DNA of 64,000 nucleotides, from NCBI GenBank assembly GCA_965238005.1, contig OZ250165.1, forward strand, positions 224,001 through 288,000, read 5' to 3'. The position numbers were made by a program, and so were the translations under genes. Shown one piece after another: positions 1 to 64,000 of this stretch (position 1 is the first letter of the stretch; every line of letters starts with the position of its first letter). The notes under the pieces are model-generated. The model was not told the origin of the DNA and ran no database searches. It saw only the letters and a program-made list of their open reading frames with translations. Source of the DNA: Longimicrobiales bacterium (GTDB lineage: Bacteria; Gemmatimonadota; Gemmatimonadetes; Longimicrobiales; Gaopeijiaceae).

Positions 1-306
1 CGGTAAGTAGGCCTCTGGCTGGTAGTAGTCGTAGTAGGAGATGAAGTACTCGACGGAATTCTGGGGGAAGAGCGACTTGAGCTCACCGTAGAGCTGTGCG
101 GCGAGCGTCTTGTTGTGGGAGGTCACCAGTGTGGGCCGCCCATACTGAGCGATCACATGGGCGATGGAGAACGTCTTCCCCGTACCGGTCGCCCCCAGGA
201 GGGTCTGGAAGCGGTCACCGCGACCGAGCCCCTCGTTGAGCTCGGTGATGGCCTTGGGCTGGTCTCCCTGGGGCTCGTATGTGGAAGAAATCTGGAATCG
301 CGGCAT
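1..306 (-). CDS. uvrB: Excinuclease ABC subunit B, 5' part (runs off window)
   Basis: Manual translation [20 protein letters not shown]...[10 protein letters not shown]...[12 protein letters not shown]...[14 protein letters not shown]. Confidence 0.97.
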
Positions 307-349
307 CGATGCGTCGGCGTCTCGAACGTTCGGCTCGGCCGGTAGCCGT

Positions 350-2557
350 CTACTGGAGGTCGGACTCCTGGAAGGTCTCCCGCCGGTTCACCTCCAGCAC
401 GCCCTTCACGCGGCGGATCGACTTCATGACCCGGTTCAGGTGGGCCAGGTCCTGGACCTCCACGGAGAACTGGCCGATCATGCCCCTGTCGACACCTCTC
501 ATGTCGGCCTGGGCGATGTCGGTGCCGGTGTCGGTGATGGCCTTGGCCACGTCCGACAGGAGGCCTCGCCGATCGGTCCCCTCCATGTACAGCTTCACGA
601 AGAAACGGTCTCCTTTTTTGTCCGCCGTCCACTCGATCTCCACGCGCCGGTCCTCGGAGCGGTTCAGGATGTTGGGGCAGTCCACACGGTGGATGGAGAC
701 GCCCCGCCCTCTGGTGATGTAGCCTATCACCTTGTCCCCGGGGACCGGCTGACAACACTGGGAGTAGCGGATCATCAGGTTGTCCATCCCCTGGATCCGC
801 ACACCCCGGCTGGAGCGGCGAATGCGGTCGGCGATGCGCTCGAGGGCGCTCGGTGAGCGGTTGACGACCTCGTGGGGATCCTCGTCCGGGTAGAGGGCTC
901 GGATGACGGCCGTGGGCCCCACGTCCCCACATCCCAGGGCCGAAAGCACCTGATCGAACTCGGTGTAGCCGAGGCTCTCGGCGGCCTCCTGCCTCTGCGC
1001 GTCGGTGGGCTTCTCCCGCCGGGCCTTCCTCACCTCCCGCTCGAAGAAGTCCTTTCCGAGCTTGAGGGCCGACTCGTGCTCTTCCTTCCGGATCCACTGC
1101 CGGATGCGTCCCCGGGCTCGGGACGTCTTTACGAACGCGAGCCAATCCCGGCTCGGACGCTTCCGGGAGTCGGTGATGATCTCCACCGTGTCGCCGCTCT
1201 TGAGCTCCCTGGAAAGGGGAGCGATCCGTCCGTTCACCCTCGCACCGGCACAGTGTTGCCCGACCTCGGTGTGGACGGAGTAGGCGAAGTCGATGGGCGT
1301 GGCGCCCAGCGGCAGCGGCTTCACGTCACCCCTGGGGGTGAAGATGAAGATCTCGCCCTGGAACAGGTCCATGCGGAGGAATTCCATGAATTCCTCGGGC
1401 TCATCGGTGTCCTTCTGCCACTCCAGAACCTGACGGAACCAGATCAGGGCCTCGTCGACCTCGTCGGGCTCCTGCTCCGGCTCCGGCTCGGTGAGCCCTT
1501 CTTTGTAGCGCCAGTGCGCCGCGATGCCGTACTCGGCGGTGCGGTGCATCTCCTCGCTGCGGATTTGGATCTCGTACCTGCGCCCCCCGGGTCCGATGAC
1601 CGTCGTATGGAGCGAGCGGTACATGTTGGACTTGGGCGTGGCGATGAAGTCGTGGAAGCGGTCTTGGACGGGGGTCCAGCGGTTGTGGATGACGCCGAGG
1701 GCCGCATAGCAGTTCTGGACACTATCGGTGAGCACCCGCATGGCCATGAGGTCGTAGATGTCCGCGTAGGGCACGCCGCGATGGACCATCTTGAGGTAGA
1801 TGGACCACAGGTGCTTGGGACGGCCGGTCACCTCGGCCGGCACGCCGGCTTCCGCCAGGGCCTCATCGAGGGGGCGCTTCATGTCCAGGATCTGTCGCTC
1901 TCGCTCCTTGCGCCGCTGGCGGACCTTCTTGCCCAGCTTCTCGTGGGCGTCGGGCTCCAGATACTTGAAGGCCAGGTCCTCTAGCTCCCACCGGACGGCG
2001 GCCATCCCCAGACGATGCGCCAGCGGGGCGTAGATCTCCCGTGTCTCGAGGGCGATCCGGCGCTGTTTCCCCGGCTTGAGGGCATCCAGGGTGCGCATGT
2101 TGTGCAGGCGGTCTGCCAGCTTGACCAGGATCACCCGAGCGTCCCGAGCCATGGAGAGGAGGAGCTTGCGGTAGGTCTCGACCTGCTGTTCGGTGTGGGA
2201 GCGGAACTCCACGCGACCGATCTTCGTGACCCCGTCCACGATGGTGGAAACGCTCTCGCCGAAGCGCTTGTCGATGTCGGCCAGGGAGACGGTCGTGTCC
2301 TCGACGACGTCGTGGACCAAGCCCGACACCAGGGAATCGGTGTCGAGGCCCAGCAGAGCCAGGATGGTAGCTACCTCTACGGCATGGCTGACGAACTCGT
2401 CGCCCGACGCCCGGCGCTGGCCCGCGTGGGCCTCTTTGGCGAGCTCATAGGCGTCGCGCACCACGTCGACGTCCAGTCGATCGGCGTACGACTCCATGGC
2501 CCTGGCGAGCGGCCGGGGCAAGCCTCGAATCGTGCGGGTAGCTGTCGCGGTGGGCAT
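350..2557 (-). CDS. relA: RelA/SpoT (p)ppGpp synthetase/hydrolase
   Basis: HDVVED hydrolase motif, [34 protein letters not shown] and ACT regions. Confidence 0.95.
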
Positions 2558-2725
2558 CCCTCAGCTACCCCCACTTTCACACATCTGTTTCCCGATCTCT
2601 GGCCACCTCGGAAGCGGAATAGAATTGCAGGGCGGCGTGCGGCAGGTGCAGTTTGGAATAAACCGGTCACGTAGCCTATTGTAGCCCTCCTGGACGGCCC
2701 TCCCCCAGGGGAACTGAAGAACCGC

Positions 2726-3216
2726 GTGAAACCTATGCGTCTACTCGCTTTCCTGGCCATCGGCGTCACTTCGTTGGTGCTCTCGTGCACCGGCGGCGAC
2801 TCCCCCACGGGGGACCGTCCGCCGGCTATGGCCCTCGTCGGGCTCAATGCCATTTTTCCGGTGCAGGCGGGAGAGGCGCAAGCCGGCGATATCAGCCGAA
2901 TCCGGATGAGACGAACGACGGGCCCACTGAGGCATCGGACGTGGTGCTCTTCGACCGACTCCCCGACGGCCTCCACCTCGTCTCGGCCGACCAGTCTCAC
3001 GGAAGCTACGACCCGGCCGCCGGACGTTGGGATGTCGGGTCCCTGGTGGTCGGCGAGCAAGCTACGCTGACCCTCGTGGCGATGGTCACCTTAGACGAGC
3101 CGGATCCTGACCTGAGCAACAACGTCAGCGAGGCTTCTCTGTTCGTGCCCTCGCCTGTCGCGCCGGGGCCGGCCGATGGGCCACCAGAGCCCTCAACGCA
3201 CTCTCCACCCAGGTAG
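2726..3216 (+). pseudogene. Frameshifted or internally deleted lipoprotein with DUF11-like domain
   Basis: Signal peptide with lipobox (LVLSC) in one frame; TNDGPTEASDVVLFDRLPDGL...WDVGSL...DPDLSNN in another. Confidence 0.55.
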
Positions 3217-3885
3217 TCACGACAAGCCCCCGTCCTCGGCAATGGACACGAAGCGGCCATCGCCCACCACCACGTGGTCGACGACCGGAATGCCCACCGC
3301 CACACCGGCACGCGCAAGCTGGCTGGTCACTGCCCGGTCCTCCGCCGAGGGGGTCGGATCGCCTGACGGGTGGTTGTGGACGAGGATGATGCCGGCCGCG
3401 CTCCGGACGATCGCGGGCCTGAACACCTCCCGGGGGTGGATGAGGGAGGCGTCCAAGATGCCACGCGTGATGAGAACCTCCCCGATCACGCGGTGCTGAG
3501 ACGACAGCAGGAGCGCGTGGAACTCCTCCTGCTGCAGGTCGCGCAGGCGCGGCTCCATGCGGTCGAATACGTCCTTGGCGCCACGGATGCGCTCTCCCGG
3601 GTAGCGCTCCTCAGCGCTCGCCCTGCGCCCCAGCTCCAGGGCGGCCGAGATCCGGGCGGAGGTGGCCTCCCCTACCCCGCGGATGGCCGTGATCCCCAGC
3701 GGCGTAAGGGATCCCATTGCCCGGAGGGACCCGTTCACACCGGCGAGCACCGCCTCCGCGATCTCCAGCGCCGAGGCCTCGCGGCCCCCACTCCCAATCA
3801 GGATCGCCAGCAGCTCGCGGCTCGAGAGGGCCCCGGGACCCAGCGTGATGAGGCGCTCACGTGGGCGCTCCTCGGGGGGAGACAG
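3217..3885 (-). CDS. radC: RadC/JAB domain protein; start codon uncertain
   Basis: EERPRERL...LSSRELLAILIG upstream of the ORF-track start; HPREVF, HNHPSGDPTPSAED, DHVVVG. Confidence 0.9.
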   Translation of the reverse strand: MSPPEERPRERLITLGPGALSSRELLAILIGSGGREASALEIAEAVLAGVNGSLRAMGSLTPLGITAIRGVGEATSARISAALELGRRASAEERYPGERIRGAKDVFDRMEPRLRDLQQEEFHALLLSSQHRVIGEVLITRGILDASLIHPREVFRPAIVRSAAGIILVHNHPSGDPTPSAEDRAVTSQLARAGVAVGIPVVDHVVVGDGRFVSIAEDGGLS

Positions 3886-3889
3886 TGAA

Positions 3890-4141
3890 CTAGGCTGCCT
3901 TACCGTTCTCCGAATCCGGTACCATGGGAACGGCTTGTGCGCCTTCGTCGCTGAGAGCCTCCAAGATGGCGTCCGTATCGAGCATCTCTTCGAGCTCCTC
4001 CAGGGGAGACCGCATCTCCCAAGGTCTCAGCATGTACTCTCTTCCCGCTCGCTGACGGATCTTGACGTATCCCGTGATCCAGGCCTCATCCATCAGGGCT
4101 TCGAGATCGGCCATTGCCTCCGCGGAGTTGTAGACCTTCAT
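3890..4141 (-). CDS. Phd/YefM-like antitoxin-type small protein, no adjacent toxin
   Basis: MKVYNSAEAMADLEALMDEA...VKIRQRAGREYMLRP matches the Phd N-terminal pattern. Confidence 0.5.
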   Translation of the reverse strand: MKVYNSAEAMADLEALMDEAWITGYVKIRQRAGREYMLRPWEMRSPLEELEEMLDTDAILEALSDEGAQAVPMVPDSENGKAA

Positions 4142-4492
4142 TGGCACCTCCGGTGATCGTTCCTCCAAGTGTCGGTCGGACCAGGTAAGAAGCCATGCCC
4201 GGGTGGGCGGTTGAATGGCTGGATGGGAACCCAACGCCCGCAGAGGGGACCACCCAACTCGATACACGCCGCGAATCGCCCTACACTCCTCCTCGAGGTG
4301 CTGACCGACCGTCACTCAAGAGAGATCAAGGAGCTGGTACGAGGCTTGGCGTACCGTTCCTATCAGGTTGATTGAGGAGGTCGGCCCGGCGCCAGTGACG
4401 GAGGGGGCCAGTCCCTGTGTTGGCCGAAATGTGCTTCTGTTTAGTCCACACGTAGCGGAAGGACTGGGCCTCGCGACTCGATGGGGGCGCCG

Positions 4493-7834
<3,342 letters not shown>

Positions 7835-7877
7835 TGGGCTCTATCCTTCTCAGGCATCCGGCGACGGACTCCAGGTC

Positions 7878-8096
7878 TCATTCGGGCCGGGCCACCACTA
7901 CACCGAAGCGAATAAAGTTGTACCAAAAGCGTTCGTGCAGGTAGTAGAGGGCCAACTTCGTGAACACCTCGATGACACCCACCTGCACGCCTACCTGCCA
8001 GTTACCCGTCACCCACCACGCGATGACGACGGTGTCAAAAGTCGCCACGCATCTCCATGTGATCGCCTTCACGACGTGCCGTCTGCGTGAGATCAT
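7878..8096 (-). CDS. DUF2061-like small membrane protein
   Basis: KAITWR...TKLALYYLHERFW signature. Confidence 0.75.
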   Translation of the reverse strand: MISRRRHVVKAITWRCVATFDTVVIAWWVTGNWQVGVQVGVIEVFTKLALYYLHERFWYNFIRFGVVVARPE

Positions 8097-8166
8097 ACTC
8101 GCTCCACCTAGGAATGTGTTGTTCGTCCGCCGCGGCCCCATCGCTCGCACGGCCGACTCAGGGCCC

Positions 8167-8772
8167 TCAATCCCGGTAGAGCCCCTCTCGCTCGATGACC
8201 TCGGCCACTCCCTCGGGGACGAGGTGACGGAACGGCTCACCTTCCCGGATGCGCCGCCGGATCTCGGACGACGAAACGTCGACCCTCGATACGTGGGCCG
8301 ACGTCCACTCCACGTCCACGCCCGGGTCCACGTCCCGGGGGTTCTCGCCCTCCGGCTCCAGAACCCACAGCCGGGCCAGACGGGCCACCTCCTCCGGCTC
8401 TCTCCACGTGGAGAGCTCGGCGAACTGATCGGCGCCCAGGATCAGCACGGGATCGACGTCGGGATACTCAGACCGCAGGGCACGAAGCGTGTCCACCGTG
8501 TAGGAGGGCCCCTCGCGCGCGAGCTCCAGATCGCTCACCACCTGTCCCTCGACTCCGTCCGTGGCGGCCCTCACCATCTCCAGGCGGAGACCCGCGGGAG
8601 CGATGCGGCGATGGGGCTTGTGGGGGGGAATCCGGGCGGGCATCCAGACGACCTCGTCCAGGTCCTCCGTCTCCACGAGCTGCCGTGCCACGGCGAGGTG
8701 GCCGATGTGGGGGGGGTCGAACGTGCCCCCGAAGACCCCGAGAGGCCGGGGGCGTTCTCCCTTAGGCTCCAT
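8167..8772 (-). CDS. nadD: Nicotinate-nucleotide adenylyltransferase
   Basis: GGTFDPPHIGH, SYTVDTL, LGAD, VSSSEIR. Confidence 0.95.
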   Translation of the reverse strand: MEPKGERPRPLGVFGGTFDPPHIGHLAVARQLVETEDLDEVVWMPARIPPHKPHRRIAPAGLRLEMVRAATDGVEGQVVSDLELAREGPSYTVDTLRALRSEYPDVDPVLILGADQFAELSTWREPEEVARLARLWVLEPEGENPRDVDPGVDVEWTSAHVSRVDVSSSEIRRRIREGEPFRHLVPEGVAEVIEREGLYRD

Positions 8773-9496
8773 TCCCGAGTAGCTTGGCGGGCTCGGAGTC
8801 CGGATACAGCTCGAGCAGCTTTTCGCGAGCCTCCTCGACGTCCTGTCTGTAGCCGATCTTCTCGAAGGCCTCGATCTTCTTCAACAACGCCCAGGGCGCC
8901 CAGCTCGACTCGGGATAGCTTGCCTCGACCTCCTCGAAGTAGAGGATGGCCGAGTCCACAAGATTCCTCTTCAGATAGTGGAGCCCCGTGGTGTAGTCCT
9001 GCTCGGCGAGCTTGTCGTGCATCTCCACGGCGACCTCCGAGGCTCGGAGGCCGATGAGCGTTCCGGCGTAGTCGGACGCCGTCTGTCGGCAGTTCGTCCG
9101 GGCCTGCCGGGTGAACGACTGGTCGCGATGGGGCGTGGGCGACAGCCCGGCCAACGAGCGGCAGATTCCCAAGGCCGCGTGGGGCGCCGTGGTGTCGGCC
9201 GGGAAGAGGTAGAGCGCCCGCTGATACTCCGCCCGGGACTCGATGTAGTGCTCCCTCTCGTACTCCGACCGGGCGAGCTGCAGTCGTGCCTCGGCGGCGA
9301 ATTCGAAGCTGGATGTCATGAGCACGTTCTCGAACGCCTCGGCAGCCGCGCCCCACCGCTCCTCCTGCATGGCCTGGACCCCGATGTTGTAGACCTCCAT
9401 GGTGGTCAGGCCGGGGAACGGCAGGCCCCCGCTACAGGCCATGAAGGCAAGGCCTGAAATCAGGAATGTGAGGGGTGCTCGGAGGTCGATTTTCAT
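8762..9496 (-). CDS. bamD: Outer membrane assembly lipoprotein BamD
   Basis: Lipobox MACSG, TPR helices, RDQSFTRQA, KLAEQDY; adjacent to nadD. Confidence 0.8.
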   Translation of the reverse strand: MKIDLRAPLTFLISGLAFMACSGGLPFPGLTTMEVYNIGVQAMQEERWGAAAEAFENVLMTSSFEFAAEARLQLARSEYEREHYIESRAEYQRALYLFPADTTAPHAALGICRSLAGLSPTPHRDQSFTRQARTNCRQTASDYAGTLIGLRASEVAVEMHDKLAEQDYTTGLHYLKRNLVDSAILYFEEVEASYPESSWAPWALLKKIEAFEKIGYRQDVEEAREKLLELYPDSEPAKLLGNGA

Positions 9497-9585
9497 ACCC
9501 GGGAAATACACCGGCGCCAGCGTCAGGTTCGTATAGGCAGCCCTAGCGCTCGCCGGATTTCCGGCGCTTGGCAATGGGAGGAAAA

Positions 9586-10356
9586 CTAGGAATCCAGCGC
9601 CGTCAGGTAGGCCCGCACGCGCCGGTCCTCGGGATCGGCTTCGGCGCAGCGCTCCCACTCTCTACGGGCCCCTTCGAGGTCGTCCAGTCGGTGCAGCAGT
9701 GCGCCGAGCCTGACCCGGGCGTCGTGGAATCTCGGGTGCATCTCCAAGATGGCCTCGAGATGATCCCGGGCGTCGTCGAGGCGGTCGAGATTCATGTAGG
9801 CCTCGGCGAGCTTGAAGCGCAGGTCGGCGAAGCGGGGACGGACCGACACCGCCGCCGCGTACTGCTGAGCGGCCTCTTCCGGACGGCTGGCCACCAGGTA
9901 GAGGTCCCCGCTCCGGGCAAGGGAGTCGGCGAGTTGATTGCCCAGGTCCGACGGGAAGACCATCGAGTCACGTGTGTCTAGGGTGTTGGCGCGCTGGAAG
10001 GCCTCCGACGCCTCTTCGAAGCGTCCCATGTCGTTGAGGACGATGGCCCGGTTCAGATGGGCCTCGGCGTACCTGTCATTGAGCAAGGCCTCGTCGAACT
10101 CGTCGAGGGCGCTCTCCATGTCGCCCATCATGGCCAAGCACAGCCCGGCCTTGTTGCGCACGTCGGCGAAGCCGGGCTCCTCTTCGATGATTCCCCTGAA
10201 GTGCTCGAAAGCGCTCTGGAAGTCGTCACTCTCCCACGCCGCCACGCCCTGGGCCATGATCTGGCGCAGGGACGACTGCGCGGATTCGGAGCCGGGACCC
10301 ATCTCGGGCCGATGATACTCCGGGGTTTTGGTCTTCTTTTTCGGGCTCACGGTCAT
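9586..10356 (-). CDS. Tetratricopeptide repeat protein
   Basis: Repeated P.FAD/YAEAH TPR units. Confidence 0.8.
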   Translation of the reverse strand: MTVSPKKKTKTPEYHRPEMGPGSESAQSSLRQIMAQGVAAWESDDFQSAFEHFRGIIEEEPGFADVRNKAGLCLAMMGDMESALDEFDEALLNDRYAEAHLNRAIVLNDMGRFEEASEAFQRANTLDTRDSMVFPSDLGNQLADSLARSGDLYLVASRPEEAAQQYAAAVSVRPRFADLRFKLAEAYMNLDRLDDARDHLEAILEMHPRFHDARVRLGALLHRLDDLEGARREWERCAEADPEDRRVRAYLTALDS

Positions 10357-10439
10357 CAGGTTCGGGGCGAGTAGAGGCTTTAGCGTGGGCCTACTTCACA
10401 CTAGCCACAGAATCTGGCCGAACGCAAGGGGAAACAGGC

Positions 10440-11465
10440 TCAGCAGCCCACCCCGAGACGTCCGCCCGACGGTCCCACGAAGCGAAGCTCGTCATAGCGC
10501 CACTGGGCTCGCTCCACCAAGGGGCTCGAACCCGTCTGATCCACCCGGCGCACCTGGAGGAACGCCTCCATGGCGTCCGCGCAGCGTCCCAGGTCCGACA
10601 GGCTCTCTCCCATCTCGAAGTAGGCCACGGCCTGGAGGCTCCGTGGCTCGCCCAGGGCGACGGTGCGCTCGATGTGCAGGAGAGCCTCCTCGTCGTCGTT
10701 CGTCGCACGGAGCTCCTGTGCCAGTCGGAGCGAGCAGCTTCCGATCTTCCAGTCCACCTCGCCCCTCTGCCAGCGGCGGATCATGCGCCGGTACTGCTCG
10801 TAGTGGAGGAGCGCGCGGCGGCAACCGCCAACCTCGCCATAGGCCGAGGCCGCCTCGAAGAGCACGTCCGCTACGGTGTCCTCCTCCATCCCGGCGATGG
10901 TGGACTGATAGTAGGGCAAGGCCGTGGCGTACTCGCCCGCCCGGAAGTAGTGACGCGCCAGCGGGAGCTCCATGTCCTGAATGGTGATCCCGGGGCGGAA
11001 CGACATGGCGGTCTCCATGGCAGAGGCGAGGCCGAAGAGGTCGGCCCGATCCTGGGCCGCCCGGGCCAGCCGCACCATGTCCGAGACCGCCTGATCGGTG
11101 TACGCAGGGTCCTGCTCGACGGCCTGATGATAGAAGTCCCCGGCCTCGTCGATGCGGCCCATCTCGGCGTAGGTGTGGGCGACACGGGCCAGCGTGGGCG
11201 CGTCGTCCGAACCCAGCCGGACCGCCAAGCGGTACTCGGCCAGGGCCGCGTCCAGCTCTCCCCGTGCCGCGGCCTCGTCTCCCCTGAGGACCGAGGACTC
11301 CTCCTCGCTGAAGAAGCAGCCGGTGAGGAGGGTCAGGAGGACGAGGAGGGTGGTGGTGCCGCCGCGGCGGGCAACGGCCTCGCAGCGCGCCAGTGTGGCA
11401 CGAGCATCGGCGCCGGTAGGGATCCCACCTCGCGGCCGCTCCGTCTGGTCGGTTCGGATGATCAT
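10440..11465 (-). CDS. TPR lipoprotein; start uncertain
   Basis: LLTGC lipobox followed by TPR-like helices. Confidence 0.7.
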   Translation of the reverse strand: MIIRTDQTERPRGGIPTGADARATLARCEAVARRGGTTTLLVLLTLLTGCFFSEEESSVLRGDEAAARGELDAALAEYRLAVRLGSDDAPTLARVAHTYAEMGRIDEAGDFYHQAVEQDPAYTDQAVSDMVRLARAAQDRADLFGLASAMETAMSFRPGITIQDMELPLARHYFRAGEYATALPYYQSTIAGMEEDTVADVLFEAASAYGEVGGCRRALLHYEQYRRMIRRWQRGEVDWKIGSCSLRLAQELRATNDDEEALLHIERTVALGEPRSLQAVAYFEMGESLSDLGRCADAMEAFLQVRRVDQTGSSPLVERAQWRYDELRFVGPSGGRLGVGC

Positions 11466-11585
11466 GCAGGAATGTACAGCAAAGATCGGACCGCGGTCCG
11501 AGAATGCCTGAGGCGCCTCAGTTCTCTCGTTGCTGTAGAAGAAGAAGTGATACGGCCCGTGGACACTGCCGACCGAAAAAGCGAT

Positions 11586-12536
11586 CTACCCCTCCTCCCT
11601 GAACCACTCCACGAACCGCCGCACGCCCTCCTGGAAGCCGGTGCGCGGAGCGTAGCTCAGGAGCGCCCGGGCCTTGGAGACGTCGGCGTAGGTCCTGAGG
11701 ACATCTCCGGGCTGCAGGGGCAGCTCGTTGATGGCGGGCGTCACTCCGAGAGCCCGGGACACAGTGTCGATCATCTCGCTGAGGGAGACCGTGCGACTCT
11801 CGCCCCGGTTGATGATCTCGTAGGCGTCCGGATGTGCCTCGAGGTACTCGAGCGCCGCCATCACACCTTCGAGGATGTCGTCCACGTACGTGTAGTCCCG
11901 CTCCGTGGTGCCGTCTCCGAACCTGGGAACCGGCTCCCCGGCAGTCATGAGGCGGGCGAACTTGTGGATGGCCAGGTCGGGGCGCTGGCGAGGCCCGTAC
12001 GCCGTGAAGAAGCGGAGGCAGAGCACACCCAAACCGTGAAGGTGATGGTAGGTATGGCAGAGGAGCTCCCCAGCCTTCTTGGTTGCGGCATAGGGTGAGA
12101 TGGGGCGGTCCACGGAGTCGTCCTCGGAGAACGGCACCTTCTCGTTGTTGCCGTAGACCGACGAGGACGAGCCGAAGACGAAGCGTCGGATGCCCCGCTT
12201 CCAGGCGAGCTCCAGGAGCGCCAGGGTGCCGCCCACGTTCACGTCCTGGTAGAGGACGGGCTCCTGGATGGAGGGGCGGACACCGGCCCGGGCGGCCAGG
12301 TGGATGATCGTGTCGACCTCGGGAAGCTTGTCCAGAGTCGCGGCGTCGCGGATGTCGCCCTCGACCCCGGTGAAGCGGGCGTGATCACGGCACCGGGCCA
12401 GGTTCCCCCTCTTGATAGCCGGATCGTAGAAGTCGTCGTAGGAGTCCAGGGAGACCACCTCGAAGGCTTCCTCCAGCAGGCGCTCGCAGAGGTGCGAGCC
12501 AATGAAACCGGCACCGCCGGTGACGAGGACGCTCAC
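11586..12536 (-). CDS. NAD-dependent epimerase, UDP-glucuronate 4-epimerase-like
   Basis: TGGAGFIG, HLAARAGVRPS, SSSSVYG, YAATK, RPDLAIHKF; GTGA overlap with upstream gene. Confidence 0.88.
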   Translation of the reverse strand: MSVLVTGGAGFIGSHLCERLLEEAFEVVSLDSYDDFYDPAIKRGNLARCRDHARFTGVEGDIRDAATLDKLPEVDTIIHLAARAGVRPSIQEPVLYQDVNVGGTLALLELAWKRGIRRFVFGSSSSVYGNNEKVPFSEDDSVDRPISPYAATKKAGELLCHTYHHLHGLGVLCLRFFTAYGPRQRPDLAIHKFARLMTAGEPVPRFGDGTTERDYTYVDDILEGVMAALEYLEAHPDAYEIINRGESRTVSLSEMIDTVSRALGVTPAINELPLQPGDVLRTYADVSKARALLSYAPRTGFQEGVRRFVEWFREEG

Positions 12537-13534
12537 AGACCCCCTCTCCCGGAGGATGGGGCCGGCCGATGGGCCGCCAGCCATTCCACGGTCCTCTGAA
12601 GGCCCTCGCTGAGTGACACGGTGACGTCATATCCGAGGCTCTCCCGGGCTTTGTCCAGAGAGGCGAGGGAATCGCGAACGTCCCCCTCCCTTGCCGGCCC
12701 GTGGATCGCGTCCACAGGTGCCTTTGTGGCCTCCTGGATGGCTTCCCAGAGGTGATTTATGGAGATCCGTTCGCCACACCCCACGTTGAACACCTCGCCC
12801 GCCACATCCTCGGGCGCCGCCGTGCACGCCAACAGGTTCGCCCGGACCGCGTTCTCCACGTAGGTGAAGTCCCGGGTCTGCTCACCGTCCCCGTCGATGG
12901 TGGGCGCCTCGCCGGCCATGGCCTTCGTGATGAAGAGGGGAATCACGGCCGAGTATTGCGACGTGGGGTCCTGCCTGGGACCGAAGATGTTGAAGTAGCG
13001 GAGCACCACCGTCTCGAAGCCGTAGACCAGGGCGAAGGCCTGGCAGTAGTGCTCTCCCGTGAGCTTGGCCACGGCGTAGGGAGAACGGGGTTGGGCGGCC
13101 ATGCTCTCTACCTTCGGGAGCGTCGGTGTGTCCCCGTACGCCGAGCTGGATCCCGCGTACACGAAGCGCTTCACCTCGGCGTCACGGGAGGCGATGAGCA
13201 TGTTGAGCGTGCCCGTGGCGCAGGTGGCGTGGCTGGCGCCGGGGTCGGCGACGCTACGAGGAACCGACGGAAGGGCGGCCTGGTGAAGCACGTAATCGAC
13301 ATCTTTGCACGCGGCCACGCACGTCCCGGGATCCGTGATGGACCCCTCCACCATGTGGATGTGGTCCCAGAGGCCGTCCAGGTTCTCCTGCCGCCCGGTG
13401 GAGAAGTCTTCGAGGACGCGGACCGTGGCACCGGCGTCCGCCAGAGCAGCCACCAGGTTCGAGCCGACGAAGCCGGCTCCCCCGGTGACGAGGTAGCTGG
13501 CGCTGGGTGGGACCAGACCGGAGTCCTGAGTCAC
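12533..13534 (-). CDS. SDR-family UDP-hexosamine 4-epimerase (WbpP/TviC-like)
   Basis: TGGAGFVG, HQAALPSVPRS, YAVAK, RYFNIFGPRQDP. Confidence 0.88.
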   Translation of the reverse strand: MTQDSGLVPPSASYLVTGGAGFVGSNLVAALADAGATVRVLEDFSTGRQENLDGLWDHIHMVEGSITDPGTCVAACKDVDYVLHQAALPSVPRSVADPGASHATCATGTLNMLIASRDAEVKRFVYAGSSSAYGDTPTLPKVESMAAQPRSPYAVAKLTGEHYCQAFALVYGFETVVLRYFNIFGPRQDPTSQYSAVIPLFITKAMAGEAPTIDGDGEQTRDFTYVENAVRANLLACTAAPEDVAGEVFNVGCGERISINHLWEAIQEATKAPVDAIHGPAREGDVRDSLASLDKARESLGYDVTVSLSEGLQRTVEWLAAHRPAPSSGRGGL

Positions 13535-13635
13535 GGGGAGAGCCTCGAGGGTCCGGGGTCAGGAGTCATGGGGACCCCCTCCAGGGTTCGTGGTTTCTGA
13601 GTGATCACGGGATTTCGGCGCCGGGATTCACGCGC

Positions 13636-16026
13636 TCAGTCCGTCAAGGTCCGGGCCCGGGCGTCCCCCGACTCCACCAACTCCCTGAAGTACGGGATCG
13701 TCTTCTTGAGACCCTCGTGGAGCGTGGTGATGGCCTCCCACCCCAGGACCTCCATGGCCACAGAGATGTCAGGCTGTCGGACCTTCGGGTCGTCCTCGGG
13801 GAGCGGTCTGTATTCGATGTCCGACTGGGACTCTGTCTCCTCCAGCACCAGCTCCGCCAGCTCGGCGATGGTGAACTCGTGAGGGTTGCCGATGTTGGTC
13901 GGGTCTGTGCGGTCGGAGTGGAAGACCCGGAAGATCCCCTCGACCTCGTCGTCCACGTAGCAGAAGGAGCGCGTCTGGGACCCGTCCCCGTAGACGGTGA
14001 GGGGCTCGTTTCGCAGAGCCTGCACGATGAAGTTCGAGACGACGCGGCCGTCGGCGGGACGCATGCGCGGCCCGTAGGTGTTGTGGGCAAACACCCCATT
14101 GCCGGCGAGGAAGTTCTCGTAGCCCTCCACGCCGAAGTCGTAGACGTACTCCGATGCCTCTACGGGCTCGATCTCACGGACCTTCGCCCAGACGAGATCG
14201 CCTGTCCGGGTGGCGTTTAGGCGCTGCTCCACCCCCTGGTCCCAGGTCAGGATGTCGAAGTTCGACACCCCACAGACGGTGAGTCTCCAGAAGGGGAACG
14301 TCCGATCACCGTACTTCTTCCTGAAGGTCGTCTCGTAGCGCGCCACCGACGCGACGATTCCGAAGCGCAGCAGAAGGTAGCTCAGGTCCGTCGCGAGCCC
14401 ATCGCTCACCGTGTTGAACGCGAGGTCGCGGCACTCCGGACAGCCGGTGTGTGTGCCATCGCCCTCCCTGTACCCCTCGAGGAAGTGCTTCAGGCGGGAC
14501 AGCGGTAGCTGGAAGATCCAGGGAGGGATTCGGATCGCGGTCGAGGCGCCCGTGACCTGGAACACCTGGTCGAAGAGGCAGAAGAGAGCCTTCGAGTCCA
14601 CGTAGAGGGAAGGACCCCGCTCCATCGTCGCCTCGACCTTACGGGTATCCACACCGAAGCAGGCATCGAACACTTCGCAGGCCCGTTCCACGAATTCGTC
14701 GTCCGACGACAGGAGTAGGCGGTAGGTCCCCTTGGAGTCCACGTGACAGCCCTCGGCAACGAACAGCCCCAGGAGCCACAAGAGATCGTCCGTGATGGGA
14801 ACTCGGCACCGGATCGCGGCTCCACCTCCCCCCGTAAAGGGTTGGATCACCACGTCCTCGGGCCAAACAGCCCCCCACCGTCGATGTAGGCGAGCCATCA
14901 CTGAGAGTGGGATCTTCCCTTCCTTCCTGAGCCTCCGCCACAAGCAACCGACCGTGTTGCGCTTGCGCCGGCTTCCGTCGAAACGCGGGCTCTCCATGAG
15001 GAAGTCGAAGATCTCCTCCTTGTACCGCTCGAGCACGGGCGTCAGACCGGGAGAGACAAGGGCATAACCCCAAAGGCTCTCGTCCGACTCCGACTGCCGG
15101 ATCAGGTGCTCGGCGAGATCCACGTACTCGAGGTCCCGCTCCACCACGGGGAGACGACCCGGAATGGCGATGTAGTCGCCCACCTTCAGGTCTCGAACCG
15201 GAACGGCCTCCGGCAGACGATCGGAATCGCGCCGAAAGAGGCTGTGGTCCCCGGTGACGCGGATGTGTCTTCCGTACCGCGTGACGATCCGAAACGCATC
15301 CTTGCCGAGTGAGTGGTGCTTGATGAGGGCGTCGGCCTCTCGAAGCTCGACTTCGAGCGTCCGCGGATTGAACGCCGGAACGCGCATGCGACGGCGAACG
15401 ACGAGGGGGCTGTCGGATGCCGCATCGAAGTAATCCTCCACTGCCTCTATGTGGGCCGTAGCGTCGTTGAAGAGGATGACCGTCTCGTCGGCGAGGATGC
15501 TGTTGAAGATCCTCACGATCCTCGTATGCACGCCGTGGTACCGGTGGTACGCCATCGTCATGGCCTCAGCGAAGCGCTTGGCCTCGTCGTAGACGCCGCG
15601 TAGACCCACCGGATTCACGTTGCCCCAGTACGCCTCGGGCTGCGGGTGGACGTCCGGATCGCCGTACACCTCCGACGTGGAGGCCAGGAGGAACCGCGCC
15701 GACTTCGCCAGGGAGAGCCCGAGCATGTTGTGTGTGCCGAGGCTCCCGACCTTCAGCGTTTGAATCGGCAACTCCAGGTAGTCCACGGGGCTGGCCGGCG
15801 ACGCGAAGTGGAGGACCCCGTCCAGCTCCTCGTGGATGTAGAGCGGCGTGGAGATGTCGTGTCGCAGAAAGGAGAACCCCTCGTTCTTCTGGAGATTGGC
15901 GATGTTCTCGGGCGAGCCCGTGATGAGGTTGTCCACGCCGATGACGTGGTAGCCCTCCAGAAGGAACCGGTCGGCCAGGTGGGAGCCGAGGAATCCGGCG
16001 GCTCCGGTGATCAGGATGCGCTCCAC
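13636..16026 (-). CDS. UDP-glucuronate decarboxylase (UXS-like) containing an intein
   Basis: [33 protein letters not shown]|intein|[17 protein letters not shown] start after GAGGAGG. Confidence 0.92.
14080..15501 (-). mobile_element. 474-aa intein with LAGLIDADG homing endonuclease
   Basis: Starts SILADETV, block [17 protein letters not shown] and [10 protein letters not shown], ends [22 protein letters not shown] before Thr. Confidence 0.93.
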
Positions 16027-16027
16027 G

Positions 16028-16126
16028 TCAGGCCACCTCCTCACGAAGCGCCTCGACCTCGGAGTCGATGCTGCTAAGACAGCAGGTGAGGAGCTCCACC
16101 AGCTCCTGGTATTCGCTTTGCGTCAT
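16028..16126 (-). CDS. 32-aa truncated member of the local MTxSEYQEL coiled-coil family
   Basis: Manual translation [32 protein letters not shown]. Confidence 0.5.
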
Positions 16127-16228
16127 CCGCCCTCGGGTTCTCTGGGGATCCGCCCCATGCTACGCCTTCCCTGCCACCCTCGACAAGGTACGAGGGAGGG
16201 GGACCATTCGGGCCCTTTCTTGCGGAGC

Positions 16229-16648
16229 TCAGCTCGAAGGCCGTGAGGACCAATCCTCCACCTCCAGGGCGGGCACCCGCCCGAACTCCCGGACGTTCGC
16301 CGTCGCCAAGCGGAGGTCGTGGGTGAGACACGCCGCGGCGAGCCAGAGATCGTGGGCACCGATGAGCCGGCCCTCTTCTGCCAGATCCGCCCAGAGGCGG
16401 GCGTGCACCCGGGCGGTGGCGATCTCGACGGGAAGGAAGGGCATGCTCCCGAGAACTCCCTCGACGAAGGCGGTCCTCCGGGCGCGGGTCACGGGATCCT
16501 TCGCCCGATGGACGCCGTGGAGGAGCTCGCTTGCCGTCACGACGGACAGGAAGAAGGTCTCCTCTTCCCGCCCCCGGATCCGCGCTTCCAGGTCCACGCG
16601 ACCCCTCTCGTAGTCAATCAGGACCGAAGTGTCGATCAGGACTCCCAC
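16229..16648 (-). CDS. vapC: PIN-domain toxin (VapC)
   Basis: [33 protein letters not shown]. Confidence 0.92.
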   Translation of the reverse strand: MGVLIDTSVLIDYERGRVDLEARIRGREEETFFLSVVTASELLHGVHRAKDPVTRARRTAFVEGVLGSMPFLPVEIATARVHARLWADLAEEGRLIGAHDLWLAAACLTHDLRLATANVREFGRVPALEVEDWSSRPSS

Positions 16649-16914
16649 GGATCTTCGTCGGGGAGGGCGGGAAGCGAGTCCCTGGCCTCCTGCATATCCC
16701 GACGCAACGCCTCCGCCTCTTCGACAGACAGGCGGGGAACAGCCTCGAGGAGGGCCGGAAGATCGCCGAGCCGTCCGCCTCGGGGAACCGGGACCAGTCG
16801 AGCCACGGGCCTTCCGCCCCGCTCCAGGACGAAGCGCTCCCCCCTGTAGAACACCCTGCTGACGATGTCCGCAAAGTTTCGGGCCGCTTCCGTCACCGAG
16901 ATCGTGTGCTTCAT
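16636..16914 (-). CDS. Phd/YefM antitoxin
   Basis: ISVTEAARNFADIVSRV...VLERGGRPVARLVP; overlaps vapC. Confidence 0.88.
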   Translation of the reverse strand: MKHTISVTEAARNFADIVSRVFYRGERFVLERGGRPVARLVPVPRGGRLGDLPALLEAVPRLSVEEAEALRRDMQEARDSLPALPDEDPWES

Positions 16915-16973
16915 CGTTGAGCTGGCAGAGGTCAGGGTCCGGGTTCGAAGACCTGAGATCAAACGAGTGTCAC

Positions 16974-16994
16974 ATAATCATATAATATGATTAT
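16974..16994. promoter_or_regulatory. Perfect palindrome, probable TA autoregulatory operator
   Basis: ATAATCATAT-A-ATATGATTAT about 60 bp upstream of the antitoxin. Confidence 0.65.
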
Positions 16995-17009
16995 CTGACG
17001 CGCAAGGCA

Positions 17010-17285
17010 TCCGGCTCAGCGATTGCGGGCCGAGGGACCAAGAGGGATTTCATCGACGTATTCGCTCTGGGCCGTAGTGGCCTCGGTCTTGGGGAGATGC
17101 TTGACCTACACAAGCGTAGGTTCGCAGTTCGGGATATCGGGCACGTGGTAATGAGCCTCACCTACTTCGACGACGCCGAGGCCGAGGACATGCCGACAAT
17201 GCTGTGGGATGTGGGCTGGAGCGACGTCAAGCGGTCGATCGAACGCTGGGTTACAGACTACGCCCGCCACCCTGACCCACCCTAG
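17010..17285 (+). pseudogene. C-terminal remnant of AbiEii-like nucleotidyltransferase
   Basis: LSDCGPR / RGTKRDFIDVFAL...SLTYFDDAEAEDMP; no N-terminus. Confidence 0.65.
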
Positions 17286-17318
17286 CGACAGGGGGGTCTT
17301 GTGTAAACAGCGGAAGAC

Positions 17319-17480
17319 TCATCGCCTGCGATCTTCCTCCAGGCGCGTCACCCGCCGGTCCAGCTCCAGGTGGCAAGTCCGTAGCAACTCGCCAAGATCC
17401 TGAAAGCCAACGGCCACCTCGGAGCGGAACGCCTCGAGCCTGCGGTCGTTCCCCGACACGGCTTCGGCCACAACCAAAGG
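17319..17480 (-). pseudogene. C-terminal remnant of the coiled-coil family ORF
   Basis: VVAEAVSG...AFRSEVA...ELDRRVTRLEEDRR, homologous to 22664..23020. Confidence 0.6.
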
Positions 17481-17543
17481 GCTTGGACCTGGGACCGGTC
17501 CATGCTCAACGGAGCAGGCTCCTGAGGCATCGGGTTCCGCAGG

Positions 17544-17568
17544 TTGACATCGTGACGCTTTGATGTCA
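17544..17568 (+). promoter_or_regulatory. -35 box overlapped by inverted-repeat operator
   Basis: TTGACA plus TGACATC-N10-GATGTCA just upstream of the RHH antitoxin. Confidence 0.6.
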
Positions 17569-17577
17569 TGGTGTGGC

Positions 17578-17811
17578 ATGGACACGAAATCCAAGCGCAC
17601 CACCGTCTACTTCGACGCTACCATCCATAGGGCGCTGCGTCTCAAGGCGGCTGAGACTGAGCAAAGCCTGTCGGATCTCGTGAATGCCGCGGTACGCGAG
17701 AGCCTCTTCGAAGACTCCGAGGATCTCGAGGCCTTCGAGGCCCGCGCCAAGGAACCGAGTCTCCTCTTCGAAGAGGTGCTCAAGGACCTGAGGCGTCGTG
17801 GCAAGCTATGA
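17578..17811 (+). CDS. Ribbon-helix-helix (CopG-like) antitoxin
   Basis: KRTTVYFD...HRALRLKAAET.QSLSDLVNAAVR...EDLEAFEARAKEP. Confidence 0.85.
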   Translation: MDTKSKRTTVYFDATIHRALRLKAAETEQSLSDLVNAAVRESLFEDSEDLEAFEARAKEPSLLFEEVLKDLRRRGKL

Positions 17812-18055
17812 GCTCCGGATCAAGCCATCGGCCGTGAAGGAGTTGGAGGCCCTGCAGGACAAGGACCGACGTCGCGTTGTCGCCCGGATCCAGGCGTTGG
17901 CCGAGGAGTGCCGGCCCCAAGGATGCCAGAGACTCACCCAGAACGACCGTTATCGAATTCGTCAGGGCGTGTTCCGCATTCTTTACGAAGTGGACGATGG
18001 TGCCCGGACAGTAACCATCGTAAAGATCGGTCATCGTCGCGACGCCTACCGGTGA
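17798..18055 (+). CDS. RelE/ParE-family toxin
   Basis: YELRIKPSAVKEL...YRIRQGVFRILY...KIGHRRDAYR. Confidence 0.9.
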   Translation: MASYELRIKPSAVKELEALQDKDRRRVVARIQALAEECRPQGCQRLTQNDRYRIRQGVFRILYEVDDGARTVTIVKIGHRRDAYR

Positions 18056-18353
18056 TGCTGAGTACCGGTGCTCCGCAATGATCGATGCGGGTAAACTACT
18101 TCTGTGCCACCCGGTTCTGTGCCACCCGGGCGGCACCAAGATGCTTCCTCAGGGCGAAGAGGGGGATCGGCTTGGCTCGCCTCAGGATCCAACGGGTTCG
18201 GGATTCCCCGCTCCAGTTTCCAAAGCAAGGCGAAACCCTGGGCGACACCATGGCGTGGTGGGCCAGCGATAATGGCGCCGGAGGAAGGGCACCAGCCAGT
18301 GGGGGTGTTGTGCGCGAGTCGGCGGCTCAATTGACGCGGTTGGTGAGAGCCGA

Positions 18354-20726
18354 TCAGCCCTGGTCCGGAGCGCCCACCGCCGGGCGGCCCACCGAGTAGT
18401 ACTCGAAGCCCGCCTCCGCCATACTCTCGAGCGAGTAGAGGTTTCGCCCATCGAAGACGAGGGGCTGCGCCATGAGACTTCGCATGCGGCCGAAGTCGGG
18501 GTGGCGGTACGGCAGCCACTCGGTGTGGATGACCAGCGCGTCGGCGTCCTTCAGGGCGTCGTAGTTCGCGTCCACCAACTCGATCGAGTCCCCCAGAATC
18601 CGGCGGGCTTCTCCCATGGCGGCCGGGTCATGCGCGACCACGCGGGCGCCCGCCTCGAGCAGACCGGCGATCGTCACCAGGCTGGGCGCCTCACGCATGT
18701 CGTCGGTGTTCGGCTTGAACGCCAGGCCCCATATGGCGATGGTCTGCCCCGAAAGGTCCGCGCCCAGGCGATCGACGAGCCCCTCGATCAAAAGCCGCTT
18801 CTGCGCCTCGTTCACGGCGTGGACGGCATCGAGGATGGACCCGTCCGTGCCCATCTCGCGCATGGTGTTGGCGAGCGCATTCACATCCTTTGGAAAACAG
18901 TTGTGCACCACGAGGCCCGCGGTCGTAACAAACGTCTCCTTCCCCGGAACCTCGACGGAGTAGACCCAGCCTCTGAAAGGGACAGGCCGGGACTCGGTGA
19001 CGCGCACCCACGCGACGCCTCGGGCGGGGCGGTAGCCGGTGGGAGCGACACGCTTGGTCTGGCGTGCCAGCGACGCGAGAACAGCCGGCCGGTCGGCTGG
19101 CTTCACCAACTCGATGAGCTGTTCCACCTGATTGGCGCCGGCGACGGCGACCCAGTGGGTGTCGGTGGTGGATTTGGCCGTCCGACCCACCTTGAGGCGA
19201 GCGCCGAACCCCAACCCGCCCAGGAGTCGCACCACACCGTCGGCGAGTTCTCGACTCACCGTTCCCCACTCGAGAACCACGCTCTGCCCTCCGTTGACCA
19301 GCGACCACGAGCCGTCTCCTTGCCAGAGGCCGGAAAGCAGGGCGATTTGCTCGGACGACGAGAGGTCCCAGACGGCATCGGGGAGCCGTTGCGTGTAGCA
19401 GTTGGCGCTCCGGGGGTGTTCCATCACCGCCGTCCGTACCTGGGCAAGCTCGAGTCCAGCCCGGGCCTCGGCTCCCAGGCGCACGATGACCTCGTCTTCA
19501 CGGAAGCCCATTGAAGCCATAGTTCCCACGACCTCCAGTTCCTCGTCGGCCTCCTGTAGCGCGGCCGGCTGGCCCATGGCCACCGGCAGCCAATCCTCGG
19601 TGGTCAGCTCCTGCGCCAGCTTCACCTGCGGCGCTCCGCCCACCCCATCGGAGACCACGAAGGGATGATCTGGCGTGCACCGCAGCCGACGCCCCATCTT
19701 GGTGCGGATCTTCAGGACTTCCCCCTCGTACCAGCGTCGGGTCACCGCCGAGGCCCGACGCCACTGCGGTCCCCCATCCGGACTCCACGACAGCACGGTC
19801 AGATCATCCGTCCAGGTCACTTCGGGCTCGAGGTCGTCCGTCACGGACGAAGGCACCACAGCGCAGTCCTCAAAGAGGGCATCCAGACGCACAAGGGTGG
19901 CACACCCCTTCCGCCGTGCCAGGACGGTCTCCTGGCCCAACAAACAGCTTCCCCCGTAGCCCACCCCCGGGAACAGGAAGCTCGACCCGATCCGCGAGTC
20001 CGACCCCACGCCCCGGCGCACGCTGTCCACGTCGGCGCCTGTGCGTGAACACAGGTCGGCCACCGAGTTCATGAAGCTGATGCGGAGTGCCAGCATGGCG
20101 TTCGCGGCGTACTTGGTGATCTCCGCCGCCGCCACGTCCATCAGGAGGATGTCGTGGCCCGTGCGCACGAACGGGGCGTAGAGGTCCCGGAGCACGGCGG
20201 CCGCGTACTCGCTGTCGACGCCCAGCACCACGCGGTCGGGCTTCATGAAGTCTTCAACGGCAGCCCCTTCCTTGAGGAATTCGGGGTTGGAGCAGACGTG
20301 GACCGGATGGTCCGTCTCCGCCTCGACGGCCTCACGAACCTTGGCTGCCGTCCCCACCGGCACCGTGCTCTTGGTGATGACGATCTTCTCGCCGTTCATG
20401 GCCCGGCCGATGGTCCGGGCGGCGTCGAGGATGTGCTGGAGGTCCGCCGAGCCGTCCTCGTCGGGGGGCGTGCCCACTGCGATGAAGATGATCTCGGAGG
20501 CCCGGACGGCCTCTGGGATGTCGGTCGTGAAGGTGAGGCGGCCCGATCGGAGGTTCCGCTCCACCAAGGGCTCGAGGCCCGGCTCGTATATGGGGATCTC
20601 GCCAGCGTTGAGCCGTGCGATCTTGTTCTCGATGATGTCCGAACAGACAACGTCGTTGCCGGTCTCGGCGAGGCAGGCGCCGGCTACGAGGCCGACGTAT
20701 CCGGTTCCGATGACTGCTACGTGCAT
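18354..20726 (-). CDS. ugd: UDP-glucose 6-dehydrogenase containing an intein
   Basis: [29 protein letters not shown]|intein|CFPKD, GLAFKPNTDDMR. Confidence 0.95.
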   Translation of the reverse strand: MHVAVIGTGYVGLVAGACLAETGNDVVCSDIIENKIARLNAGEIPIYEPGLEPLVERNLRSGRLTFTTDIPEAVRASEIIFIAVGTPPDEDGSADLQHILDAARTIGRAMNGEKIVITKSTVPVGTAAKVREAVEAETDHPVHVCSNPEFLKEGAAVEDFMKPDRVVLGVDSEYAAAVLRDLYAPFVRTGHDILLMDVAAAEITKYAANAMLALRISFMNSVADLCSRTGADVDSVRRGVGSDSRIGSSFLFPGVGYGGSCLLGQETVLARRKGCATLVRLDALFEDCAVVPSSVTDDLEPEVTWTDDLTVLSWSPDGGPQWRRASAVTRRWYEGEVLKIRTKMGRRLRCTPDHPFVVSDGVGGAPQVKLAQELTTEDWLPVAMGQPAALQEADEELEVVGTMASMGFREDEVIVRLGAEARAGLELAQVRTAVMEHPRSANCYTQRLPDAVWDLSSSEQIALLSGLWQGDGSWSLVNGGQSVVLEWGTVSRELADGVVRLLGGLGFGARLKVGRTAKSTTDTHWVAVAGANQVEQLIELVKPADRPAVLASLARQTKRVAPTGYRPARGVAWVRVTESRPVPFRGWVYSVEVPGKETFVTTAGLVVHNCFPKDVNALANTMREMGTDGSILDAVHAVNEAQKRLLIEGLVDRLGADLSGQTIAIWGLAFKPNTDDMREAPSLVTIAGLLEAGARVVAHDPAAMGEARRILGDSIELVDANYDALKDADALVIHTEWLPYRHPDFGRMRSLMAQPLVFDGRNLYSLESMAEAGFEYYSVGRPAVGAPDQG
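18900..19946 (-). mobile_element. 349-aa intein with a degenerate, apparently single-motif LAGLIDADG region
   Basis: Starts CLLGQETV, TPDHPF, LLSGLWQGDG, ends VYSVEVPGKETFVTTAGLVVHN before Cys. Confidence 0.93.
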
Positions 20727-21062
20727 GTGGCCTCGAGGTTGAGGGGGACGAACGAACGCACCAACATACTTCCTCAGGACGAAGAGCGGGCGCTATCTTT
20801 GGAGAGAGCGCCCGATTCCTGGGGGTCGAAATGGCACCTCACAGATCGAATAACGGTCAACCCGAGGCAATGTGGGGGTCGCCCCCGCGTTCGCGGTTTG
20901 CGGATCCGCGTGAGCGATGTCTGCACTTCGCCAGTGATCGCGTGAACCATCCGATCATGGGTGCGTGAAGCTCTGGCTCGGCAGGCGCCTGCCACCAGAC
21001 TCCACCCGCCGCTCTGACCCCCCAAAAGCGACAGGATGGTCTTCCAAAAAACAGCGGAAGAC

Positions 21063-21324
21063 TCAGCGCCTATCGCCTCCCTCCAGACGCGTCACACGTC
21101 GGTCCAGCTCCAGGTGGGAAGTCCAGTAGCTCCCGAAAGCCAGCCGCCACTTCGGAGCGGAACACCTGGAGCTTGCCGTCGATCCCCGACACGGCCTCGG
21201 CCACGATCTGGGTCTGGTGGCGGTTCTCTTCCCCGAGGATCTCCACACGGCGGAGACGCTCGTCGATACCGTCGAGCCGGGGGGCGATGAACTCCACCAG
21301 CTCCTGGTATTCGCTCCTAGTCAT
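21063..21324 (-). pseudogene. Coiled-coil family ORF frameshifted near its C-terminus
   Basis: [37 protein letters not shown]; the SHLELDRRVTRLEG tail is in another frame. Confidence 0.6.
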
Positions 21325-21609
21325 CCGGCCTCTGGCCCCATGCCCACATGCCATGCGTTCGCTCTCACTCGGGCCAAGGTAAGACAATCTTCGCGGCAAG
21401 ACGATGCCCGGATGGGACGACACTCCTTAGGCGGTTTGCCACCGCAGTGCCCATCTCGTCGGGATGCGTGGGTGGCCGACGCGTAGGCAGGCTCCTTCGG
21501 GACCCGCTCGATTCCTTTTGTGTTCAGTGGTAGTCCGTGATCTCGACGTGCGCGGGGCCCTGGTCGGTCCCCACAAAACAACGCCGAGGATGGCCCGCCG
21601 ACGACAGGA

Positions 21610-22038
21610 CTACGGGACGCGGACCCGCTCAGCCATCTCGGGCCACGCGATCCTCTTGAAGTGCCCGATGTTCCAGGTGTACACGGCCTCAACCTTCGCG
21701 CGCTCGGCGCACTTGAGGATGAGCGCGTCGTAGATCCGACCGCTCCGCGCCTCCACCCCGGCGACGTGTCGCAACACCCACAGGTAATCGCCCACGTCCA
21801 ATGTCACCGGAGCAAATGCGGTAGCCACGTGTTCGACGGCTTCGAGCACCTGATCCACCCGGCGCATCTTCGGCGTGGGAGTGGCCGAGAGCGTCGCGTA
21901 CAGCTCGGCGAGGGAGTGGGCGGCCACGAAGGCGTTCGAAGGAGTGGCCGTGGCCACGAGAGCCAGAGACCGCCGATGGTGCCGATGCGCGGCCTCGGAG
22001 GCCGCGAAGAGCACGGTCGTGTCGCAGAGAAAAGTCAT
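21610..22038 (-). CDS. vapC: PIN-domain toxin, copy 1
   Basis: CDTTVL, HSLAELYATL, IYDALI, YTWN. Confidence 0.88.
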   Translation of the reverse strand: MTFLCDTTVLFAASEAAHRHHRRSLALVATATPSNAFVAAHSLAELYATLSATPTPKMRRVDQVLEAVEHVATAFAPVTLDVGDYLWVLRHVAGVEARSGRIYDALILKCAERAKVEAVYTWNIGHFKRIAWPEMAERVRVP

Positions 22039-22052
22039 CGACCGAGAAGCCG

Positions 22053-22328
22053 CTACTCGTCTCCCCGGACCTGCCGGTGCCTGCGCTCCCGCTCGTCCTC
22101 AACGGCCCGGCCCAGGTCAACCGTCTGCTCCTCGCCGGACCGGAACACGACCCAGCCGCTGGCGTGCCGCTCGGCCGGAATCTCCTCCGGCCTCGGCCGG
22201 AGCACAATCCCATCCGGAGACTCGAAGATCTCGAGGCGGTGGCTCCCGTCGAGGAGGCCGTACTTCTCGCGCATGGCCCGTGGGACAACCACGCGACCGG
22301 AGCGATCCATCCTGATGGTCTTCTTCAT
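22053..22328 (-). CDS. AbrB/MazE antitoxin, copy 1
   Basis: MDRSGRVVVPRAMREKYGL...DGIVLRP. Confidence 0.88.
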   Translation of the reverse strand: MKKTIRMDRSGRVVVPRAMREKYGLLDGSHRLEIFESPDGIVLRPRPEEIPAERHASGWVVFRSGEEQTVDLGRAVEDERERRHRQVRGDE

Positions 22329-22663
22329 ACCATAAACGATGGCACGCGAAGGTGGTATCGTCAATGGCACAGACATGCCATTCGTGCCGCCATCGATCCC
22401 GAGCTAGACGCCCGTCCGAGCCGGCATCATGTTCGGGTGGGAGGGGAGCCATCATCGCACGATCCGCCGTATCCCACGCCGTGGATCGAACGGAAGGCGG
22501 AAGAAATACCGTCGAAAAGACGGACTCCCAACTCGCTCCCACCTGGGCGCGTCTGGCTCAGCGGCCTATCTCCAGCCTCGATATGAGGACATCGAGATCG
22601 AGCAGGCCCGGTACGATGAGGCAGAACGCAGATTGGGGTGGGTTTCTGTAAGCAGGGTAAGAC

Positions 22664-23020
22664 TCACCGCCCACGATCTTCCTCCAGGCGCGTCATCCGC
22701 CGGTTCAGCTCCAGGTAGGAAGTCCCTATCAACTCGCGAATGTCCTGGAACTCAGCGGCCACCTCCGACCGGAACGCCTCGAGCTTGAGGGCGTTCCCCG
22801 ACACGCCTTCGGCCACTCCCGACAAGCCTTGGGCCACACCCGACAAGCCTTCGGCCACCCCCGACACGCCTTCGGCCACGATCTGGATCTGGTGGCGGTT
22901 CTCTTCCCCGAGGATCTCCACACGGCGGAGGCGCTCATCCATAGAGTCGAAGCGCTTGTCGTTGCGATCGAACCGGACGGCGATGAACTCCGCGAGCTCC
23001 TGGTACTCGCTCCTGGTCAT
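22664..23020 (-). CDS. Coiled-coil protein with heptad-repeat expansion
   Basis: MTRSEYQEL...(VAEGVSG-like) x4...RMTRLEEDRGR. Confidence 0.65.
   Translation of the reverse strand: MTRSEYQELAEFIAVRFDRNDKRFDSMDERLRRVEILGEENRHQIQIVAEGVSGVAEGLSGVAQGLSGVAEGVSGNALKLEAFRSEVAAEFQDIRELIGTSYLELNRRMTRLEEDRGR
22797..22880. repeat. 4 x 21-bp tandem repeat
   Basis: Units of CCCGACA(C/A)GCCTT(C/G)GGCCACN. Confidence 0.9.
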
Positions 23021-23304
23021 CTGGCCTCTGGCTTCAAGCCCCCAGGCTACGCGTTCCCTCTCACTCGGGCCAAGATAAGACAATCTTCGCGGCAAGACGA
23101 TGCCCGGATGGGACGACACTCCTTAGGCGGTTTGGCACCGCAGTGCCCATCTCGTCGGGATGCGTTGTGGCCGACGCGTAGGCAGGCTCCTTCGGGACCC
23201 GCTCGATTCCTTTTGTGTTCAGTGGTAGTCCGTGATCTCGACGTGCGCGGGGCCCTGGTCGGTCCCCACAAAACAACGCCGAGGATGGCCCGCCGACGAC
23301 AGGA

Positions 23305-23733
23305 CTACGGGACGCGGACCCGCTCAGCCATCTCGGGCCACGCGATCCTCCTAAAGCGCCCGATGTTCCAGGTGTACACCGCCTCAACCTTCGCGCGCTC
23401 GGCGCACTTGAGGATGAGCGCGTCGTAGATCTGACCGCTCCGCGCCTCCACCCCGGCGACGTGTCGCAACACCCACAGGTAATCGCCCACGTCCAATGTC
23501 ACCGGAGCAAATGCGGTAGCCACGTGTTCGACGGCTTCGAGCACCTGATCCACCCGGCGCATCTTCGGCGTGGGAGTGGCCGAGAGCGTCGCGTACAGCT
23601 CGGCGAGGGAGTGGGCGGCCACGAAGGCGTTCGAAGGAGTCGCCGTGGCCACGAGAGCCAGAGACCGCCGATGGTGCCGATGCGCGGCCTCGGAGGCCGC
23701 GAAGAGCACGGTCGTGTCGCAGAGAAAAGTCAT
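23305..23733 (-). CDS. vapC: PIN-domain toxin, copy 2
   Basis: Near-identical to 21610..22038 at a 1695-bp offset. Confidence 0.88.
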   Translation of the reverse strand: MTFLCDTTVLFAASEAAHRHHRRSLALVATATPSNAFVAAHSLAELYATLSATPTPKMRRVDQVLEAVEHVATAFAPVTLDVGDYLWVLRHVAGVEARSGQIYDALILKCAERAKVEAVYTWNIGRFRRIAWPEMAERVRVP

Positions 23734-23747
23734 CGACCGAGAAGCCG

Positions 23748-24023
23748 CTACTCGTCTCCCCGGACCTGCCGGTGCCTGCGCTCCCACTCCTCCTCAACGG
23801 CCCGGCCCAGGTCAACCGTCTGCTCCTCGCCGGACCGGAACACGACCCAGCCGCTAGCGTGCCGCTCGGCCGGAATCTCCTCCGGCCTCGGCCGGAGCAC
23901 AATCCCGTCCGGAGACTCGAAGATCTCGAGGCGGTGGTCCCCGTCGACGAGGCCGTACTTCTCGCGCATGGCCCGTGGGACAACCACGCGACCGGCGCGA
24001 TCCATCTTGATGGTCTTCTTCAT
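23748..24023 (-). CDS. AbrB/MazE antitoxin, copy 2
   Basis: Near-identical to 22053..22328. Confidence 0.88.
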   Translation of the reverse strand: MKKTIKMDRAGRVVVPRAMREKYGLVDGDHRLEIFESPDGIVLRPRPEEIPAERHASGWVVFRSGEEQTVDLGRAVEEEWERRHRQVRGDE

Positions 24024-24360
24024 ACCATTAATCATGGTACATGAGGTGGTATTATCAATGGTGCCCATATGCCATTCGTGCCGCCCGTCCACGATGACTT
24101 CTATGGCATGTGGCCTCGAGGTTGAGGGGGACGAGCGAACGCACCAACATACTTCCTCAGGACGAAGAGGGGGATCGGCCAGGGCGGTGCGATCGATGAT
24201 CAGGCCGGGCGCCTGGATCCTCACTGTTCCGTTGAGGGCCAGGTTCGGGAGCATGGCGTTGACTGACACTCCCGTGAGCCAACGGGTCCCAAGCAACCAT
24301 GGAACGGTTCACGCCCGTGGACTATACTAGGATCAGACAGCGCTCTTCACTGGAGGTCCT

Positions 24361-24588
24361 ATGCCCAGTTCACTGCAATCCGTCGAGGCCGCCGCTCTCG
24401 AGTTGAGCCCCGAAGAGCGGGCCCAGCTCGCTCAGCGCCTGTTCGCGAGTCTCCCTCGGGATCCAGAGGTCGAGGCGGCGTGGGACGAGGAGATCAAGCG
24501 TCGCGTCGCCGAGCTAGAAGCGGGAGTGATGGAGACGATTCCGGCCGAGGAGGTCTTTGGCGAGGCTCGCAGCCGGCTGAAGGCGTAG
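24361..24588 (+). CDS. Addiction-module antitoxin component
   Basis: ALELSPEERAQLAQRLFASL...AAWDEEIKRR...IPAEEVF. Confidence 0.85.
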   Translation: MPSSLQSVEAAALELSPEERAQLAQRLFASLPRDPEVEAAWDEEIKRRVAELEAGVMETIPAEEVFGEARSRLKA

Positions 24589-24879
24589 TTGCGAGTTGAA
24601 TTCGCCACTCCGGCGAGTTCGGAGTTCCTAGCGGCGATCGACCTCTACGAGTCACAGGTTCCGGGGATCGGTCGCGAATTCATCGAAGACGTGGAGCAGG
24701 CCGTCCAGCTCGTCGCTGAGTTCCCTTCCATCGGCAGTCCCGCACCGTCAGGTACACGCCGAGCCCATCTGAGGCGGTTCCCCTATGCTCTCGTGTATCA
24801 GGAGACGTCGGAGTCGATCTGGGTCGTTGCGGTTGAGCATCACCGAAGGAGGCCTGGATTCTGGGAGGATCGACTGTAG
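24589..24879 (+). CDS. ParE/RelE-family toxin
   Basis: RRAHLRRFPYALVY...VAVEHHRRRPGFW. Confidence 0.85.
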   Translation: MRVEFATPASSEFLAAIDLYESQVPGIGREFIEDVEQAVQLVAEFPSIGSPAPSGTRRAHLRRFPYALVYQETSESIWVVAVEHHRRRPGFWEDRL

Positions 24880-25019
24880 GGCCCGATTAGCCGAGCAAAT
24901 CATCTCAAGCCTCGATGAGGAAGCCGAGATTGAGCGAGAGTGGCTGGCAGAGGTGGCGGCGACGGGATGCTGAATTGGACACTGGCGACGCGATCCTATT
25001 CGCTGCAGGTGACCTCAGC

Positions 25020-25190
25020 CCTCCGGCTGGGGGTGGACCGTGGGGTCGCTGTAGACCTCGGAGGTGGAGGCCATGAGGAAGCGTCCACCCTTCTCCTTCG
25101 CCAACTCGGGGAGGTTGTGAGTGGCGTAGCTCCCCACCTTGAGGGTGGCCGGGAAGCCGGCGGCGCCGGTGATGAGGAGTGTCTCCTGGT
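25020..25190 (-). pseudogene. Deleted remnant of a second UDP-glucuronate decarboxylase
   Basis: LLITGAAGF joined to [12 protein letters not shown]...[18 protein letters not shown]. Confidence 0.7.
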
Positions 25191-25220
25191 TGTTCGATCG
25201 AGTTCGACGACGGCCTCAGA

Positions 25221-25436
25221 TCAAGCGGGCACCTCGACGTATGCCGAGTAGCTATGAGGCTCCGGCACTTCGTACTCCTCCGCCCTAAGGCCATCCAGGT
25301 GGAATTGGATGGCCCCCCGCATATTGCGCTCGACATCCTCGCGGGTAGCTCCCGTCGAAACGCATCCGGCCAGGTCGGGTGAGTACGCTGAGTAACCCGT
25401 GTCCGTCTCTTCAATGACGATCAGATACTTCTTCAT
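25221..25436 (-). CDS. hicB: HicB antitoxin
   Basis: YSAYSPDLAGCVSTGATREDVERNMRGAIQFHLDGL. Confidence 0.88.
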   Translation of the reverse strand: MKKYLIVIEETDTGYSAYSPDLAGCVSTGATREDVERNMRGAIQFHLDGLRAEEYEVPEPHSYSAYVEVPA

Positions 25437-25590
25437 GCCTTGAGTCCCGCCTGCTTGAGGATGCTATTCAGGGTACCCGGAGCAAGCTCGTCGTTCATCG
25501 TCCCCGGTACCGTCACGAGGCCCTTCTTCTCACGGTGCTTGTATTGATGATGACTGCCCCGGGTTCGCGCCAGTACCAGCCGTCCTGGGA
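25433..25590 (-). pseudogene. hicA: HicA toxin, 5'-truncated
   Basis: RTRGSHHQYKH..KKGLVTVPG...LAPGTLNSILKQAGL; N-terminal helix missing. Confidence 0.8.
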
Positions 25591-26018
25591 TCAGCGCCGA
25601 AGACTTGGTGCGGCTTCTGTGATGGGCTCCTCGTCGCGTGGGCGAAGGAACGGTTCGGTCCGGCACATCCCGTAACACCCGGTTCCCGCACGGCCCTCAG
25701 GTGCGCCTGCGCGCTTGAGCAAGCAGTCCTTACAATTAACGACGTGCCGGCCCTTCGGGACCTACGTGGCTGCGCGATTCCGGTCGGGAACCGATTGGCC
25801 CGTTACGCGACGTTTGACCCCCCTGGTGGGGGCGTCAGATTCCGTCTATGGTCAAGGTGGTAGATCGCCTCATAAGGCCGGCCACCCGTGGTACCTCTCC
25901 CGCGGCCATGCACCGCTGGGACGAGCCGTCCAGCGAAGGCCTGCGGGCGTACCCGCAGGACCATGGTCTGGGTACACCGAGTCGGTGAGTGCCTCCAAAT
26001 GGGAGATGGCGATGGTGG

Positions 26019-26299
26019 TTAGTCGAAGAGGTCGGAGTGGGTACCCGTTCGCTCAAACGTGATCGTGTCGTCAACGATGCGATAGATCAGGACCCAGCCG
26101 GGGCGGATGTGACAGTCACGGTGTCCCTTCCATTCGCCAGACAACTGGTAATCGCGATGGCGTTCGCCAAGGGGCTACCGGCGATCAGAGATTCCATCAC
26201 CGTCCTGACTTCCATCATGTCGTACCCGCGCTTCCTGCACCTCCTGTAATCGCGCTTGAACTGAGCAGTCCGTGCGGTCCGAAGCGGACCCTTGGCCAT
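26019..26299 (-). pseudogene. yafQ: YafQ-family toxin, frameshifted
   Basis: TAQFKRDYRR then, in another frame, LSGEWKGHRDCHIRPGWVLIY...RTGTHSDLFD. Confidence 0.8.
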
Positions 26300-26301
26300 C
26301 C

Positions 26302-26541
26302 TCAGTTCTCGAGATCTTCAAACAGCTCTTCGGCGGATTCGAATTCCCGCACGTTCCGCCCAGCGTCCGCGTCTCGAAGCGTTTCCGCAGTGCGCGCGTT
26401 GGGCGCGACAAGCACACGCGGTTCGAGGACGATCTTTCCGTCCTCGAATTCTCGAACATGGTAGTGGTCGTACTCGGCCTCCCGAATCGTGAGCCGCTTC
26501 CGGGAGTCCAGCTTCGCGTCGTATTCCCTCACCGCACCCAT
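26302..26541 (-). CDS. Antitoxin with AbrB-like N-terminus and RelB/DinJ-like C-terminus
   Basis: AKLDSRKRLTIR...PNARTAETLRDA...FESAEELFEDLE; directly upstream of yafQ. Confidence 0.7.
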   Translation of the reverse strand: MGAVREYDAKLDSRKRLTIREAEYDHYHVREFEDGKIVLEPRVLVAPNARTAETLRDADAGRNVREFESAEELFEDLEN

Positions 26542-26599
26542 GCTTCCCCCTTGGTGTGGGTATTCCCATCTGGAACTTCACCCCCAGCCTCGGGGAGCG

Positions 26600-26701
26600 C
26601 AAGAGATGGGTCAACCGCAAGTAGCGGGCGTCGCCGCAGAGATCCAGGCCGCCGGGCCATTCGACGCTGCCGTGCTCTCCAATCCGAACCGCCTCTACCA
26701 C
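26600..26701 (-). pseudogene. DUF2442-like remnant
   Basis: VRIGEHGSVEWPGGLDLCGDARY. Confidence 0.5.
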
Positions 26702-26789
26702 CGAGGTCAGAAAGATCGACCGCGCCCTCAGAGCCGTCCTCGAACCGATGGGACGGGGGCCATCAGCGCATCACCCTACTTCCGCCGTG

Positions 26790-27280
26790 TACCGCTGTCG
26801 ACGCCCAGAACCACGCGATCGGGCTTCATGAAGTCGTCGACGGCCGCCCCCTCCTTGAGAAACTCGGGGTTGGAGCAGACGTGGACCTTGTGGTCCGTCT
26901 CCGCCTCGATGGCTTCGCGAACCTTCGCCGCGGTCCCCACTGGCACCGTGCTCTTGGTGATGACGATCTTCTCGCCGTTCATGGCCCGGCCGATGGTCCG
27001 GGCCGCATCGAGCACATGCTGGAGGTCAGCGGAGCCGTCCTCGTCGGGGGGCGTGCCCACGGCAATGAAGATGATCTCGGAGGCCCGGACGGCCTCTGGG
27101 ATGTCGGTGGTGAAGGTGAGGCGGCCGGAGCGGAGGTTCCGCTCCACCAGGGGCTCGAGGCCCGGCTCGTATATGGGATCTCGCCGGCGTTCAGGCGGGC
27201 GATTTTGCCGTCGATGATGTCGGCGCAGATGACGTCGTTGCCGGCCTCGGCCAGGCAGGCACCGGCTACGAGGCCGACGA
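26790..27280 (-). pseudogene. ugd: ugd 5' fragment, frameshifted
   Basis: [14 protein letters not shown]...[10 protein letters not shown]; high identity to about 20210-20695. Confidence 0.9.
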
Positions 27281-27359
27281 TCCTCTCCGTCGTGACGGCC
27301 AGCGAGCTCCTCCACGGCGGGGAACAGCCTCGAGGAGGCCGGGAAGATCGCCCAGCCGA

Positions 27360-27649
27360 CCACCCGATCCACTTCCTCGGTCTCGATCCAGCGATAGATG
27401 GTGCGTCGGCCAAAGCCCAGTTCACGGGCGATGGCCGCCTAATGCCTTCTTCGAGATAGTGTCTGAGCAACACGTGCTTCTCCCTTCCATACATCGCGCC
27501 TCCGACGTGTGAGTGAAGTCGCGAAGGTTGGGTGATCGGCCGCGAGGACGCCCAGCTAGTAGAGCACACGGCCCTCCAGCCCAAGCTACAGGACCGCCGA
27601 GTGTGAGATTTCGTCCGCCACTTCTGTGCAGTTTTGGGCCCCTCTAACA
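27360..27649 (-). mobile_element. IS21-family left-end remnant
   Basis: MYGREKHVLLRHYLEEG / [19 protein letters not shown]; terminus TGTTAGAGGGGCCCAAAACTGCAC. Confidence 0.6.
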
Positions 27650-27685
27650 CACGGAAGGCTTGGGGCGAACAGAGCTGGATGAGCG

Positions 27686-28474
27686 TCACTGGGCCACGAC
27701 ATAGCCCAGGACGTGATTCAGAATGCCGAGGAATTCACGAGCTACCAGCAACACGTCCCGTCGATGCCGCCACCAATCTGATGGATCGAAGGGATCACGC
27801 GTGGCCGCGCGGACGACCCCCGGCGGACCCCCGTTTGCCACCCGATTCCAGATCAATCGAACCCGACGCGTATGGACCTTCGAGGTGACGAGTATCACTG
27901 GGAGGGTATCCCGGGCCAGAGCCCGCGCCGCGACCTTAAGTTCCTCGAACGTGCCACCCCGAAAACGCTCCTCGGGCACCACGATGGCCGAGTCAGGAAT
28001 CCCGAGTCGTACGAGAACCTCACGCGTTCTCACCATTGACTCAGCGAGCTCAACACCCAGTTCTCGCAGCATCTGCTGTTGCTCCGAGAAGCCTACTTGT
28101 ATGAGCATGAGATTAGGGGCCCATCCTGCGTGATATATCCTGGCCGCCTCGATCTCTCGGACCGGCAGATCCCCACCAAGGACGATGATGGTCGAAGCGG
28201 ATCGTAGAGGATCCTCCACGATCAGGAACGCCGCGGCAGTCCTGAGAGCGGGCCTCCAGCCGAGGATGATGATTAGGACCACTCCGAACACACCGCCTGC
28301 CCAACGCGCCAATCGGCCGCGATTCTTCCCCGCGTGCGCCGGGATCGCCTTCGGCTCCCCTTGCCGGATCGTCTCACTCACGTCGCCGCTCCCCTCACAA
28401 CTGGATCGACCGATCTCGACCGCACCGACAAGCCCTGATCGCCGAAGAATCCGTAGCGGCGAAGGTAGTAGCAT
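27686..28474 (-). CDS. YdcF/DUF218-family membrane protein; start uncertain
   Basis: TM segment, IIVLGG, GTFEE, ILVTSKVHTRR, WW...REF. Confidence 0.8.
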   Translation of the reverse strand: MLLPSPLRILRRSGLVGAVEIGRSSCEGSGDVSETIRQGEPKAIPAHAGKNRGRLARWAGGVFGVVLIIILGWRPALRTAAAFLIVEDPLRSASTIIVLGGDLPVREIEAARIYHAGWAPNLMLIQVGFSEQQQMLRELGVELAESMVRTREVLVRLGIPDSAIVVPEERFRGGTFEELKVAARALARDTLPVILVTSKVHTRRVRLIWNRVANGGPPGVVRAATRDPFDPSDWWRHRRDVLLVAREFLGILNHVLGYVVAQ

Positions 28475-28805
28475 TTCCGTCGAACTCGGGCAGGAACTTC
28501 TCGACGATCAGGTGACGATTCTGAAAGACAGTCTTTCTTGGATCGCAGGACAAGGTATTGGCTGAGGGTCCACAACGGTCGAACAGGAAGCGAGCACCGT
28601 TGATGATTCGACGATGCACGGGTTGGCCGAGGAAAAGGATTGACTCGGGCATACCCCCGGAGTTGTTGTCCGTCTTGAGGATAACGGATCCGGCGTAGTC
28701 GCCTTCCGACGACACCAGATTGCAACTGAAGGAGGACTTCCGGATATCCGAATGTTGCCGTGCCGCACCAGGGCCCGGACGTACTCGGGCGGTGGGACAG
28801 AGACA

Positions 28806-29284
28806 TCAGTCGTCGACCGCCGCCCCTTCCTTGAGAAACTCGGGATTGGAGCAGACGTGGATCTTGTGGTCCGTCTCCGCCTCGATGACCTCGCGAACCT
28901 TCGCCGCCGTCCCCACCGGAACCGTGCTCTTGGTGATGACGATCTTCTCGCCGTTCATCGCCCGGCCTATTGTCCGAGCGGCGTCGGGACGTGCTGGAGA
29001 TCCGCCGAGCCGTCCTCGTCGGGGGGCGTGCCCACTGCGATGAAGATGATCTCGGAGGCCCGGACGGCCTCTGGGATGTCGGTCGTGAAGGTGAGGCGGC
29101 CCGATCGGAGGTTCCGCTCCACCAGGGGCTCGAGGCCCGGCTCGTATATGGGGATCTCGCCGGCGTTCAGGCGGGCGATCTTGTCCTCGATGATGTCGGC
29201 GCAGATGACGTCGTTGCCGGTCTCGGCGAGGCAGGCGCCGGCTACGAGGCCGACGTATCCTGTTCCGATGAGTGCTACGTGTAT
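28806..29284 (-). pseudogene. ugd: ugd 5' fragment (start codon ATA, frameshift, ends AAVDD)
   Basis: High identity to the 5' part of ugd; directly downstream of wecB. Confidence 0.9.
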
Positions 29285-29500
29285 GCGAGATCGGGGTTGG
29301 AAGGGACGAGGGGCAGAATGAATGGAGTCGGCCGGAGGACAGTCGAATGAGTCCCCTGCCGCAGTAGTCTATCGCAAACGGGGCGGAAGTGCACTCGGCG
29401 CCGGACTGGAGTGGAACTGGATGACGCCACACGACGGCCGACCGTTACCAGTCCTGACTTCTCAGCGTGCCTAGACGGGCGCGATGGCTTCCCGCGCCCC

Positions 29501-30607
29501 TCACCTCCGACCATCGGTCCAGGCATCGAACACGCCGACGATGCGACCGGCAGCGGCACCGTCCCAGCCCTCGGGCCTTCGGGCTTCCGGCCGGGCGTCT
29601 CTTGTCTCCCGGAAGGCTTCGAGGATGGCGGACCTGCTTCGGTCCGGAACTAGGCGGTTCGTACCCTGTTCGACGGTGACAGGCCGTTCCGTGCACGGCC
29701 GGAGTGTGAGGCACGGCACACCCAAGACGGTGGTCTCTTCCTGGATCCCGCCAGAGTCGGTGAGGACGACGGCGGCCGATTCCATGAGCGAAAGCAGTTC
29801 GAGGTAACCCAGGGGCTTCGTGACCGTCACGCCTGAGGGACTCAGACCGAACGCCTCGCTTCGCTCCTTGGTCCGCGGGTGCATGGGAAATAGCACCGGC
29901 ATCTCGGCCGCGATCACCTCCAGAGCGCTGAAGATCTCGCCGAGCTGGTCACGGTCGTCAACGTTCCGCGGCCGATGGAGCGTGACGACGGCGTAGCCAT
30001 CTTCCTTCACGTCGAAGCGGCGGTGCGCCTCGATCTCCCGGGCGCGATCCACCAGCGAGAGAAGCGTATCGATCATCACGTTCCCCACGAAGTGGATCCG
30101 CTCCGCCGGCACGCCTTCGGCCAGGAGGTTCTCGTCGGCATCCCGGCTCGGCGTAAGCAGGATCTCCGCGACGCGATCTGTGAGCACGCGGTTGATCTCC
30201 TCAGGCATGGCTAGGTCGCGACTCCTGAGCCCGGCCTCCACGTGGGCGACCGGGACGCCCATCTTCACCGCCGTCACGGTGGCAGCCAGCGTCGAGTTCA
30301 CGTCCCCGACTACGACGACCAGCTCCGGTCGGACGTCGCGCAACACGGGCTCCAGAGCAGTCATGACCCCGGCTGTCTGCGTCGCGTGGGTGCCGGATCC
30401 CACGCCCAGGTTGATGTCGGGCGTCGGGATACCGAGCTCCGAGAAGAACGCCTTCGACATGACCTCGTCGTAGTGCTGGCCAGTATGGACCAAGGTGTTC
30501 CGGTATCCGCCACGCCCCTCCATCTCCCTGAGCAGGGGAGCGATCTTCATGAAGTTGGGGCGGGCGCCCACGACGTGGAGGACAGACGTGGCGCCGCTCC
30601 AGCTCAT
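29501..30607 (-). CDS. wecB: UDP-N-acetylglucosamine 2-epimerase
   Basis: GARPNFMK, HTGQHYD, GDVNST, HVEAGLRS, TDSGGIQEE. Confidence 0.95.
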   Translation of the reverse strand: MSWSGATSVLHVVGARPNFMKIAPLLREMEGRGGYRNTLVHTGQHYDEVMSKAFFSELGIPTPDINLGVGSGTHATQTAGVMTALEPVLRDVRPELVVVVGDVNSTLAATVTAVKMGVPVAHVEAGLRSRDLAMPEEINRVLTDRVAEILLTPSRDADENLLAEGVPAERIHFVGNVMIDTLLSLVDRAREIEAHRRFDVKEDGYAVVTLHRPRNVDDRDQLGEIFSALEVIAAEMPVLFPMHPRTKERSEAFGLSPSGVTVTKPLGYLELLSLMESAAVVLTDSGGIQEETTVLGVPCLTLRPCTERPVTVEQGTNRLVPDRSRSAILEAFRETRDARPEARRPEGWDGAAAGRIVGVFDAWTDGRR

Positions 30608-32838
30608 GCCCCGTCCTTCGCCGCATGGGCGTCAATGAACGCTCCAGCATCGATACCCACGGGTTCCCCGGTCTTCAGCGAATCGAGAGCCCCGAACGTG
30701 GCGAGGCTCGTCGCCACGAGAGATTCGAAGGAGATCGGCGGTGTGCCGCCCGACGCCAGCACGCCTAGGAGCGCCTCCCACTCCCCCCGATAACCCTTGT
30801 CCTGCCTCAACCGCTCGCGGACAACCGTCCGTTTCCCTCCCTCGTAGAGCGCGAGAGTGCGGAAGTCCTCCAGCACCGCGGAGGTGCTGCCACAGAACAC
30901 CTCACAACGCTCCTTGCCCAGGCCCCGGTCCCCACTCGCCACGTAGGTGACCGTGCCCACGGAGCCATCCTGGAAGTCCAGGGTCATCGTAATGTTGTCA
31001 CCGCGAAAGAACCCTCGGTCGGGTGGACCAGTCGCGTGGACGCGGACAGGCAGCGAGTCGGTGAGAAACGAGAGGAAGTCGATGAAGTGACAAGCTTCTC
31101 CGACGATGCGCCCGCCGCCGACCTCCGGATCATGCACCCAGTGCTCGGCCGGGATGTGACCCGCGTTGACGCGGTAGTGGGCCATCAGAGGCCCGATGGA
31201 CCGCGACAGGAAGTCTGCAAGCCTGATGGCCATGGGAGCGAAGCGGCGATTGTAGCCGACCAGCAGCAGCCGACCGGCGTCGGCCGCCTCCAACGCGGGG
31301 GATACCAGATCGGCAAGCTCGACCTGATTGAGGCAGAGCGGCTTCTCACAGAAGACGTGCTTTCCTGCTCCCAACGCTTGCGCGACCTGTCGTGCGTGTA
31401 GGTTATGCCGCGTGGCGATCGCCACGAGATCGATGTTAGGCGCCTCCACAATGGCCGATTCCTCCGTGGTGGCGAGCCCGAACCCGAACCTGCTAGCGGC
31501 ATGGTGAGCCGACGGCCCAGTGGCAGAGCAAATGCTGACAAGCTCGATGCGTCCACCGGGAGCGGCAGACTTTAGGGCCGGGATCAGCGTTCCGACAGCG
31601 AAGTTGCCCGCGCCCAGAAACCCGACACCCATTGCGTCGGCGCCGTCGGACCTCGGCTCGATCGGGCGGAGCTGGATCGAGCGAAGCCAATCCGAGCCCT
31701 CGACCGGCCCTTGCGGGTAAGTGACCAGGATCCCGAGCGACGGACCGGCTCTCCCGGTGAGGAGCTCGTAGGCTTCTTCGCCTCTGTCGATGGGGATCCT
31801 GTGCGTGACGAGAGGGTCGACCTGGACGGTTCCTCGCGCCAGCATCTCCAAGAAAGCTTCCATGTTCCGGTTCTCGGTCCATCGGACGAACCCCACCGGA
31901 TAGTCCACGCCCCCCTCCTCGTAGAGCGGGTCGTAGCGGCCCGGGCCGTAAGAGCGGGAGATCCGGAAGGAGAGCTCCTTTCCGTAATAGGTGGGCCGGG
32001 GGACCCGCAACCCGACGGCACCCACCACCACCACCCGACCCCGATCGCGGCAGATCTCCCCGGCCAGCTCCACCGGTTCGTTGCTGGAGGTGGCAGCCGT
32101 CAGCAGCACCGCGTCCACGCCCCGCCCTCCGCTGAAGGTCATGGCAGCCGAGATCGGATCTTCGCGATCGGCGCCGGATTCGATCGCGACGTCCACCCCG
32201 AGGTCTCGTGCGAGGGCAACCCGCGACGCATCCACGTCAATGCCAATCACACGGCACCCCGCTGCCCGGGCCATCTGGACAGTGAGGAGCCCGATCAGGC
32301 CGAGCCCGACGACCGCGACGGACTCACCGAGCTGCACATCCGCGAGCCGAATGCCCTGGAGCCCAACGGCACCAACCGTCGTGAACGCCGCCGCCTCCAG
32401 AGACACACCATCGGGCAGGGGCGTCACCAGGTTCCTCGGCACTGAGATGATCTCGGCGTGCGACGCGTATCCGGCACCCGCGCAGGCCACCTGGTCCCCG
32501 GCGCGGACGCCTTCGACACCGTCCCCCACTTCCAGGACACGGCCAGCGGCGGAGTATCCCAACGCAAGGGGCTGTCGAAGCCGACTTCGGGCGGCCTCCC
32601 ATGCGCTCCGCGGACCATCCGCCCAGGCCTTAGCCACAACCTTCTTCACGAGGTCCGGCCGGGCTCGGGCCTTTTGGAGGAGGCTCTTCTTGGAGAACTC
32701 GACGGTCTTGCGCTCCGTCCCCGCCGACACTAGCGACGCGGCGTTGCGGACCAGCACGAACCCCGGGCCAACCTGCGGCGCCGGAACGTCCTCCACCCGG
32801 GGCTCGCCGGTGTCGGCGGATTGAAGCAGTTGCTTCAC
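30604..32838 (-). CDS. Bi-domain oxidoreductase (Zn-ADH-like plus Gfo/Idh/MocA)
   Basis: SAGTE, SRSYGPGRYD, WTENRN, GAGNFA, FCEKPL, GYNRRF. Confidence 0.9.
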   Translation of the reverse strand: MKQLLQSADTGEPRVEDVPAPQVGPGFVLVRNAASLVSAGTERKTVEFSKKSLLQKARARPDLVKKVVAKAWADGPRSAWEAARSRLRQPLALGYSAAGRVLEVGDGVEGVRAGDQVACAGAGYASHAEIISVPRNLVTPLPDGVSLEAAAFTTVGAVGLQGIRLADVQLGESVAVVGLGLIGLLTVQMARAAGCRVIGIDVDASRVALARDLGVDVAIESGADREDPISAAMTFSGGRGVDAVLLTAATSSNEPVELAGEICRDRGRVVVVGAVGLRVPRPTYYGKELSFRISRSYGPGRYDPLYEEGGVDYPVGFVRWTENRNMEAFLEMLARGTVQVDPLVTHRIPIDRGEEAYELLTGRAGPSLGILVTYPQGPVEGSDWLRSIQLRPIEPRSDGADAMGVGFLGAGNFAVGTLIPALKSAAPGGRIELVSICSATGPSAHHAASRFGFGLATTEESAIVEAPNIDLVAIATRHNLHARQVAQALGAGKHVFCEKPLCLNQVELADLVSPALEAADAGRLLLVGYNRRFAPMAIRLADFLSRSIGPLMAHYRVNAGHIPAEHWVHDPEVGGGRIVGEACHFIDFLSFLTDSLPVRVHATGPPDRGFFRGDNITMTLDFQDGSVGTVTYVASGDRGLGKERCEVFCGSTSAVLEDFRTLALYEGGKRTVVRERLRQDKGYRGEWEALLGVLASGGTPPISFESLVATSLATFGALDSLKTGEPVGIDAGAFIDAHAAKDGA

Positions 32839-33923
32839 TTCCCGTAGCCTTCTGGAAGCCCTCGCGAGGCCGTGCTGCCCGCGCGAACCCCCGGGGTCAG
32901 TAGGTGGATTTCGTCGTCGGAGTTCTTAGGGATCCAAAGCTGTGCGAGCAGTTGTCTGACCGACACTTCGACGAAGTGTTTCACATCGGCGCTACATACC
33001 AAGGAGCTCATTCGATCATACCCTTCAACGGGTGCACTTTCATCAAGTGTTGAATGACGGGGAAAGCTCAAACTCGAACGCCGGGGGGACAAACGTATCT
33101 AGTGGACGCGCGATTTCAAGTGGCCTGCCTGGGGGCGATACCCCTTGAGCTTGCGGACATCTCAGTTTGGCACTCGTGTTCCACAGCCCCCATGTCTCAT
33201 GCGGGAAATGGACCTGAAGCCACCGCGAAACGTATGAACCCCGTCACAGAACCCTCGAATCCGTTCTTTCATCGTCGAAGCTGCCCTCGGGTCTTCCACA
33301 CGCCTTGACGCCAGCCCTTTCAATCAGTTCCTGTCGGAAACCCAAAGCGTTACTGAGGCCCCTCCTCAACTCCGATCCGGACCTAGAAGATCGCTGGGAG
33401 GGACGGCTCGCCGCCCACTCAAGCCTCTCGGGCATGGACTTGGCGAATAGTCGGCCGACAGGTCCACACTGCTCACGCGGCCGGATCCGGCTCTAGCACT
33501 CGACGGCGAGTGGAACAGGCTCGTCCAAGAGCTAGAACGGGGCCGGGCGCGGCGCGAGGTAGTGGCTCAGTCACTCGACTATGCGACCTAGGTCGTGTGC
33601 CACCTCGCCCGGCCTCCCTTCGCCCCTCGAGCGCCTGACCCTGTTCGTGCCTCCGCCTCGTGTCCACCGCTCGCACTAACGCCCGGCTTCGGGCCCCACG
33701 AGTTCGAAAAGTGAAGGTTCGCCTTGACCTAACAGGCCAGACGGGCTTAGCCATTCGGCCACGTCGATCCGCCCATCCGCACATCCCCCCTTCGCGCCAC
33801 GCCATCCGAGGTCCTGGACACGTCCCTCTGGCCGGCGGCGCCAACCTTTGTTGCATGGCCCACTCGAGTGATGCCATATATATGGACTCAACATCCGTGT
33901 GGGGAGCCCAAGAAGACCCGATC

Positions 33924-34940
33924 ATGAGCCGCCAGTTGTTTCAGTACCACACGGTGATGGGCTACCACTTCATCCCCGGAATCAGGGCACGCATTGACCA
34001 TGAAGGTGGCGGGTATCTGGTACGGGCCAACGGATCGGGCTTCCGGTGCGAGCACGAGTTCAGTGCCGCGAAGCCGCCGTCCGTCTTCCGGATCCTGCTG
34101 TTCGGCGACTCGTTCACAGCGGGCGACGGCGTCAGCAACAAGCACCGCTACGGCGACGTGCTCGAAAGAGCCCTGCCCGGCAGCCAGGTATTCAACTTTG
34201 GCCTTCCGGGCACGGGCACCGACCAGCAGTACCTGATCTATCGAGAGCTGGCGGCGGGGCTGGAGCACGACCTTGTCGTCGTCGGCGTCGTGGTCGAAAA
34301 CATTTGACGCGTCGTTGCCCGCTATCGCCCTTACGCCACACAGGATGGGAAGGAGATCTTCCTCGCGAAACCGTACTTTACCCGGTCGCGGGGGGGCGAG
34401 CTTCTGCTCCACCATGTTCCTGTGCCGAAGGAGTTCGTTGCCCCGGAGAAGGTGGATTCAAAGGAGAGGGCTCACTTCGACCGCGGTGGTCGGTTTGCTT
34501 CATTGCGCCGGATGGTGAACCGTCTCGGACCACGGTTCAAGGCCTCTGCGCAGCGCGTCACCCGGTACCAGCCGCTCCCCGGCTACAACAGTCCGGCGGA
34601 CCCAGCTTGGAAGCTCATGAAGGCGATCCTCGCCACGTGGGCGAGCGAGAGCCGGGCACCGCTGATGATCGTCCCGATTCCGATCTACATGTACGTGGAG
34701 GAGACCGCCTCCCCGAAAGCCTACCAGGCACGCTTCCGGGAGCTGGAAGCCCTTTCGGGGGTCACGGTTCACGATCCTCTCCCCGCCTTCCACGCACTGC
34801 CGCCCGATCAGCGACGGTCTCTGCGATTTCCGCAGGACGTGCATCCCACGCCCGAGTTTCACCGAATCCTCGCGGAGTCACTAGCAACTCGCATCACAAC
34901 GTTCAAGGAACTCGAGCAGGCCAACGAAGCATGCCGGTAA
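33924..34940 (+). pseudogene. SGNH/GDSL-family protein with in-frame TGA at 34305-34307
   Basis: GDSFT, NFGLPGTG, VENI*RV and DVHPT all lie in one frame. Confidence 0.8.
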
Positions 34941-36769
34941 TCGTCCTCGGGATTTCCGCCTTCTACCACGACTCGGCGGCGGCCATCGTCCGGGACGGGG
35001 AGATCGTCGCTGCGGCCCAGGAGGAGCGCTTCTCGCGGAAGAAACACGATCCGCGGTTTCCCCGCAACGCGATCAACTACTGCCTCGAGGAGGCATTCAT
35101 CGAGCCCGACGAGTTGGACGCGGTGGTTTTCTACGACAACCCCGTGTTGAGCTTCGATCGGATCATCAAGTCTCTGCTCACGATGGCCCCGGGCAGCGAG
35201 AACCAGTGGCTTAGAGCGGCGCGCTCGTTCCTCGGCGTCAAGCCCTTCGTGACGGGCTACGTCCGGAGGATGCTCAAGGTCGAAGTTCCGGTGATGTTCA
35301 CGCGCCACCACCTGGCCCACGCCGCATCCGCGTTCTACCCGTCCCCTTTCGAGCGGGCCGCCATCCTAACGATCGACGGTGTCGGTGAGTGGGCCACCAC
35401 CAGCGTCGCCTGGGGCGAGGGTACAGAAATCACGACGCTGGACGAAATCCATTACCCGCACTCACTCGGCCTGCTCTATAGCGCGTTCACGTATTATTGC
35501 GGCTTCAAGGTGAACTCCGGTGAGTACAAGCTGATGGGCCTGGCGCCGTACGGCGAGCCCCGCTATGTGGATCGGATCCGGGACAAGCTGATCTTCTCGA
35601 AGCCCGACGGATCGTTCCGTCTGGACACCGGCTACTTCGGCTACCTGGAGTCCGCCCTGATGACTAACGAGCACTTTCACGAACTCATGGGGGGGCCACC
35701 GCGAAAACCGGAGTCCCGGATCACCCGGCGAGAAATGGACATCGCGGCGTCCATCCAGAAGGTCACCGAGGAGATCGTCGTGGGCCTAGCCCGGCACACC
35801 CGAGAGACCACCGGCATGAAGAACCTAGCCCTCGCCGGCGGTGTGGCCCTCAACTGCGTGGCCAATAGTGTGCTGTTGCGCGAGGGGATCTTTGATCGAA
35901 TCTGGATTCAGCCCGCAGCCGGCGACGCCGGCGGCGCCCTCGGGGCGGCGCTCCTGGGTTCGCACCGGCGGTTCGGCGTGCCACGGAAGATCCTGGCCTC
36001 CGGCCAGGACGCGCAAATGGGAAGTTACCTCGGCCCCAGTTACACCCCGGCGGAGGTGCAAGCCTTCCTCGATCGACATGACTACCCGTACGAGGTCGTG
36101 GAGGACACCAAGGAGCGCGCTGAGAGGATTGCCGGGCTGCTCGCCCACGGGAAGGCGGTCGGTCACCACTCTGGGCGTATGGAGTTCGGACCGCGCGCAC
36201 TCGGTGCACGCTCGATCCTGGGCGATCCGCGGCGCGCGGACACTCAGTTGCTAATGAATATCAAGATCAAGTACCGCGAGTCGTTCCGCCCCTTCGCCCC
36301 CTCGGTGCTTGCGGAGCGCTCGAGCGACTACTTCGAGATGGAGGGTGAAAGTCCCTACATGTTGCTCGTGGCGCCGGTCTGCGAGAAGCGACGAATCGCC
36401 ATGGACCGCTCGGCATTTGACGCGGGCGACGACGATCTTCTCGCCGTCGTGCGCCTGGAGCGGAGCGACATCCCGGCGGTAACCCATTTCGACTACAGCG
36501 CCCGAATCCAGACCGTGAGCCGCAAGGACCACCCGGTCTACTATGCGGTGATCGAGGCATTCGAACGCATGACCGGTTGTCCCGTAGTGGTGAACACCTC
36601 CTTCAACGTTCGCGGGGAGCCCATCGTCTGCTCCCCACAGGACGCTTACCGCTGTTTCATGCGGACCGCGATGGACGCCCTTGTTCTGGAGGACTTTCTC
36701 CTTCTCAAGAGCCAGCAGCCGAAGTTCGAGGACGACGAGTCCTGGAAGGACCGATATGAGCTCGATTGA
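34931..36769 (+). CDS. Carbamoyltransferase (NodU/CmcH family)
   Basis: LGISAFYHDSAAA, QEERFSR, HHLAHAASAF, DGVGE, GGVALNC, EFGPRALG, NTSFNVRGEP. Confidence 0.95.
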   Translation: MPVIVLGISAFYHDSAAAIVRDGEIVAAAQEERFSRKKHDPRFPRNAINYCLEEAFIEPDELDAVVFYDNPVLSFDRIIKSLLTMAPGSENQWLRAARSFLGVKPFVTGYVRRMLKVEVPVMFTRHHLAHAASAFYPSPFERAAILTIDGVGEWATTSVAWGEGTEITTLDEIHYPHSLGLLYSAFTYYCGFKVNSGEYKLMGLAPYGEPRYVDRIRDKLIFSKPDGSFRLDTGYFGYLESALMTNEHFHELMGGPPRKPESRITRREMDIAASIQKVTEEIVVGLARHTRETTGMKNLALAGGVALNCVANSVLLREGIFDRIWIQPAAGDAGGALGAALLGSHRRFGVPRKILASGQDAQMGSYLGPSYTPAEVQAFLDRHDYPYEVVEDTKERAERIAGLLAHGKAVGHHSGRMEFGPRALGARSILGDPRRADTQLLMNIKIKYRESFRPFAPSVLAERSSDYFEMEGESPYMLLVAPVCEKRRIAMDRSAFDAGDDDLLAVVRLERSDIPAVTHFDYSARIQTVSRKDHPVYYAVIEAFERMTGCPVVVNTSFNVRGEPIVCSPQDAYRCFMRTAMDALVLEDFLLLKSQQPKFEDDESWKDRYELD

Positions 36770-37100
36770 CCGTTGCCTTCCCGAAAAACGCCTGCGGCAG
36801 TTCTACAAGGAGCGCCTGACGGTCGCCGCCGAGAAGCTGCGAGAACGGAAGGTGAGGCTCATGCCTCTCGGACCCGAGCCGAACAGCGGCACGTGGTACG
36901 TCGCCCTCTCGCCGGACGAACCGGAGTTCATCGAGTTCGAAGGGGAACAATGGGGGTCGACCCTGCGCGCGCTGTGGGAAGCTCAAGGCTTACCCGAGCT
37001 CACCGAGTTGGCCGAACCCCTCGCCGAGCTTGCTCGCGAAATGGAACTCGGCGAAGACGAGTCGAGCGATGTCTCCCCGTTTATCTATGTCATGTACTGA
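36756..37100 (+). CDS. 114-aa soluble protein ending SPFIYVMY
   Basis: Overlaps the carbamoyltransferase stop; acidic linker then aromatic C-terminal hexapeptide. Confidence 0.75.
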   Translation: MSSIDRCLPEKRLRQFYKERLTVAAEKLRERKVRLMPLGPEPNSGTWYVALSPDEPEFIEFEGEQWGSTLRALWEAQGLPELTELAEPLAELAREMELGEDESSDVSPFIYVMY

Positions 37101-37112
37101 AAGACCGGCCTC

Positions 37113-38282
37113 ATGACGGCCGACGTTGCCGAAGAGAGGGACTGGGTCGGCTCCCTCCACGGGCCCTTTCGGGAAGCGTTCTGCGACTCGATTCGAGCGC
37201 TTTCTCTGGCCCGCCTCCAGAAATACCCGACTCCTAAGAACGCGGGTCTTCCGTTCGGCCAAGAGGCTCGCGTCCTCCAACGCTTTCTGTCCGGACGGAG
37301 CTCGCTGCTCGATCCCTCGGGTCTGTCCCGCGCCTACCTTTCCCTCGCATCGAGCCGGGACCGGCTTCTCTACCGAGCGTTCATCCTGGGGCAGGCTCTG
37401 CCCCGGGCCTGGTGGCTGGACGCGATCGGCTCGGACGCGGTTGCTGGCTGGCTGGATCGCTCCCTCCTGTTGACGACGCCGGAGGGGAACCTGTGCTGCC
37501 GCTTCCGGGTCATCGCGGTGGGAGACGTGACCGTGGTGGCCGATCACGAGAACCCCTCGCTTCCGAACCGCGTTCACATCGGCCAGGACTCTCTCAACTT
37601 GCTCGAGTTTCTTCTTCGCGAGGCGCCGACCGAGGCCGGGCGATTCCTGGACGTAGGCACCGGCTCCGGCCTCATCCTCCTTGCCATGGCCCGAGGCCGC
37701 GACGAAGCTCTGGGGATCGACATCAACCCCCGGGCCGTGACTCTCGCGCGGGTCAACGCCGCGCTCAACCGGAGCCGCGGGTGTAGGGTGGAAGAGAAAA
37801 ACGCCCTCGGGCTCGGATCCTCGGAAGGAGCCTTCGACCTCGTGACCTGGAATGCGCCCTTCATGTTCTTGCCGGAAGGCGAGAGGGACCGGCACGTCGA
37901 CGGGTACGGAGGCCACCTGGGCATCGCGTTGACCCTGGATTTCGTCGAGCGTCTTCCCAACCTTCTCGGCGCGAACGGTGTCGCCTACATCCTTACCTCC
38001 GCGCCCGTTCTCCAGACGGGCGAGAACAAACTGGAAACGGAAATCGCCGCACGTGCGGAGCGGCTCAACCTAGACGTCGTCGCTCACGTGTTGCAGGCGT
38101 TCTGGAACCCGGCCCTTCGAGAGTTTCACCGGCGTCACGCGATTCGCCACTTCGAGAGCGTGATCTTGAAGATTTCTTTGGGAGGAGGCCGCGTGCGACG
38201 TATCGCCCCACCCATGAGCAGGAGGGCCGTCGACGCCGCACGCTCGTGGCTTTATGGCGCTCTCGGGAGCGCAAAGCCGTGA
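37113..38282 (+). CDS. Class I SAM methyltransferase (HemK-like motif)
   Basis: LDVGTGSG, DINPRA, WNAPF. Confidence 0.85.
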   Translation: MTADVAEERDWVGSLHGPFREAFCDSIRALSLARLQKYPTPKNAGLPFGQEARVLQRFLSGRSSLLDPSGLSRAYLSLASSRDRLLYRAFILGQALPRAWWLDAIGSDAVAGWLDRSLLLTTPEGNLCCRFRVIAVGDVTVVADHENPSLPNRVHIGQDSLNLLEFLLREAPTEAGRFLDVGTGSGLILLAMARGRDEALGIDINPRAVTLARVNAALNRSRGCRVEEKNALGLGSSEGAFDLVTWNAPFMFLPEGERDRHVDGYGGHLGIALTLDFVERLPNLLGANGVAYILTSAPVLQTGENKLETEIAARAERLNLDVVAHVLQAFWNPALREFHRRHAIRHFESVILKISLGGGRVRRIAPPMSRRAVDAARSWLYGALGSAKP

Positions 38283-39172
38283 GGCGAGTCTTCCGCTCCC
38301 TTTTCGTGGAGTTCGGAGTTCGGTCCGGTGGTGCTCGGTGGTTCCTCCATTCCATGAAGAGCAGGACGAGACGGGAGCCGCGCCCTCTCGTGCGCGTTGT
38401 GAACCTACACGGCACGCCGGCCCGGGACCGGGAGCGCTTTCGCAGACAGGTCGAATGGGTCTGCAGGCACTTCACGCCCGTCAATGCGCAGGCCCTCAGC
38501 TCTCTCTGGGAGACCGGCACCGAGCCGGTCCCGAAGGGAGAAAAGCCGTGGGTGCTCTTCACATTCGATGATGGCCTGGCCAGTAACTACCATATCGCGG
38601 CGCCGGTCTTGGAGTCGATGAACGCCACGGGCCTTTTCTTCGTGGTTCCTGGCTTCTCCCAGTGCAAAGACGATGAGGCAAGGTCTTTTTACTACCATCG
38701 ACTGATGGGCGTATCTGGGTCCTCCCTCGTTGACAGCGCTCCGGAGGAATGGACTCCCATGTCCCCGGAGCAGATCGCCGAGCTTGCCTCGCGGGGGCAC
38801 GATATCGGCAACCACACGTTCTCTCATTCAAGGCTCAACAGGGTGCCGGTATCCGAGCTTCATAAGGAGATCGTGGAGAGCGCGCGGGTCATTCGCCAGT
38901 GGACGAGCAAAGACGTCGACACCTTCACCTGGACCTTCTCCTGGGAGTCGATCAACGCGGAAGCCTGGAAGGTCGCAGGGGACCATCATTCCCTCGTCTT
39001 CGCTCCTTGTCCTGGAACGTTGGACCCCGCTCTGGACTCACCCAAGCTGATCTGGCGCTCCAACGTGGAGGCATGGTACGGCCGCTCCGAGTACCGGTTC
39101 ATGTACTCGGGCCTCGCGGATCCGTTCTGGCGCTCCCGCAGAAACCGACTGCAAGACATGCTCGGAACGTGA
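38279..39172 (+). CDS. Polysaccharide deacetylase (CE4)
   Basis: TFDDG, IGNHTFSH. Confidence 0.85.
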   Translation: MRRVFRSLFVEFGVRSGGARWFLHSMKSRTRREPRPLVRVVNLHGTPARDRERFRRQVEWVCRHFTPVNAQALSSLWETGTEPVPKGEKPWVLFTFDDGLASNYHIAAPVLESMNATGLFFVVPGFSQCKDDEARSFYYHRLMGVSGSSLVDSAPEEWTPMSPEQIAELASRGHDIGNHTFSHSRLNRVPVSELHKEIVESARVIRQWTSKDVDTFTWTFSWESINAEAWKVAGDHHSLVFAPCPGTLDPALDSPKLIWRSNVEAWYGRSEYRFMYSGLADPFWRSRRNRLQDMLGT

Positions 39173-39696
39173 GTGCGTCGGGCTTTGCCTTCGCCCTGAG
39201 AGTCCGTAGTCGTCCGCCTCGCCAACCCCCACACGCCCACTGCGGCAAGAAACGGCAGATTCGGAAAGAGAAGCGGAGCGTTGTTTATGATGCGTTAATT
39301 CCCCTCGGGAACTGCTTTGGCATGCTTGACAAACCCAAAGAGCCGGCCTAAACAACACGGGACAAAGACTTCAGTGAGTTCGGCATGCTGGGGAGCGCGG
39401 CTCGGCTCAAACTGGAGGACCGGGAGTCATATCGTTCACTCGACCGAAGAGGCGACCTGGTGGTCCAGCCGCCGCGTGCGGTGAAAGCGCTGCGTCGCGA
39501 TGCCATCCTGATCACCACGTTCCGTCACGTCCAGGACATCCGCCTCCGCCTGGACCACACATTTCCTCCCCGCGTCCCGTTGGTCGAACTATGAACGCGC
39601 ATCAAGAGAGAAGGGTGTGGGCGGCCCTATTCCTCGCCTCCACGGAGCCAACGATGGCCCCGACCTCGGAATCCTCCATGGTGCTGGGGGCCTAGG

Positions 39697-40530
39697 ATGA
39701 GATCGGGAGCGGCGTGGAAGCCAGAGGGGGCCCACCCCTCCGTCAACGATGTGCAGCGGTGGTGGGACCAGGCAGCCTGCGGGACGCAGTTCACCGAAGC
39801 GGAGAAGTTCTCGGAAGACTATTTTGAACAAATCGAAAAAGCGCGCTACGGACTCGAGCCCATGATCCTCGACTTCGCCGACTTCCCGGGCGCTCGAGAC
39901 AGGGACGTATTGGAGGTTGGCGTCGGGGCCGGAACCGACTTCGTGAACTGGGTGCGCCACGGAGCTAGAGCTCACGGGGTCGACCTCACACTCGAGGCCA
40001 TCGAGCATACTCGGCGGAGACTCCAGATGGAGCGGCTGGAGCCCGCCGCACTAGAGCAAGCTAATGCGGAGGCGCTGGATTTCGCCGATGCGAGCTTCGA
40101 TCTGGTGTACTCCTGGGGGGTGATCCATCACTCGCCGTCGTCGCAGCGCTCCCTCGCCGAGATCGTTCGGGTCACACGCCCCGGGGGGACGATCAAGCTG
40201 ATGGTGTACCACCGCCACTCCGTCGCCGCTTTCATGGTCTGGCTTCGTCGGTGCGCCCTGCGCGGCCGCCCGGACCGTTCTCTCTCCTACGCGATGGCCC
40301 ATTTCGTCGAAAGCCCGGGGACCCGGGCCTTCACTCAACAGGAAGTTAAGGACCTCCTGGCGCGCCTTCCCGTCAACGACGTGCGCGTTCGGACCGTCCT
40401 GACGTGGTGCGACGTGGCTACGAAGAGTCGCTCACGACTGTATAGGGGGTTCTGCCGCTCCCTGGCAGCACTCGGGGGCGGAGACCGTGTCGGCTGGTTC
40501 ATGCTGATCGAGGCGACGAAGAGCGTATGA
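39697..40530 (+). CDS. Class I SAM methyltransferase
   Basis: LEVGVGAGTD, FDLVYSWGVIHHS. Confidence 0.88.
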   Translation: MRSGAAWKPEGAHPSVNDVQRWWDQAACGTQFTEAEKFSEDYFEQIEKARYGLEPMILDFADFPGARDRDVLEVGVGAGTDFVNWVRHGARAHGVDLTLEAIEHTRRRLQMERLEPAALEQANAEALDFADASFDLVYSWGVIHHSPSSQRSLAEIVRVTRPGGTIKLMVYHRHSVAAFMVWLRRCALRGRPDRSLSYAMAHFVESPGTRAFTQQEVKDLLARLPVNDVRVRTVLTWCDVATKSRSRLYRGFCRSLAALGGGDRVGWFMLIEATKSV

Positions 40531-40537
40531 CCAACTG

Positions 40538-40723
40538 ATGTGTGGCATCGCCGGAGTATACCACACCGAAGTTGCGAAGGGCGTCGATCCTGTTCTACTC
40601 GACGCGATGGGATCCGCTCAGGCTCATTGTGGCGCCGATGACGTCGGCGCACACCTGAGCCCCGACCGTCGTGTCGAACTCTCGTTACTCACATCAACCG
40701 CTCTCTGGAGTGGTGTCCCGTGA
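40538..40723 (+). pseudogene. Asparagine synthase (AsnB-like) N-terminal remnant
   Basis: MCGIAG...AQAHCGADD (HRGPD decayed); truncated at 61 aa. Confidence 0.75.
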
Positions 40724-40829
40724 TCGCTCTCACGGCACGGCGGTCGCACTTCCAGTCCTCAGGCGCCCCCCAGAGATCAGCCAAGAAAAGCTTCATTCCC
40801 CACTCAATCTTGACACGGCCGGAGAGTTA

Positions 40830-41792
40830 ATGATTCCCCCACATTACTTTCAGGTGATTTGTTGTCTCAACTGTAAGTCGAATTTCGACGACGATCGGAA
40901 CCTCGTCGATGCGTTGGCGTGTCCTGGATGCGAATCGGAATATCCCGTCATAGAAGGCGTGCCGGTGCTCCTCCCGAAATCGAGTGATGAAGTAAGTCGA
41001 GTAATCAAGGAATTTTACGACACGGCGTGGGAGAGAGACGAAGCCGGCGTCCTGAAAGCAAAGGTCAGGCACGAAGATCTATCCCCTTACGGCCAACGCT
41101 ACATCAAGAGGAATGAAGCCCGGTTCGCCACGGTGTTCGACCGAGAACAAGACTGCAACTGCGGGTTTTTTCTCGACGTGGGATCCGGGGCCCAACCGAG
41201 GGTACGGCTTGGGAAACACTACGAGTACCATATCTGCGTGGATTTCTCATTGGATGGGCTGATGGAGAGCAGAAAACTGCTCGGCGACAGAGCGATTTGC
41301 GTTTGCGCGTCGATCCTGAATCTTCCGATAAAGGCATCAACATGTGACGGGCTGCTCGCGTCTCACGTCCTTTACCATATCGACAAAGACCTTCAGGCGC
41401 GTGCAGTCCATCAATTGTCCCGGGTCGCTCGCCGCAACGCCAAACTGCTCATCTTTTATGCCAACCCGAATTCATTCGAGCAGATGCTCATGAGGGGATT
41501 AAGAAGAGTAAGACGAAAGAACGCGTCGGAAACGAGAGACAGAAGCAGCTTTTACTACTATGCCCATTCCATAGACTACATGTTGGATGCGCTGTCGAAC
41601 GACTTCGGAAAGGAGAATGTCGAGATTAGATCGCTGCGGGTCTTCTCAAAACCGCTGACAGAACCCGTCCACAATAGGGGGGGATTGCCAAGCTACGTGG
41701 CGATCAACGCCATCGACAGCCTGTTTCGCGTCATGCCGAGAATGGCCACCTATGTGTCCTACCTTGCGAGGAATCGACGCAGGGAGGAATAG
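40830..41792 (+). CDS. Trm112-like Zn-ribbon plus SAM methyltransferase
   Basis: CLNC...CPGC..YPVIEGVPVLL, LDVGSG, HVLYHI; lower GC than neighbours. Confidence 0.8.
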   Translation: MIPPHYFQVICCLNCKSNFDDDRNLVDALACPGCESEYPVIEGVPVLLPKSSDEVSRVIKEFYDTAWERDEAGVLKAKVRHEDLSPYGQRYIKRNEARFATVFDREQDCNCGFFLDVGSGAQPRVRLGKHYEYHICVDFSLDGLMESRKLLGDRAICVCASILNLPIKASTCDGLLASHVLYHIDKDLQARAVHQLSRVARRNAKLLIFYANPNSFEQMLMRGLRRVRRKNASETRDRSSFYYYAHSIDYMLDALSNDFGKENVEIRSLRVFSKPLTEPVHNRGGLPSYVAINAIDSLFRVMPRMATYVSYLARNRRREE

Positions 41793-41917
41793 GCATCAGG
41801 GGGCTGTCCGTGAAATCAGGCTTGTGGCAAGACCGGGAGCCACGATCGTAGTCAGTGTCCCATCGCCTGAAGGTCTCTTCGGCGCGAGAATTAAGCGGAT
41901 CTGTCATGGAGGCCTAG

Positions 41918-43519
41918 GAGTCTGCGCCGCAGAACCCTGCGGCGGCTATCTTTGGTGGTAGCGAAGGCATTGGGAAGGCTTGCGGATCACCGAGGGGGGT
42001 GAATGGGAACGACATTTCGACCGTACGATCCGGAGCAGATGTTGTTGCTGCCTCCGGATCTTCGGGAGTGGGTGTCGGAGGGTCATTTGGCGCACCATGT
42101 GAGCGACCTGGTGGACGCGGTGGAGCTGAGCGCGTTCTACGGGCGGTACCGGGGGGACGGGCGGCGCAACTCGCCGTACGACCCTCGGATGATGGTCAAG
42201 GTGCTGATCTACGCGTATGCGACGGGCACCTTCTCGTCGCGGAAGATGGCGAGGAAGCTGGAGGAGGATGTCGCGTTTCGGATGCTGGCGGCGGAGAACT
42301 TCCCGAAGCACCGGACGCTGTGCGAGTTCCGCAAGCGCCATCTCGGGGATTTCCGGGCGGTGTTTGTGGAGGTGGTGATGCTCGCGCGGGCCTTGGGGCT
42401 GGCGGGGCTTGGCAGGGTGTCGGTGGACGGGACGAAGGTTCGGGCGAACGCGAACAAGCGCAAGGCGATGAGCTACGGCCGGATGGTGACCGGGGAGCCT
42501 CGGCTGGAGGCGGAGATCCGGGGGCTGTTGGAGAGGGCCGAGGCGGTGGACGAAGCGGAAGACGAGCGCTACGGCGAGGAAGCATGCGGAGACGAGGTGC
42601 CGGAGGAGCTCAAGCGGCGCGAGGACCGGCTGGCGGCGATCCGGGAGGCGAAGGCGCGCCTGGAAGCCGAGCAGAGAGCGGCGGACGACGCACGGGGCCG
42701 CAAGCCGGGGCAGACGCGCAACCCGAAGGGCGGCAGGCCCTACAAGCGGGAGTACGGAGAGCCGGACGAGGCGGCGCAGAGCAACTTCACGGACCCTGAG
42801 AGCCGGATCATGAAGACGAGTTCGGAGGGGTTCCAGCAGTGCTACAACGCACAGACGGTCGTGGAGGGGGAGAACCAGCTGGTGGTCGGGGCCGAGGTGA
42901 CGGACAACGCGAGCGACCAGGGCCAGCTGGTGCCCATGGTCGACGCGGTGGCGCAAGCGTACGGCGAGACGCCGGCGCAGGTGCTGGCGGACACGGGCTA
43001 TTGCAACGAGCGGGATCTCGAGGAACTGGAAGAGCGAGACATCGACGGGTATGTGGCGCTGGCCCGGGAGGGCAAGGCCGCCCCCACGGTTGACAAGGAG
43101 GAATATCCGGCGAAAGTCCGCATGGCGGAGAAGCTGGCGAGCGAAGATGGCCGCAGACGCTACGCACGGCGAAAGTCGCAGGCCGAGGCGCCCATCGGCT
43201 GGATCAAGGAAGTGATGGGCTTTCGACGATTCAGCTTCCGGGGCCTCGAGAAGGTCCGGGCCGAGTGGACCCTCGTGTGCCTGGCACTCAATGTGAAGCG
43301 GCTGCACACCCTTCAGGCGGCATGACTGCACGAGGGTTCACCCGCATCTGCCGGCGCGAGGGCTCTCGTAGCTCTCTTGCCCCCCCCAACGCATCCATTC
43401 CGCTCTCCCGATCCGTCGCAGACACAAGTCCTCAACCTCCCAATCACCCGGATCCGCCTCGCCGCGGACGGCTCGATGACCATTCGGCTCAGTCAGCTGT
43501 GCTTCTGCGGCGCAGACTC
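41918..43519 (+). mobile_element. IS1182-family insertion sequence with CTAG target duplication
   Basis: 17-bp terminal IR GAGTCTGCGCCGCAGAA / TTCTGCGGCGCAGACTC flanked by CTAG on both sides. Confidence 0.9.
42003..43325 (+). CDS. IS1182-family transposase
   Basis: YDPRMMVKVLIYAY, SSRK, DGTKVRANA, TDPESRIM, YNAQ, ADTGY. Confidence 0.92.
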   Translation: MGTTFRPYDPEQMLLLPPDLREWVSEGHLAHHVSDLVDAVELSAFYGRYRGDGRRNSPYDPRMMVKVLIYAYATGTFSSRKMARKLEEDVAFRMLAAENFPKHRTLCEFRKRHLGDFRAVFVEVVMLARALGLAGLGRVSVDGTKVRANANKRKAMSYGRMVTGEPRLEAEIRGLLERAEAVDEAEDERYGEEACGDEVPEELKRREDRLAAIREAKARLEAEQRAADDARGRKPGQTRNPKGGRPYKREYGEPDEAAQSNFTDPESRIMKTSSEGFQQCYNAQTVVEGENQLVVGAEVTDNASDQGQLVPMVDAVAQAYGETPAQVLADTGYCNERDLEELEERDIDGYVALAREGKAAPTVDKEEYPAKVRMAEKLASEDGRRRYARRKSQAEAPIGWIKEVMGFRRFSFRGLEKVRAEWTLVCLALNVKRLHTLQAA

Positions 43520-43869
43520 CTAGATGACAGCGGTCCCGAGAAGCATCAGCGAGACGGGTACACACGATCAGGATTGCGAGCACTACTCACGGACAGCGGC
43601 ATAGAGGTTAATGAACATCGCCATACGCTCGTGTTCTTCGCAGAGTTGTTGATGGGAGTCACAAAACTGGCTTACTCCATCAGTTCTGGGAAGCGAGAAT
43701 TGGAGAGCCAGGCGGAGGTCCTACAGGTTAAGGACTCAGCCCTCTGGACCATTTGGCGCATGCTCTTCCCCGTATTCACGCTCATGGCACGCACTGAGGA
43801 CGTCCTGCTCGCCCCTTGGGCAAGGGGTCACCTGCTTCCCGAGCTTCCACCCACCACGTACGTAAAACA

Positions 43870-44333
43870 TAGTGGCCGAACGGAACCACTTCATCTTCGG
43901 CGGTCGGGAGTCGGCCACGCTGAGGAAGCGTCCCGAGTACCTCGAAGGCGCTAGCCGTCATCATCTGCGCATTGAGTGTTAGAGGTGGGCCGTCCCCGGT
44001 CAGCGGAAATTGTTCTAGCACCGTCGAGTAGCCGCCGAATCCGTCAAAGGTCCGGTTGTTGTTCACGAAGTGCCGATACCCTGCCTCGGAGAACGGAATT
44101 ACATCACCGGTCCGACCTTCGACCGGGAGCGTCCCAGCGGCCACGGTTACGACACGGTCCGCATCGGGATACGGAAGGGGGCGCAACAGAACTCCCTCCA
44201 CGACCGAGAAGATCGCCGTGTTGGCGCCGATCGCTACGGCCAGGGTCAGGACGGTTACGGCCGTGAAACCGCGGTCCTTCAGGAGCGTGCGGAGAGCCAG
44301 GCGCACGTCTTGCAGGGTGGATCCCAGCATCAT
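43870..44333 (-). pseudogene. ABC permease (ADOP/MacB-like) N-terminal fragment
   Basis: QDVRLALRTL..RGFT...LAVAIGANTAIFSVVEGVLLRPLPYPD; truncated. Confidence 0.85.
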
Positions 44334-44442
44334 GACAATCTCCGGCTAGCGATCAGCGGACGACCCCACCCCCCACCTGCCGCCTCGGGGGAGAGCTGGC
44401 AGGTTACTTCCTGCTGTCGATTCTATCGCTGGCTCCGAACTA

Positions 44443-44760
44443 GGAGCAAGCGAATCCGCTGCCTGCTGTCCGAGGGGCATGGCCGTGTTCTCCGCGAGAA
44501 CCTATCGAGCTGGCTGTCTACGGTGGATCACGGCCATGCCACGTGGTGTCGGTGGCATCAGCTAGCGTCGCCCCAGAGACCGCCAGATCAGCGTTCTACT
44601 CGATCCACGAGACATCAGGTGAGAGCACCTATGGGCTGGGAGAACAGGCCCAACATAGAGGCGAACATAGAGTCTTGAGGGGGCCGGCGTCCCACCTCAG
44701 CCCGATAATCCAGTAGCCATGCGGGTTTCCCAGGAGTCTACGACTTTGCGACCTCTGGCT
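44443..44760. repeat. Element-end repeat copy A, with AACATAGAG doublet and 13-bp tRNA-Ala core
   Basis: Homologous to 48208-48316, 49308-49424 and 53352-53510; GCGACCTCTGGCT at 44748 equals 53671-53683. Confidence 0.75.
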
Positions 44761-44851
44761 CCTTTAGCAAGTGGCCAGTTTCCATCCCAGTCGAACAGTC
44801 CCACTTTGTGTCAGCCCTGGTAGCACGCATTCTCCCCCGAAATGTCACGCC

Positions 44852-45943
44852 ATGCCCATCGCGCACGCCATCTGGAAGGTCGGGGAGCGCCCCCTTCCGC
44901 TATCCCCTGGGCGCCTGGCAAGCGAACAACAGTTGGAAGAAATGATCGTGTCAGATCCCGGGATCATTTCGAGCGAGTGGATGCTCATCGGCCGACAAGA
45001 GGTGACCAGCCACGGCGGTCGCATCGATCTGCTCGCAATAGCTCCGGATGGCTCACTCGTCTTGATGGAGTTGAAGCGGGACCGTACGCCTCGCGAACTC
45101 ATTGCGCAGGCGCTTGACTACGCATCTTGGGTAGAGGATCTCGGTGCTGAAAAACTTGCACAGATGTATCGGCGCTTCTCCGATGGTGGCAGCCTGGATG
45201 ACGCGTTCAAGGAACGGTTCGGCGTCGACCTCGATGAGGAAACGCTCAACCAGTCTCACCAGATCATCGTCGTCGCGGCCGAACTCGATGACTCTACAGA
45301 GCGCATCATCGGATACCTCAATGCGCGTGACCTCGCGATCAACGTCGTCTTCTTTCAAGTCTTTGAGTTCGATGATGAGCTCTTGCTGAGCCGCGCGTGG
45401 CTCATCGATCCAGGGGAGACCCAGGCGAACGTCATCAGAACAACTAGGAGCAAGGGGCAGAAGGAGCCGTGGAATGGAGAATACTACGTGTCGTTTGGGC
45501 CTCTCCGCTCAAGAGACTGGGAAGACGCCCGTCATTTCGGATTCATCAGCGCGGGTGGCGGGAGGTGGTACAGCCAGACTTTGAGGATGCTGTCACCGGG
45601 CGATCGTATATGGGTGAATATCCCGAAGACTGGATACGTTGGCGTCGGTGAGGTGACGGAGGCGGTAACCCCAGCGGAGGACTTCAATGTTCGAACGGCG
45701 GAACGTGAGCAACCTTGTCTCGAGGTCCTGAAGCATGCGGACCTATACAAGCAGAAGATCCAAGACCCCGAAAAGGCCGAGTATTTTGTGCGAGTGCGGT
45801 GGATTGACACAGTACCAGTGGAAAAAGCGCTCAACGAGGTCGGGTTGTTCGGCAATCAGAATACAGTCTGTCAGCCGACAGCCCCCAAATGGAGGCACAC
45901 CGTTGACCGCCTGAAGACTCACTTCCCGAAGTGGCAGGATTGA
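44852..45943 (+). CDS. NucS/DUF91-like PD-(D/E)xK endonuclease with C-terminal PUA/EVE-like domain
   Basis: EQQLEEMI, IGRQ, GRIDLLA, MELKR, AQALDY; C-terminal PGDRIWVNIPKTGYVGVG. Confidence 0.75.
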   Translation: MPIAHAIWKVGERPLPLSPGRLASEQQLEEMIVSDPGIISSEWMLIGRQEVTSHGGRIDLLAIAPDGSLVLMELKRDRTPRELIAQALDYASWVEDLGAEKLAQMYRRFSDGGSLDDAFKERFGVDLDEETLNQSHQIIVVAAELDDSTERIIGYLNARDLAINVVFFQVFEFDDELLLSRAWLIDPGETQANVIRTTRSKGQKEPWNGEYYVSFGPLRSRDWEDARHFGFISAGGGRWYSQTLRMLSPGDRIWVNIPKTGYVGVGEVTEAVTPAEDFNVRTAEREQPCLEVLKHADLYKQKIQDPEKAEYFVRVRWIDTVPVEKALNEVGLFGNQNTVCQPTAPKWRHTVDRLKTHFPKWQD

Positions 45944-46064
45944 TTTCGTGAGTCCAGAGTAAGCCGGGCCTGTTGAACCCTGCGCGTTGGCATCCAACGG
46001 GTAAGGGGCCTGCGTCGAAGCGATAGAACCACGAAGTGACCGCTCGCCGAATTAGCCTACCCGG

Positions 46065-46850
46065 CTAGATAGCATCCGGCACCGGTGGCCAGTCAATCGA
46101 GAACTCATGACACACGGCTTGCCAGGTGGCCGCCCCGAGGACCCCTCCCGCAATGGCATCTCGCTCTTCGTCCGTCCGATGAGGGAGGCTCGGGATCAGA
46201 AGATCGGGCTGTAGCTGTTCATCCGAGGCTGCTGACCAATGCTCCGGCACCAGCATCGGGTCTGGGTCCTCCCCTTCCACCAGGAGTAAGCCAAGCACCG
46301 CGCGGCCAGCTGCGATCTCCCAAGTAGCGTCCATGTGACGAATGAGCTGACTTCGCTTCCTCATCCACGTCGTCTTGCTCGTGGTCGACCGTTCGGTGCG
46401 CTTCCCCTCCACCACGAGAACCACACTGTCGGTCTCAAGGCAGGCGTCGGGAAACGAATCGCCTTCGAGAACGAACCATTGTCGTCCACGCTCGCTGGCT
46501 CGGAGCCGCCTTAGCGCCTCCTGCACCACTTTCGGATCGCCGCTCGCCAGTGCCCGCCGTTTCCTCACCGTCTCAGGGTGACCGCCAGACTTGGCCACCT
46601 GTTCCTCTGAGACATTCTGGACCAGCCATTCAAGGAGGCTCAGCGGCGGCGCAAGGGGGCGTTCGTTCGACCCCCACCATGACTGATGGCCCGGGACGAG
46701 CACACCGAGTTGTACCGGGAGGGCAACATCAGCAACGCGGGATCCCAAGCGCACTAGAAGTGGAAGCCATGACCTACCGCTTGAATCCGACCGCAGGAGA
46801 TGGTCAAACACTGGGACCACCCGAGTCTTTGAGGAATCGAACTTGCCCAT
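46065..46850 (-). CDS. Putative PD-(D/E)xK nuclease
   Basis: EGDSFPDACLET...VVEGKRTE...QLIRH. Confidence 0.55.
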   Translation of the reverse strand: MGKFDSSKTRVVPVFDHLLRSDSSGRSWLPLLVRLGSRVADVALPVQLGVLVPGHQSWWGSNERPLAPPLSLLEWLVQNVSEEQVAKSGGHPETVRKRRALASGDPKVVQEALRRLRASERGRQWFVLEGDSFPDACLETDSVVLVVEGKRTERSTTSKTTWMRKRSQLIRHMDATWEIAAGRAVLGLLLVEGEDPDPMLVPEHWSAASDEQLQPDLLIPSLPHRTDEERDAIAGGVLGAATWQAVCHEFSIDWPPVPDAI

Positions 46851-46899
46851 GAGCCAACCCTGGGAGAATGAGTTACTCCGACGCTGGACAGCGCCTTGA

Positions 46900-48060
46900 T
46901 TATGCCATGATCTTCTCGACGGATTCTGGGCCAAAACCATCCCAAAATTGCTCCGTACGGTGCCAATCAATGAAGCGAAATCGCTCCTTCAGCACAGTCG
47001 CCTCATCCGTTGAAGCTGGACGACTGACAAAGCGCAAGGGCGTCTTCTTCAAGCCCGGAATGCCGGGATCATAGCTCTGGTAGTTGTCGACGACTTCGTA
47101 GAGAATCTGTCGTAGGTAATCATCGTGCGGAGGGAGGGAAAAGCCGATTATCGCGAGCCCGAAGTTGGCGGAGCCAGCGCCTTGGAGCCCGTACCAGAAT
47201 TCTTTGAGGGGGTTCACGTAAAAGAGCTTGGCGGTCGATGGTGCGAGGATCAACGGTGATTCGACGTTCAAGCGACAACGCTCGAAGTATGCATCAAGGT
47301 CTCGAACGCGGAAGATTTTCTTCAAAGGATCATCTGGAAATCGAGGACCTGAGGTGATCGGTTCTGGCGTGAACAATTCGGAATCACCGAAGACCGGATG
47401 CCGCGTGGCTGGATCAAGCCCAGAGGCCTTTGCACTTTCGATCTCCCCTTCGATGGGTCCCAAATCGAACCAGTCGATAGACCCGTGCAGCTTCAGAACG
47501 ATTACGTCGCTGCGGGCAGAATCCACTGTCGCGCCTGTTTCGCGAACCTCCGAGTAGAGGTGTGGGCATAATCGGTAAGGCTTGCCGACCCTCTCTAACG
47601 CAGTTTCGACCAGCGTGTCGTAATTGAAGGTCAGTATGTAGTCGTCGGGGAGGAGCGTGTCGACAAATGTCAGATACGGCTTCCAGGCGTCCGAGTTCAT
47701 CGCCTTTTGGCGTTCATGGAGTTCAAGGGAGATCAGGTTACGGACAACATGTTGGCTCTCGTTGCCGGTCGAGGTCCACGTATCACTCCCGCGAAGCCCA
47801 AGAAAATGTTCAAGGTCGAGAAATCCCATGAATTCCTCGAAATCGATCGTTTCCTCGGTGAGCATGACGCCCCCGCTGGCGGCCTTGTACTTGATGAAAC
47901 GCTGCAGGTCCGGTCGCAGAAAGCTCTCGTAGAAGGTGGTTTTCCGCGCGCGCGCAAGAACTGATGACCAGAGCTCCAGCCCAAGAGGCAATCCGGCGTA
48001 ACGCGAGAACCCAGCCCCAAGGATGATGATTCGAAACCGTTTGTTAGAGGATGGAGCCAT
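46900..48060 (-). CDS. SIR2-like (SIR2_2) putative NADase
   Basis: ILGAGFS, TFNYDT, KLHGSIDW, IIGFSLP. Confidence 0.85.
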   Translation of the reverse strand: MAPSSNKRFRIIILGAGFSRYAGLPLGLELWSSVLARARKTTFYESFLRPDLQRFIKYKAASGGVMLTEETIDFEEFMGFLDLEHFLGLRGSDTWTSTGNESQHVVRNLISLELHERQKAMNSDAWKPYLTFVDTLLPDDYILTFNYDTLVETALERVGKPYRLCPHLYSEVRETGATVDSARSDVIVLKLHGSIDWFDLGPIEGEIESAKASGLDPATRHPVFGDSELFTPEPITSGPRFPDDPLKKIFRVRDLDAYFERCRLNVESPLILAPSTAKLFYVNPLKEFWYGLQGAGSANFGLAIIGFSLPPHDDYLRQILYEVVDNYQSYDPGIPGLKKTPLRFVSRPASTDEATVLKERFRFIDWHRTEQFWDGFGPESVEKIMA

Positions 48061-48207
48061 TGTGTCAATCGGCCAAACGGTTCCTTGACCCAGGGCGGAG
48101 CGCCCCAAAGGCTGGTGGGTCTAATTCCAAAACCTTACAACGTGCCAATAGGACGAGCAAGCAAGCATTGGCAGGCGAATCCGTTACGGTGCCAACGATG
48201 GCCAATC

Positions 48208-48316
48208 CCCGCGAGAACCCACCGAGCTGCCTGTCTACGATGGATCACGGCCTTGGCGCCTGGTGTCGGTGGCATCGAACTGTCCCACGCCAGAGACCGG
48301 CAAATCAGCGCTCTTC
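48208..48316. repeat. Element-end repeat copy B
   Basis: CCGCGAGAACCCACCGAGCTG...GGTGTCGGTGGCATC...ATCAGCG. Confidence 0.75.
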
Positions 48317-48895
48317 CGTCTTGAATTGGGCAGCCACCCAGGCCTCGACGTACGCACGGTCGAGAATCGAGGCCGCCGCCCAAAGGTGCCACGCATGTGA
48401 ATCGAGGCCGTTAGCCAACTGGGCGTAGGCTTTGGGGCGAGGCTGCGCCAACCCCGCTTTCCAGTTCCGCAAAGTCGATGGGTGGACGCCGAGAACATCG
48501 GCGAGGCGGCCCTGGCTCGCGCAAAGAGCCCTCACCGCGTCTGGAACCGAATCAGGAGGTTGGAGGCCTCGCGGCACAGGGTCGTAATCCTCATATGCGA
48601 GATACGACAGCGGGTCACCGTCCAGAACCCGTTTTATCCTGAGCGCGACTGCCCACATCTGGGCGACATGGCGTTGGTGTACACAGAGCTCCGCAAGTCG
48701 CCGCCTGAAGAGTCGGCCCATCCCACCGGACGATGACCAGTTGCGGACTGTCCCTGGGGACAAGCCGAGGAAGTCGGCAAGCCACGCTTGCGGGAGGCAG
48801 AGCTCGTTCACGAAGCCTCCTGCCGCGAGATTGCGATAGAACTCCTCGACCCCATTGGTTACAGCGGCCACAATCGCAGCCGGCTGTTCGGTCAT
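48305..48895 (-). CDS. Protein with two XRE-like HTH motifs
   Basis: LADFLGLSPGTVRNW and LADVLGVHPSTLRNW. Confidence 0.6.
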   Translation of the reverse strand: MTEQPAAIVAAVTNGVEEFYRNLAAGGFVNELCLPQAWLADFLGLSPGTVRNWSSSGGMGRLFRRRLAELCVHQRHVAQMWAVALRIKRVLDGDPLSYLAYEDYDPVPRGLQPPDSVPDAVRALCASQGRLADVLGVHPSTLRNWKAGLAQPRPKAYAQLANGLDSHAWHLWAAASILDRAYVEAWVAAQFKTEER

Positions 48896-49307
48896 CGGGA
48901 AGACCTCAACCAGATCGTGCCATTCCGCACGGATATGGACAATTTATCATTCAGTCGAATCGCAAGCTCTCACGCGGGATATGTCCCGATGGGATCTAGA
49001 TCGTTTTCGGGCTAAGTCTTGGAACGAAATGGACAGATGCTAACGTTTTTTTGAAGGAGGCCAGCACGAGGAGGGTTACGAGCAGCTCGCTGACCAGATT
49101 CGATCCGAGGAACTCCCAGATCGAATAGAGGAGGGACAAATCCACGACTGTGGACCTAATGCATGCATCGTGAGATTATCATGGTGGACAATATAGCACT
49201 GATTGGCGAAGAGGTATAACGACTTTGGGCTTTAAGCTGCCGCACCACCATGCCCCGCCCCAGAGTGCAAATAGCAAGACGTGCGCTCTCTGACCCGCGC
49301 GGCTTAA

Positions 49308-49616
49308 CGGCCATCCCTCTTCTCCGCGTGAACCTACCGAGCTGGCGATCTGCGATGGATCATGGCCTTGGCCCCTGGTGTCGGGTCAGCTCACGTCGCA
49401 CCACATGCCGCCAGATCAACGCCTGATGCGTAGGGTCGCCGTGACACACATTGAGCCTCGTTACTCAGCTGGCAACCTCTGGCTAGCTTAGCTTCTTCAC
49501 ACACGCCCATTTTCACCAATTTCGCGCAGTTCTGGGGGAATCTTCGCTATTCTCCGGTAGATGGCTTCCCGGTTCTCACCATGTTGATACATCCGAACAT
49601 AGAGAGAAGCATAGAG
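49308..49616. repeat. Element-end repeat copy C with AACATAGAG/AGCATAGAG doublet
   Basis: TCTCCGCGTGAACCTACCGAGCTGG...; doublet at 49596-49616. Confidence 0.75.
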
Positions 49617-49725
49617 ACCCTTCCGTTGGCAGGCCCCAGGGTCGTCCGGTCCCAAGCCTAGCTCTCGCCAAGATTCACGGAAGGGTCGCACCCCCTACCT
49701 GGGACGCCCTCCGTCTTGCCCTACG

Positions 49726-51147
49726 TCACATATAGAAGCTGTAGCGTGCAGGAAGGTGATCTGACGTGCTCAGATAGGGGAGAATCTCCCCGACCTTGCG
49801 TGATGCCTTGAGTGTGATCGGGTCCCGGTTGTCGAACTGCGTGTCATTCCAATTCATCTTCGTCAAAGCGAGAACCTCACGCGCCAAGAACTCCGGTGAG
49901 TGATCTGAGCGGAAGATCTCGATCGAGAGCGGACGGGGGACGTACTGCCCGGGGTAGGTCGAATAAAAGTCGACCGACCCTCTTGTATAGAGGATGTTGC
50001 GAGTCGGCGTCCGTAGGAAAGTACCTCTGAGCGGTGGGTAGCGTCCGGCACGAAAGAGACGGGTGTTGCTCCGTCGAATCCACATGAGCGAGATGTCGTC
50101 GATCCGATGGTCCTCACATGCCGCCTCAAACCCGTCTGCTTCCGAAGGAAGGAAACGGGAACTCTTGTGCAGGACCAGACGCGCCGGATCCGTTCCGTGT
50201 TCCTGGCGATAGCGGTCAAGCGCAAGGCTAAGTAGCCCGTATGCGCCCTCCCGATCAAGGTGTGGTTGGCGGTCCTCCTTTGAGACCTTTGCTAACCCGC
50301 CGCGGATGATCAAGCCATCCCCGCGCTGACTGAATACCTGCGCAACGCTTGTGTGAAGCTGCTCGTCGCCCCCCTCGAAGAAGCTCACTCCGACGTAGCA
50401 AACCGAATAGTCATCGACAGCTGTCTGAATCCGCCATGGAGTACCGCCTGCCTTGTAGTAGAGCGCCGTAAACAGATTCCAGGCGCGCGTGGCCTCATCT
50501 TGGAGGCGTATTGCTCCCCGCAGCCTGACAGGCAACTCTTTCCGGTACTGCGGGCGATAGGTGGTTGGCAGAACGATCTGGATCGGCACTGGCAGCGCCT
50601 GCATCCCTCGCGCCTTTAACAGCCTTCGAAAGTCGAGCCCGTCGGCAGGTTCCTCATCCTCGGTCTTGTACCCCCGTAGCATGGCGCGAAGGATCTCCAT
50701 GGGAGGAGCACACACGACAACCTGAACGGCCGGAGACTCCGCCAACACCTCCAGTTCGCGAATGAAGAGCTCGACCGAACCAGCCACCAAAGCGTCCGGT
50801 GACGCCTTATCCGCTAGGCGTTCGAACTCCTTCTGTGGAATGGTCCTACAGTTCCTGGAAGCGACGTCCAACGTTGATCGGAAAGTCCGGTTGGAAGTGA
50901 ACCCAGGAAACCGAACGAAGAGCTGCGGCTGCGCGCTCTTCTTCGCCTCGATCGGGGAGGAACATTTTCCCAACCAGGTCGTCAGGTGCTCGACCGTCTC
51001 AGCTGTCCCGACTACCCCGAGTCGAAGAGAGCGCAGTTCTGTGCGATCCACGTCGAGGGGGCCGTGCTCCATGATCCCGAACCGGATATCCACGTGTGGT
51101 CCGGTCCCGAACTCCAGCTCGGGCTCAGAGAGATGGACCGCCTTCAT
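49726..51147 (-). CDS. Short prokaryotic Argonaute (MID-PIWI, catalytically inactive)
   Basis: EPELEFG, LQDEATRAWN..TALYYKAGGTPW, CYVGVSFF, HKSS, PPLRGT, ALTKMNWN; 473 aa. Confidence 0.92.
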   Translation of the reverse strand: MKAVHLSEPELEFGTGPHVDIRFGIMEHGPLDVDRTELRSLRLGVVGTAETVEHLTTWLGKCSSPIEAKKSAQPQLFVRFPGFTSNRTFRSTLDVASRNCRTIPQKEFERLADKASPDALVAGSVELFIRELEVLAESPAVQVVVCAPPMEILRAMLRGYKTEDEEPADGLDFRRLLKARGMQALPVPIQIVLPTTYRPQYRKELPVRLRGAIRLQDEATRAWNLFTALYYKAGGTPWRIQTAVDDYSVCYVGVSFFEGGDEQLHTSVAQVFSQRGDGLIIRGGLAKVSKEDRQPHLDREGAYGLLSLALDRYRQEHGTDPARLVLHKSSRFLPSEADGFEAACEDHRIDDISLMWIRRSNTRLFRAGRYPPLRGTFLRTPTRNILYTRGSVDFYSTYPGQYVPRPLSIEIFRSDHSPEFLAREVLALTKMNWNDTQFDNRDPITLKASRKVGEILPYLSTSDHLPARYSFYM

Positions 51148-52247
51148 TCGTCAAAAAAAGAAGGCTCTGCAGCATTATCGGGTGCAGGCAGTTCCTGCGC
51201 ACCCCATTCAGCCTCATCTAGGCTCACGTCGATCGGGATCTCCACAAGTCTACCGAAACGGATATAGGGGTAGCCGAGTCCGAGCGGGTCGTCCTCGTCA
51301 CTGAGTAGGCTCGCCCACATCACTTCGCGGGTCGGGGACTGTTTCAACGAGCGATATCGAGCAGTTCGGCCGGGGCCACCCTTCCGGCCAGGCAGAAAAA
51401 AGTAGTACCTGTGTTTAGCGTTCCATCGGACACCAAACTGATCAAGCCGAGATGAGAGGGAGTGGTTAAGTAGCCGCACGAAGTCCCGTAGAAGATCGGG
51501 GCTATCGGAGCGCGAAAAGTGTGCCGTTTCGATCGACTCCACAGTGCCTCGGTCTACAACGGAGCCCCACGGCTCAGCATCCAGATCAAGGAATGAAAAG
51601 ATCTTGCCTTCCTTGAGGAACCACTCACCGGTTGGGTCATTCTGACCATCTCGGAGGAGTTGCCAGACCTCTTTGTGTGTCGAGCATTCCGTGGCTGCAA
51701 CCTGAACGGAGGGGCCAAACTCGGTCACCTCGAGCAGATTGCTCAAGAGCGTCTCAGGCTTGGGTGGCGGCGAGAGGTACACTCCCAAGCCCTCAGGCCG
51801 CGCCTGTCCGGCAAGTTGAGCCGCCGCGCTGACGTCGAATCGGTCCTTCGACTTGTCGAATTGCACGCTTCGCAACGCACGTCTCTCCGGTATCTCAAAG
51901 TACGACTTCACCGAGACCCAATAAGCTTCATCGGTCTTGGGTCGGGTCACCACGAGAAGCACCGGCGCGTTTCCACCCAACCAGTATGCCAAGTCACGCT
52001 GATCTACAGGCCAGCGGAATGAGGACTCGGACTCGCTTGGAAAGGGAGCGTCCGTCGTCTTGACCTGCACCAGAATGACGAAGTTCGTGGCCATGCCGCC
52101 CTGGCCACGAAGCTCAATCGTCCCATCGATGCCCGCGTCGATCGTGGACGGATTCCATACATGGCCCATCTCGAGCACGACGCGCTCGACGAGGTTCACC
52201 CCACGCTGACCGAGGACAGTACTCTTGTGGATTTGCTTCGGTTTCAT
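51144..52247 (-). CDS. DUF4365 (DREN) nuclease-APAZ partner
   Basis: GQRGVNLV, IDAGIDGTIE, VQVKT, DLAYW, ETLLSNLL; ATGA overlap with the Argonaute. Confidence 0.85.
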   Translation of the reverse strand: MKPKQIHKSTVLGQRGVNLVERVVLEMGHVWNPSTIDAGIDGTIELRGQGGMATNFVILVQVKTTDAPFPSESESSFRWPVDQRDLAYWLGGNAPVLLVVTRPKTDEAYWVSVKSYFEIPERRALRSVQFDKSKDRFDVSAAAQLAGQARPEGLGVYLSPPPKPETLLSNLLEVTEFGPSVQVAATECSTHKEVWQLLRDGQNDPTGEWFLKEGKIFSFLDLDAEPWGSVVDRGTVESIETAHFSRSDSPDLLRDFVRLLNHSLSSRLDQFGVRWNAKHRYYFFLPGRKGGPGRTARYRSLKQSPTREVMWASLLSDEDDPLGLGYPYIRFGRLVEIPIDVSLDEAEWGAQELPAPDNAAEPSFFDE

Positions 52248-52407
52248 GCTAGGAACGCTAACGGCAACAGCCCATCTGAGAAGTCCTCGGAGGCGCGTAC
52301 CACCTGCCGAACAAAACGGGCGATCTGACCCACATCCGCAACGACGCGTAGGACCGGTAGGCCGCGCAGGGGCAAAGCCCGACCCCGCACAGGTCCGGGG
52401 TCAGGTG

Positions 52408-53175
52408 TTAGGCGTCACCCCCACCCAATAGCTCGCCGACCAACTTGGGCCGCCATACTCGGCCGATCTCCGAATCATCGCGGATCCGCCCTGAATACAC
52501 TCCCAAGAATGCTGTCACGCTTCCACCCATCCTTAATGCACCCCCCTTGGACAGATACCCACTGGAAGACTGGTACACCACCGGCGAACCAGACATGCCA
52601 CCGCGGGTCGTTGCGTCAATGAGGAACACAGGCTTGTCGTCGTAATTGATGTCAGGATCTGACGCGATGTGACCAGTCTTCCAAATCGGAAACGCGACCC
52701 CGGTAGCAAGGCCGAAGGGGTAGCCGATAATCGAAACGGCCATAGCCGGCTGAAGCCTGACATCGTGCTCGGCCAGCGCGAGGTCAAGCGGATACGTTTT
52801 GATTTCAGGGTCAGCCAAATCAAGCGGAAGCGCCGCGATATCGATCTCCCTTCCGCCGGGGTGTTCAATCCAGAGCGGCTTGGCCTCAGCATCAACCAGG
52901 GGCTGGCTCATGAGCTTCCAGCTACCAAGTTGCTGGGTGTGATGCACGATGACGATCTCGTCGGGCAATGCACCGGCATCGGAAAGCGGCTGATCCGTAT
53001 TGGGGTGCCTCCCAGCCAAAACATGCCAGTTGCTGACGAGATATGACCCTGTATCATCCTGGACAACGAACGCGGATGCTGTGCTTAGTAAGTTCCCACG
53101 CGCCCGCAATTCGACCCGGAGACTCACACAGCTGAGCGGATCGATCGTGATGACTTGTTGATCGGTCACCTGCAT
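52408..53175 (-). CDS. Trypsin-like serine protease
   Basis: LVSNWHV (His), IDIAAL (Asp), GGMSGSPV (Ser); no signal peptide. Confidence 0.85.
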   Translation of the reverse strand: MQVTDQQVITIDPLSCVSLRVELRARGNLLSTASAFVVQDDTGSYLVSNWHVLAGRHPNTDQPLSDAGALPDEIVIVHHTQQLGSWKLMSQPLVDAEAKPLWIEHPGGREIDIAALPLDLADPEIKTYPLDLALAEHDVRLQPAMAVSIIGYPFGLATGVAFPIWKTGHIASDPDINYDDKPVFLIDATTRGGMSGSPVVYQSSSGYLSKGGALRMGGSVTAFLGVYSGRIRDDSEIGRVWRPKLVGELLGGGDA

Positions 53176-53351
53176 GCTCCTGGGGGTAATGGCATATAGA
53201 ACAATCGTATTGCCACACCATGTGTGCCATATAGCACTCCGATGTCGCGAAACGCGAATAATGCCATTGTGTAGACCTTTTGACGCACACCGCTTGGGGG
53301 GCGAGCGGCTTGGTGGTCGTGCTTCCAAGACTCTACAGGGTGCTGAGAGCC

Positions 53352-53582
53352 GGAGCAAGCACGATCAGCGTAGCCTGCCTTTCTCTCCGGGGGCGTGGCC
53401 GTGTTCTCCGCGAGAACCTACCGAACTGGCTGTCTCTTGGGTCAGAAGGCCCGACCGATGGTACGAGGTGGGGTCAGCTCACGTCGCACCAGACCAGCGC
53501 TTCTCGCCCTGACGAGTGACCAGCGCCCGCCGTGGCGACTATCGAGCCCAATTACTCGCTCAACATAGAGAGAAACATAGAG
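53352..53582. repeat. Element-end repeat copy D with AACATAGAG doublet next to the tRNA 3' end
   Basis: GGCCGTGTTCTCCGCGAGAACCTA shared with copy A; doublet at 53562-53582. Confidence 0.75.
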
Positions 53583-53647
53583 ACCCCTTCGACCGTCATG
53601 CCGAAGGGGTCTCCTGTAACACTATTGCTCACAACGCTTTACATCAG

Positions 53648-53720
53648 TGGAGCCAGCCGGGATCGAACCGGCGACCTCTGGCTTGCAAAGCCAGCGCTCT
53701 CCCAACTGAGCTATGGCCCC
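53648..53720 (-). tRNA. tRNA-Ala(TGC), CCA not encoded
   Basis: GGGGCCATAGCTCAGTTGGGAGAGCGCTGGCTTTGCAAGCCAGAGGTCGCCGGTTCGATCCCGGCTGGCTCCA. Confidence 0.97.
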
Positions 53721-53787
53721 ATATTGTTATTCTGCAACGACTTACACTGACACTATACCGAAGCAGTGGGAACAATCTTGGTATAGT

Positions 53788-54423
53788 TCATGCGTCTTTT
53801 TCCATGATCTTCCGGGTCTCCAAGACGGCCGCGAGAACCCCGTCGTCGTCGGACTGTTGGTACATCTTCAGCGACCGAACGTCACCCCAGCCACCCGCCT
53901 TGGCAACATCGACATCCGAGTGACCCTTCCTCTCGGTCGCCCATTTCCTCCTGAACGGATGGAACTCGCCCCTCTCTAATTTCTCCTCACTTAGCTCCCC
54001 GGCTTCGGCTGCGAGCTTTTGTGTTCTACGTAACAGTTTTGCCGCGTAATGTCGGGTCCACGACTTCGGTGTGCCGTTCGATTGGCGTGCCCTGACTGAC
54101 GGGAAGAGCGGGTAGCGACCGACACCTTTCGACATCTTCAGGAGTGCGACCAACGCTTCGCGAACGTCTTCGGAGATCGCCACCCAGGTGTCGCGGTGGC
54201 TCATCTTGTCGAATTCCTGGCGCCGGCAGATCTGGCCGAACGGAGCTTTCGGCGTAGACGTGAGGTCGACGTCTCGGACCTCGATCGAACACGCTGCTGT
54301 GACCCGGAACCCCGTGCCTTCTAGGATGGTGAGGAGTAGAGGAAAGCGACCGGAGAGGTCGGCCTGGGCAGCCCACTTCCTAACGGTCAAGAACCGGTCG
54401 TACGTGATCAAGGGTCGCATTCG
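53788..54423 (-). pseudogene. Tyrosine integrase catalytic domain, 5'-truncated at the IS3 boundary
   Basis: GTGFRV (R), FHPFRRKWAT (HxxR), AGGW, LKMYQQ (Y). Confidence 0.85.
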
Positions 54424-55772
54424 TGTACCGGTTCCGGTTTGCTGGACAAGTCGGCGGCCTAATCAAGCCGCCTTCAGGGTGAGCTCCTGACGGACCTGGG
54501 CCGGGGTCCGATACCCATGCCGCTCTAGGAGCCACCCGCGGTTGTAGCGTTCGATAAACGCGTCGATCTCCTGTCTGGCCTCCTCGAGACTCTTGAAGTC
54601 GTGGAGGTACAAGCACTCCTCCTTCAGCGTCCGCATGAAGCGCTCTGCGACGCCGTTGCACTCCGGCTCTCCCACGTACGAGGCCGTCGAGCGGATCCCG
54701 AGCCAGGCCAGCTCCCCCTGGAACTGATGCGCCGTGTACTGCGGTCCCCAGTCGTGCCGTAGGCCGAGCCCCAGAGCGATCTTGGGCGCGTAGTCGTCCA
54801 TGTGGGTCCGTACGCCCTGGCGGATCGGCTCGAGCGCTGCCCACCGATCGCCCTTCTTCGCCACGTGCCAGCCCACCACGTCCGTGACGCAGTGATCCAC
54901 CGCCACGAAAAACCAGCACCACCCATCCTCCTTCGTGTAGAACCGCGTCGCGTCCGTGCCCCACAGCTCGTTCGGCACGTCCGTCGTGATCCGGCCACTG
55001 TGGCTCCGGTCCCCATGCGGATGCTTCCCGCGTCGTACAGGGGCCAGCAGCCCATTCTCCCGCATCAGCCTGAGCACGCGGTTCTTGCCCACATGGATCC
55101 CCTTCGGCCTCAGGCGCGCCCTCACCTTTCGATGACCCTCGCCCAGGAAGTCGCTCTGCTTCAGCACCTGTCGGATCTCCTCTACCAACTCCTCGTCGCT
55201 CAGCTTCGTCTTCGGTCCTCGTTTCTTCGGCTCTGCCGGCCCCTCGCTCTCTTCTCGATCCCGGGCCGCATAGACCGTCGAGCGCCCCACCCGCCAGGCC
55301 TCGCAGATCATCGTCAGAGGGTAGGGCCGCCCGGTCCCCGGACTCACTCGCGTCCACGCTTCAAGAGCGTCCGTAGCTCGTCCCCGTACCCCCTTTTTTC
55401 CAGGAGCTCTCTCGCAAGCTCCAGTCGCATCGTCAACTCTCCCAGCTTCGCCTGGGTCCGGGTCAGCTCTCGTTCTCCAGGGTCCCGGCCCCGGCGCCTC
55501 AGCCCCTGCTGACCGGTCTCCAGAAACACCCGCCGCCATTCCTCCAACTCCGGTGGTGAGACCTGCACCTCGCGGCTGACCTCCACCAGATCCTCCCCCC
55601 GCAGCAGGCGCAGCACCACCTCCGTCTTATGCTGTGCGCTCCACCGCTCGGGTACCTTCTCACGACCTTCGGTCGCCTTCTTTTCCCTCGGCTTCTGGGC
55701 CATCACGTCCCTTTCTCTCTGGACCCGCTCTCTTTGCCAATCTACTGTCCAGAGAAACAAGGGGGCGCTAAA
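54424..55772 (-). mobile_element. IS3-family element (orfA 55344..55703, orfB ending 54463) with -1 frameshift motif
   Basis: HTH orfA; WGTDAT, HDWGPQY, NGVAERF DDE; AAAAAAG near 55393-55399; imperfect IRs containing CTGGACA. Confidence 0.9.
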
Positions 55773-55805
55773 ACCGAGAGACCGCACGCACCGCTGATTG
55801 TCCAA

Positions 55806-55852
55806 TGAACCGGGCGGGTGTCAAACCCACGACCTACGGATCAAAAGACCGT
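55806..55852 (-). pseudogene. Degenerate 3' half of tRNA-Lys(TTT), att-like remnant
   Basis: ACGGT-CTTTTGA-TCCGT-AGGTC-GTGGG-TTTGACA-CCCGC-CCGGTTCA. Confidence 0.6.
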
Positions 55853-56001
55853 GAGTTCAACACTTTTCGGGATTGTTCGCCCGATTTCTTTTTTCGGGGG
55901 CGGGAAGCCGCGCCTGGTGAGGGAGGCGTCTGCCTCGCCCCCCCGGGGGGAGGGGCCCCAAAGGGGGGGGTGCACGGCAGCGCCGGGTTCCGGGGTCAGA
56001 T

Positions 56002-56029
56002 GCTTTACATAATCGCCATTATGCGTAGC
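56002..56029 (-). other. dif-like XerC/XerD site
   Basis: GCTACGCATAA-TGGCGA-TTATGTAAAGC versus E. coli dif GGTGCGCATAA-TGTATA-TTATGTTAAAT. Confidence 0.7.
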
Positions 56030-56195
56030 CTGGGTTGTGCCGTAAGTTAATGCAGGACAGTCATTTACCGCTCGATGCATATTCGTGAGCTCGTCGCTGC
56101 AGGAGAGATGGCGCTCGAGTATGCACCTCGGTTGTGTAGTTATGAACTGCCGATCTCCGCGCCGTGTCTCACGCGCGCGAGGACTGTCACAGCGA
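56011..56195. repeat. ~185-bp direct repeat, copy 1 (copy 2 about 62136-62320; partial copy about 58541-58590)
   Basis: Shared CCATTATGCG..GCCGTAAGT..TGCAGGAC..GAGCTCGTCGCTGCA..GTGTCTCACG..GACTGTCAC. Confidence 0.85.
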
Positions 56196-56244
56196 GGGCG
56201 CTGCAGGCGACCTCAAATCCTCTCAGGTCAGACACTAACCACAC

Positions 56245-58395
56245 CTACCGGGGACCGGGCGGCAGGTGCGTGAGCAGATACCGTGTTATGTGCATACGCA
56301 AGTGCAGCGATGTGCCTTCGCCTTCGCTGATTCCGTGGTCGCGGTTAGGGTACGTCATATAATCAAACTGCTTCCCCAACTCGATGAGGCGATCAACCAA
56401 TCCCTCGGTGATCTCCAGATGGGTATTGGTCTCTCCCGTGCCATGGATGATCAGGAGGTCTCCCTTGAGGCCCTCGGCAAAATTGATCGGAGCGGATTGG
56501 CGGTATCCCTCGGGGTTCTCCTCGGGCGTCCGCATGAAAATCTCCTGGAAAGATCCATGGTAGAGGTCCGGTTGCGGCTTGGGCGCAACGGCGATCCCTA
56601 CGTGATAAACATCCGGCTTGCGGAACATGGCATTAAGGGTGTTTGAACCACCGCCGCTCCAACCCCATATACCGACCCGGGACATGTCGACGTACGGCCG
56701 GGTACGGCCAAGTTCCTGCACACCTGCCGCCTGCTCCTCGGTGGAGAGTGGGCCAAGGCTAGGGAATATCGCCCGCCGCCATGCGGCCCCCTTCGGCGCA
56801 GGTGTACCACGGCCGTCAATGGACACCACAAGATAGCCTAAATCGGCGATCACGCGATGGTAGTTGATGTTGGTGTGGATGATGTTCCACGAGTCCAACA
56901 CCTTCTGACGGGCCGGCTCACCATATATATACACGAAAAGGGGATATTTTCGGGACGGATCGAAGTCGTGAGGTTTGATCATCCATGCGTCCATCACCAC
57001 GTTGTCGCCGATATCGAGTTGAATAAACTCTGTGGGCCGGGAAACCAATGTCTCCATTTTAGCGCGCAGCTCATTATTGTCTTCCAGAACGCGAACCATC
57101 CGGTGCTCCGGCATCTCCACGAGTTCGGTGACCGGAGGTGTGTCAAAGTTGGAGTAGGTGTGAAACGCCCATCTGTAGTCAGGGGAGAAGTCGTAATCGT
57201 GGAAGCCTGGCCGGTCCGTGGGGGTAATCCGTTCGGTTTCTCCGCTCCCGCTCAGCGGCACGCGATAAAGATACTTCTGGGTAGCGTTGTCAGGGGATGC
57301 ATAATAGTAAATCCAGCCTCCACCTTCATCCACCATGCCATGTTCAATATTTCTACCACGCTCCGTCTGATGGAAGCCCTTACTCAAAATAATATCGACG
57401 CCGCCGGGCGTTAATACCGCTTGCTCCTTTCCATCGCGCGAGTAAACATAGGCTCGGCGCCAGCCATCCTTTTCGCTCAATACGATGAACGCACTGCCAC
57501 CACGGATCCACTTCAGCCCGCCATTCCCTCGGCTGCCCAGAACCCATGCCGAATCGGATTCGTGGTAGATACTGGTGACCTGGCCGGTCTGGGCGTTACC
57601 AATCAGAAAGTCACGTTCATCCCTGCCGCGGCTAAACTTTTCTACCAATACCTCGTCTGAATTCTCAGCCCAACTCACCTGCCCGAGATAATAACCCTCT
57701 GCAGACGCCGGAATGGAGAGCCAGCGCGTGTTGCCTCCCGTAGCATCAACGACGCCAACGCGCAAGGTTGCAATGGTCTCGCCTACCCTGGCATACCGGA
57801 CTGCTCTAACCTCCGGATACGTTGGATCACCCGGGACGAGCGTCGGCCTCAGCCGGACATTGGACTGGTCCCTCTGCACATAAGCAATCCGCTTTCCATC
57901 GGGACTCCAGACCGCGTTACCATTCGAAATCGCGTCAGCGGTCCCGTCCTCCGTAATTTGAATCGTCCGGTTCCTGCGGATATCCCGAACAAACAGGTTC
58001 CCTTGATCGGTGTAAAGGCTGCGCTGGCCGTCGGGGGAAACGCTGCCTCTCATTTCTCTTTGTAGTGACTCCGGCACACTGCGTTCGCCGCTGACGACAT
58101 CATAACGTGCACGTACACGTTCGTTCGTTCCCGAATCAAGCTCCATTACTGTGTAACCAGAACCGTCAGCAAGCCAGGTTGCATTAGAGGTCCTGGCATC
58201 GAACTCATTCCGCTCGAAAATCGCCCGCAGACGTGCTTCGGCTTCAGCCGGGACTACGTCCTGATTATTCGAAGGCTTTTTTTCTACTGTTTCCTGACAA
58301 CCGATTACCAGAAGGGCAAAGGCGAGTACTAACCCAATCCCAATCAGATGCCGGAGTAAAGCTTTTAATGCGTTTAGTGTTAACATGGTAGTCAT
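56245..58395 (-). CDS. S9 family DPP-IV-like peptidase, probable lipoprotein
   Basis: IGC lipobox, YIYGEP, GWSGGG, IHGTGE, YPNRDHGI. Confidence 0.9.
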   Translation of the reverse strand: MTTMLTLNALKALLRHLIGIGLVLAFALLVIGCQETVEKKPSNNQDVVPAEAEARLRAIFERNEFDARTSNATWLADGSGYTVMELDSGTNERVRARYDVVSGERSVPESLQREMRGSVSPDGQRSLYTDQGNLFVRDIRRNRTIQITEDGTADAISNGNAVWSPDGKRIAYVQRDQSNVRLRPTLVPGDPTYPEVRAVRYARVGETIATLRVGVVDATGGNTRWLSIPASAEGYYLGQVSWAENSDEVLVEKFSRGRDERDFLIGNAQTGQVTSIYHESDSAWVLGSRGNGGLKWIRGGSAFIVLSEKDGWRRAYVYSRDGKEQAVLTPGGVDIILSKGFHQTERGRNIEHGMVDEGGGWIYYYASPDNATQKYLYRVPLSGSGETERITPTDRPGFHDYDFSPDYRWAFHTYSNFDTPPVTELVEMPEHRMVRVLEDNNELRAKMETLVSRPTEFIQLDIGDNVVMDAWMIKPHDFDPSRKYPLFVYIYGEPARQKVLDSWNIIHTNINYHRVIADLGYLVVSIDGRGTPAPKGAAWRRAIFPSLGPLSTEEQAAGVQELGRTRPYVDMSRVGIWGWSGGGSNTLNAMFRKPDVYHVGIAVAPKPQPDLYHGSFQEIFMRTPEENPEGYRQSAPINFAEGLKGDLLIIHGTGETNTHLEITEGLVDRLIELGKQFDYMTYPNRDHGISEGEGTSLHLRMHITRYLLTHLPPGPR

Positions 58396-58686
58396 TGGTT
58401 AAAGTATTTTGGTTGCTTAGTTGTTGTTAAAGAATTGATAATCCAATTTAGTCAAGATAGCAGATTATTTCTGGTCCGAAACCAAGGAAAAAATACTGAT
58501 TTTCAAAGGATAGGAGATTCTATCGCGTTCGCGAGGAGCAGTGCCGATCCCCGGGGCGTGTCTCACGTGCGCGAGGACTGTCACGGCGGGGGCGCTGATG
58601 CCACCGCGGACGCGTCTTGAAAGACGCACAGTGATGCCCCTTGATGCCTCCTGATGCCCCCCGATGCCCCGATGCCTTTGTGCCCC

Positions 58687-61600
58687 CTAATGGTTAGACT
58701 GCACGTCCGTCGCAACCCCAACCGACAACTCGTGCAGGCCCACAACGAGCGATCCGGGCCCCTGTATCAACACCGCGGTGTATGGCGCACGTCCCGTCGC
58801 GTGCTCGGCATCGGAGATCCACGCATGCGCCGTAGCCGTCCACTCGGCGCCAAAGGCTCGCTCTTCAGAAACGTCTGTGAGCGCAACCATGCCGTACGAG
58901 GGATTGAACACGACATCCATGTACTCGTACGTCGTGCTTCCACTAGGCACGGCCGGAGCATCGATAAAGACCTTCCAGGTCCCGGCCGCCGGGTTGCGCA
59001 CCATGACGAATTCATCGCCAATACGATCCGCATCGCCACCCCCACTCCTGCACCGTTTCTCTGTGCAATTGTAGACGTAGACATCGATGTCTGCATCTTG
59101 CTGCGACGGCCTTGCCTTGACGATGAGGAACGGTGAACCCTTTGGTACTTCGATTTCGAACACTTGCTGTTCGTTCTGTCGAATCGTCGGACGTTCGTGG
59201 CGCACACTGCCCACAGGCGTGCTCACCGCGTTGCCGGTGAACGACGCCATCCGATTGGCGAGGGTCAGGTAGTAGGTTGCGCTGCCGGGTTGCATGAGAT
59301 CGCCGGCCTCGCCGCCATTCGCTGCGGTCAGCTCGGTGTGCAGCGCGGATACCGTCAGCGTCGCCGACGTCGGCGGCACTGGGTCGTCCTCCTTGGCCTG
59401 CTCCCAGTCCCAGGTGCGCGTGTCGTACGTGTCGGATAACCTGATCTCCCACATCCCCGGCATGGGATCGACAACCACATTTGTCGCGCTCTCCCCGGCG
59501 GCACCCGGACTGGATACGCCGCGCTGCGAACGTGTGTCGGGACGAATCACCGCGAGGCCGACTTGTCGCTCCGGCGCGCTCAGATCGATCTTGAGAGCGG
59601 TCACGCCTTCGTCGACGCGGTAGAAAAAACTCTGCATTCCGGGTCGTGGGACTTTTGTTTCCTTCTTAACGGTGAAGCTGTCCGCAACCGTGAACCGGTC
59701 CGCGGCGACAACGGTTGTGAGCATACGATACGCGTAACCCGGGACACTCGGATGATCGAGCGTGAGCAGCGCAGTGTGCACACCCGCGGTGGCCGGCGCC
59801 ACGCCGATGTTCATCGCCACCGGCGTGTTGAGGGGAAGCATGAGGGACGACGGCGCCGAGTACGTCACGCTGTCGTTGCCCGTCCAGCTCACGTTGAACG
59901 TCATCGAACCCCTTGGTCCGGACGTCCGTGTGAACGTGATCGCGCGCTCATCGCGGTCGCCGACGTTCCACCCGTCGCGCTCGTAGAGTCCCACGCCTTC
60001 GTTCGGCGTCGGCAGCATGTCGCTATAAACCGTACGTACCGATGCGCTGCTGGTGATGGCGATCTCCTCGGTCTCCCTGTCGAGCGCCTTCAGAATCTCC
60101 CAGGCGTATGCCACGTTGATGACGCCGTTGCCCTGCTTATACGCCGGAATGTGCGGCACGTAGCGCGCAGATCTCGTGATCGCGTGCTTGAGACGGAAGG
60201 CGTCGTACTGCACTCCCTCCTGTTTGGCCGCGCTGATCAACAACGCCACCGCGCCCGCGGCCGTGGGCGTCGCGGTCGACGCACCCCCGGCGATGGTGTA
60301 ACCCGGAGGTAGCTGGAAAGTGGCAAACCTCAGACCCTCGAGGTACCCACGGGACGTGCTCACGTAATTCGACGGCGAGATCACGTCGGGCTTGAGCGCG
60401 CCGTTGCCCATCGGGCCGTACCCGCCGGTGATGAGCAGGTTGTCTTGATGCTCGACACGCACGCCGTGATTGGCGAAGAAGTTGTCTTTACTCTCGTGCC
60501 CGCTGACACCGATTGCACCGCGTGCCAGTACCAAATCATCGATGGCGCCGAGTATCGGGTAGTTGTGCGTTGGCACGAGGAGCGGCTTCTTGTACTTGTC
60601 GATGAGCCGAGTGTAGATCACCGTCGGCACGAGGCGTCCGTCGCGCAACAGATAGGAGCGCGTGATGCCGGACCACTGCTCGAGGAACGCGATGTCGATG
60701 ATCGGGTTCTTCAGGGCCTCGATCACCGCCTCGGTCTGTCCGTACGAGGCGCCGCTCTCGGAGATGCTCGCGAGCCGTGCTCCGGGCGCAACGCCGTCGA
60801 AGCGTCCCTTCTCCCCGCGGCTCGCCACCGCCGCGCCGACCACCAACGACCCGTGACCGTCAATACCCATGTTCAACGCAACGCGCTTCTTGTCTCGATC
60901 GATTTGCACACCAAACCCAACCGACTCGCGTACCGGCGTCTCCGGATTGTCGGTTCCAAAGACACCAAACTCTCGGCGGTCGTTGTAATTGGTCAGCCTT
61001 TTCTCATCGGTGAAGCTCAGGTCCTGGTCGGTATCGACCCAGACATCATTCGACCCCTCGTCCCAGATCACACCAAACAACCGACTCGAACCCTCGGGAT
61101 TCTCATCGCGGTTGACGTCCCCATCCAGCCCTCCACGAGCCACCGAATCGAAACTTGCCTCATCGAGGATGGCAATGCGGAACGTGCCGTTGTGGGGTGC
61201 CGTGTATGTCGTGCTGTCGAATTCGAAACTTCCACCGGCGGCAGTCACGGTTTCGTCCATGCGTAACCACCGACCGTCGTTTTGCTCGTCGAGGTCGATA
61301 GCGGTCTGGTACACGACGATCTTGGGCGTCGGCCTCCCGTCGAGCGTCATCGCGACCTGTAACTCAGGAAGTAGCATGTCGGGGTTGTGGTCGATCATCG
61401 CGATCGTCACCCCACGGCCGTCGAACGTTGGATTCTGCTCGAGAAAAGCCTTCGCGCCAATGTCGGCAATCGGACTGTAGCGGTTCCGAAGGGGAAGGTC
61501 CGAGAGCAGTGGCGGCCAGGGTTCTTTCGCGGTCGTGTCCTGAACCACTCTTCGGGTGGTGCCGGAGCGCGTGTCCACCGTCTCCCCGTCTCCGGAGCCA

Positions 61601-61944
61601 CCCCGTCCGAGGTTCTGCGGTTTGGAGATGTCGATGCTATGCAGCGCGGGATCTCCCTCCAGACGCTCCACACTGTCCACCGGAACAAACGCGCGGATGT
61701 AGTCCACGTCGTCGTCCCGATATCGGATGGTGCCGCCGAGGGCGGTGATGATCCGGGCGAGCGTCGCGTTCGCGCCGGGCATGGCAGCCGCCACCACGGT
61801 GACACCGCTGTCGCCACGGGCCCGCGCGGAGGCCACCTCGACGCGGCCGTCCTTAAAGAGGAAAGGGCGGCGGGCCACCTGGGCGGAGAGGCTGGGGGCG
61901 GCGAGGATCGATGAGAGGATGAGGAGTACGGGGGCGCGTTTCAT
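58687..61944 (-). CDS. S8 subtilase, tripeptidyl-peptidase II-like
   Basis: Signal peptide, DGRGVTIAMID, GHGSLV, GVAPGA, KPDV, GASTATP. Confidence 0.85.
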   Translation of the reverse strand: MKRAPVLLILSSILAAPSLSAQVARRPFLFKDGRVEVASARARGDSGVTVVAAAMPGANATLARIITALGGTIRYRDDDVDYIRAFVPVDSVERLEGDPALHSIDISKPQNLGRGGSGDGETVDTRSGTTRRVVQDTTAKEPWPPLLSDLPLRNRYSPIADIGAKAFLEQNPTFDGRGVTIAMIDHNPDMLLPELQVAMTLDGRPTPKIVVYQTAIDLDEQNDGRWLRMDETVTAAGGSFEFDSTTYTAPHNGTFRIAILDEASFDSVARGGLDGDVNRDENPEGSSRLFGVIWDEGSNDVWVDTDQDLSFTDEKRLTNYNDRREFGVFGTDNPETPVRESVGFGVQIDRDKKRVALNMGIDGHGSLVVGAAVASRGEKGRFDGVAPGARLASISESGASYGQTEAVIEALKNPIIDIAFLEQWSGITRSYLLRDGRLVPTVIYTRLIDKYKKPLLVPTHNYPILGAIDDLVLARGAIGVSGHESKDNFFANHGVRVEHQDNLLITGGYGPMGNGALKPDVISPSNYVSTSRGYLEGLRFATFQLPPGYTIAGGASTATPTAAGAVALLISAAKQEGVQYDAFRLKHAITRSARYVPHIPAYKQGNGVINVAYAWEILKALDRETEEIAITSSASVRTVYSDMLPTPNEGVGLYERDGWNVGDRDERAITFTRTSGPRGSMTFNVSWTGNDSVTYSAPSSLMLPLNTPVAMNIGVAPATAGVHTALLTLDHPSVPGYAYRMLTTVVAADRFTVADSFTVKKETKVPRPGMQSFFYRVDEGVTALKIDLSAPERQVGLAVIRPDTRSQRGVSSPGAAGESATNVVVDPMPGMWEIRLSDTYDTRTWDWEQAKEDDPVPPTSATLTVSALHTELTAANGGEAGDLMQPGSATYYLTLANRMASFTGNAVSTPVGSVRHERPTIRQNEQQVFEIEVPKGSPFLIVKARPSQQDADIDVYVYNCTEKRCRSGGGDADRIGDEFVMVRNPAAGTWKVFIDAPAVPSGSTTYEYMDVVFNPSYGMVALTDVSEERAFGAEWTATAHAWISDAEHATGRAPYTAVLIQGPGSLVVGLHELSVGVATDVQSNH

Positions 61945-62126
61945 GGCATACCTCAGGGGTGGGGCGTTGTAGCTAGTGGGTTTTAGAATACGGGTGGATG
62001 CGGGGGATGGCTAGGAACGGCGGGGCACGGGGGCATGGGCGCATGGGCGCATCGAGGGGCATCAGCATCAGGGTACATCAAAGGGGCATTCCTGAATGAT
62101 CAACTTGGGCGATGCCGCTTGATGCC

Positions 62127-62154
62127 TCCTGATGTAATTGCCATTATGCGCAGC
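62127..62154 (-). other. Second dif-like site with degenerate XerD arm
   Basis: GCTGCGCATAA-TGGCAA-TTACATCAGGA. Confidence 0.5.
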
Positions 62155-62489
62155 CTGTGCAGCGCCGTAAGTGGATGCAGGACTGTCATTTACATCTCAG
62201 CGCATATTCATGAGCTCGTCGCTGCATGAGGGATGGCGCTGGAGTATGCAACTCGGCCGTGTAGTTATCGATCTGCCGATCCGGCGAGTGTCTCACGCGT
62301 GCGCGACGACTGTCACCGGCTTGGTCAGCCAACCCCCTCAAGGTTGCGGATGCGATGCTCGATCAGGGGGTCGTCTAGTACCACGCTGATACGTTCTAGG
62401 GCGGGTCACCGTTGGCGGGCGTGGCCCGCCCCTTTGCCACTCGCTATTCTTGCTCCCCTTTGGAGAACCGATGGAATAGCGAGGCGACC

Positions 62490-64000
62490 ATGCGCGCACG
62501 TCCCCTTCTTGAACGCGTCCCCACGCGACAGACCTTGATTGCCCCCGTCACCGTCACCTTGGCCGCGCTCAGCCTCAGCGTGACCCCCGCAACCGCCCAA
62601 ACCTACGACGCCTTGACCCCCCAGGTCCGCGAGTTCGTGAGCGTGGGTGGACCTCTCATCGCGCTCACCCACGTCCAGGTCATCGACGGCACGGGCTCTG
62701 CGCCCGCACAGGATCAGACGGTCCTGATCGCCGACGGCCGCGTTGAAGCCGTGGGTCGAACGGGTGATGTGGCCGTCCCGTCCGGCGCCGAAGTGCACGA
62801 CCTGACCGGGCACACGGTCATCCCCGGCATCGTCGGACTGCACAACCACACGTTCTATCGAGGAGTTCGTGGAACCGCGGGCGAAACGACGGCTCAACTC
62901 GACGTGTCGTCTCCGCGACTCTACCTGGCCAATGGGGTGACCACGATTCGCACTACGGGGAGTATCTCTCCCTACAGCGAGTTGAATGTGAAGCACCAGA
63001 TCGATTCTGGTGAGACGCCTGGCCCCCGGATGTACGTGACGGGCCCCTACTTCGACGGTGAGGGTGCAACGGTGTCGCGCTATCAGCCGGCATCGCCGGA
63101 GGACGCCAAGCGCGTGGTCCGGTATTGGATCGAAGAGGGCGTCACCTGGTTCAAAGCCTACGCGAACATCAAGGGTGAGAACCTCAAGGCCATCATCGAC
63201 GAGGCGCACCGCCTGGGAGCGAAGGTCACGGGCCACCTGTGCTCCGTGACGTTCGGCGAGGCGATGGAGCTCGAGATCGACAACCTGGAGCACGGCTTCC
63301 TCACCGCGAGCGACTTCGAGGCCGATAAGCCACAGGACGTCTGCCCTCCGGGATTCATCCAGCGACTCGCGGACGTCGACGTCGAGGGTCCGGAAGCTCA
63401 GGATCTGATTCAGGATCTGGTCCGGTCGGGCACACCCATCACCTCGACCCTCTCCGCGTACGAATTCAGCTTCGTACCGGGTGGGAGGCCTATCGAAGAT
63501 CGGGTGCTGGAGATGATGCCGACCGAGTTGGCCGAGTGGTACGTCGTTGCCCATCAAGCGCTTATCGAGCGTGAGCGCGAGTTCCGGGCCGACCCCGACG
63601 TCGGTGAGGACGATCCTTGGCCGTTCGCTCAAGTGTTCCGCAACGCGCAGGCCTTCGAGCGTTCGTTCGTCGAGCAGGGTGGACTGCTCGTTGCGGGCAC
63701 CGATCCGTGCTGTCCCGTGCTCCCGGGATTCGGTGATCAGCGCAACTTCGAGCTGCTCTCCTCGTCGGGGTTCTCACCGTCGCAAGTCGTCCAGATCATG
63801 TCGGCGAACGGCGCGCGGGTCCTCGACGGCCAGGACTCGTTCGGCACGGTGACCCCGGGTAAGCGTGCCGACCTCGTGGTCATCGAGGGAGATCTGACGA
63901 GCGATCCGGTGGTGATCCAGAACGTCCGGATCGTCTTCAAGGAAGGCGTGGGATACGATCCCGAGAAGCTGCTGGCGTCGGTGCGGGGGACGGTCGGACT
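62490..64000 (+). CDS. Secreted amidohydrolase-family protein (runs off window)
   Basis: Manual translation: VIDGTG, IPGIVGLHNH, GVTTIRT, FKAY, GHLCS, LEHG, AGTD, GKRADLVV. Confidence 0.9.
   Translation, partial: MRARPLLERVPTRQTLIAPVTVTLAALSLSVTPATAQTYDALTPQVREFVSVGGPLIALTHVQVIDGTGSAPAQDQTVLIADGRVEAVGRTGDVAVPSGAEVHDLTGHTVIPGIVGLHNHTFYRGVRGTAGETTAQLDVSSPRLYLANGVTTIRTTGSISPYSELNVKHQIDSGETPGPRMYVTGPYFDGEGATVSRYQPASPEDAKRVVRYWIEEGVTWFKAYANIKGENLKAIIDEAHRLGAKVTGHLCSVTFGEAMELEIDNLEHGFLTASDFEADKPQDVCPPGFIQRLADVDVEGPEAQDLIQDLVRSGTPITSTLSAYEFSFVPGGRPIEDRVLEMMPTELAEWYVVAHQALIEREREFRADPDVGEDDPWPFAQVFRNAQAFERSFVEQGGLLVAGTDPCCPVLPGFGDQRNFELLSSSGFSPSQVVQIMSANGARVLDGQDSFGTVTPGKRADLVVIEGDLTSDPVVIQNVRIVFKEGVGYDPEKLLASVRGTVG

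Follow-up and report, generated by a model that had tools for sequence, protein, structure and literature searches.

We describe a conserved, membrane-free bacterial gene module in which a class III carbamoyltransferase (CT) probably carbamoylates the C-terminal tyrosine of a small carrier protein, whose tail would pass the group to the catalytic serine of an SGNH protein that modifies a glycan. In the window, by which we mean the whole 64,000-nucleotide stretch of DNA analysed, the module comprises three overlapping forward-strand genes. These encode an SGNH/GDSL protein (33924..34940; 338 codons), an intact 612-residue CT of the NodU/CmcH/TobZ type (34931..36769), and a 114-residue soluble partner, the predicted carbamoyl carrier (36756..37100); the first two overlap by 10 nt and the last two by 14 nt. 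Accessory genes on the same strand encode a SAM-dependent methyltransferase (37113..38282; a neighbour at 9 of the 63 long loci with the triad) and a polysaccharide deacetylase (PF01522; 38246..39172; the family is found in 29 of the 63). The initial annotation had correctly recognized the CT gene, the 114-residue open reading frame and an SGNH frame with GDS and DVH motifs, but had overlooked an in-frame TGA in the SGNH gene.

The carrier has a helical body, an acidic linker and a tail that ends in SPFIYVMY. The C-terminal hexapeptide, FIYVMY, is encoded at 37080..37097 of the forward strand, with the codon for Tyr111 at 37086-37088. The tail motif occurs beside CT genes more often than expected by chance: a C-terminal [FLY][IVLM]Y..[FY] is found in only 3 of this genome's 85,189 six-frame segments, two of which adjoin its two CT genes. 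The third (G000:C1:2366787-2366927) sits between housekeeping genes and is regarded as a chance occurrence.

At least 343 clusters make up the unnamed family that the carrier heads, and the carrier accompanies a CT and an SGNH protein in many bacterial groups. As the initial annotation had anticipated, the terminal motif is conserved. Tyr occupies position -4 in 111/111 carriers from 160 loci with related SGNH genes. Among the top 150 library matches, 149 share this Tyr, and the one that does not is an unrelated repeat protein. Among 148 aligned tails, Phe is found at -6 in 112, Tyr at -4 in 148, and Phe or Tyr at -1 in 144; Tyr111 is the sole fully invariant column of a family that shares about 38% identity. 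The linkage foreseen for the carrier was likewise borne out, with the carrier gene detected at 105 of 106 loci having a full CT gene and 400 nt of room, and at all 94 having a full CT gene and 1800 nt of room. Searches that started from the carrier led to both a CT and an SGNH gene for each of the 12 full-length matches fetched. Natural CT-carrier fusions, with the carrier at the C-terminus of the CT, fall into three sequence clusters and occur in several assemblies, and one 1204-codon open reading frame joins SGNH protein, CT and carrier, with the Tyr tail at its extreme end. Natural fusions lie at L102 (1766-3901) and L211 (2789-6403), whereas L082 holds an intact triad of separate genes (SGNH 1292-2302, CT 2296-4131, carrier 4121-4462). 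Two SGNH-family loci (L047 and L061) have no CT match even though downstream room exists, which we count against the proposed relay.

AlphaFold modelled the carrier as an ordered helical body followed by a linker and tail of low confidence, as would fit a swinging arm. In the model of a natural CT-carrier fusion the tail has a pLDDT of 37-40, with only 3 alignment rows covering it. The carrier matched no Pfam family and gave no match in a Foldseek search; a VIA-align search returned generic helices (best Z 5.2), and an Atlas search unnamed clusters only, all under 0.9. A word-index homolog search found a single relative, a two-sequence carrier alignment scanned against contigs from genomes and metagenomes gave no match, and a search for longer forms of the carrier was also negative. 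Since fusions do exist, the blanks in these last searches reflect sensitivity. The carrier was not found among 60 relatives, and is present in 2 of 251 genomes of its phylum, its own included.

Profile comparisons suggest where the carrier came from. In HHalign, the carrier aligned with the SxtJ C-terminus followed by DUF5989 with a probability of 95.7% over 97 columns when these were joined in gene order, and 74.9% when the order was swapped. Within the carrier, residues 16-62 (36801..36941, forward strand) share homology with the last 47 residues of SxtJ-family proteins (79%, E 1.5e-5, against 0.4% for a reversed control). Taken alone, the middle helix gave no significant profile match, nor did the DUF5989 body align significantly with the carrier body. 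From the end-to-end alignment, the carrier looks like an SxtJ-DUF5989 fusion stripped of its membrane parts. The statement in the initial annotation that DUF5989 proteins end similarly proved correct: a Tyr tail is present at 40 of 40 DUF5989 loci, which encode CT, SxtJ and DUF5989 as a membrane counterpart of the module and contain no MBOAT. The CTs of the soluble and membrane types are 56% identical. DUF5989 occurs in 77 of the 251 genomes of the phylum, and we found no mention of it in the literature searched.

The membrane form differs from the carrier in hydropathy (DUF5989 median 2.76, against 0.18 for the carrier's best 19-residue segment, and the carrier has no transmembrane helix), and two of its features count against the relay. 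First, DUF5989 has a median of 4 Lys/Arg residues before its transmembrane helix and 0 after it, which by prediction places the tail on the outer side, away from the cytoplasmic CT, so that it would need an unexplained route there. Second, no SGNH match was detected near 18 of the 40 DUF5989 loci or near this genome's second cassette. The SGNH-like genes with transmembrane segments at the other 22, like the Tyr tail kept in the absence of an MBOAT, we count in favour of the relay.

SxtK is probably a member of DUF5989 (PF19451), an assignment consistent with its 165 bp size. Like the module described here, the sxtI-sxtJ-sxtK-sxtL cassette (PMC2684587, PMC2679770, PMC12300590) encodes a CT and a GDSL protein together with two small partner proteins that have been assigned no role. 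In the window, by contrast, both partners form one soluble chain that has no transmembrane helices and no match to the SxtJ family (PF19588) or PF19451. In publications from 2009 to 2025, sxtJ and sxtK appear as unknown or unexplained partners of SxtI.

The CT itself is typical of class III enzymes, with a Kae1-like and a YrdC-like domain (Carbam_trans_N/_C; PF02543, E 1.6e-91; PF16861, E 1.2e-69) and relatives in the PDB at E 1e-76 to 1e-95; it scored below the curated cut-off of the NodU equivalog NF041651 (141.6 versus 1000 bits). Residues H13, Y68, H126, H130, D149 and D332 are invariant in 57 sequences and match GdmN H27, Y82, H133, H137, D156 and D333, respectively, among which are the catalytic His and metal ligands (PMC9633730). 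Class III CTs convert carbamoyl phosphate and ATP to carbamoyl-AMP, from which a hydroxyl is carbamoylated with a His as base (PMC9633730). The two-domain fold, catalytic His and iron ligands are shared with GdmN, TobZ and NovN-like enzymes, which carbamoylate small molecules directly; the accessible text of the same source mentions neither a Tyr-tailed partner nor an SGNH protein. Because GdmN and its relatives need no intermediary (PMC9633730), a relay is harder to justify in the cytoplasm than across a membrane.

These precedents lend some weight to an unlikely alternative, in which the carrier is a non-covalent adaptor or activator whose aromatic tail docks the SGNH protein and the CT, or plugs an active site, while the CT acts directly on the glycan and the SGNH protein catalyses a separate step. 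Linkage and fusions prove partnership, not chemistry, and a body derived from the part of SxtJ that follows the membrane helices is a plausible CT-binding element. However, a docking motif should tolerate replacement of Tyr by Phe, and no such replacement was seen among the 111 or the 148 sequences, though the adjacent aromatic positions vary (F/L/Y/S/D and F/Y/H/W).

The SGNH family, for which we found 1552 homologs, retains its catalytic residues. The Ser-Asp-His columns, corresponding to S63, D305 and H307 in the window (PF13472, E 1.5e-12), are invariant in 42 sequences; GDS is present in 118 and D-x-H in all 120 of 120 homologs. A profile search of PDB sequences gave no match. The soluble character proposed for both the carrier and the SGNH protein holds family-wide, as judged from hydropathy rather than from a signal-peptide predictor: the carrier has no hydrophobic segment, and the best 19-residue value within the first 60 residues is at most 0.78 across the 120 SGNH homologs and 0.39 in the window copy. 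The Gly of block II (G96, the block being assigned by eye from the alignment) is invariant in the 42 sequences. In PatB this Gly is replaced by Ser or Asn, favouring transfer over hydrolysis (PMC12148441), so its retention leaves room for a hydrolase. The tyrosine might accordingly be carbamoylated while the SGNH protein serves as a decarbamoylase, editing enzyme or deacetylase instead of the final transferase, as has been proposed for SxtL, a GDSL protein postulated to be a decarbamoylase (PMC2679770); the 18 DUF5989 cassettes with no nearby SGNH gene are consistent with this. We consider it distinctly improbable, since spending ATP on loading only to hydrolyse the product would serve no purpose, most loci have SGNH and CT genes that are fused or translationally adjacent, and the same kind of tail supplies SGNH transferases in the Pat and Dlt systems (PMC12148441).

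In this genome, the SGNH gene is likely a pseudogene. The TGA at codon 128 (34305..34307, forward strand) falls at a site occupied by Arg in 128 of 150 homologs, and translation with table 11 splits the frame into pieces of 127 and 172 residues. Contigs from 4 sequencing runs (3 samples, 3 studies) cover the site with no differing letter; one run may be the source of the assembly and the other three have a depth of about 3. Hence, the TGA is likely a genuine nonsense allele, and an assembly error is disfavoured. Recoding was rejected because TGA is the stop codon of both the CT gene and the carrier gene, and because homologs carry Arg at this site. An interrupted SGNH gene is unlikely to serve a full relay; thus, although every bioinformatic prediction derived from the proposed path from CT to Tyr to SGNH protein was upheld for the family, the final step has likely been lost in this genome.

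The proposed relay resembles systems that move acyl groups across membranes, in which MBOAT or AT3 enzymes load an acyl group onto Tyr, and an FXYXXF tail hands it to an SGNH Ser (PMC12148441). As in DltB-DltX-DltD and PatA-PatB, there is an FXYXXF-like C-terminal hexapeptide with an invariant Tyr, an SGNH partner with Ser, Asp and His, and a donor enzyme with a catalytic His; the tail is free in DltX and fused to the donor in PatA, as in the CT-carrier fusions. In contrast to those systems, the donor here is a soluble Kae1/YrdC-type CT and not an MBOAT, the predicted group is carbamoyl and not acyl, neither carrier nor SGNH protein has a membrane anchor by hydropathy, the block II Gly is kept, and the last tail residue is often Tyr. 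We found no description of a carbamoyl-Tyr/SGNH module in the literature searched.

That a CT of this family can accept a C-terminal peptide is known from StdF, a NodU-like CT that carbamoylates Lys in a conserved C-terminal motif of a RiPP precursor (PMC13174530). By analogy, the carrier could be a RiPP-like precursor or end substrate with a C-terminal core modified by the CT and released or trimmed by the SGNH protein, and methyltransferase genes are indeed nearby in some loci. We regard this as very improbable given the folded body of the carrier, the fusions to the CT C-terminus in several genomes, the membrane-protein ancestry and the glycan enzymes encoded nearby. StdF also differs, as far as the accessible text describes it, in yielding a stable N-carbamoyl-Lys end product, in its fused peptidase, and in having no SGNH protein or Tyr tail. 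Among the recurrent neighbour families named in the comparison with queries L002-L089, none was a dedicated peptidase or recognition element of the sort expected beside a leader-core precursor.

Gene neighbourhoods point to glycan substrates: glycosyltransferase genes occur in 34 of the 63 long triad loci, beside the deacetylases noted above. Counts over long loci come from profile searches across all 160 loci; the all-against-all neighbour comparison used queries L002-L089, so its cluster sizes are read as "at least". As had been predicted, most modules have no MBOAT nearby: none was detected in 43 of the 63 long loci with a profile built from neighbours, nor with this home-made profile anywhere in this genome. 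An MBOAT is present in the other 20, and at three loci (L055, L081 and L128) one lies between the SGNH and CT genes, which we count against the relay. Even so, it is scarcely credible that SGNH protein and tail serve an MBOAT encoded elsewhere in an ordinary acyl shuttle, with the CT a merely co-clustered tailoring enzyme, since all 24 neighbouring MBOATs have their own FIYFQF tail or separate ...YGRF peptide, the carrier is fused to CTs and was never seen fused to an MBOAT, and carrier and SGNH protein show no membrane anchors.

We therefore favour a relay in which the CT would load a carbamoyl group onto the invariant Tyr, the flexible tail would hand it to the catalytic Ser, and the SGNH protein would transfer it, probably onto a sugar hydroxyl. 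What we infer here is that Tyr and Ser carry the carbamoyl group in turn, that it moves in this direction, and that a glycan accepts it. More tentatively, and at somewhat less than even confidence, we suggest that a single ancestral machine working through covalent carbamoyl-Tyr and carbamoyl-Ser is widespread in bacteria in a membrane form (CT, SxtJ, DUF5989 and anchored SGNH protein) and in a soluble one (CT, carrier as a fused chain, and free SGNH protein, or in one case all three parts in a single polypeptide), with the SGNH protein as the true, specificity-setting carbamoyltransferase. If so, SxtJ and SxtK would gain a function, SxtL would be recast from decarbamoylase to transferase, and both DUF5989 and the unnamed carrier family would be assigned a role. 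The acyl-Tyr shuttle principle would extend to a new donor fold, a new group and a fully soluble setting, in which purified proteins, or a single natural fusion, would suffice to test the chemistry with no membrane present. The proposal could explain, in a way open to testing, why small partners, sxtJ and sxtK included, always accompany one branch of CTs, and, if true, would reveal an overlooked source of carbamoylated glycans.

The initial annotation described three overlapping genes, which lie on the forward strand, and this stood for the class III carbamoyltransferase (CT) gene (34931-36769; 612 aa; PF02543 and PF16861 matches), for the carrier ORF (36756-37100; 114 aa; C-terminal end ...EDESSDVSPFIYVMY) and for the GDS and DVH motifs of the SGNH frame (start 33924), which matches PF13472 when read through with X. 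The description is confirmed only in part because the SGNH frame is broken by an in-frame TGA (34305-34307) that was overlooked. The codon at this stop is Arg in 128/150 homologous loci, and contigs from four runs in three studies span the TGA with zero differing letters, one run being possibly the window's source and the remaining three having depth near 3. Taken together, the stop, the Arg in homologues and the agreeing contigs suggest that the window's SGNH copy is likely a pseudogene. It sits among other gene fragments and a transposase. UDP-glucose dehydrogenase fragments and a DDE transposase lie around the cluster (26979-27689, 28806-29432, 42003-43325), in keeping with decay of the window's glycan locus. 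Elsewhere in the window, a NAD-dependent epimerase (13636-16044, minus strand) and a UDP-glucose dehydrogenase (18354-20726, minus strand) each contain an intein bearing a LAGLIDADG domain, and ORFs at 44771-55539 (NucS-like, SIR2-like, DUF4365, trypsin-like, integrase, transposase) form a possible defence island. Outside it are two dense 17-tRNA-gene arrays (G000:C1:1035994-1037821 and 4451264-4453598; G000 is the window's genome).

The carrier has zero Pfam or NCBIfam matches. Searching 1.84 billion representatives with a profile detected 343 carrier clusters at E <=0.001, with Tyr at the fourth position from the C-terminus (-4) in 149/150 best matches; the sole exception is an unrelated 652-aa repeat protein. 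In 145 carriers of normal length, Y111 is the only 100% column. Because this first profile included the tail, a body-only profile was run on 160 loci fetched by SGNH similarity (the best 80 of 212 genome matches and the best 80 of 353 metagenome matches). It found a carrier in 111 loci, 105 being seeds first found by the whole protein and 6 new, and Tyr is at -4 in 111/111 (78 clusters at 70% identity, 44 at 50%). The expected conservation of the C-terminal Tyr motif was thus borne out. Titles of SGNH-match records name Myxococcota, Gemmatimonadota, Planctomycetota, Acidobacteriota, Spirochaetota, Bacteroidetes, Magnetococcales and WOR-3. In an AlphaFold model the body is helical and ordered (mean pLDDT 83), and confidence is low for the linker and tail (49-54). 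In the window's genome, ends matching [FLY][IVLM]Y..[FY] occur in 3/85,189 six-frame segments of at least 30 codons, two of which adjoin the genome's two CT genes; the terminal motif beside CT genes is not due to chance.

Linkage of the carrier to CT and SGNH was upheld in both search directions. Among the 160 SGNH loci, 151 have a CT match; most of the other nine stop shortly past the SGNH gene, and two (L047 and L061) have room downstream yet no CT match. Where a full CT is followed by 400 nt of sequence, 105/106 loci contain the carrier, and where it is followed by 1800 nt, 94/94 do; the CT and carrier genes overlap by 14 nt, as in the window, in 73/108. Carrier-first searches of three other phyla (351 genomes each, 13 candidates scored per genome) hit 3, 12 and 4 genomes, centre genomes included. 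Of the 16 non-centre places, 15 were retrieved, and the sixteenth (L006) was already in the set. Twelve are full-length carriers, five apparently duplicating earlier loci, with CT and SGNH beside 12/12; the other three are SxtJ-stop-DUF5989 junctions.

SxtJ (PF19588) and DUF5989 (PF19451), the latter presumably including SxtK, are small membrane partners of CTs, and the triad is homologous to the cassette that they form. One such cassette lies outside the window in the same genome (G000:C1:3311065-3313545, minus strand): SxtJ and a 50-aa DUF5989 peptide ending APFIYAIF precede a CT that shares 53% identity with the CT of the window, with no SGNH match adjoining. DUF5989 occurs in 77/251 Gemmatimonadota genomes, a tally that includes one unpublished genome (G210); apart from the same denominator in the count of carriers within this phylum, nothing else here depends on that genome. 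The similar ending of DUF5989 peptides beside CTs, noted in the initial annotation, was confirmed: in all 40 places fetched, selected by score and contig room, the Tyr stands at -4 and both a CT and an SxtJ-like ORF are present, and 0/40 have an MBOAT, the membrane acyl loader of Dlt/Pat. SGNH-like ORFs lie <=5 kb away in 22/40, most of them carrying a hydrophobic stretch ahead of the catalytic motif. Residues 16-62 of the carrier match the C-terminal 47 residues of SxtJ (HHalign 79%; reversed control 0.4%) and the carrier tail matches that of DUF5989 (84%); the carrier against SxtJ-then-DUF5989 gives 95.7% over 97 collinear columns, and 74.9% with the order swapped. The middle helix alone gave no significant alignment. 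The junction also surfaced unprompted in the genome search with the carrier. From these SxtJ, tail and collinear alignments, the carrier would most simply be a fused SxtJ tail and DUF5989 minus the membrane helices, a loss that most simply parallels the anchor-free SGNH. Soluble- and membrane-type CTs share 56% identity and form separate groups on a tree (support 0.91) whose membrane-type set comes from one phylum. In the available text of two papers, sxtI, sxtJ, sxtK and sxtL encode a CT, two hypothetical proteins and a GDSL lipase (PMC2684587), with sxtJ and sxtK 'unknown' and decarbamoylation postulated for SxtL (PMC2679770); the accessible parts of a 2025 review (PMC12300590) and a 2026 preprint (10.64898/2026.06.11.731795) contain no mechanism for them.

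Natural fusions join the same parts. CT and carrier form a single chain in three loci (L011, L102, L119) and one further protein (P0246), making three sequence clusters with members from several assemblies. This mirrors Dlt/Pat, where DltX is free and the tail is fused in PatA (PMC12148441, in part). A 1204-codon ORF known from one assembly only (L211:2789-6403, G1268:C72) joins SGNH (96-431), CT (473-1065) and carrier (1090-1204), with the Tyr tail, SVYVMF, at the very end. A 277-aa ORF on a 1278-bp contig (L124:117-947) combines most of SGNH with the C-terminal third of the carrier, and may reflect deletion or misassembly. Several SGNH-only proteins (P0009, P0011, P0012, P0025 and others) are named 'carbamoyltransferase' in one source, possibly a carry-over from fused SGNH-CT forms.

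GdmN makes carbamoyl-AMP in a YrdC-like domain and delivers carbamoyl to a hydroxyl in a Kae1-like domain with His27 as base (PMC9633730, in part); H13, Y68, H126, H130, D149 and D332, matching GdmN residues, are invariant in 57 triad CTs. In PatAB/Dlt, a His-activated Tyr of an FXYXXF tail accepts the acyl group and hands it to the SGNH Ser (available text of PMC12148441). By analogy, carbamoyl-AMP would load Tyr111 of the carrier, Tyr111 would pass the carbamoyl to the catalytic Ser63 of SGNH, and Ser63 would deliver it to a sugar hydroxyl. The sugar acceptor is inferred because the neighbours in 63 long loci include GT4 (34), polysaccharide deacetylase (29), epimerase (18) and DegT aminotransferase (14). 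This relay, as initially proposed, is on balance probable: the conserved tail, the linkage and the fusions favour it, while the window's broken SGNH does not, and its intermediates are putative. Also against it, no membrane justifies a cytoplasmic hand-over, the predicted orientation of the DUF5989 tail is outward, and no SGNH lies near 18/40 DUF5989 cassettes. That the carrier is instead a non-covalent adaptor seems unlikely. A further point against the relay is that SGNH retains the block II Gly replaced in PatB; that SGNH is a hydrolytic enzyme is a rather doubtful alternative. Peptides can be substrates of a NodU-like CT, as StdF shows (PMC13174530, in part); a carrier that is itself a RiPP-like substrate is improbable. 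Least probable is that the module serves a distant MBOAT; a profile built from triad-neighbour MBOATs found none in the window's genome.

The predicted linkage without an MBOAT fits most long triad loci, but an MBOAT occurs in 20/63 of these (24/160 SGNH loci), between SGNH and CT in three; every MBOAT near triads ends FIYFQF or has its own ...YGRF peptide next. Directly 3' of tail-less MBOATs in 16/160 loci are small DltX-like ORFs ending ...YGRF (for example L070:492-734, L005:5428-5751, L083:4709-4927 and L150:5424-5663), and those scanned have no Pfam match; an AMP-binding enzyme adjoins one. With their MBOATs they are likely an unnamed Dlt-like system beyond Gram-positive bacteria.

Our literature search, which covered few subscription journals and no supplements, found no paper linking a carbamoyltransferase to a Tyr shuttle and no mention of DUF5989. 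FXYXXF appeared only in PMC12148441 and its versions, whose main text lacks 'carbamoyl', and a term search of a 2026 review (PMC13721041) met the word nowhere in its opening 300,000 characters; the paper that first described the Dlt mechanism (reference 25 of PMC12148441) or supplements may mention such a link. The triad would act like an MBOAT-SGNH tyrosine shuttle, yet is not a member of that group, having neither MBOAT nor membrane anchor. As judged from sequence, it is a real, widespread and unnamed three-part module.
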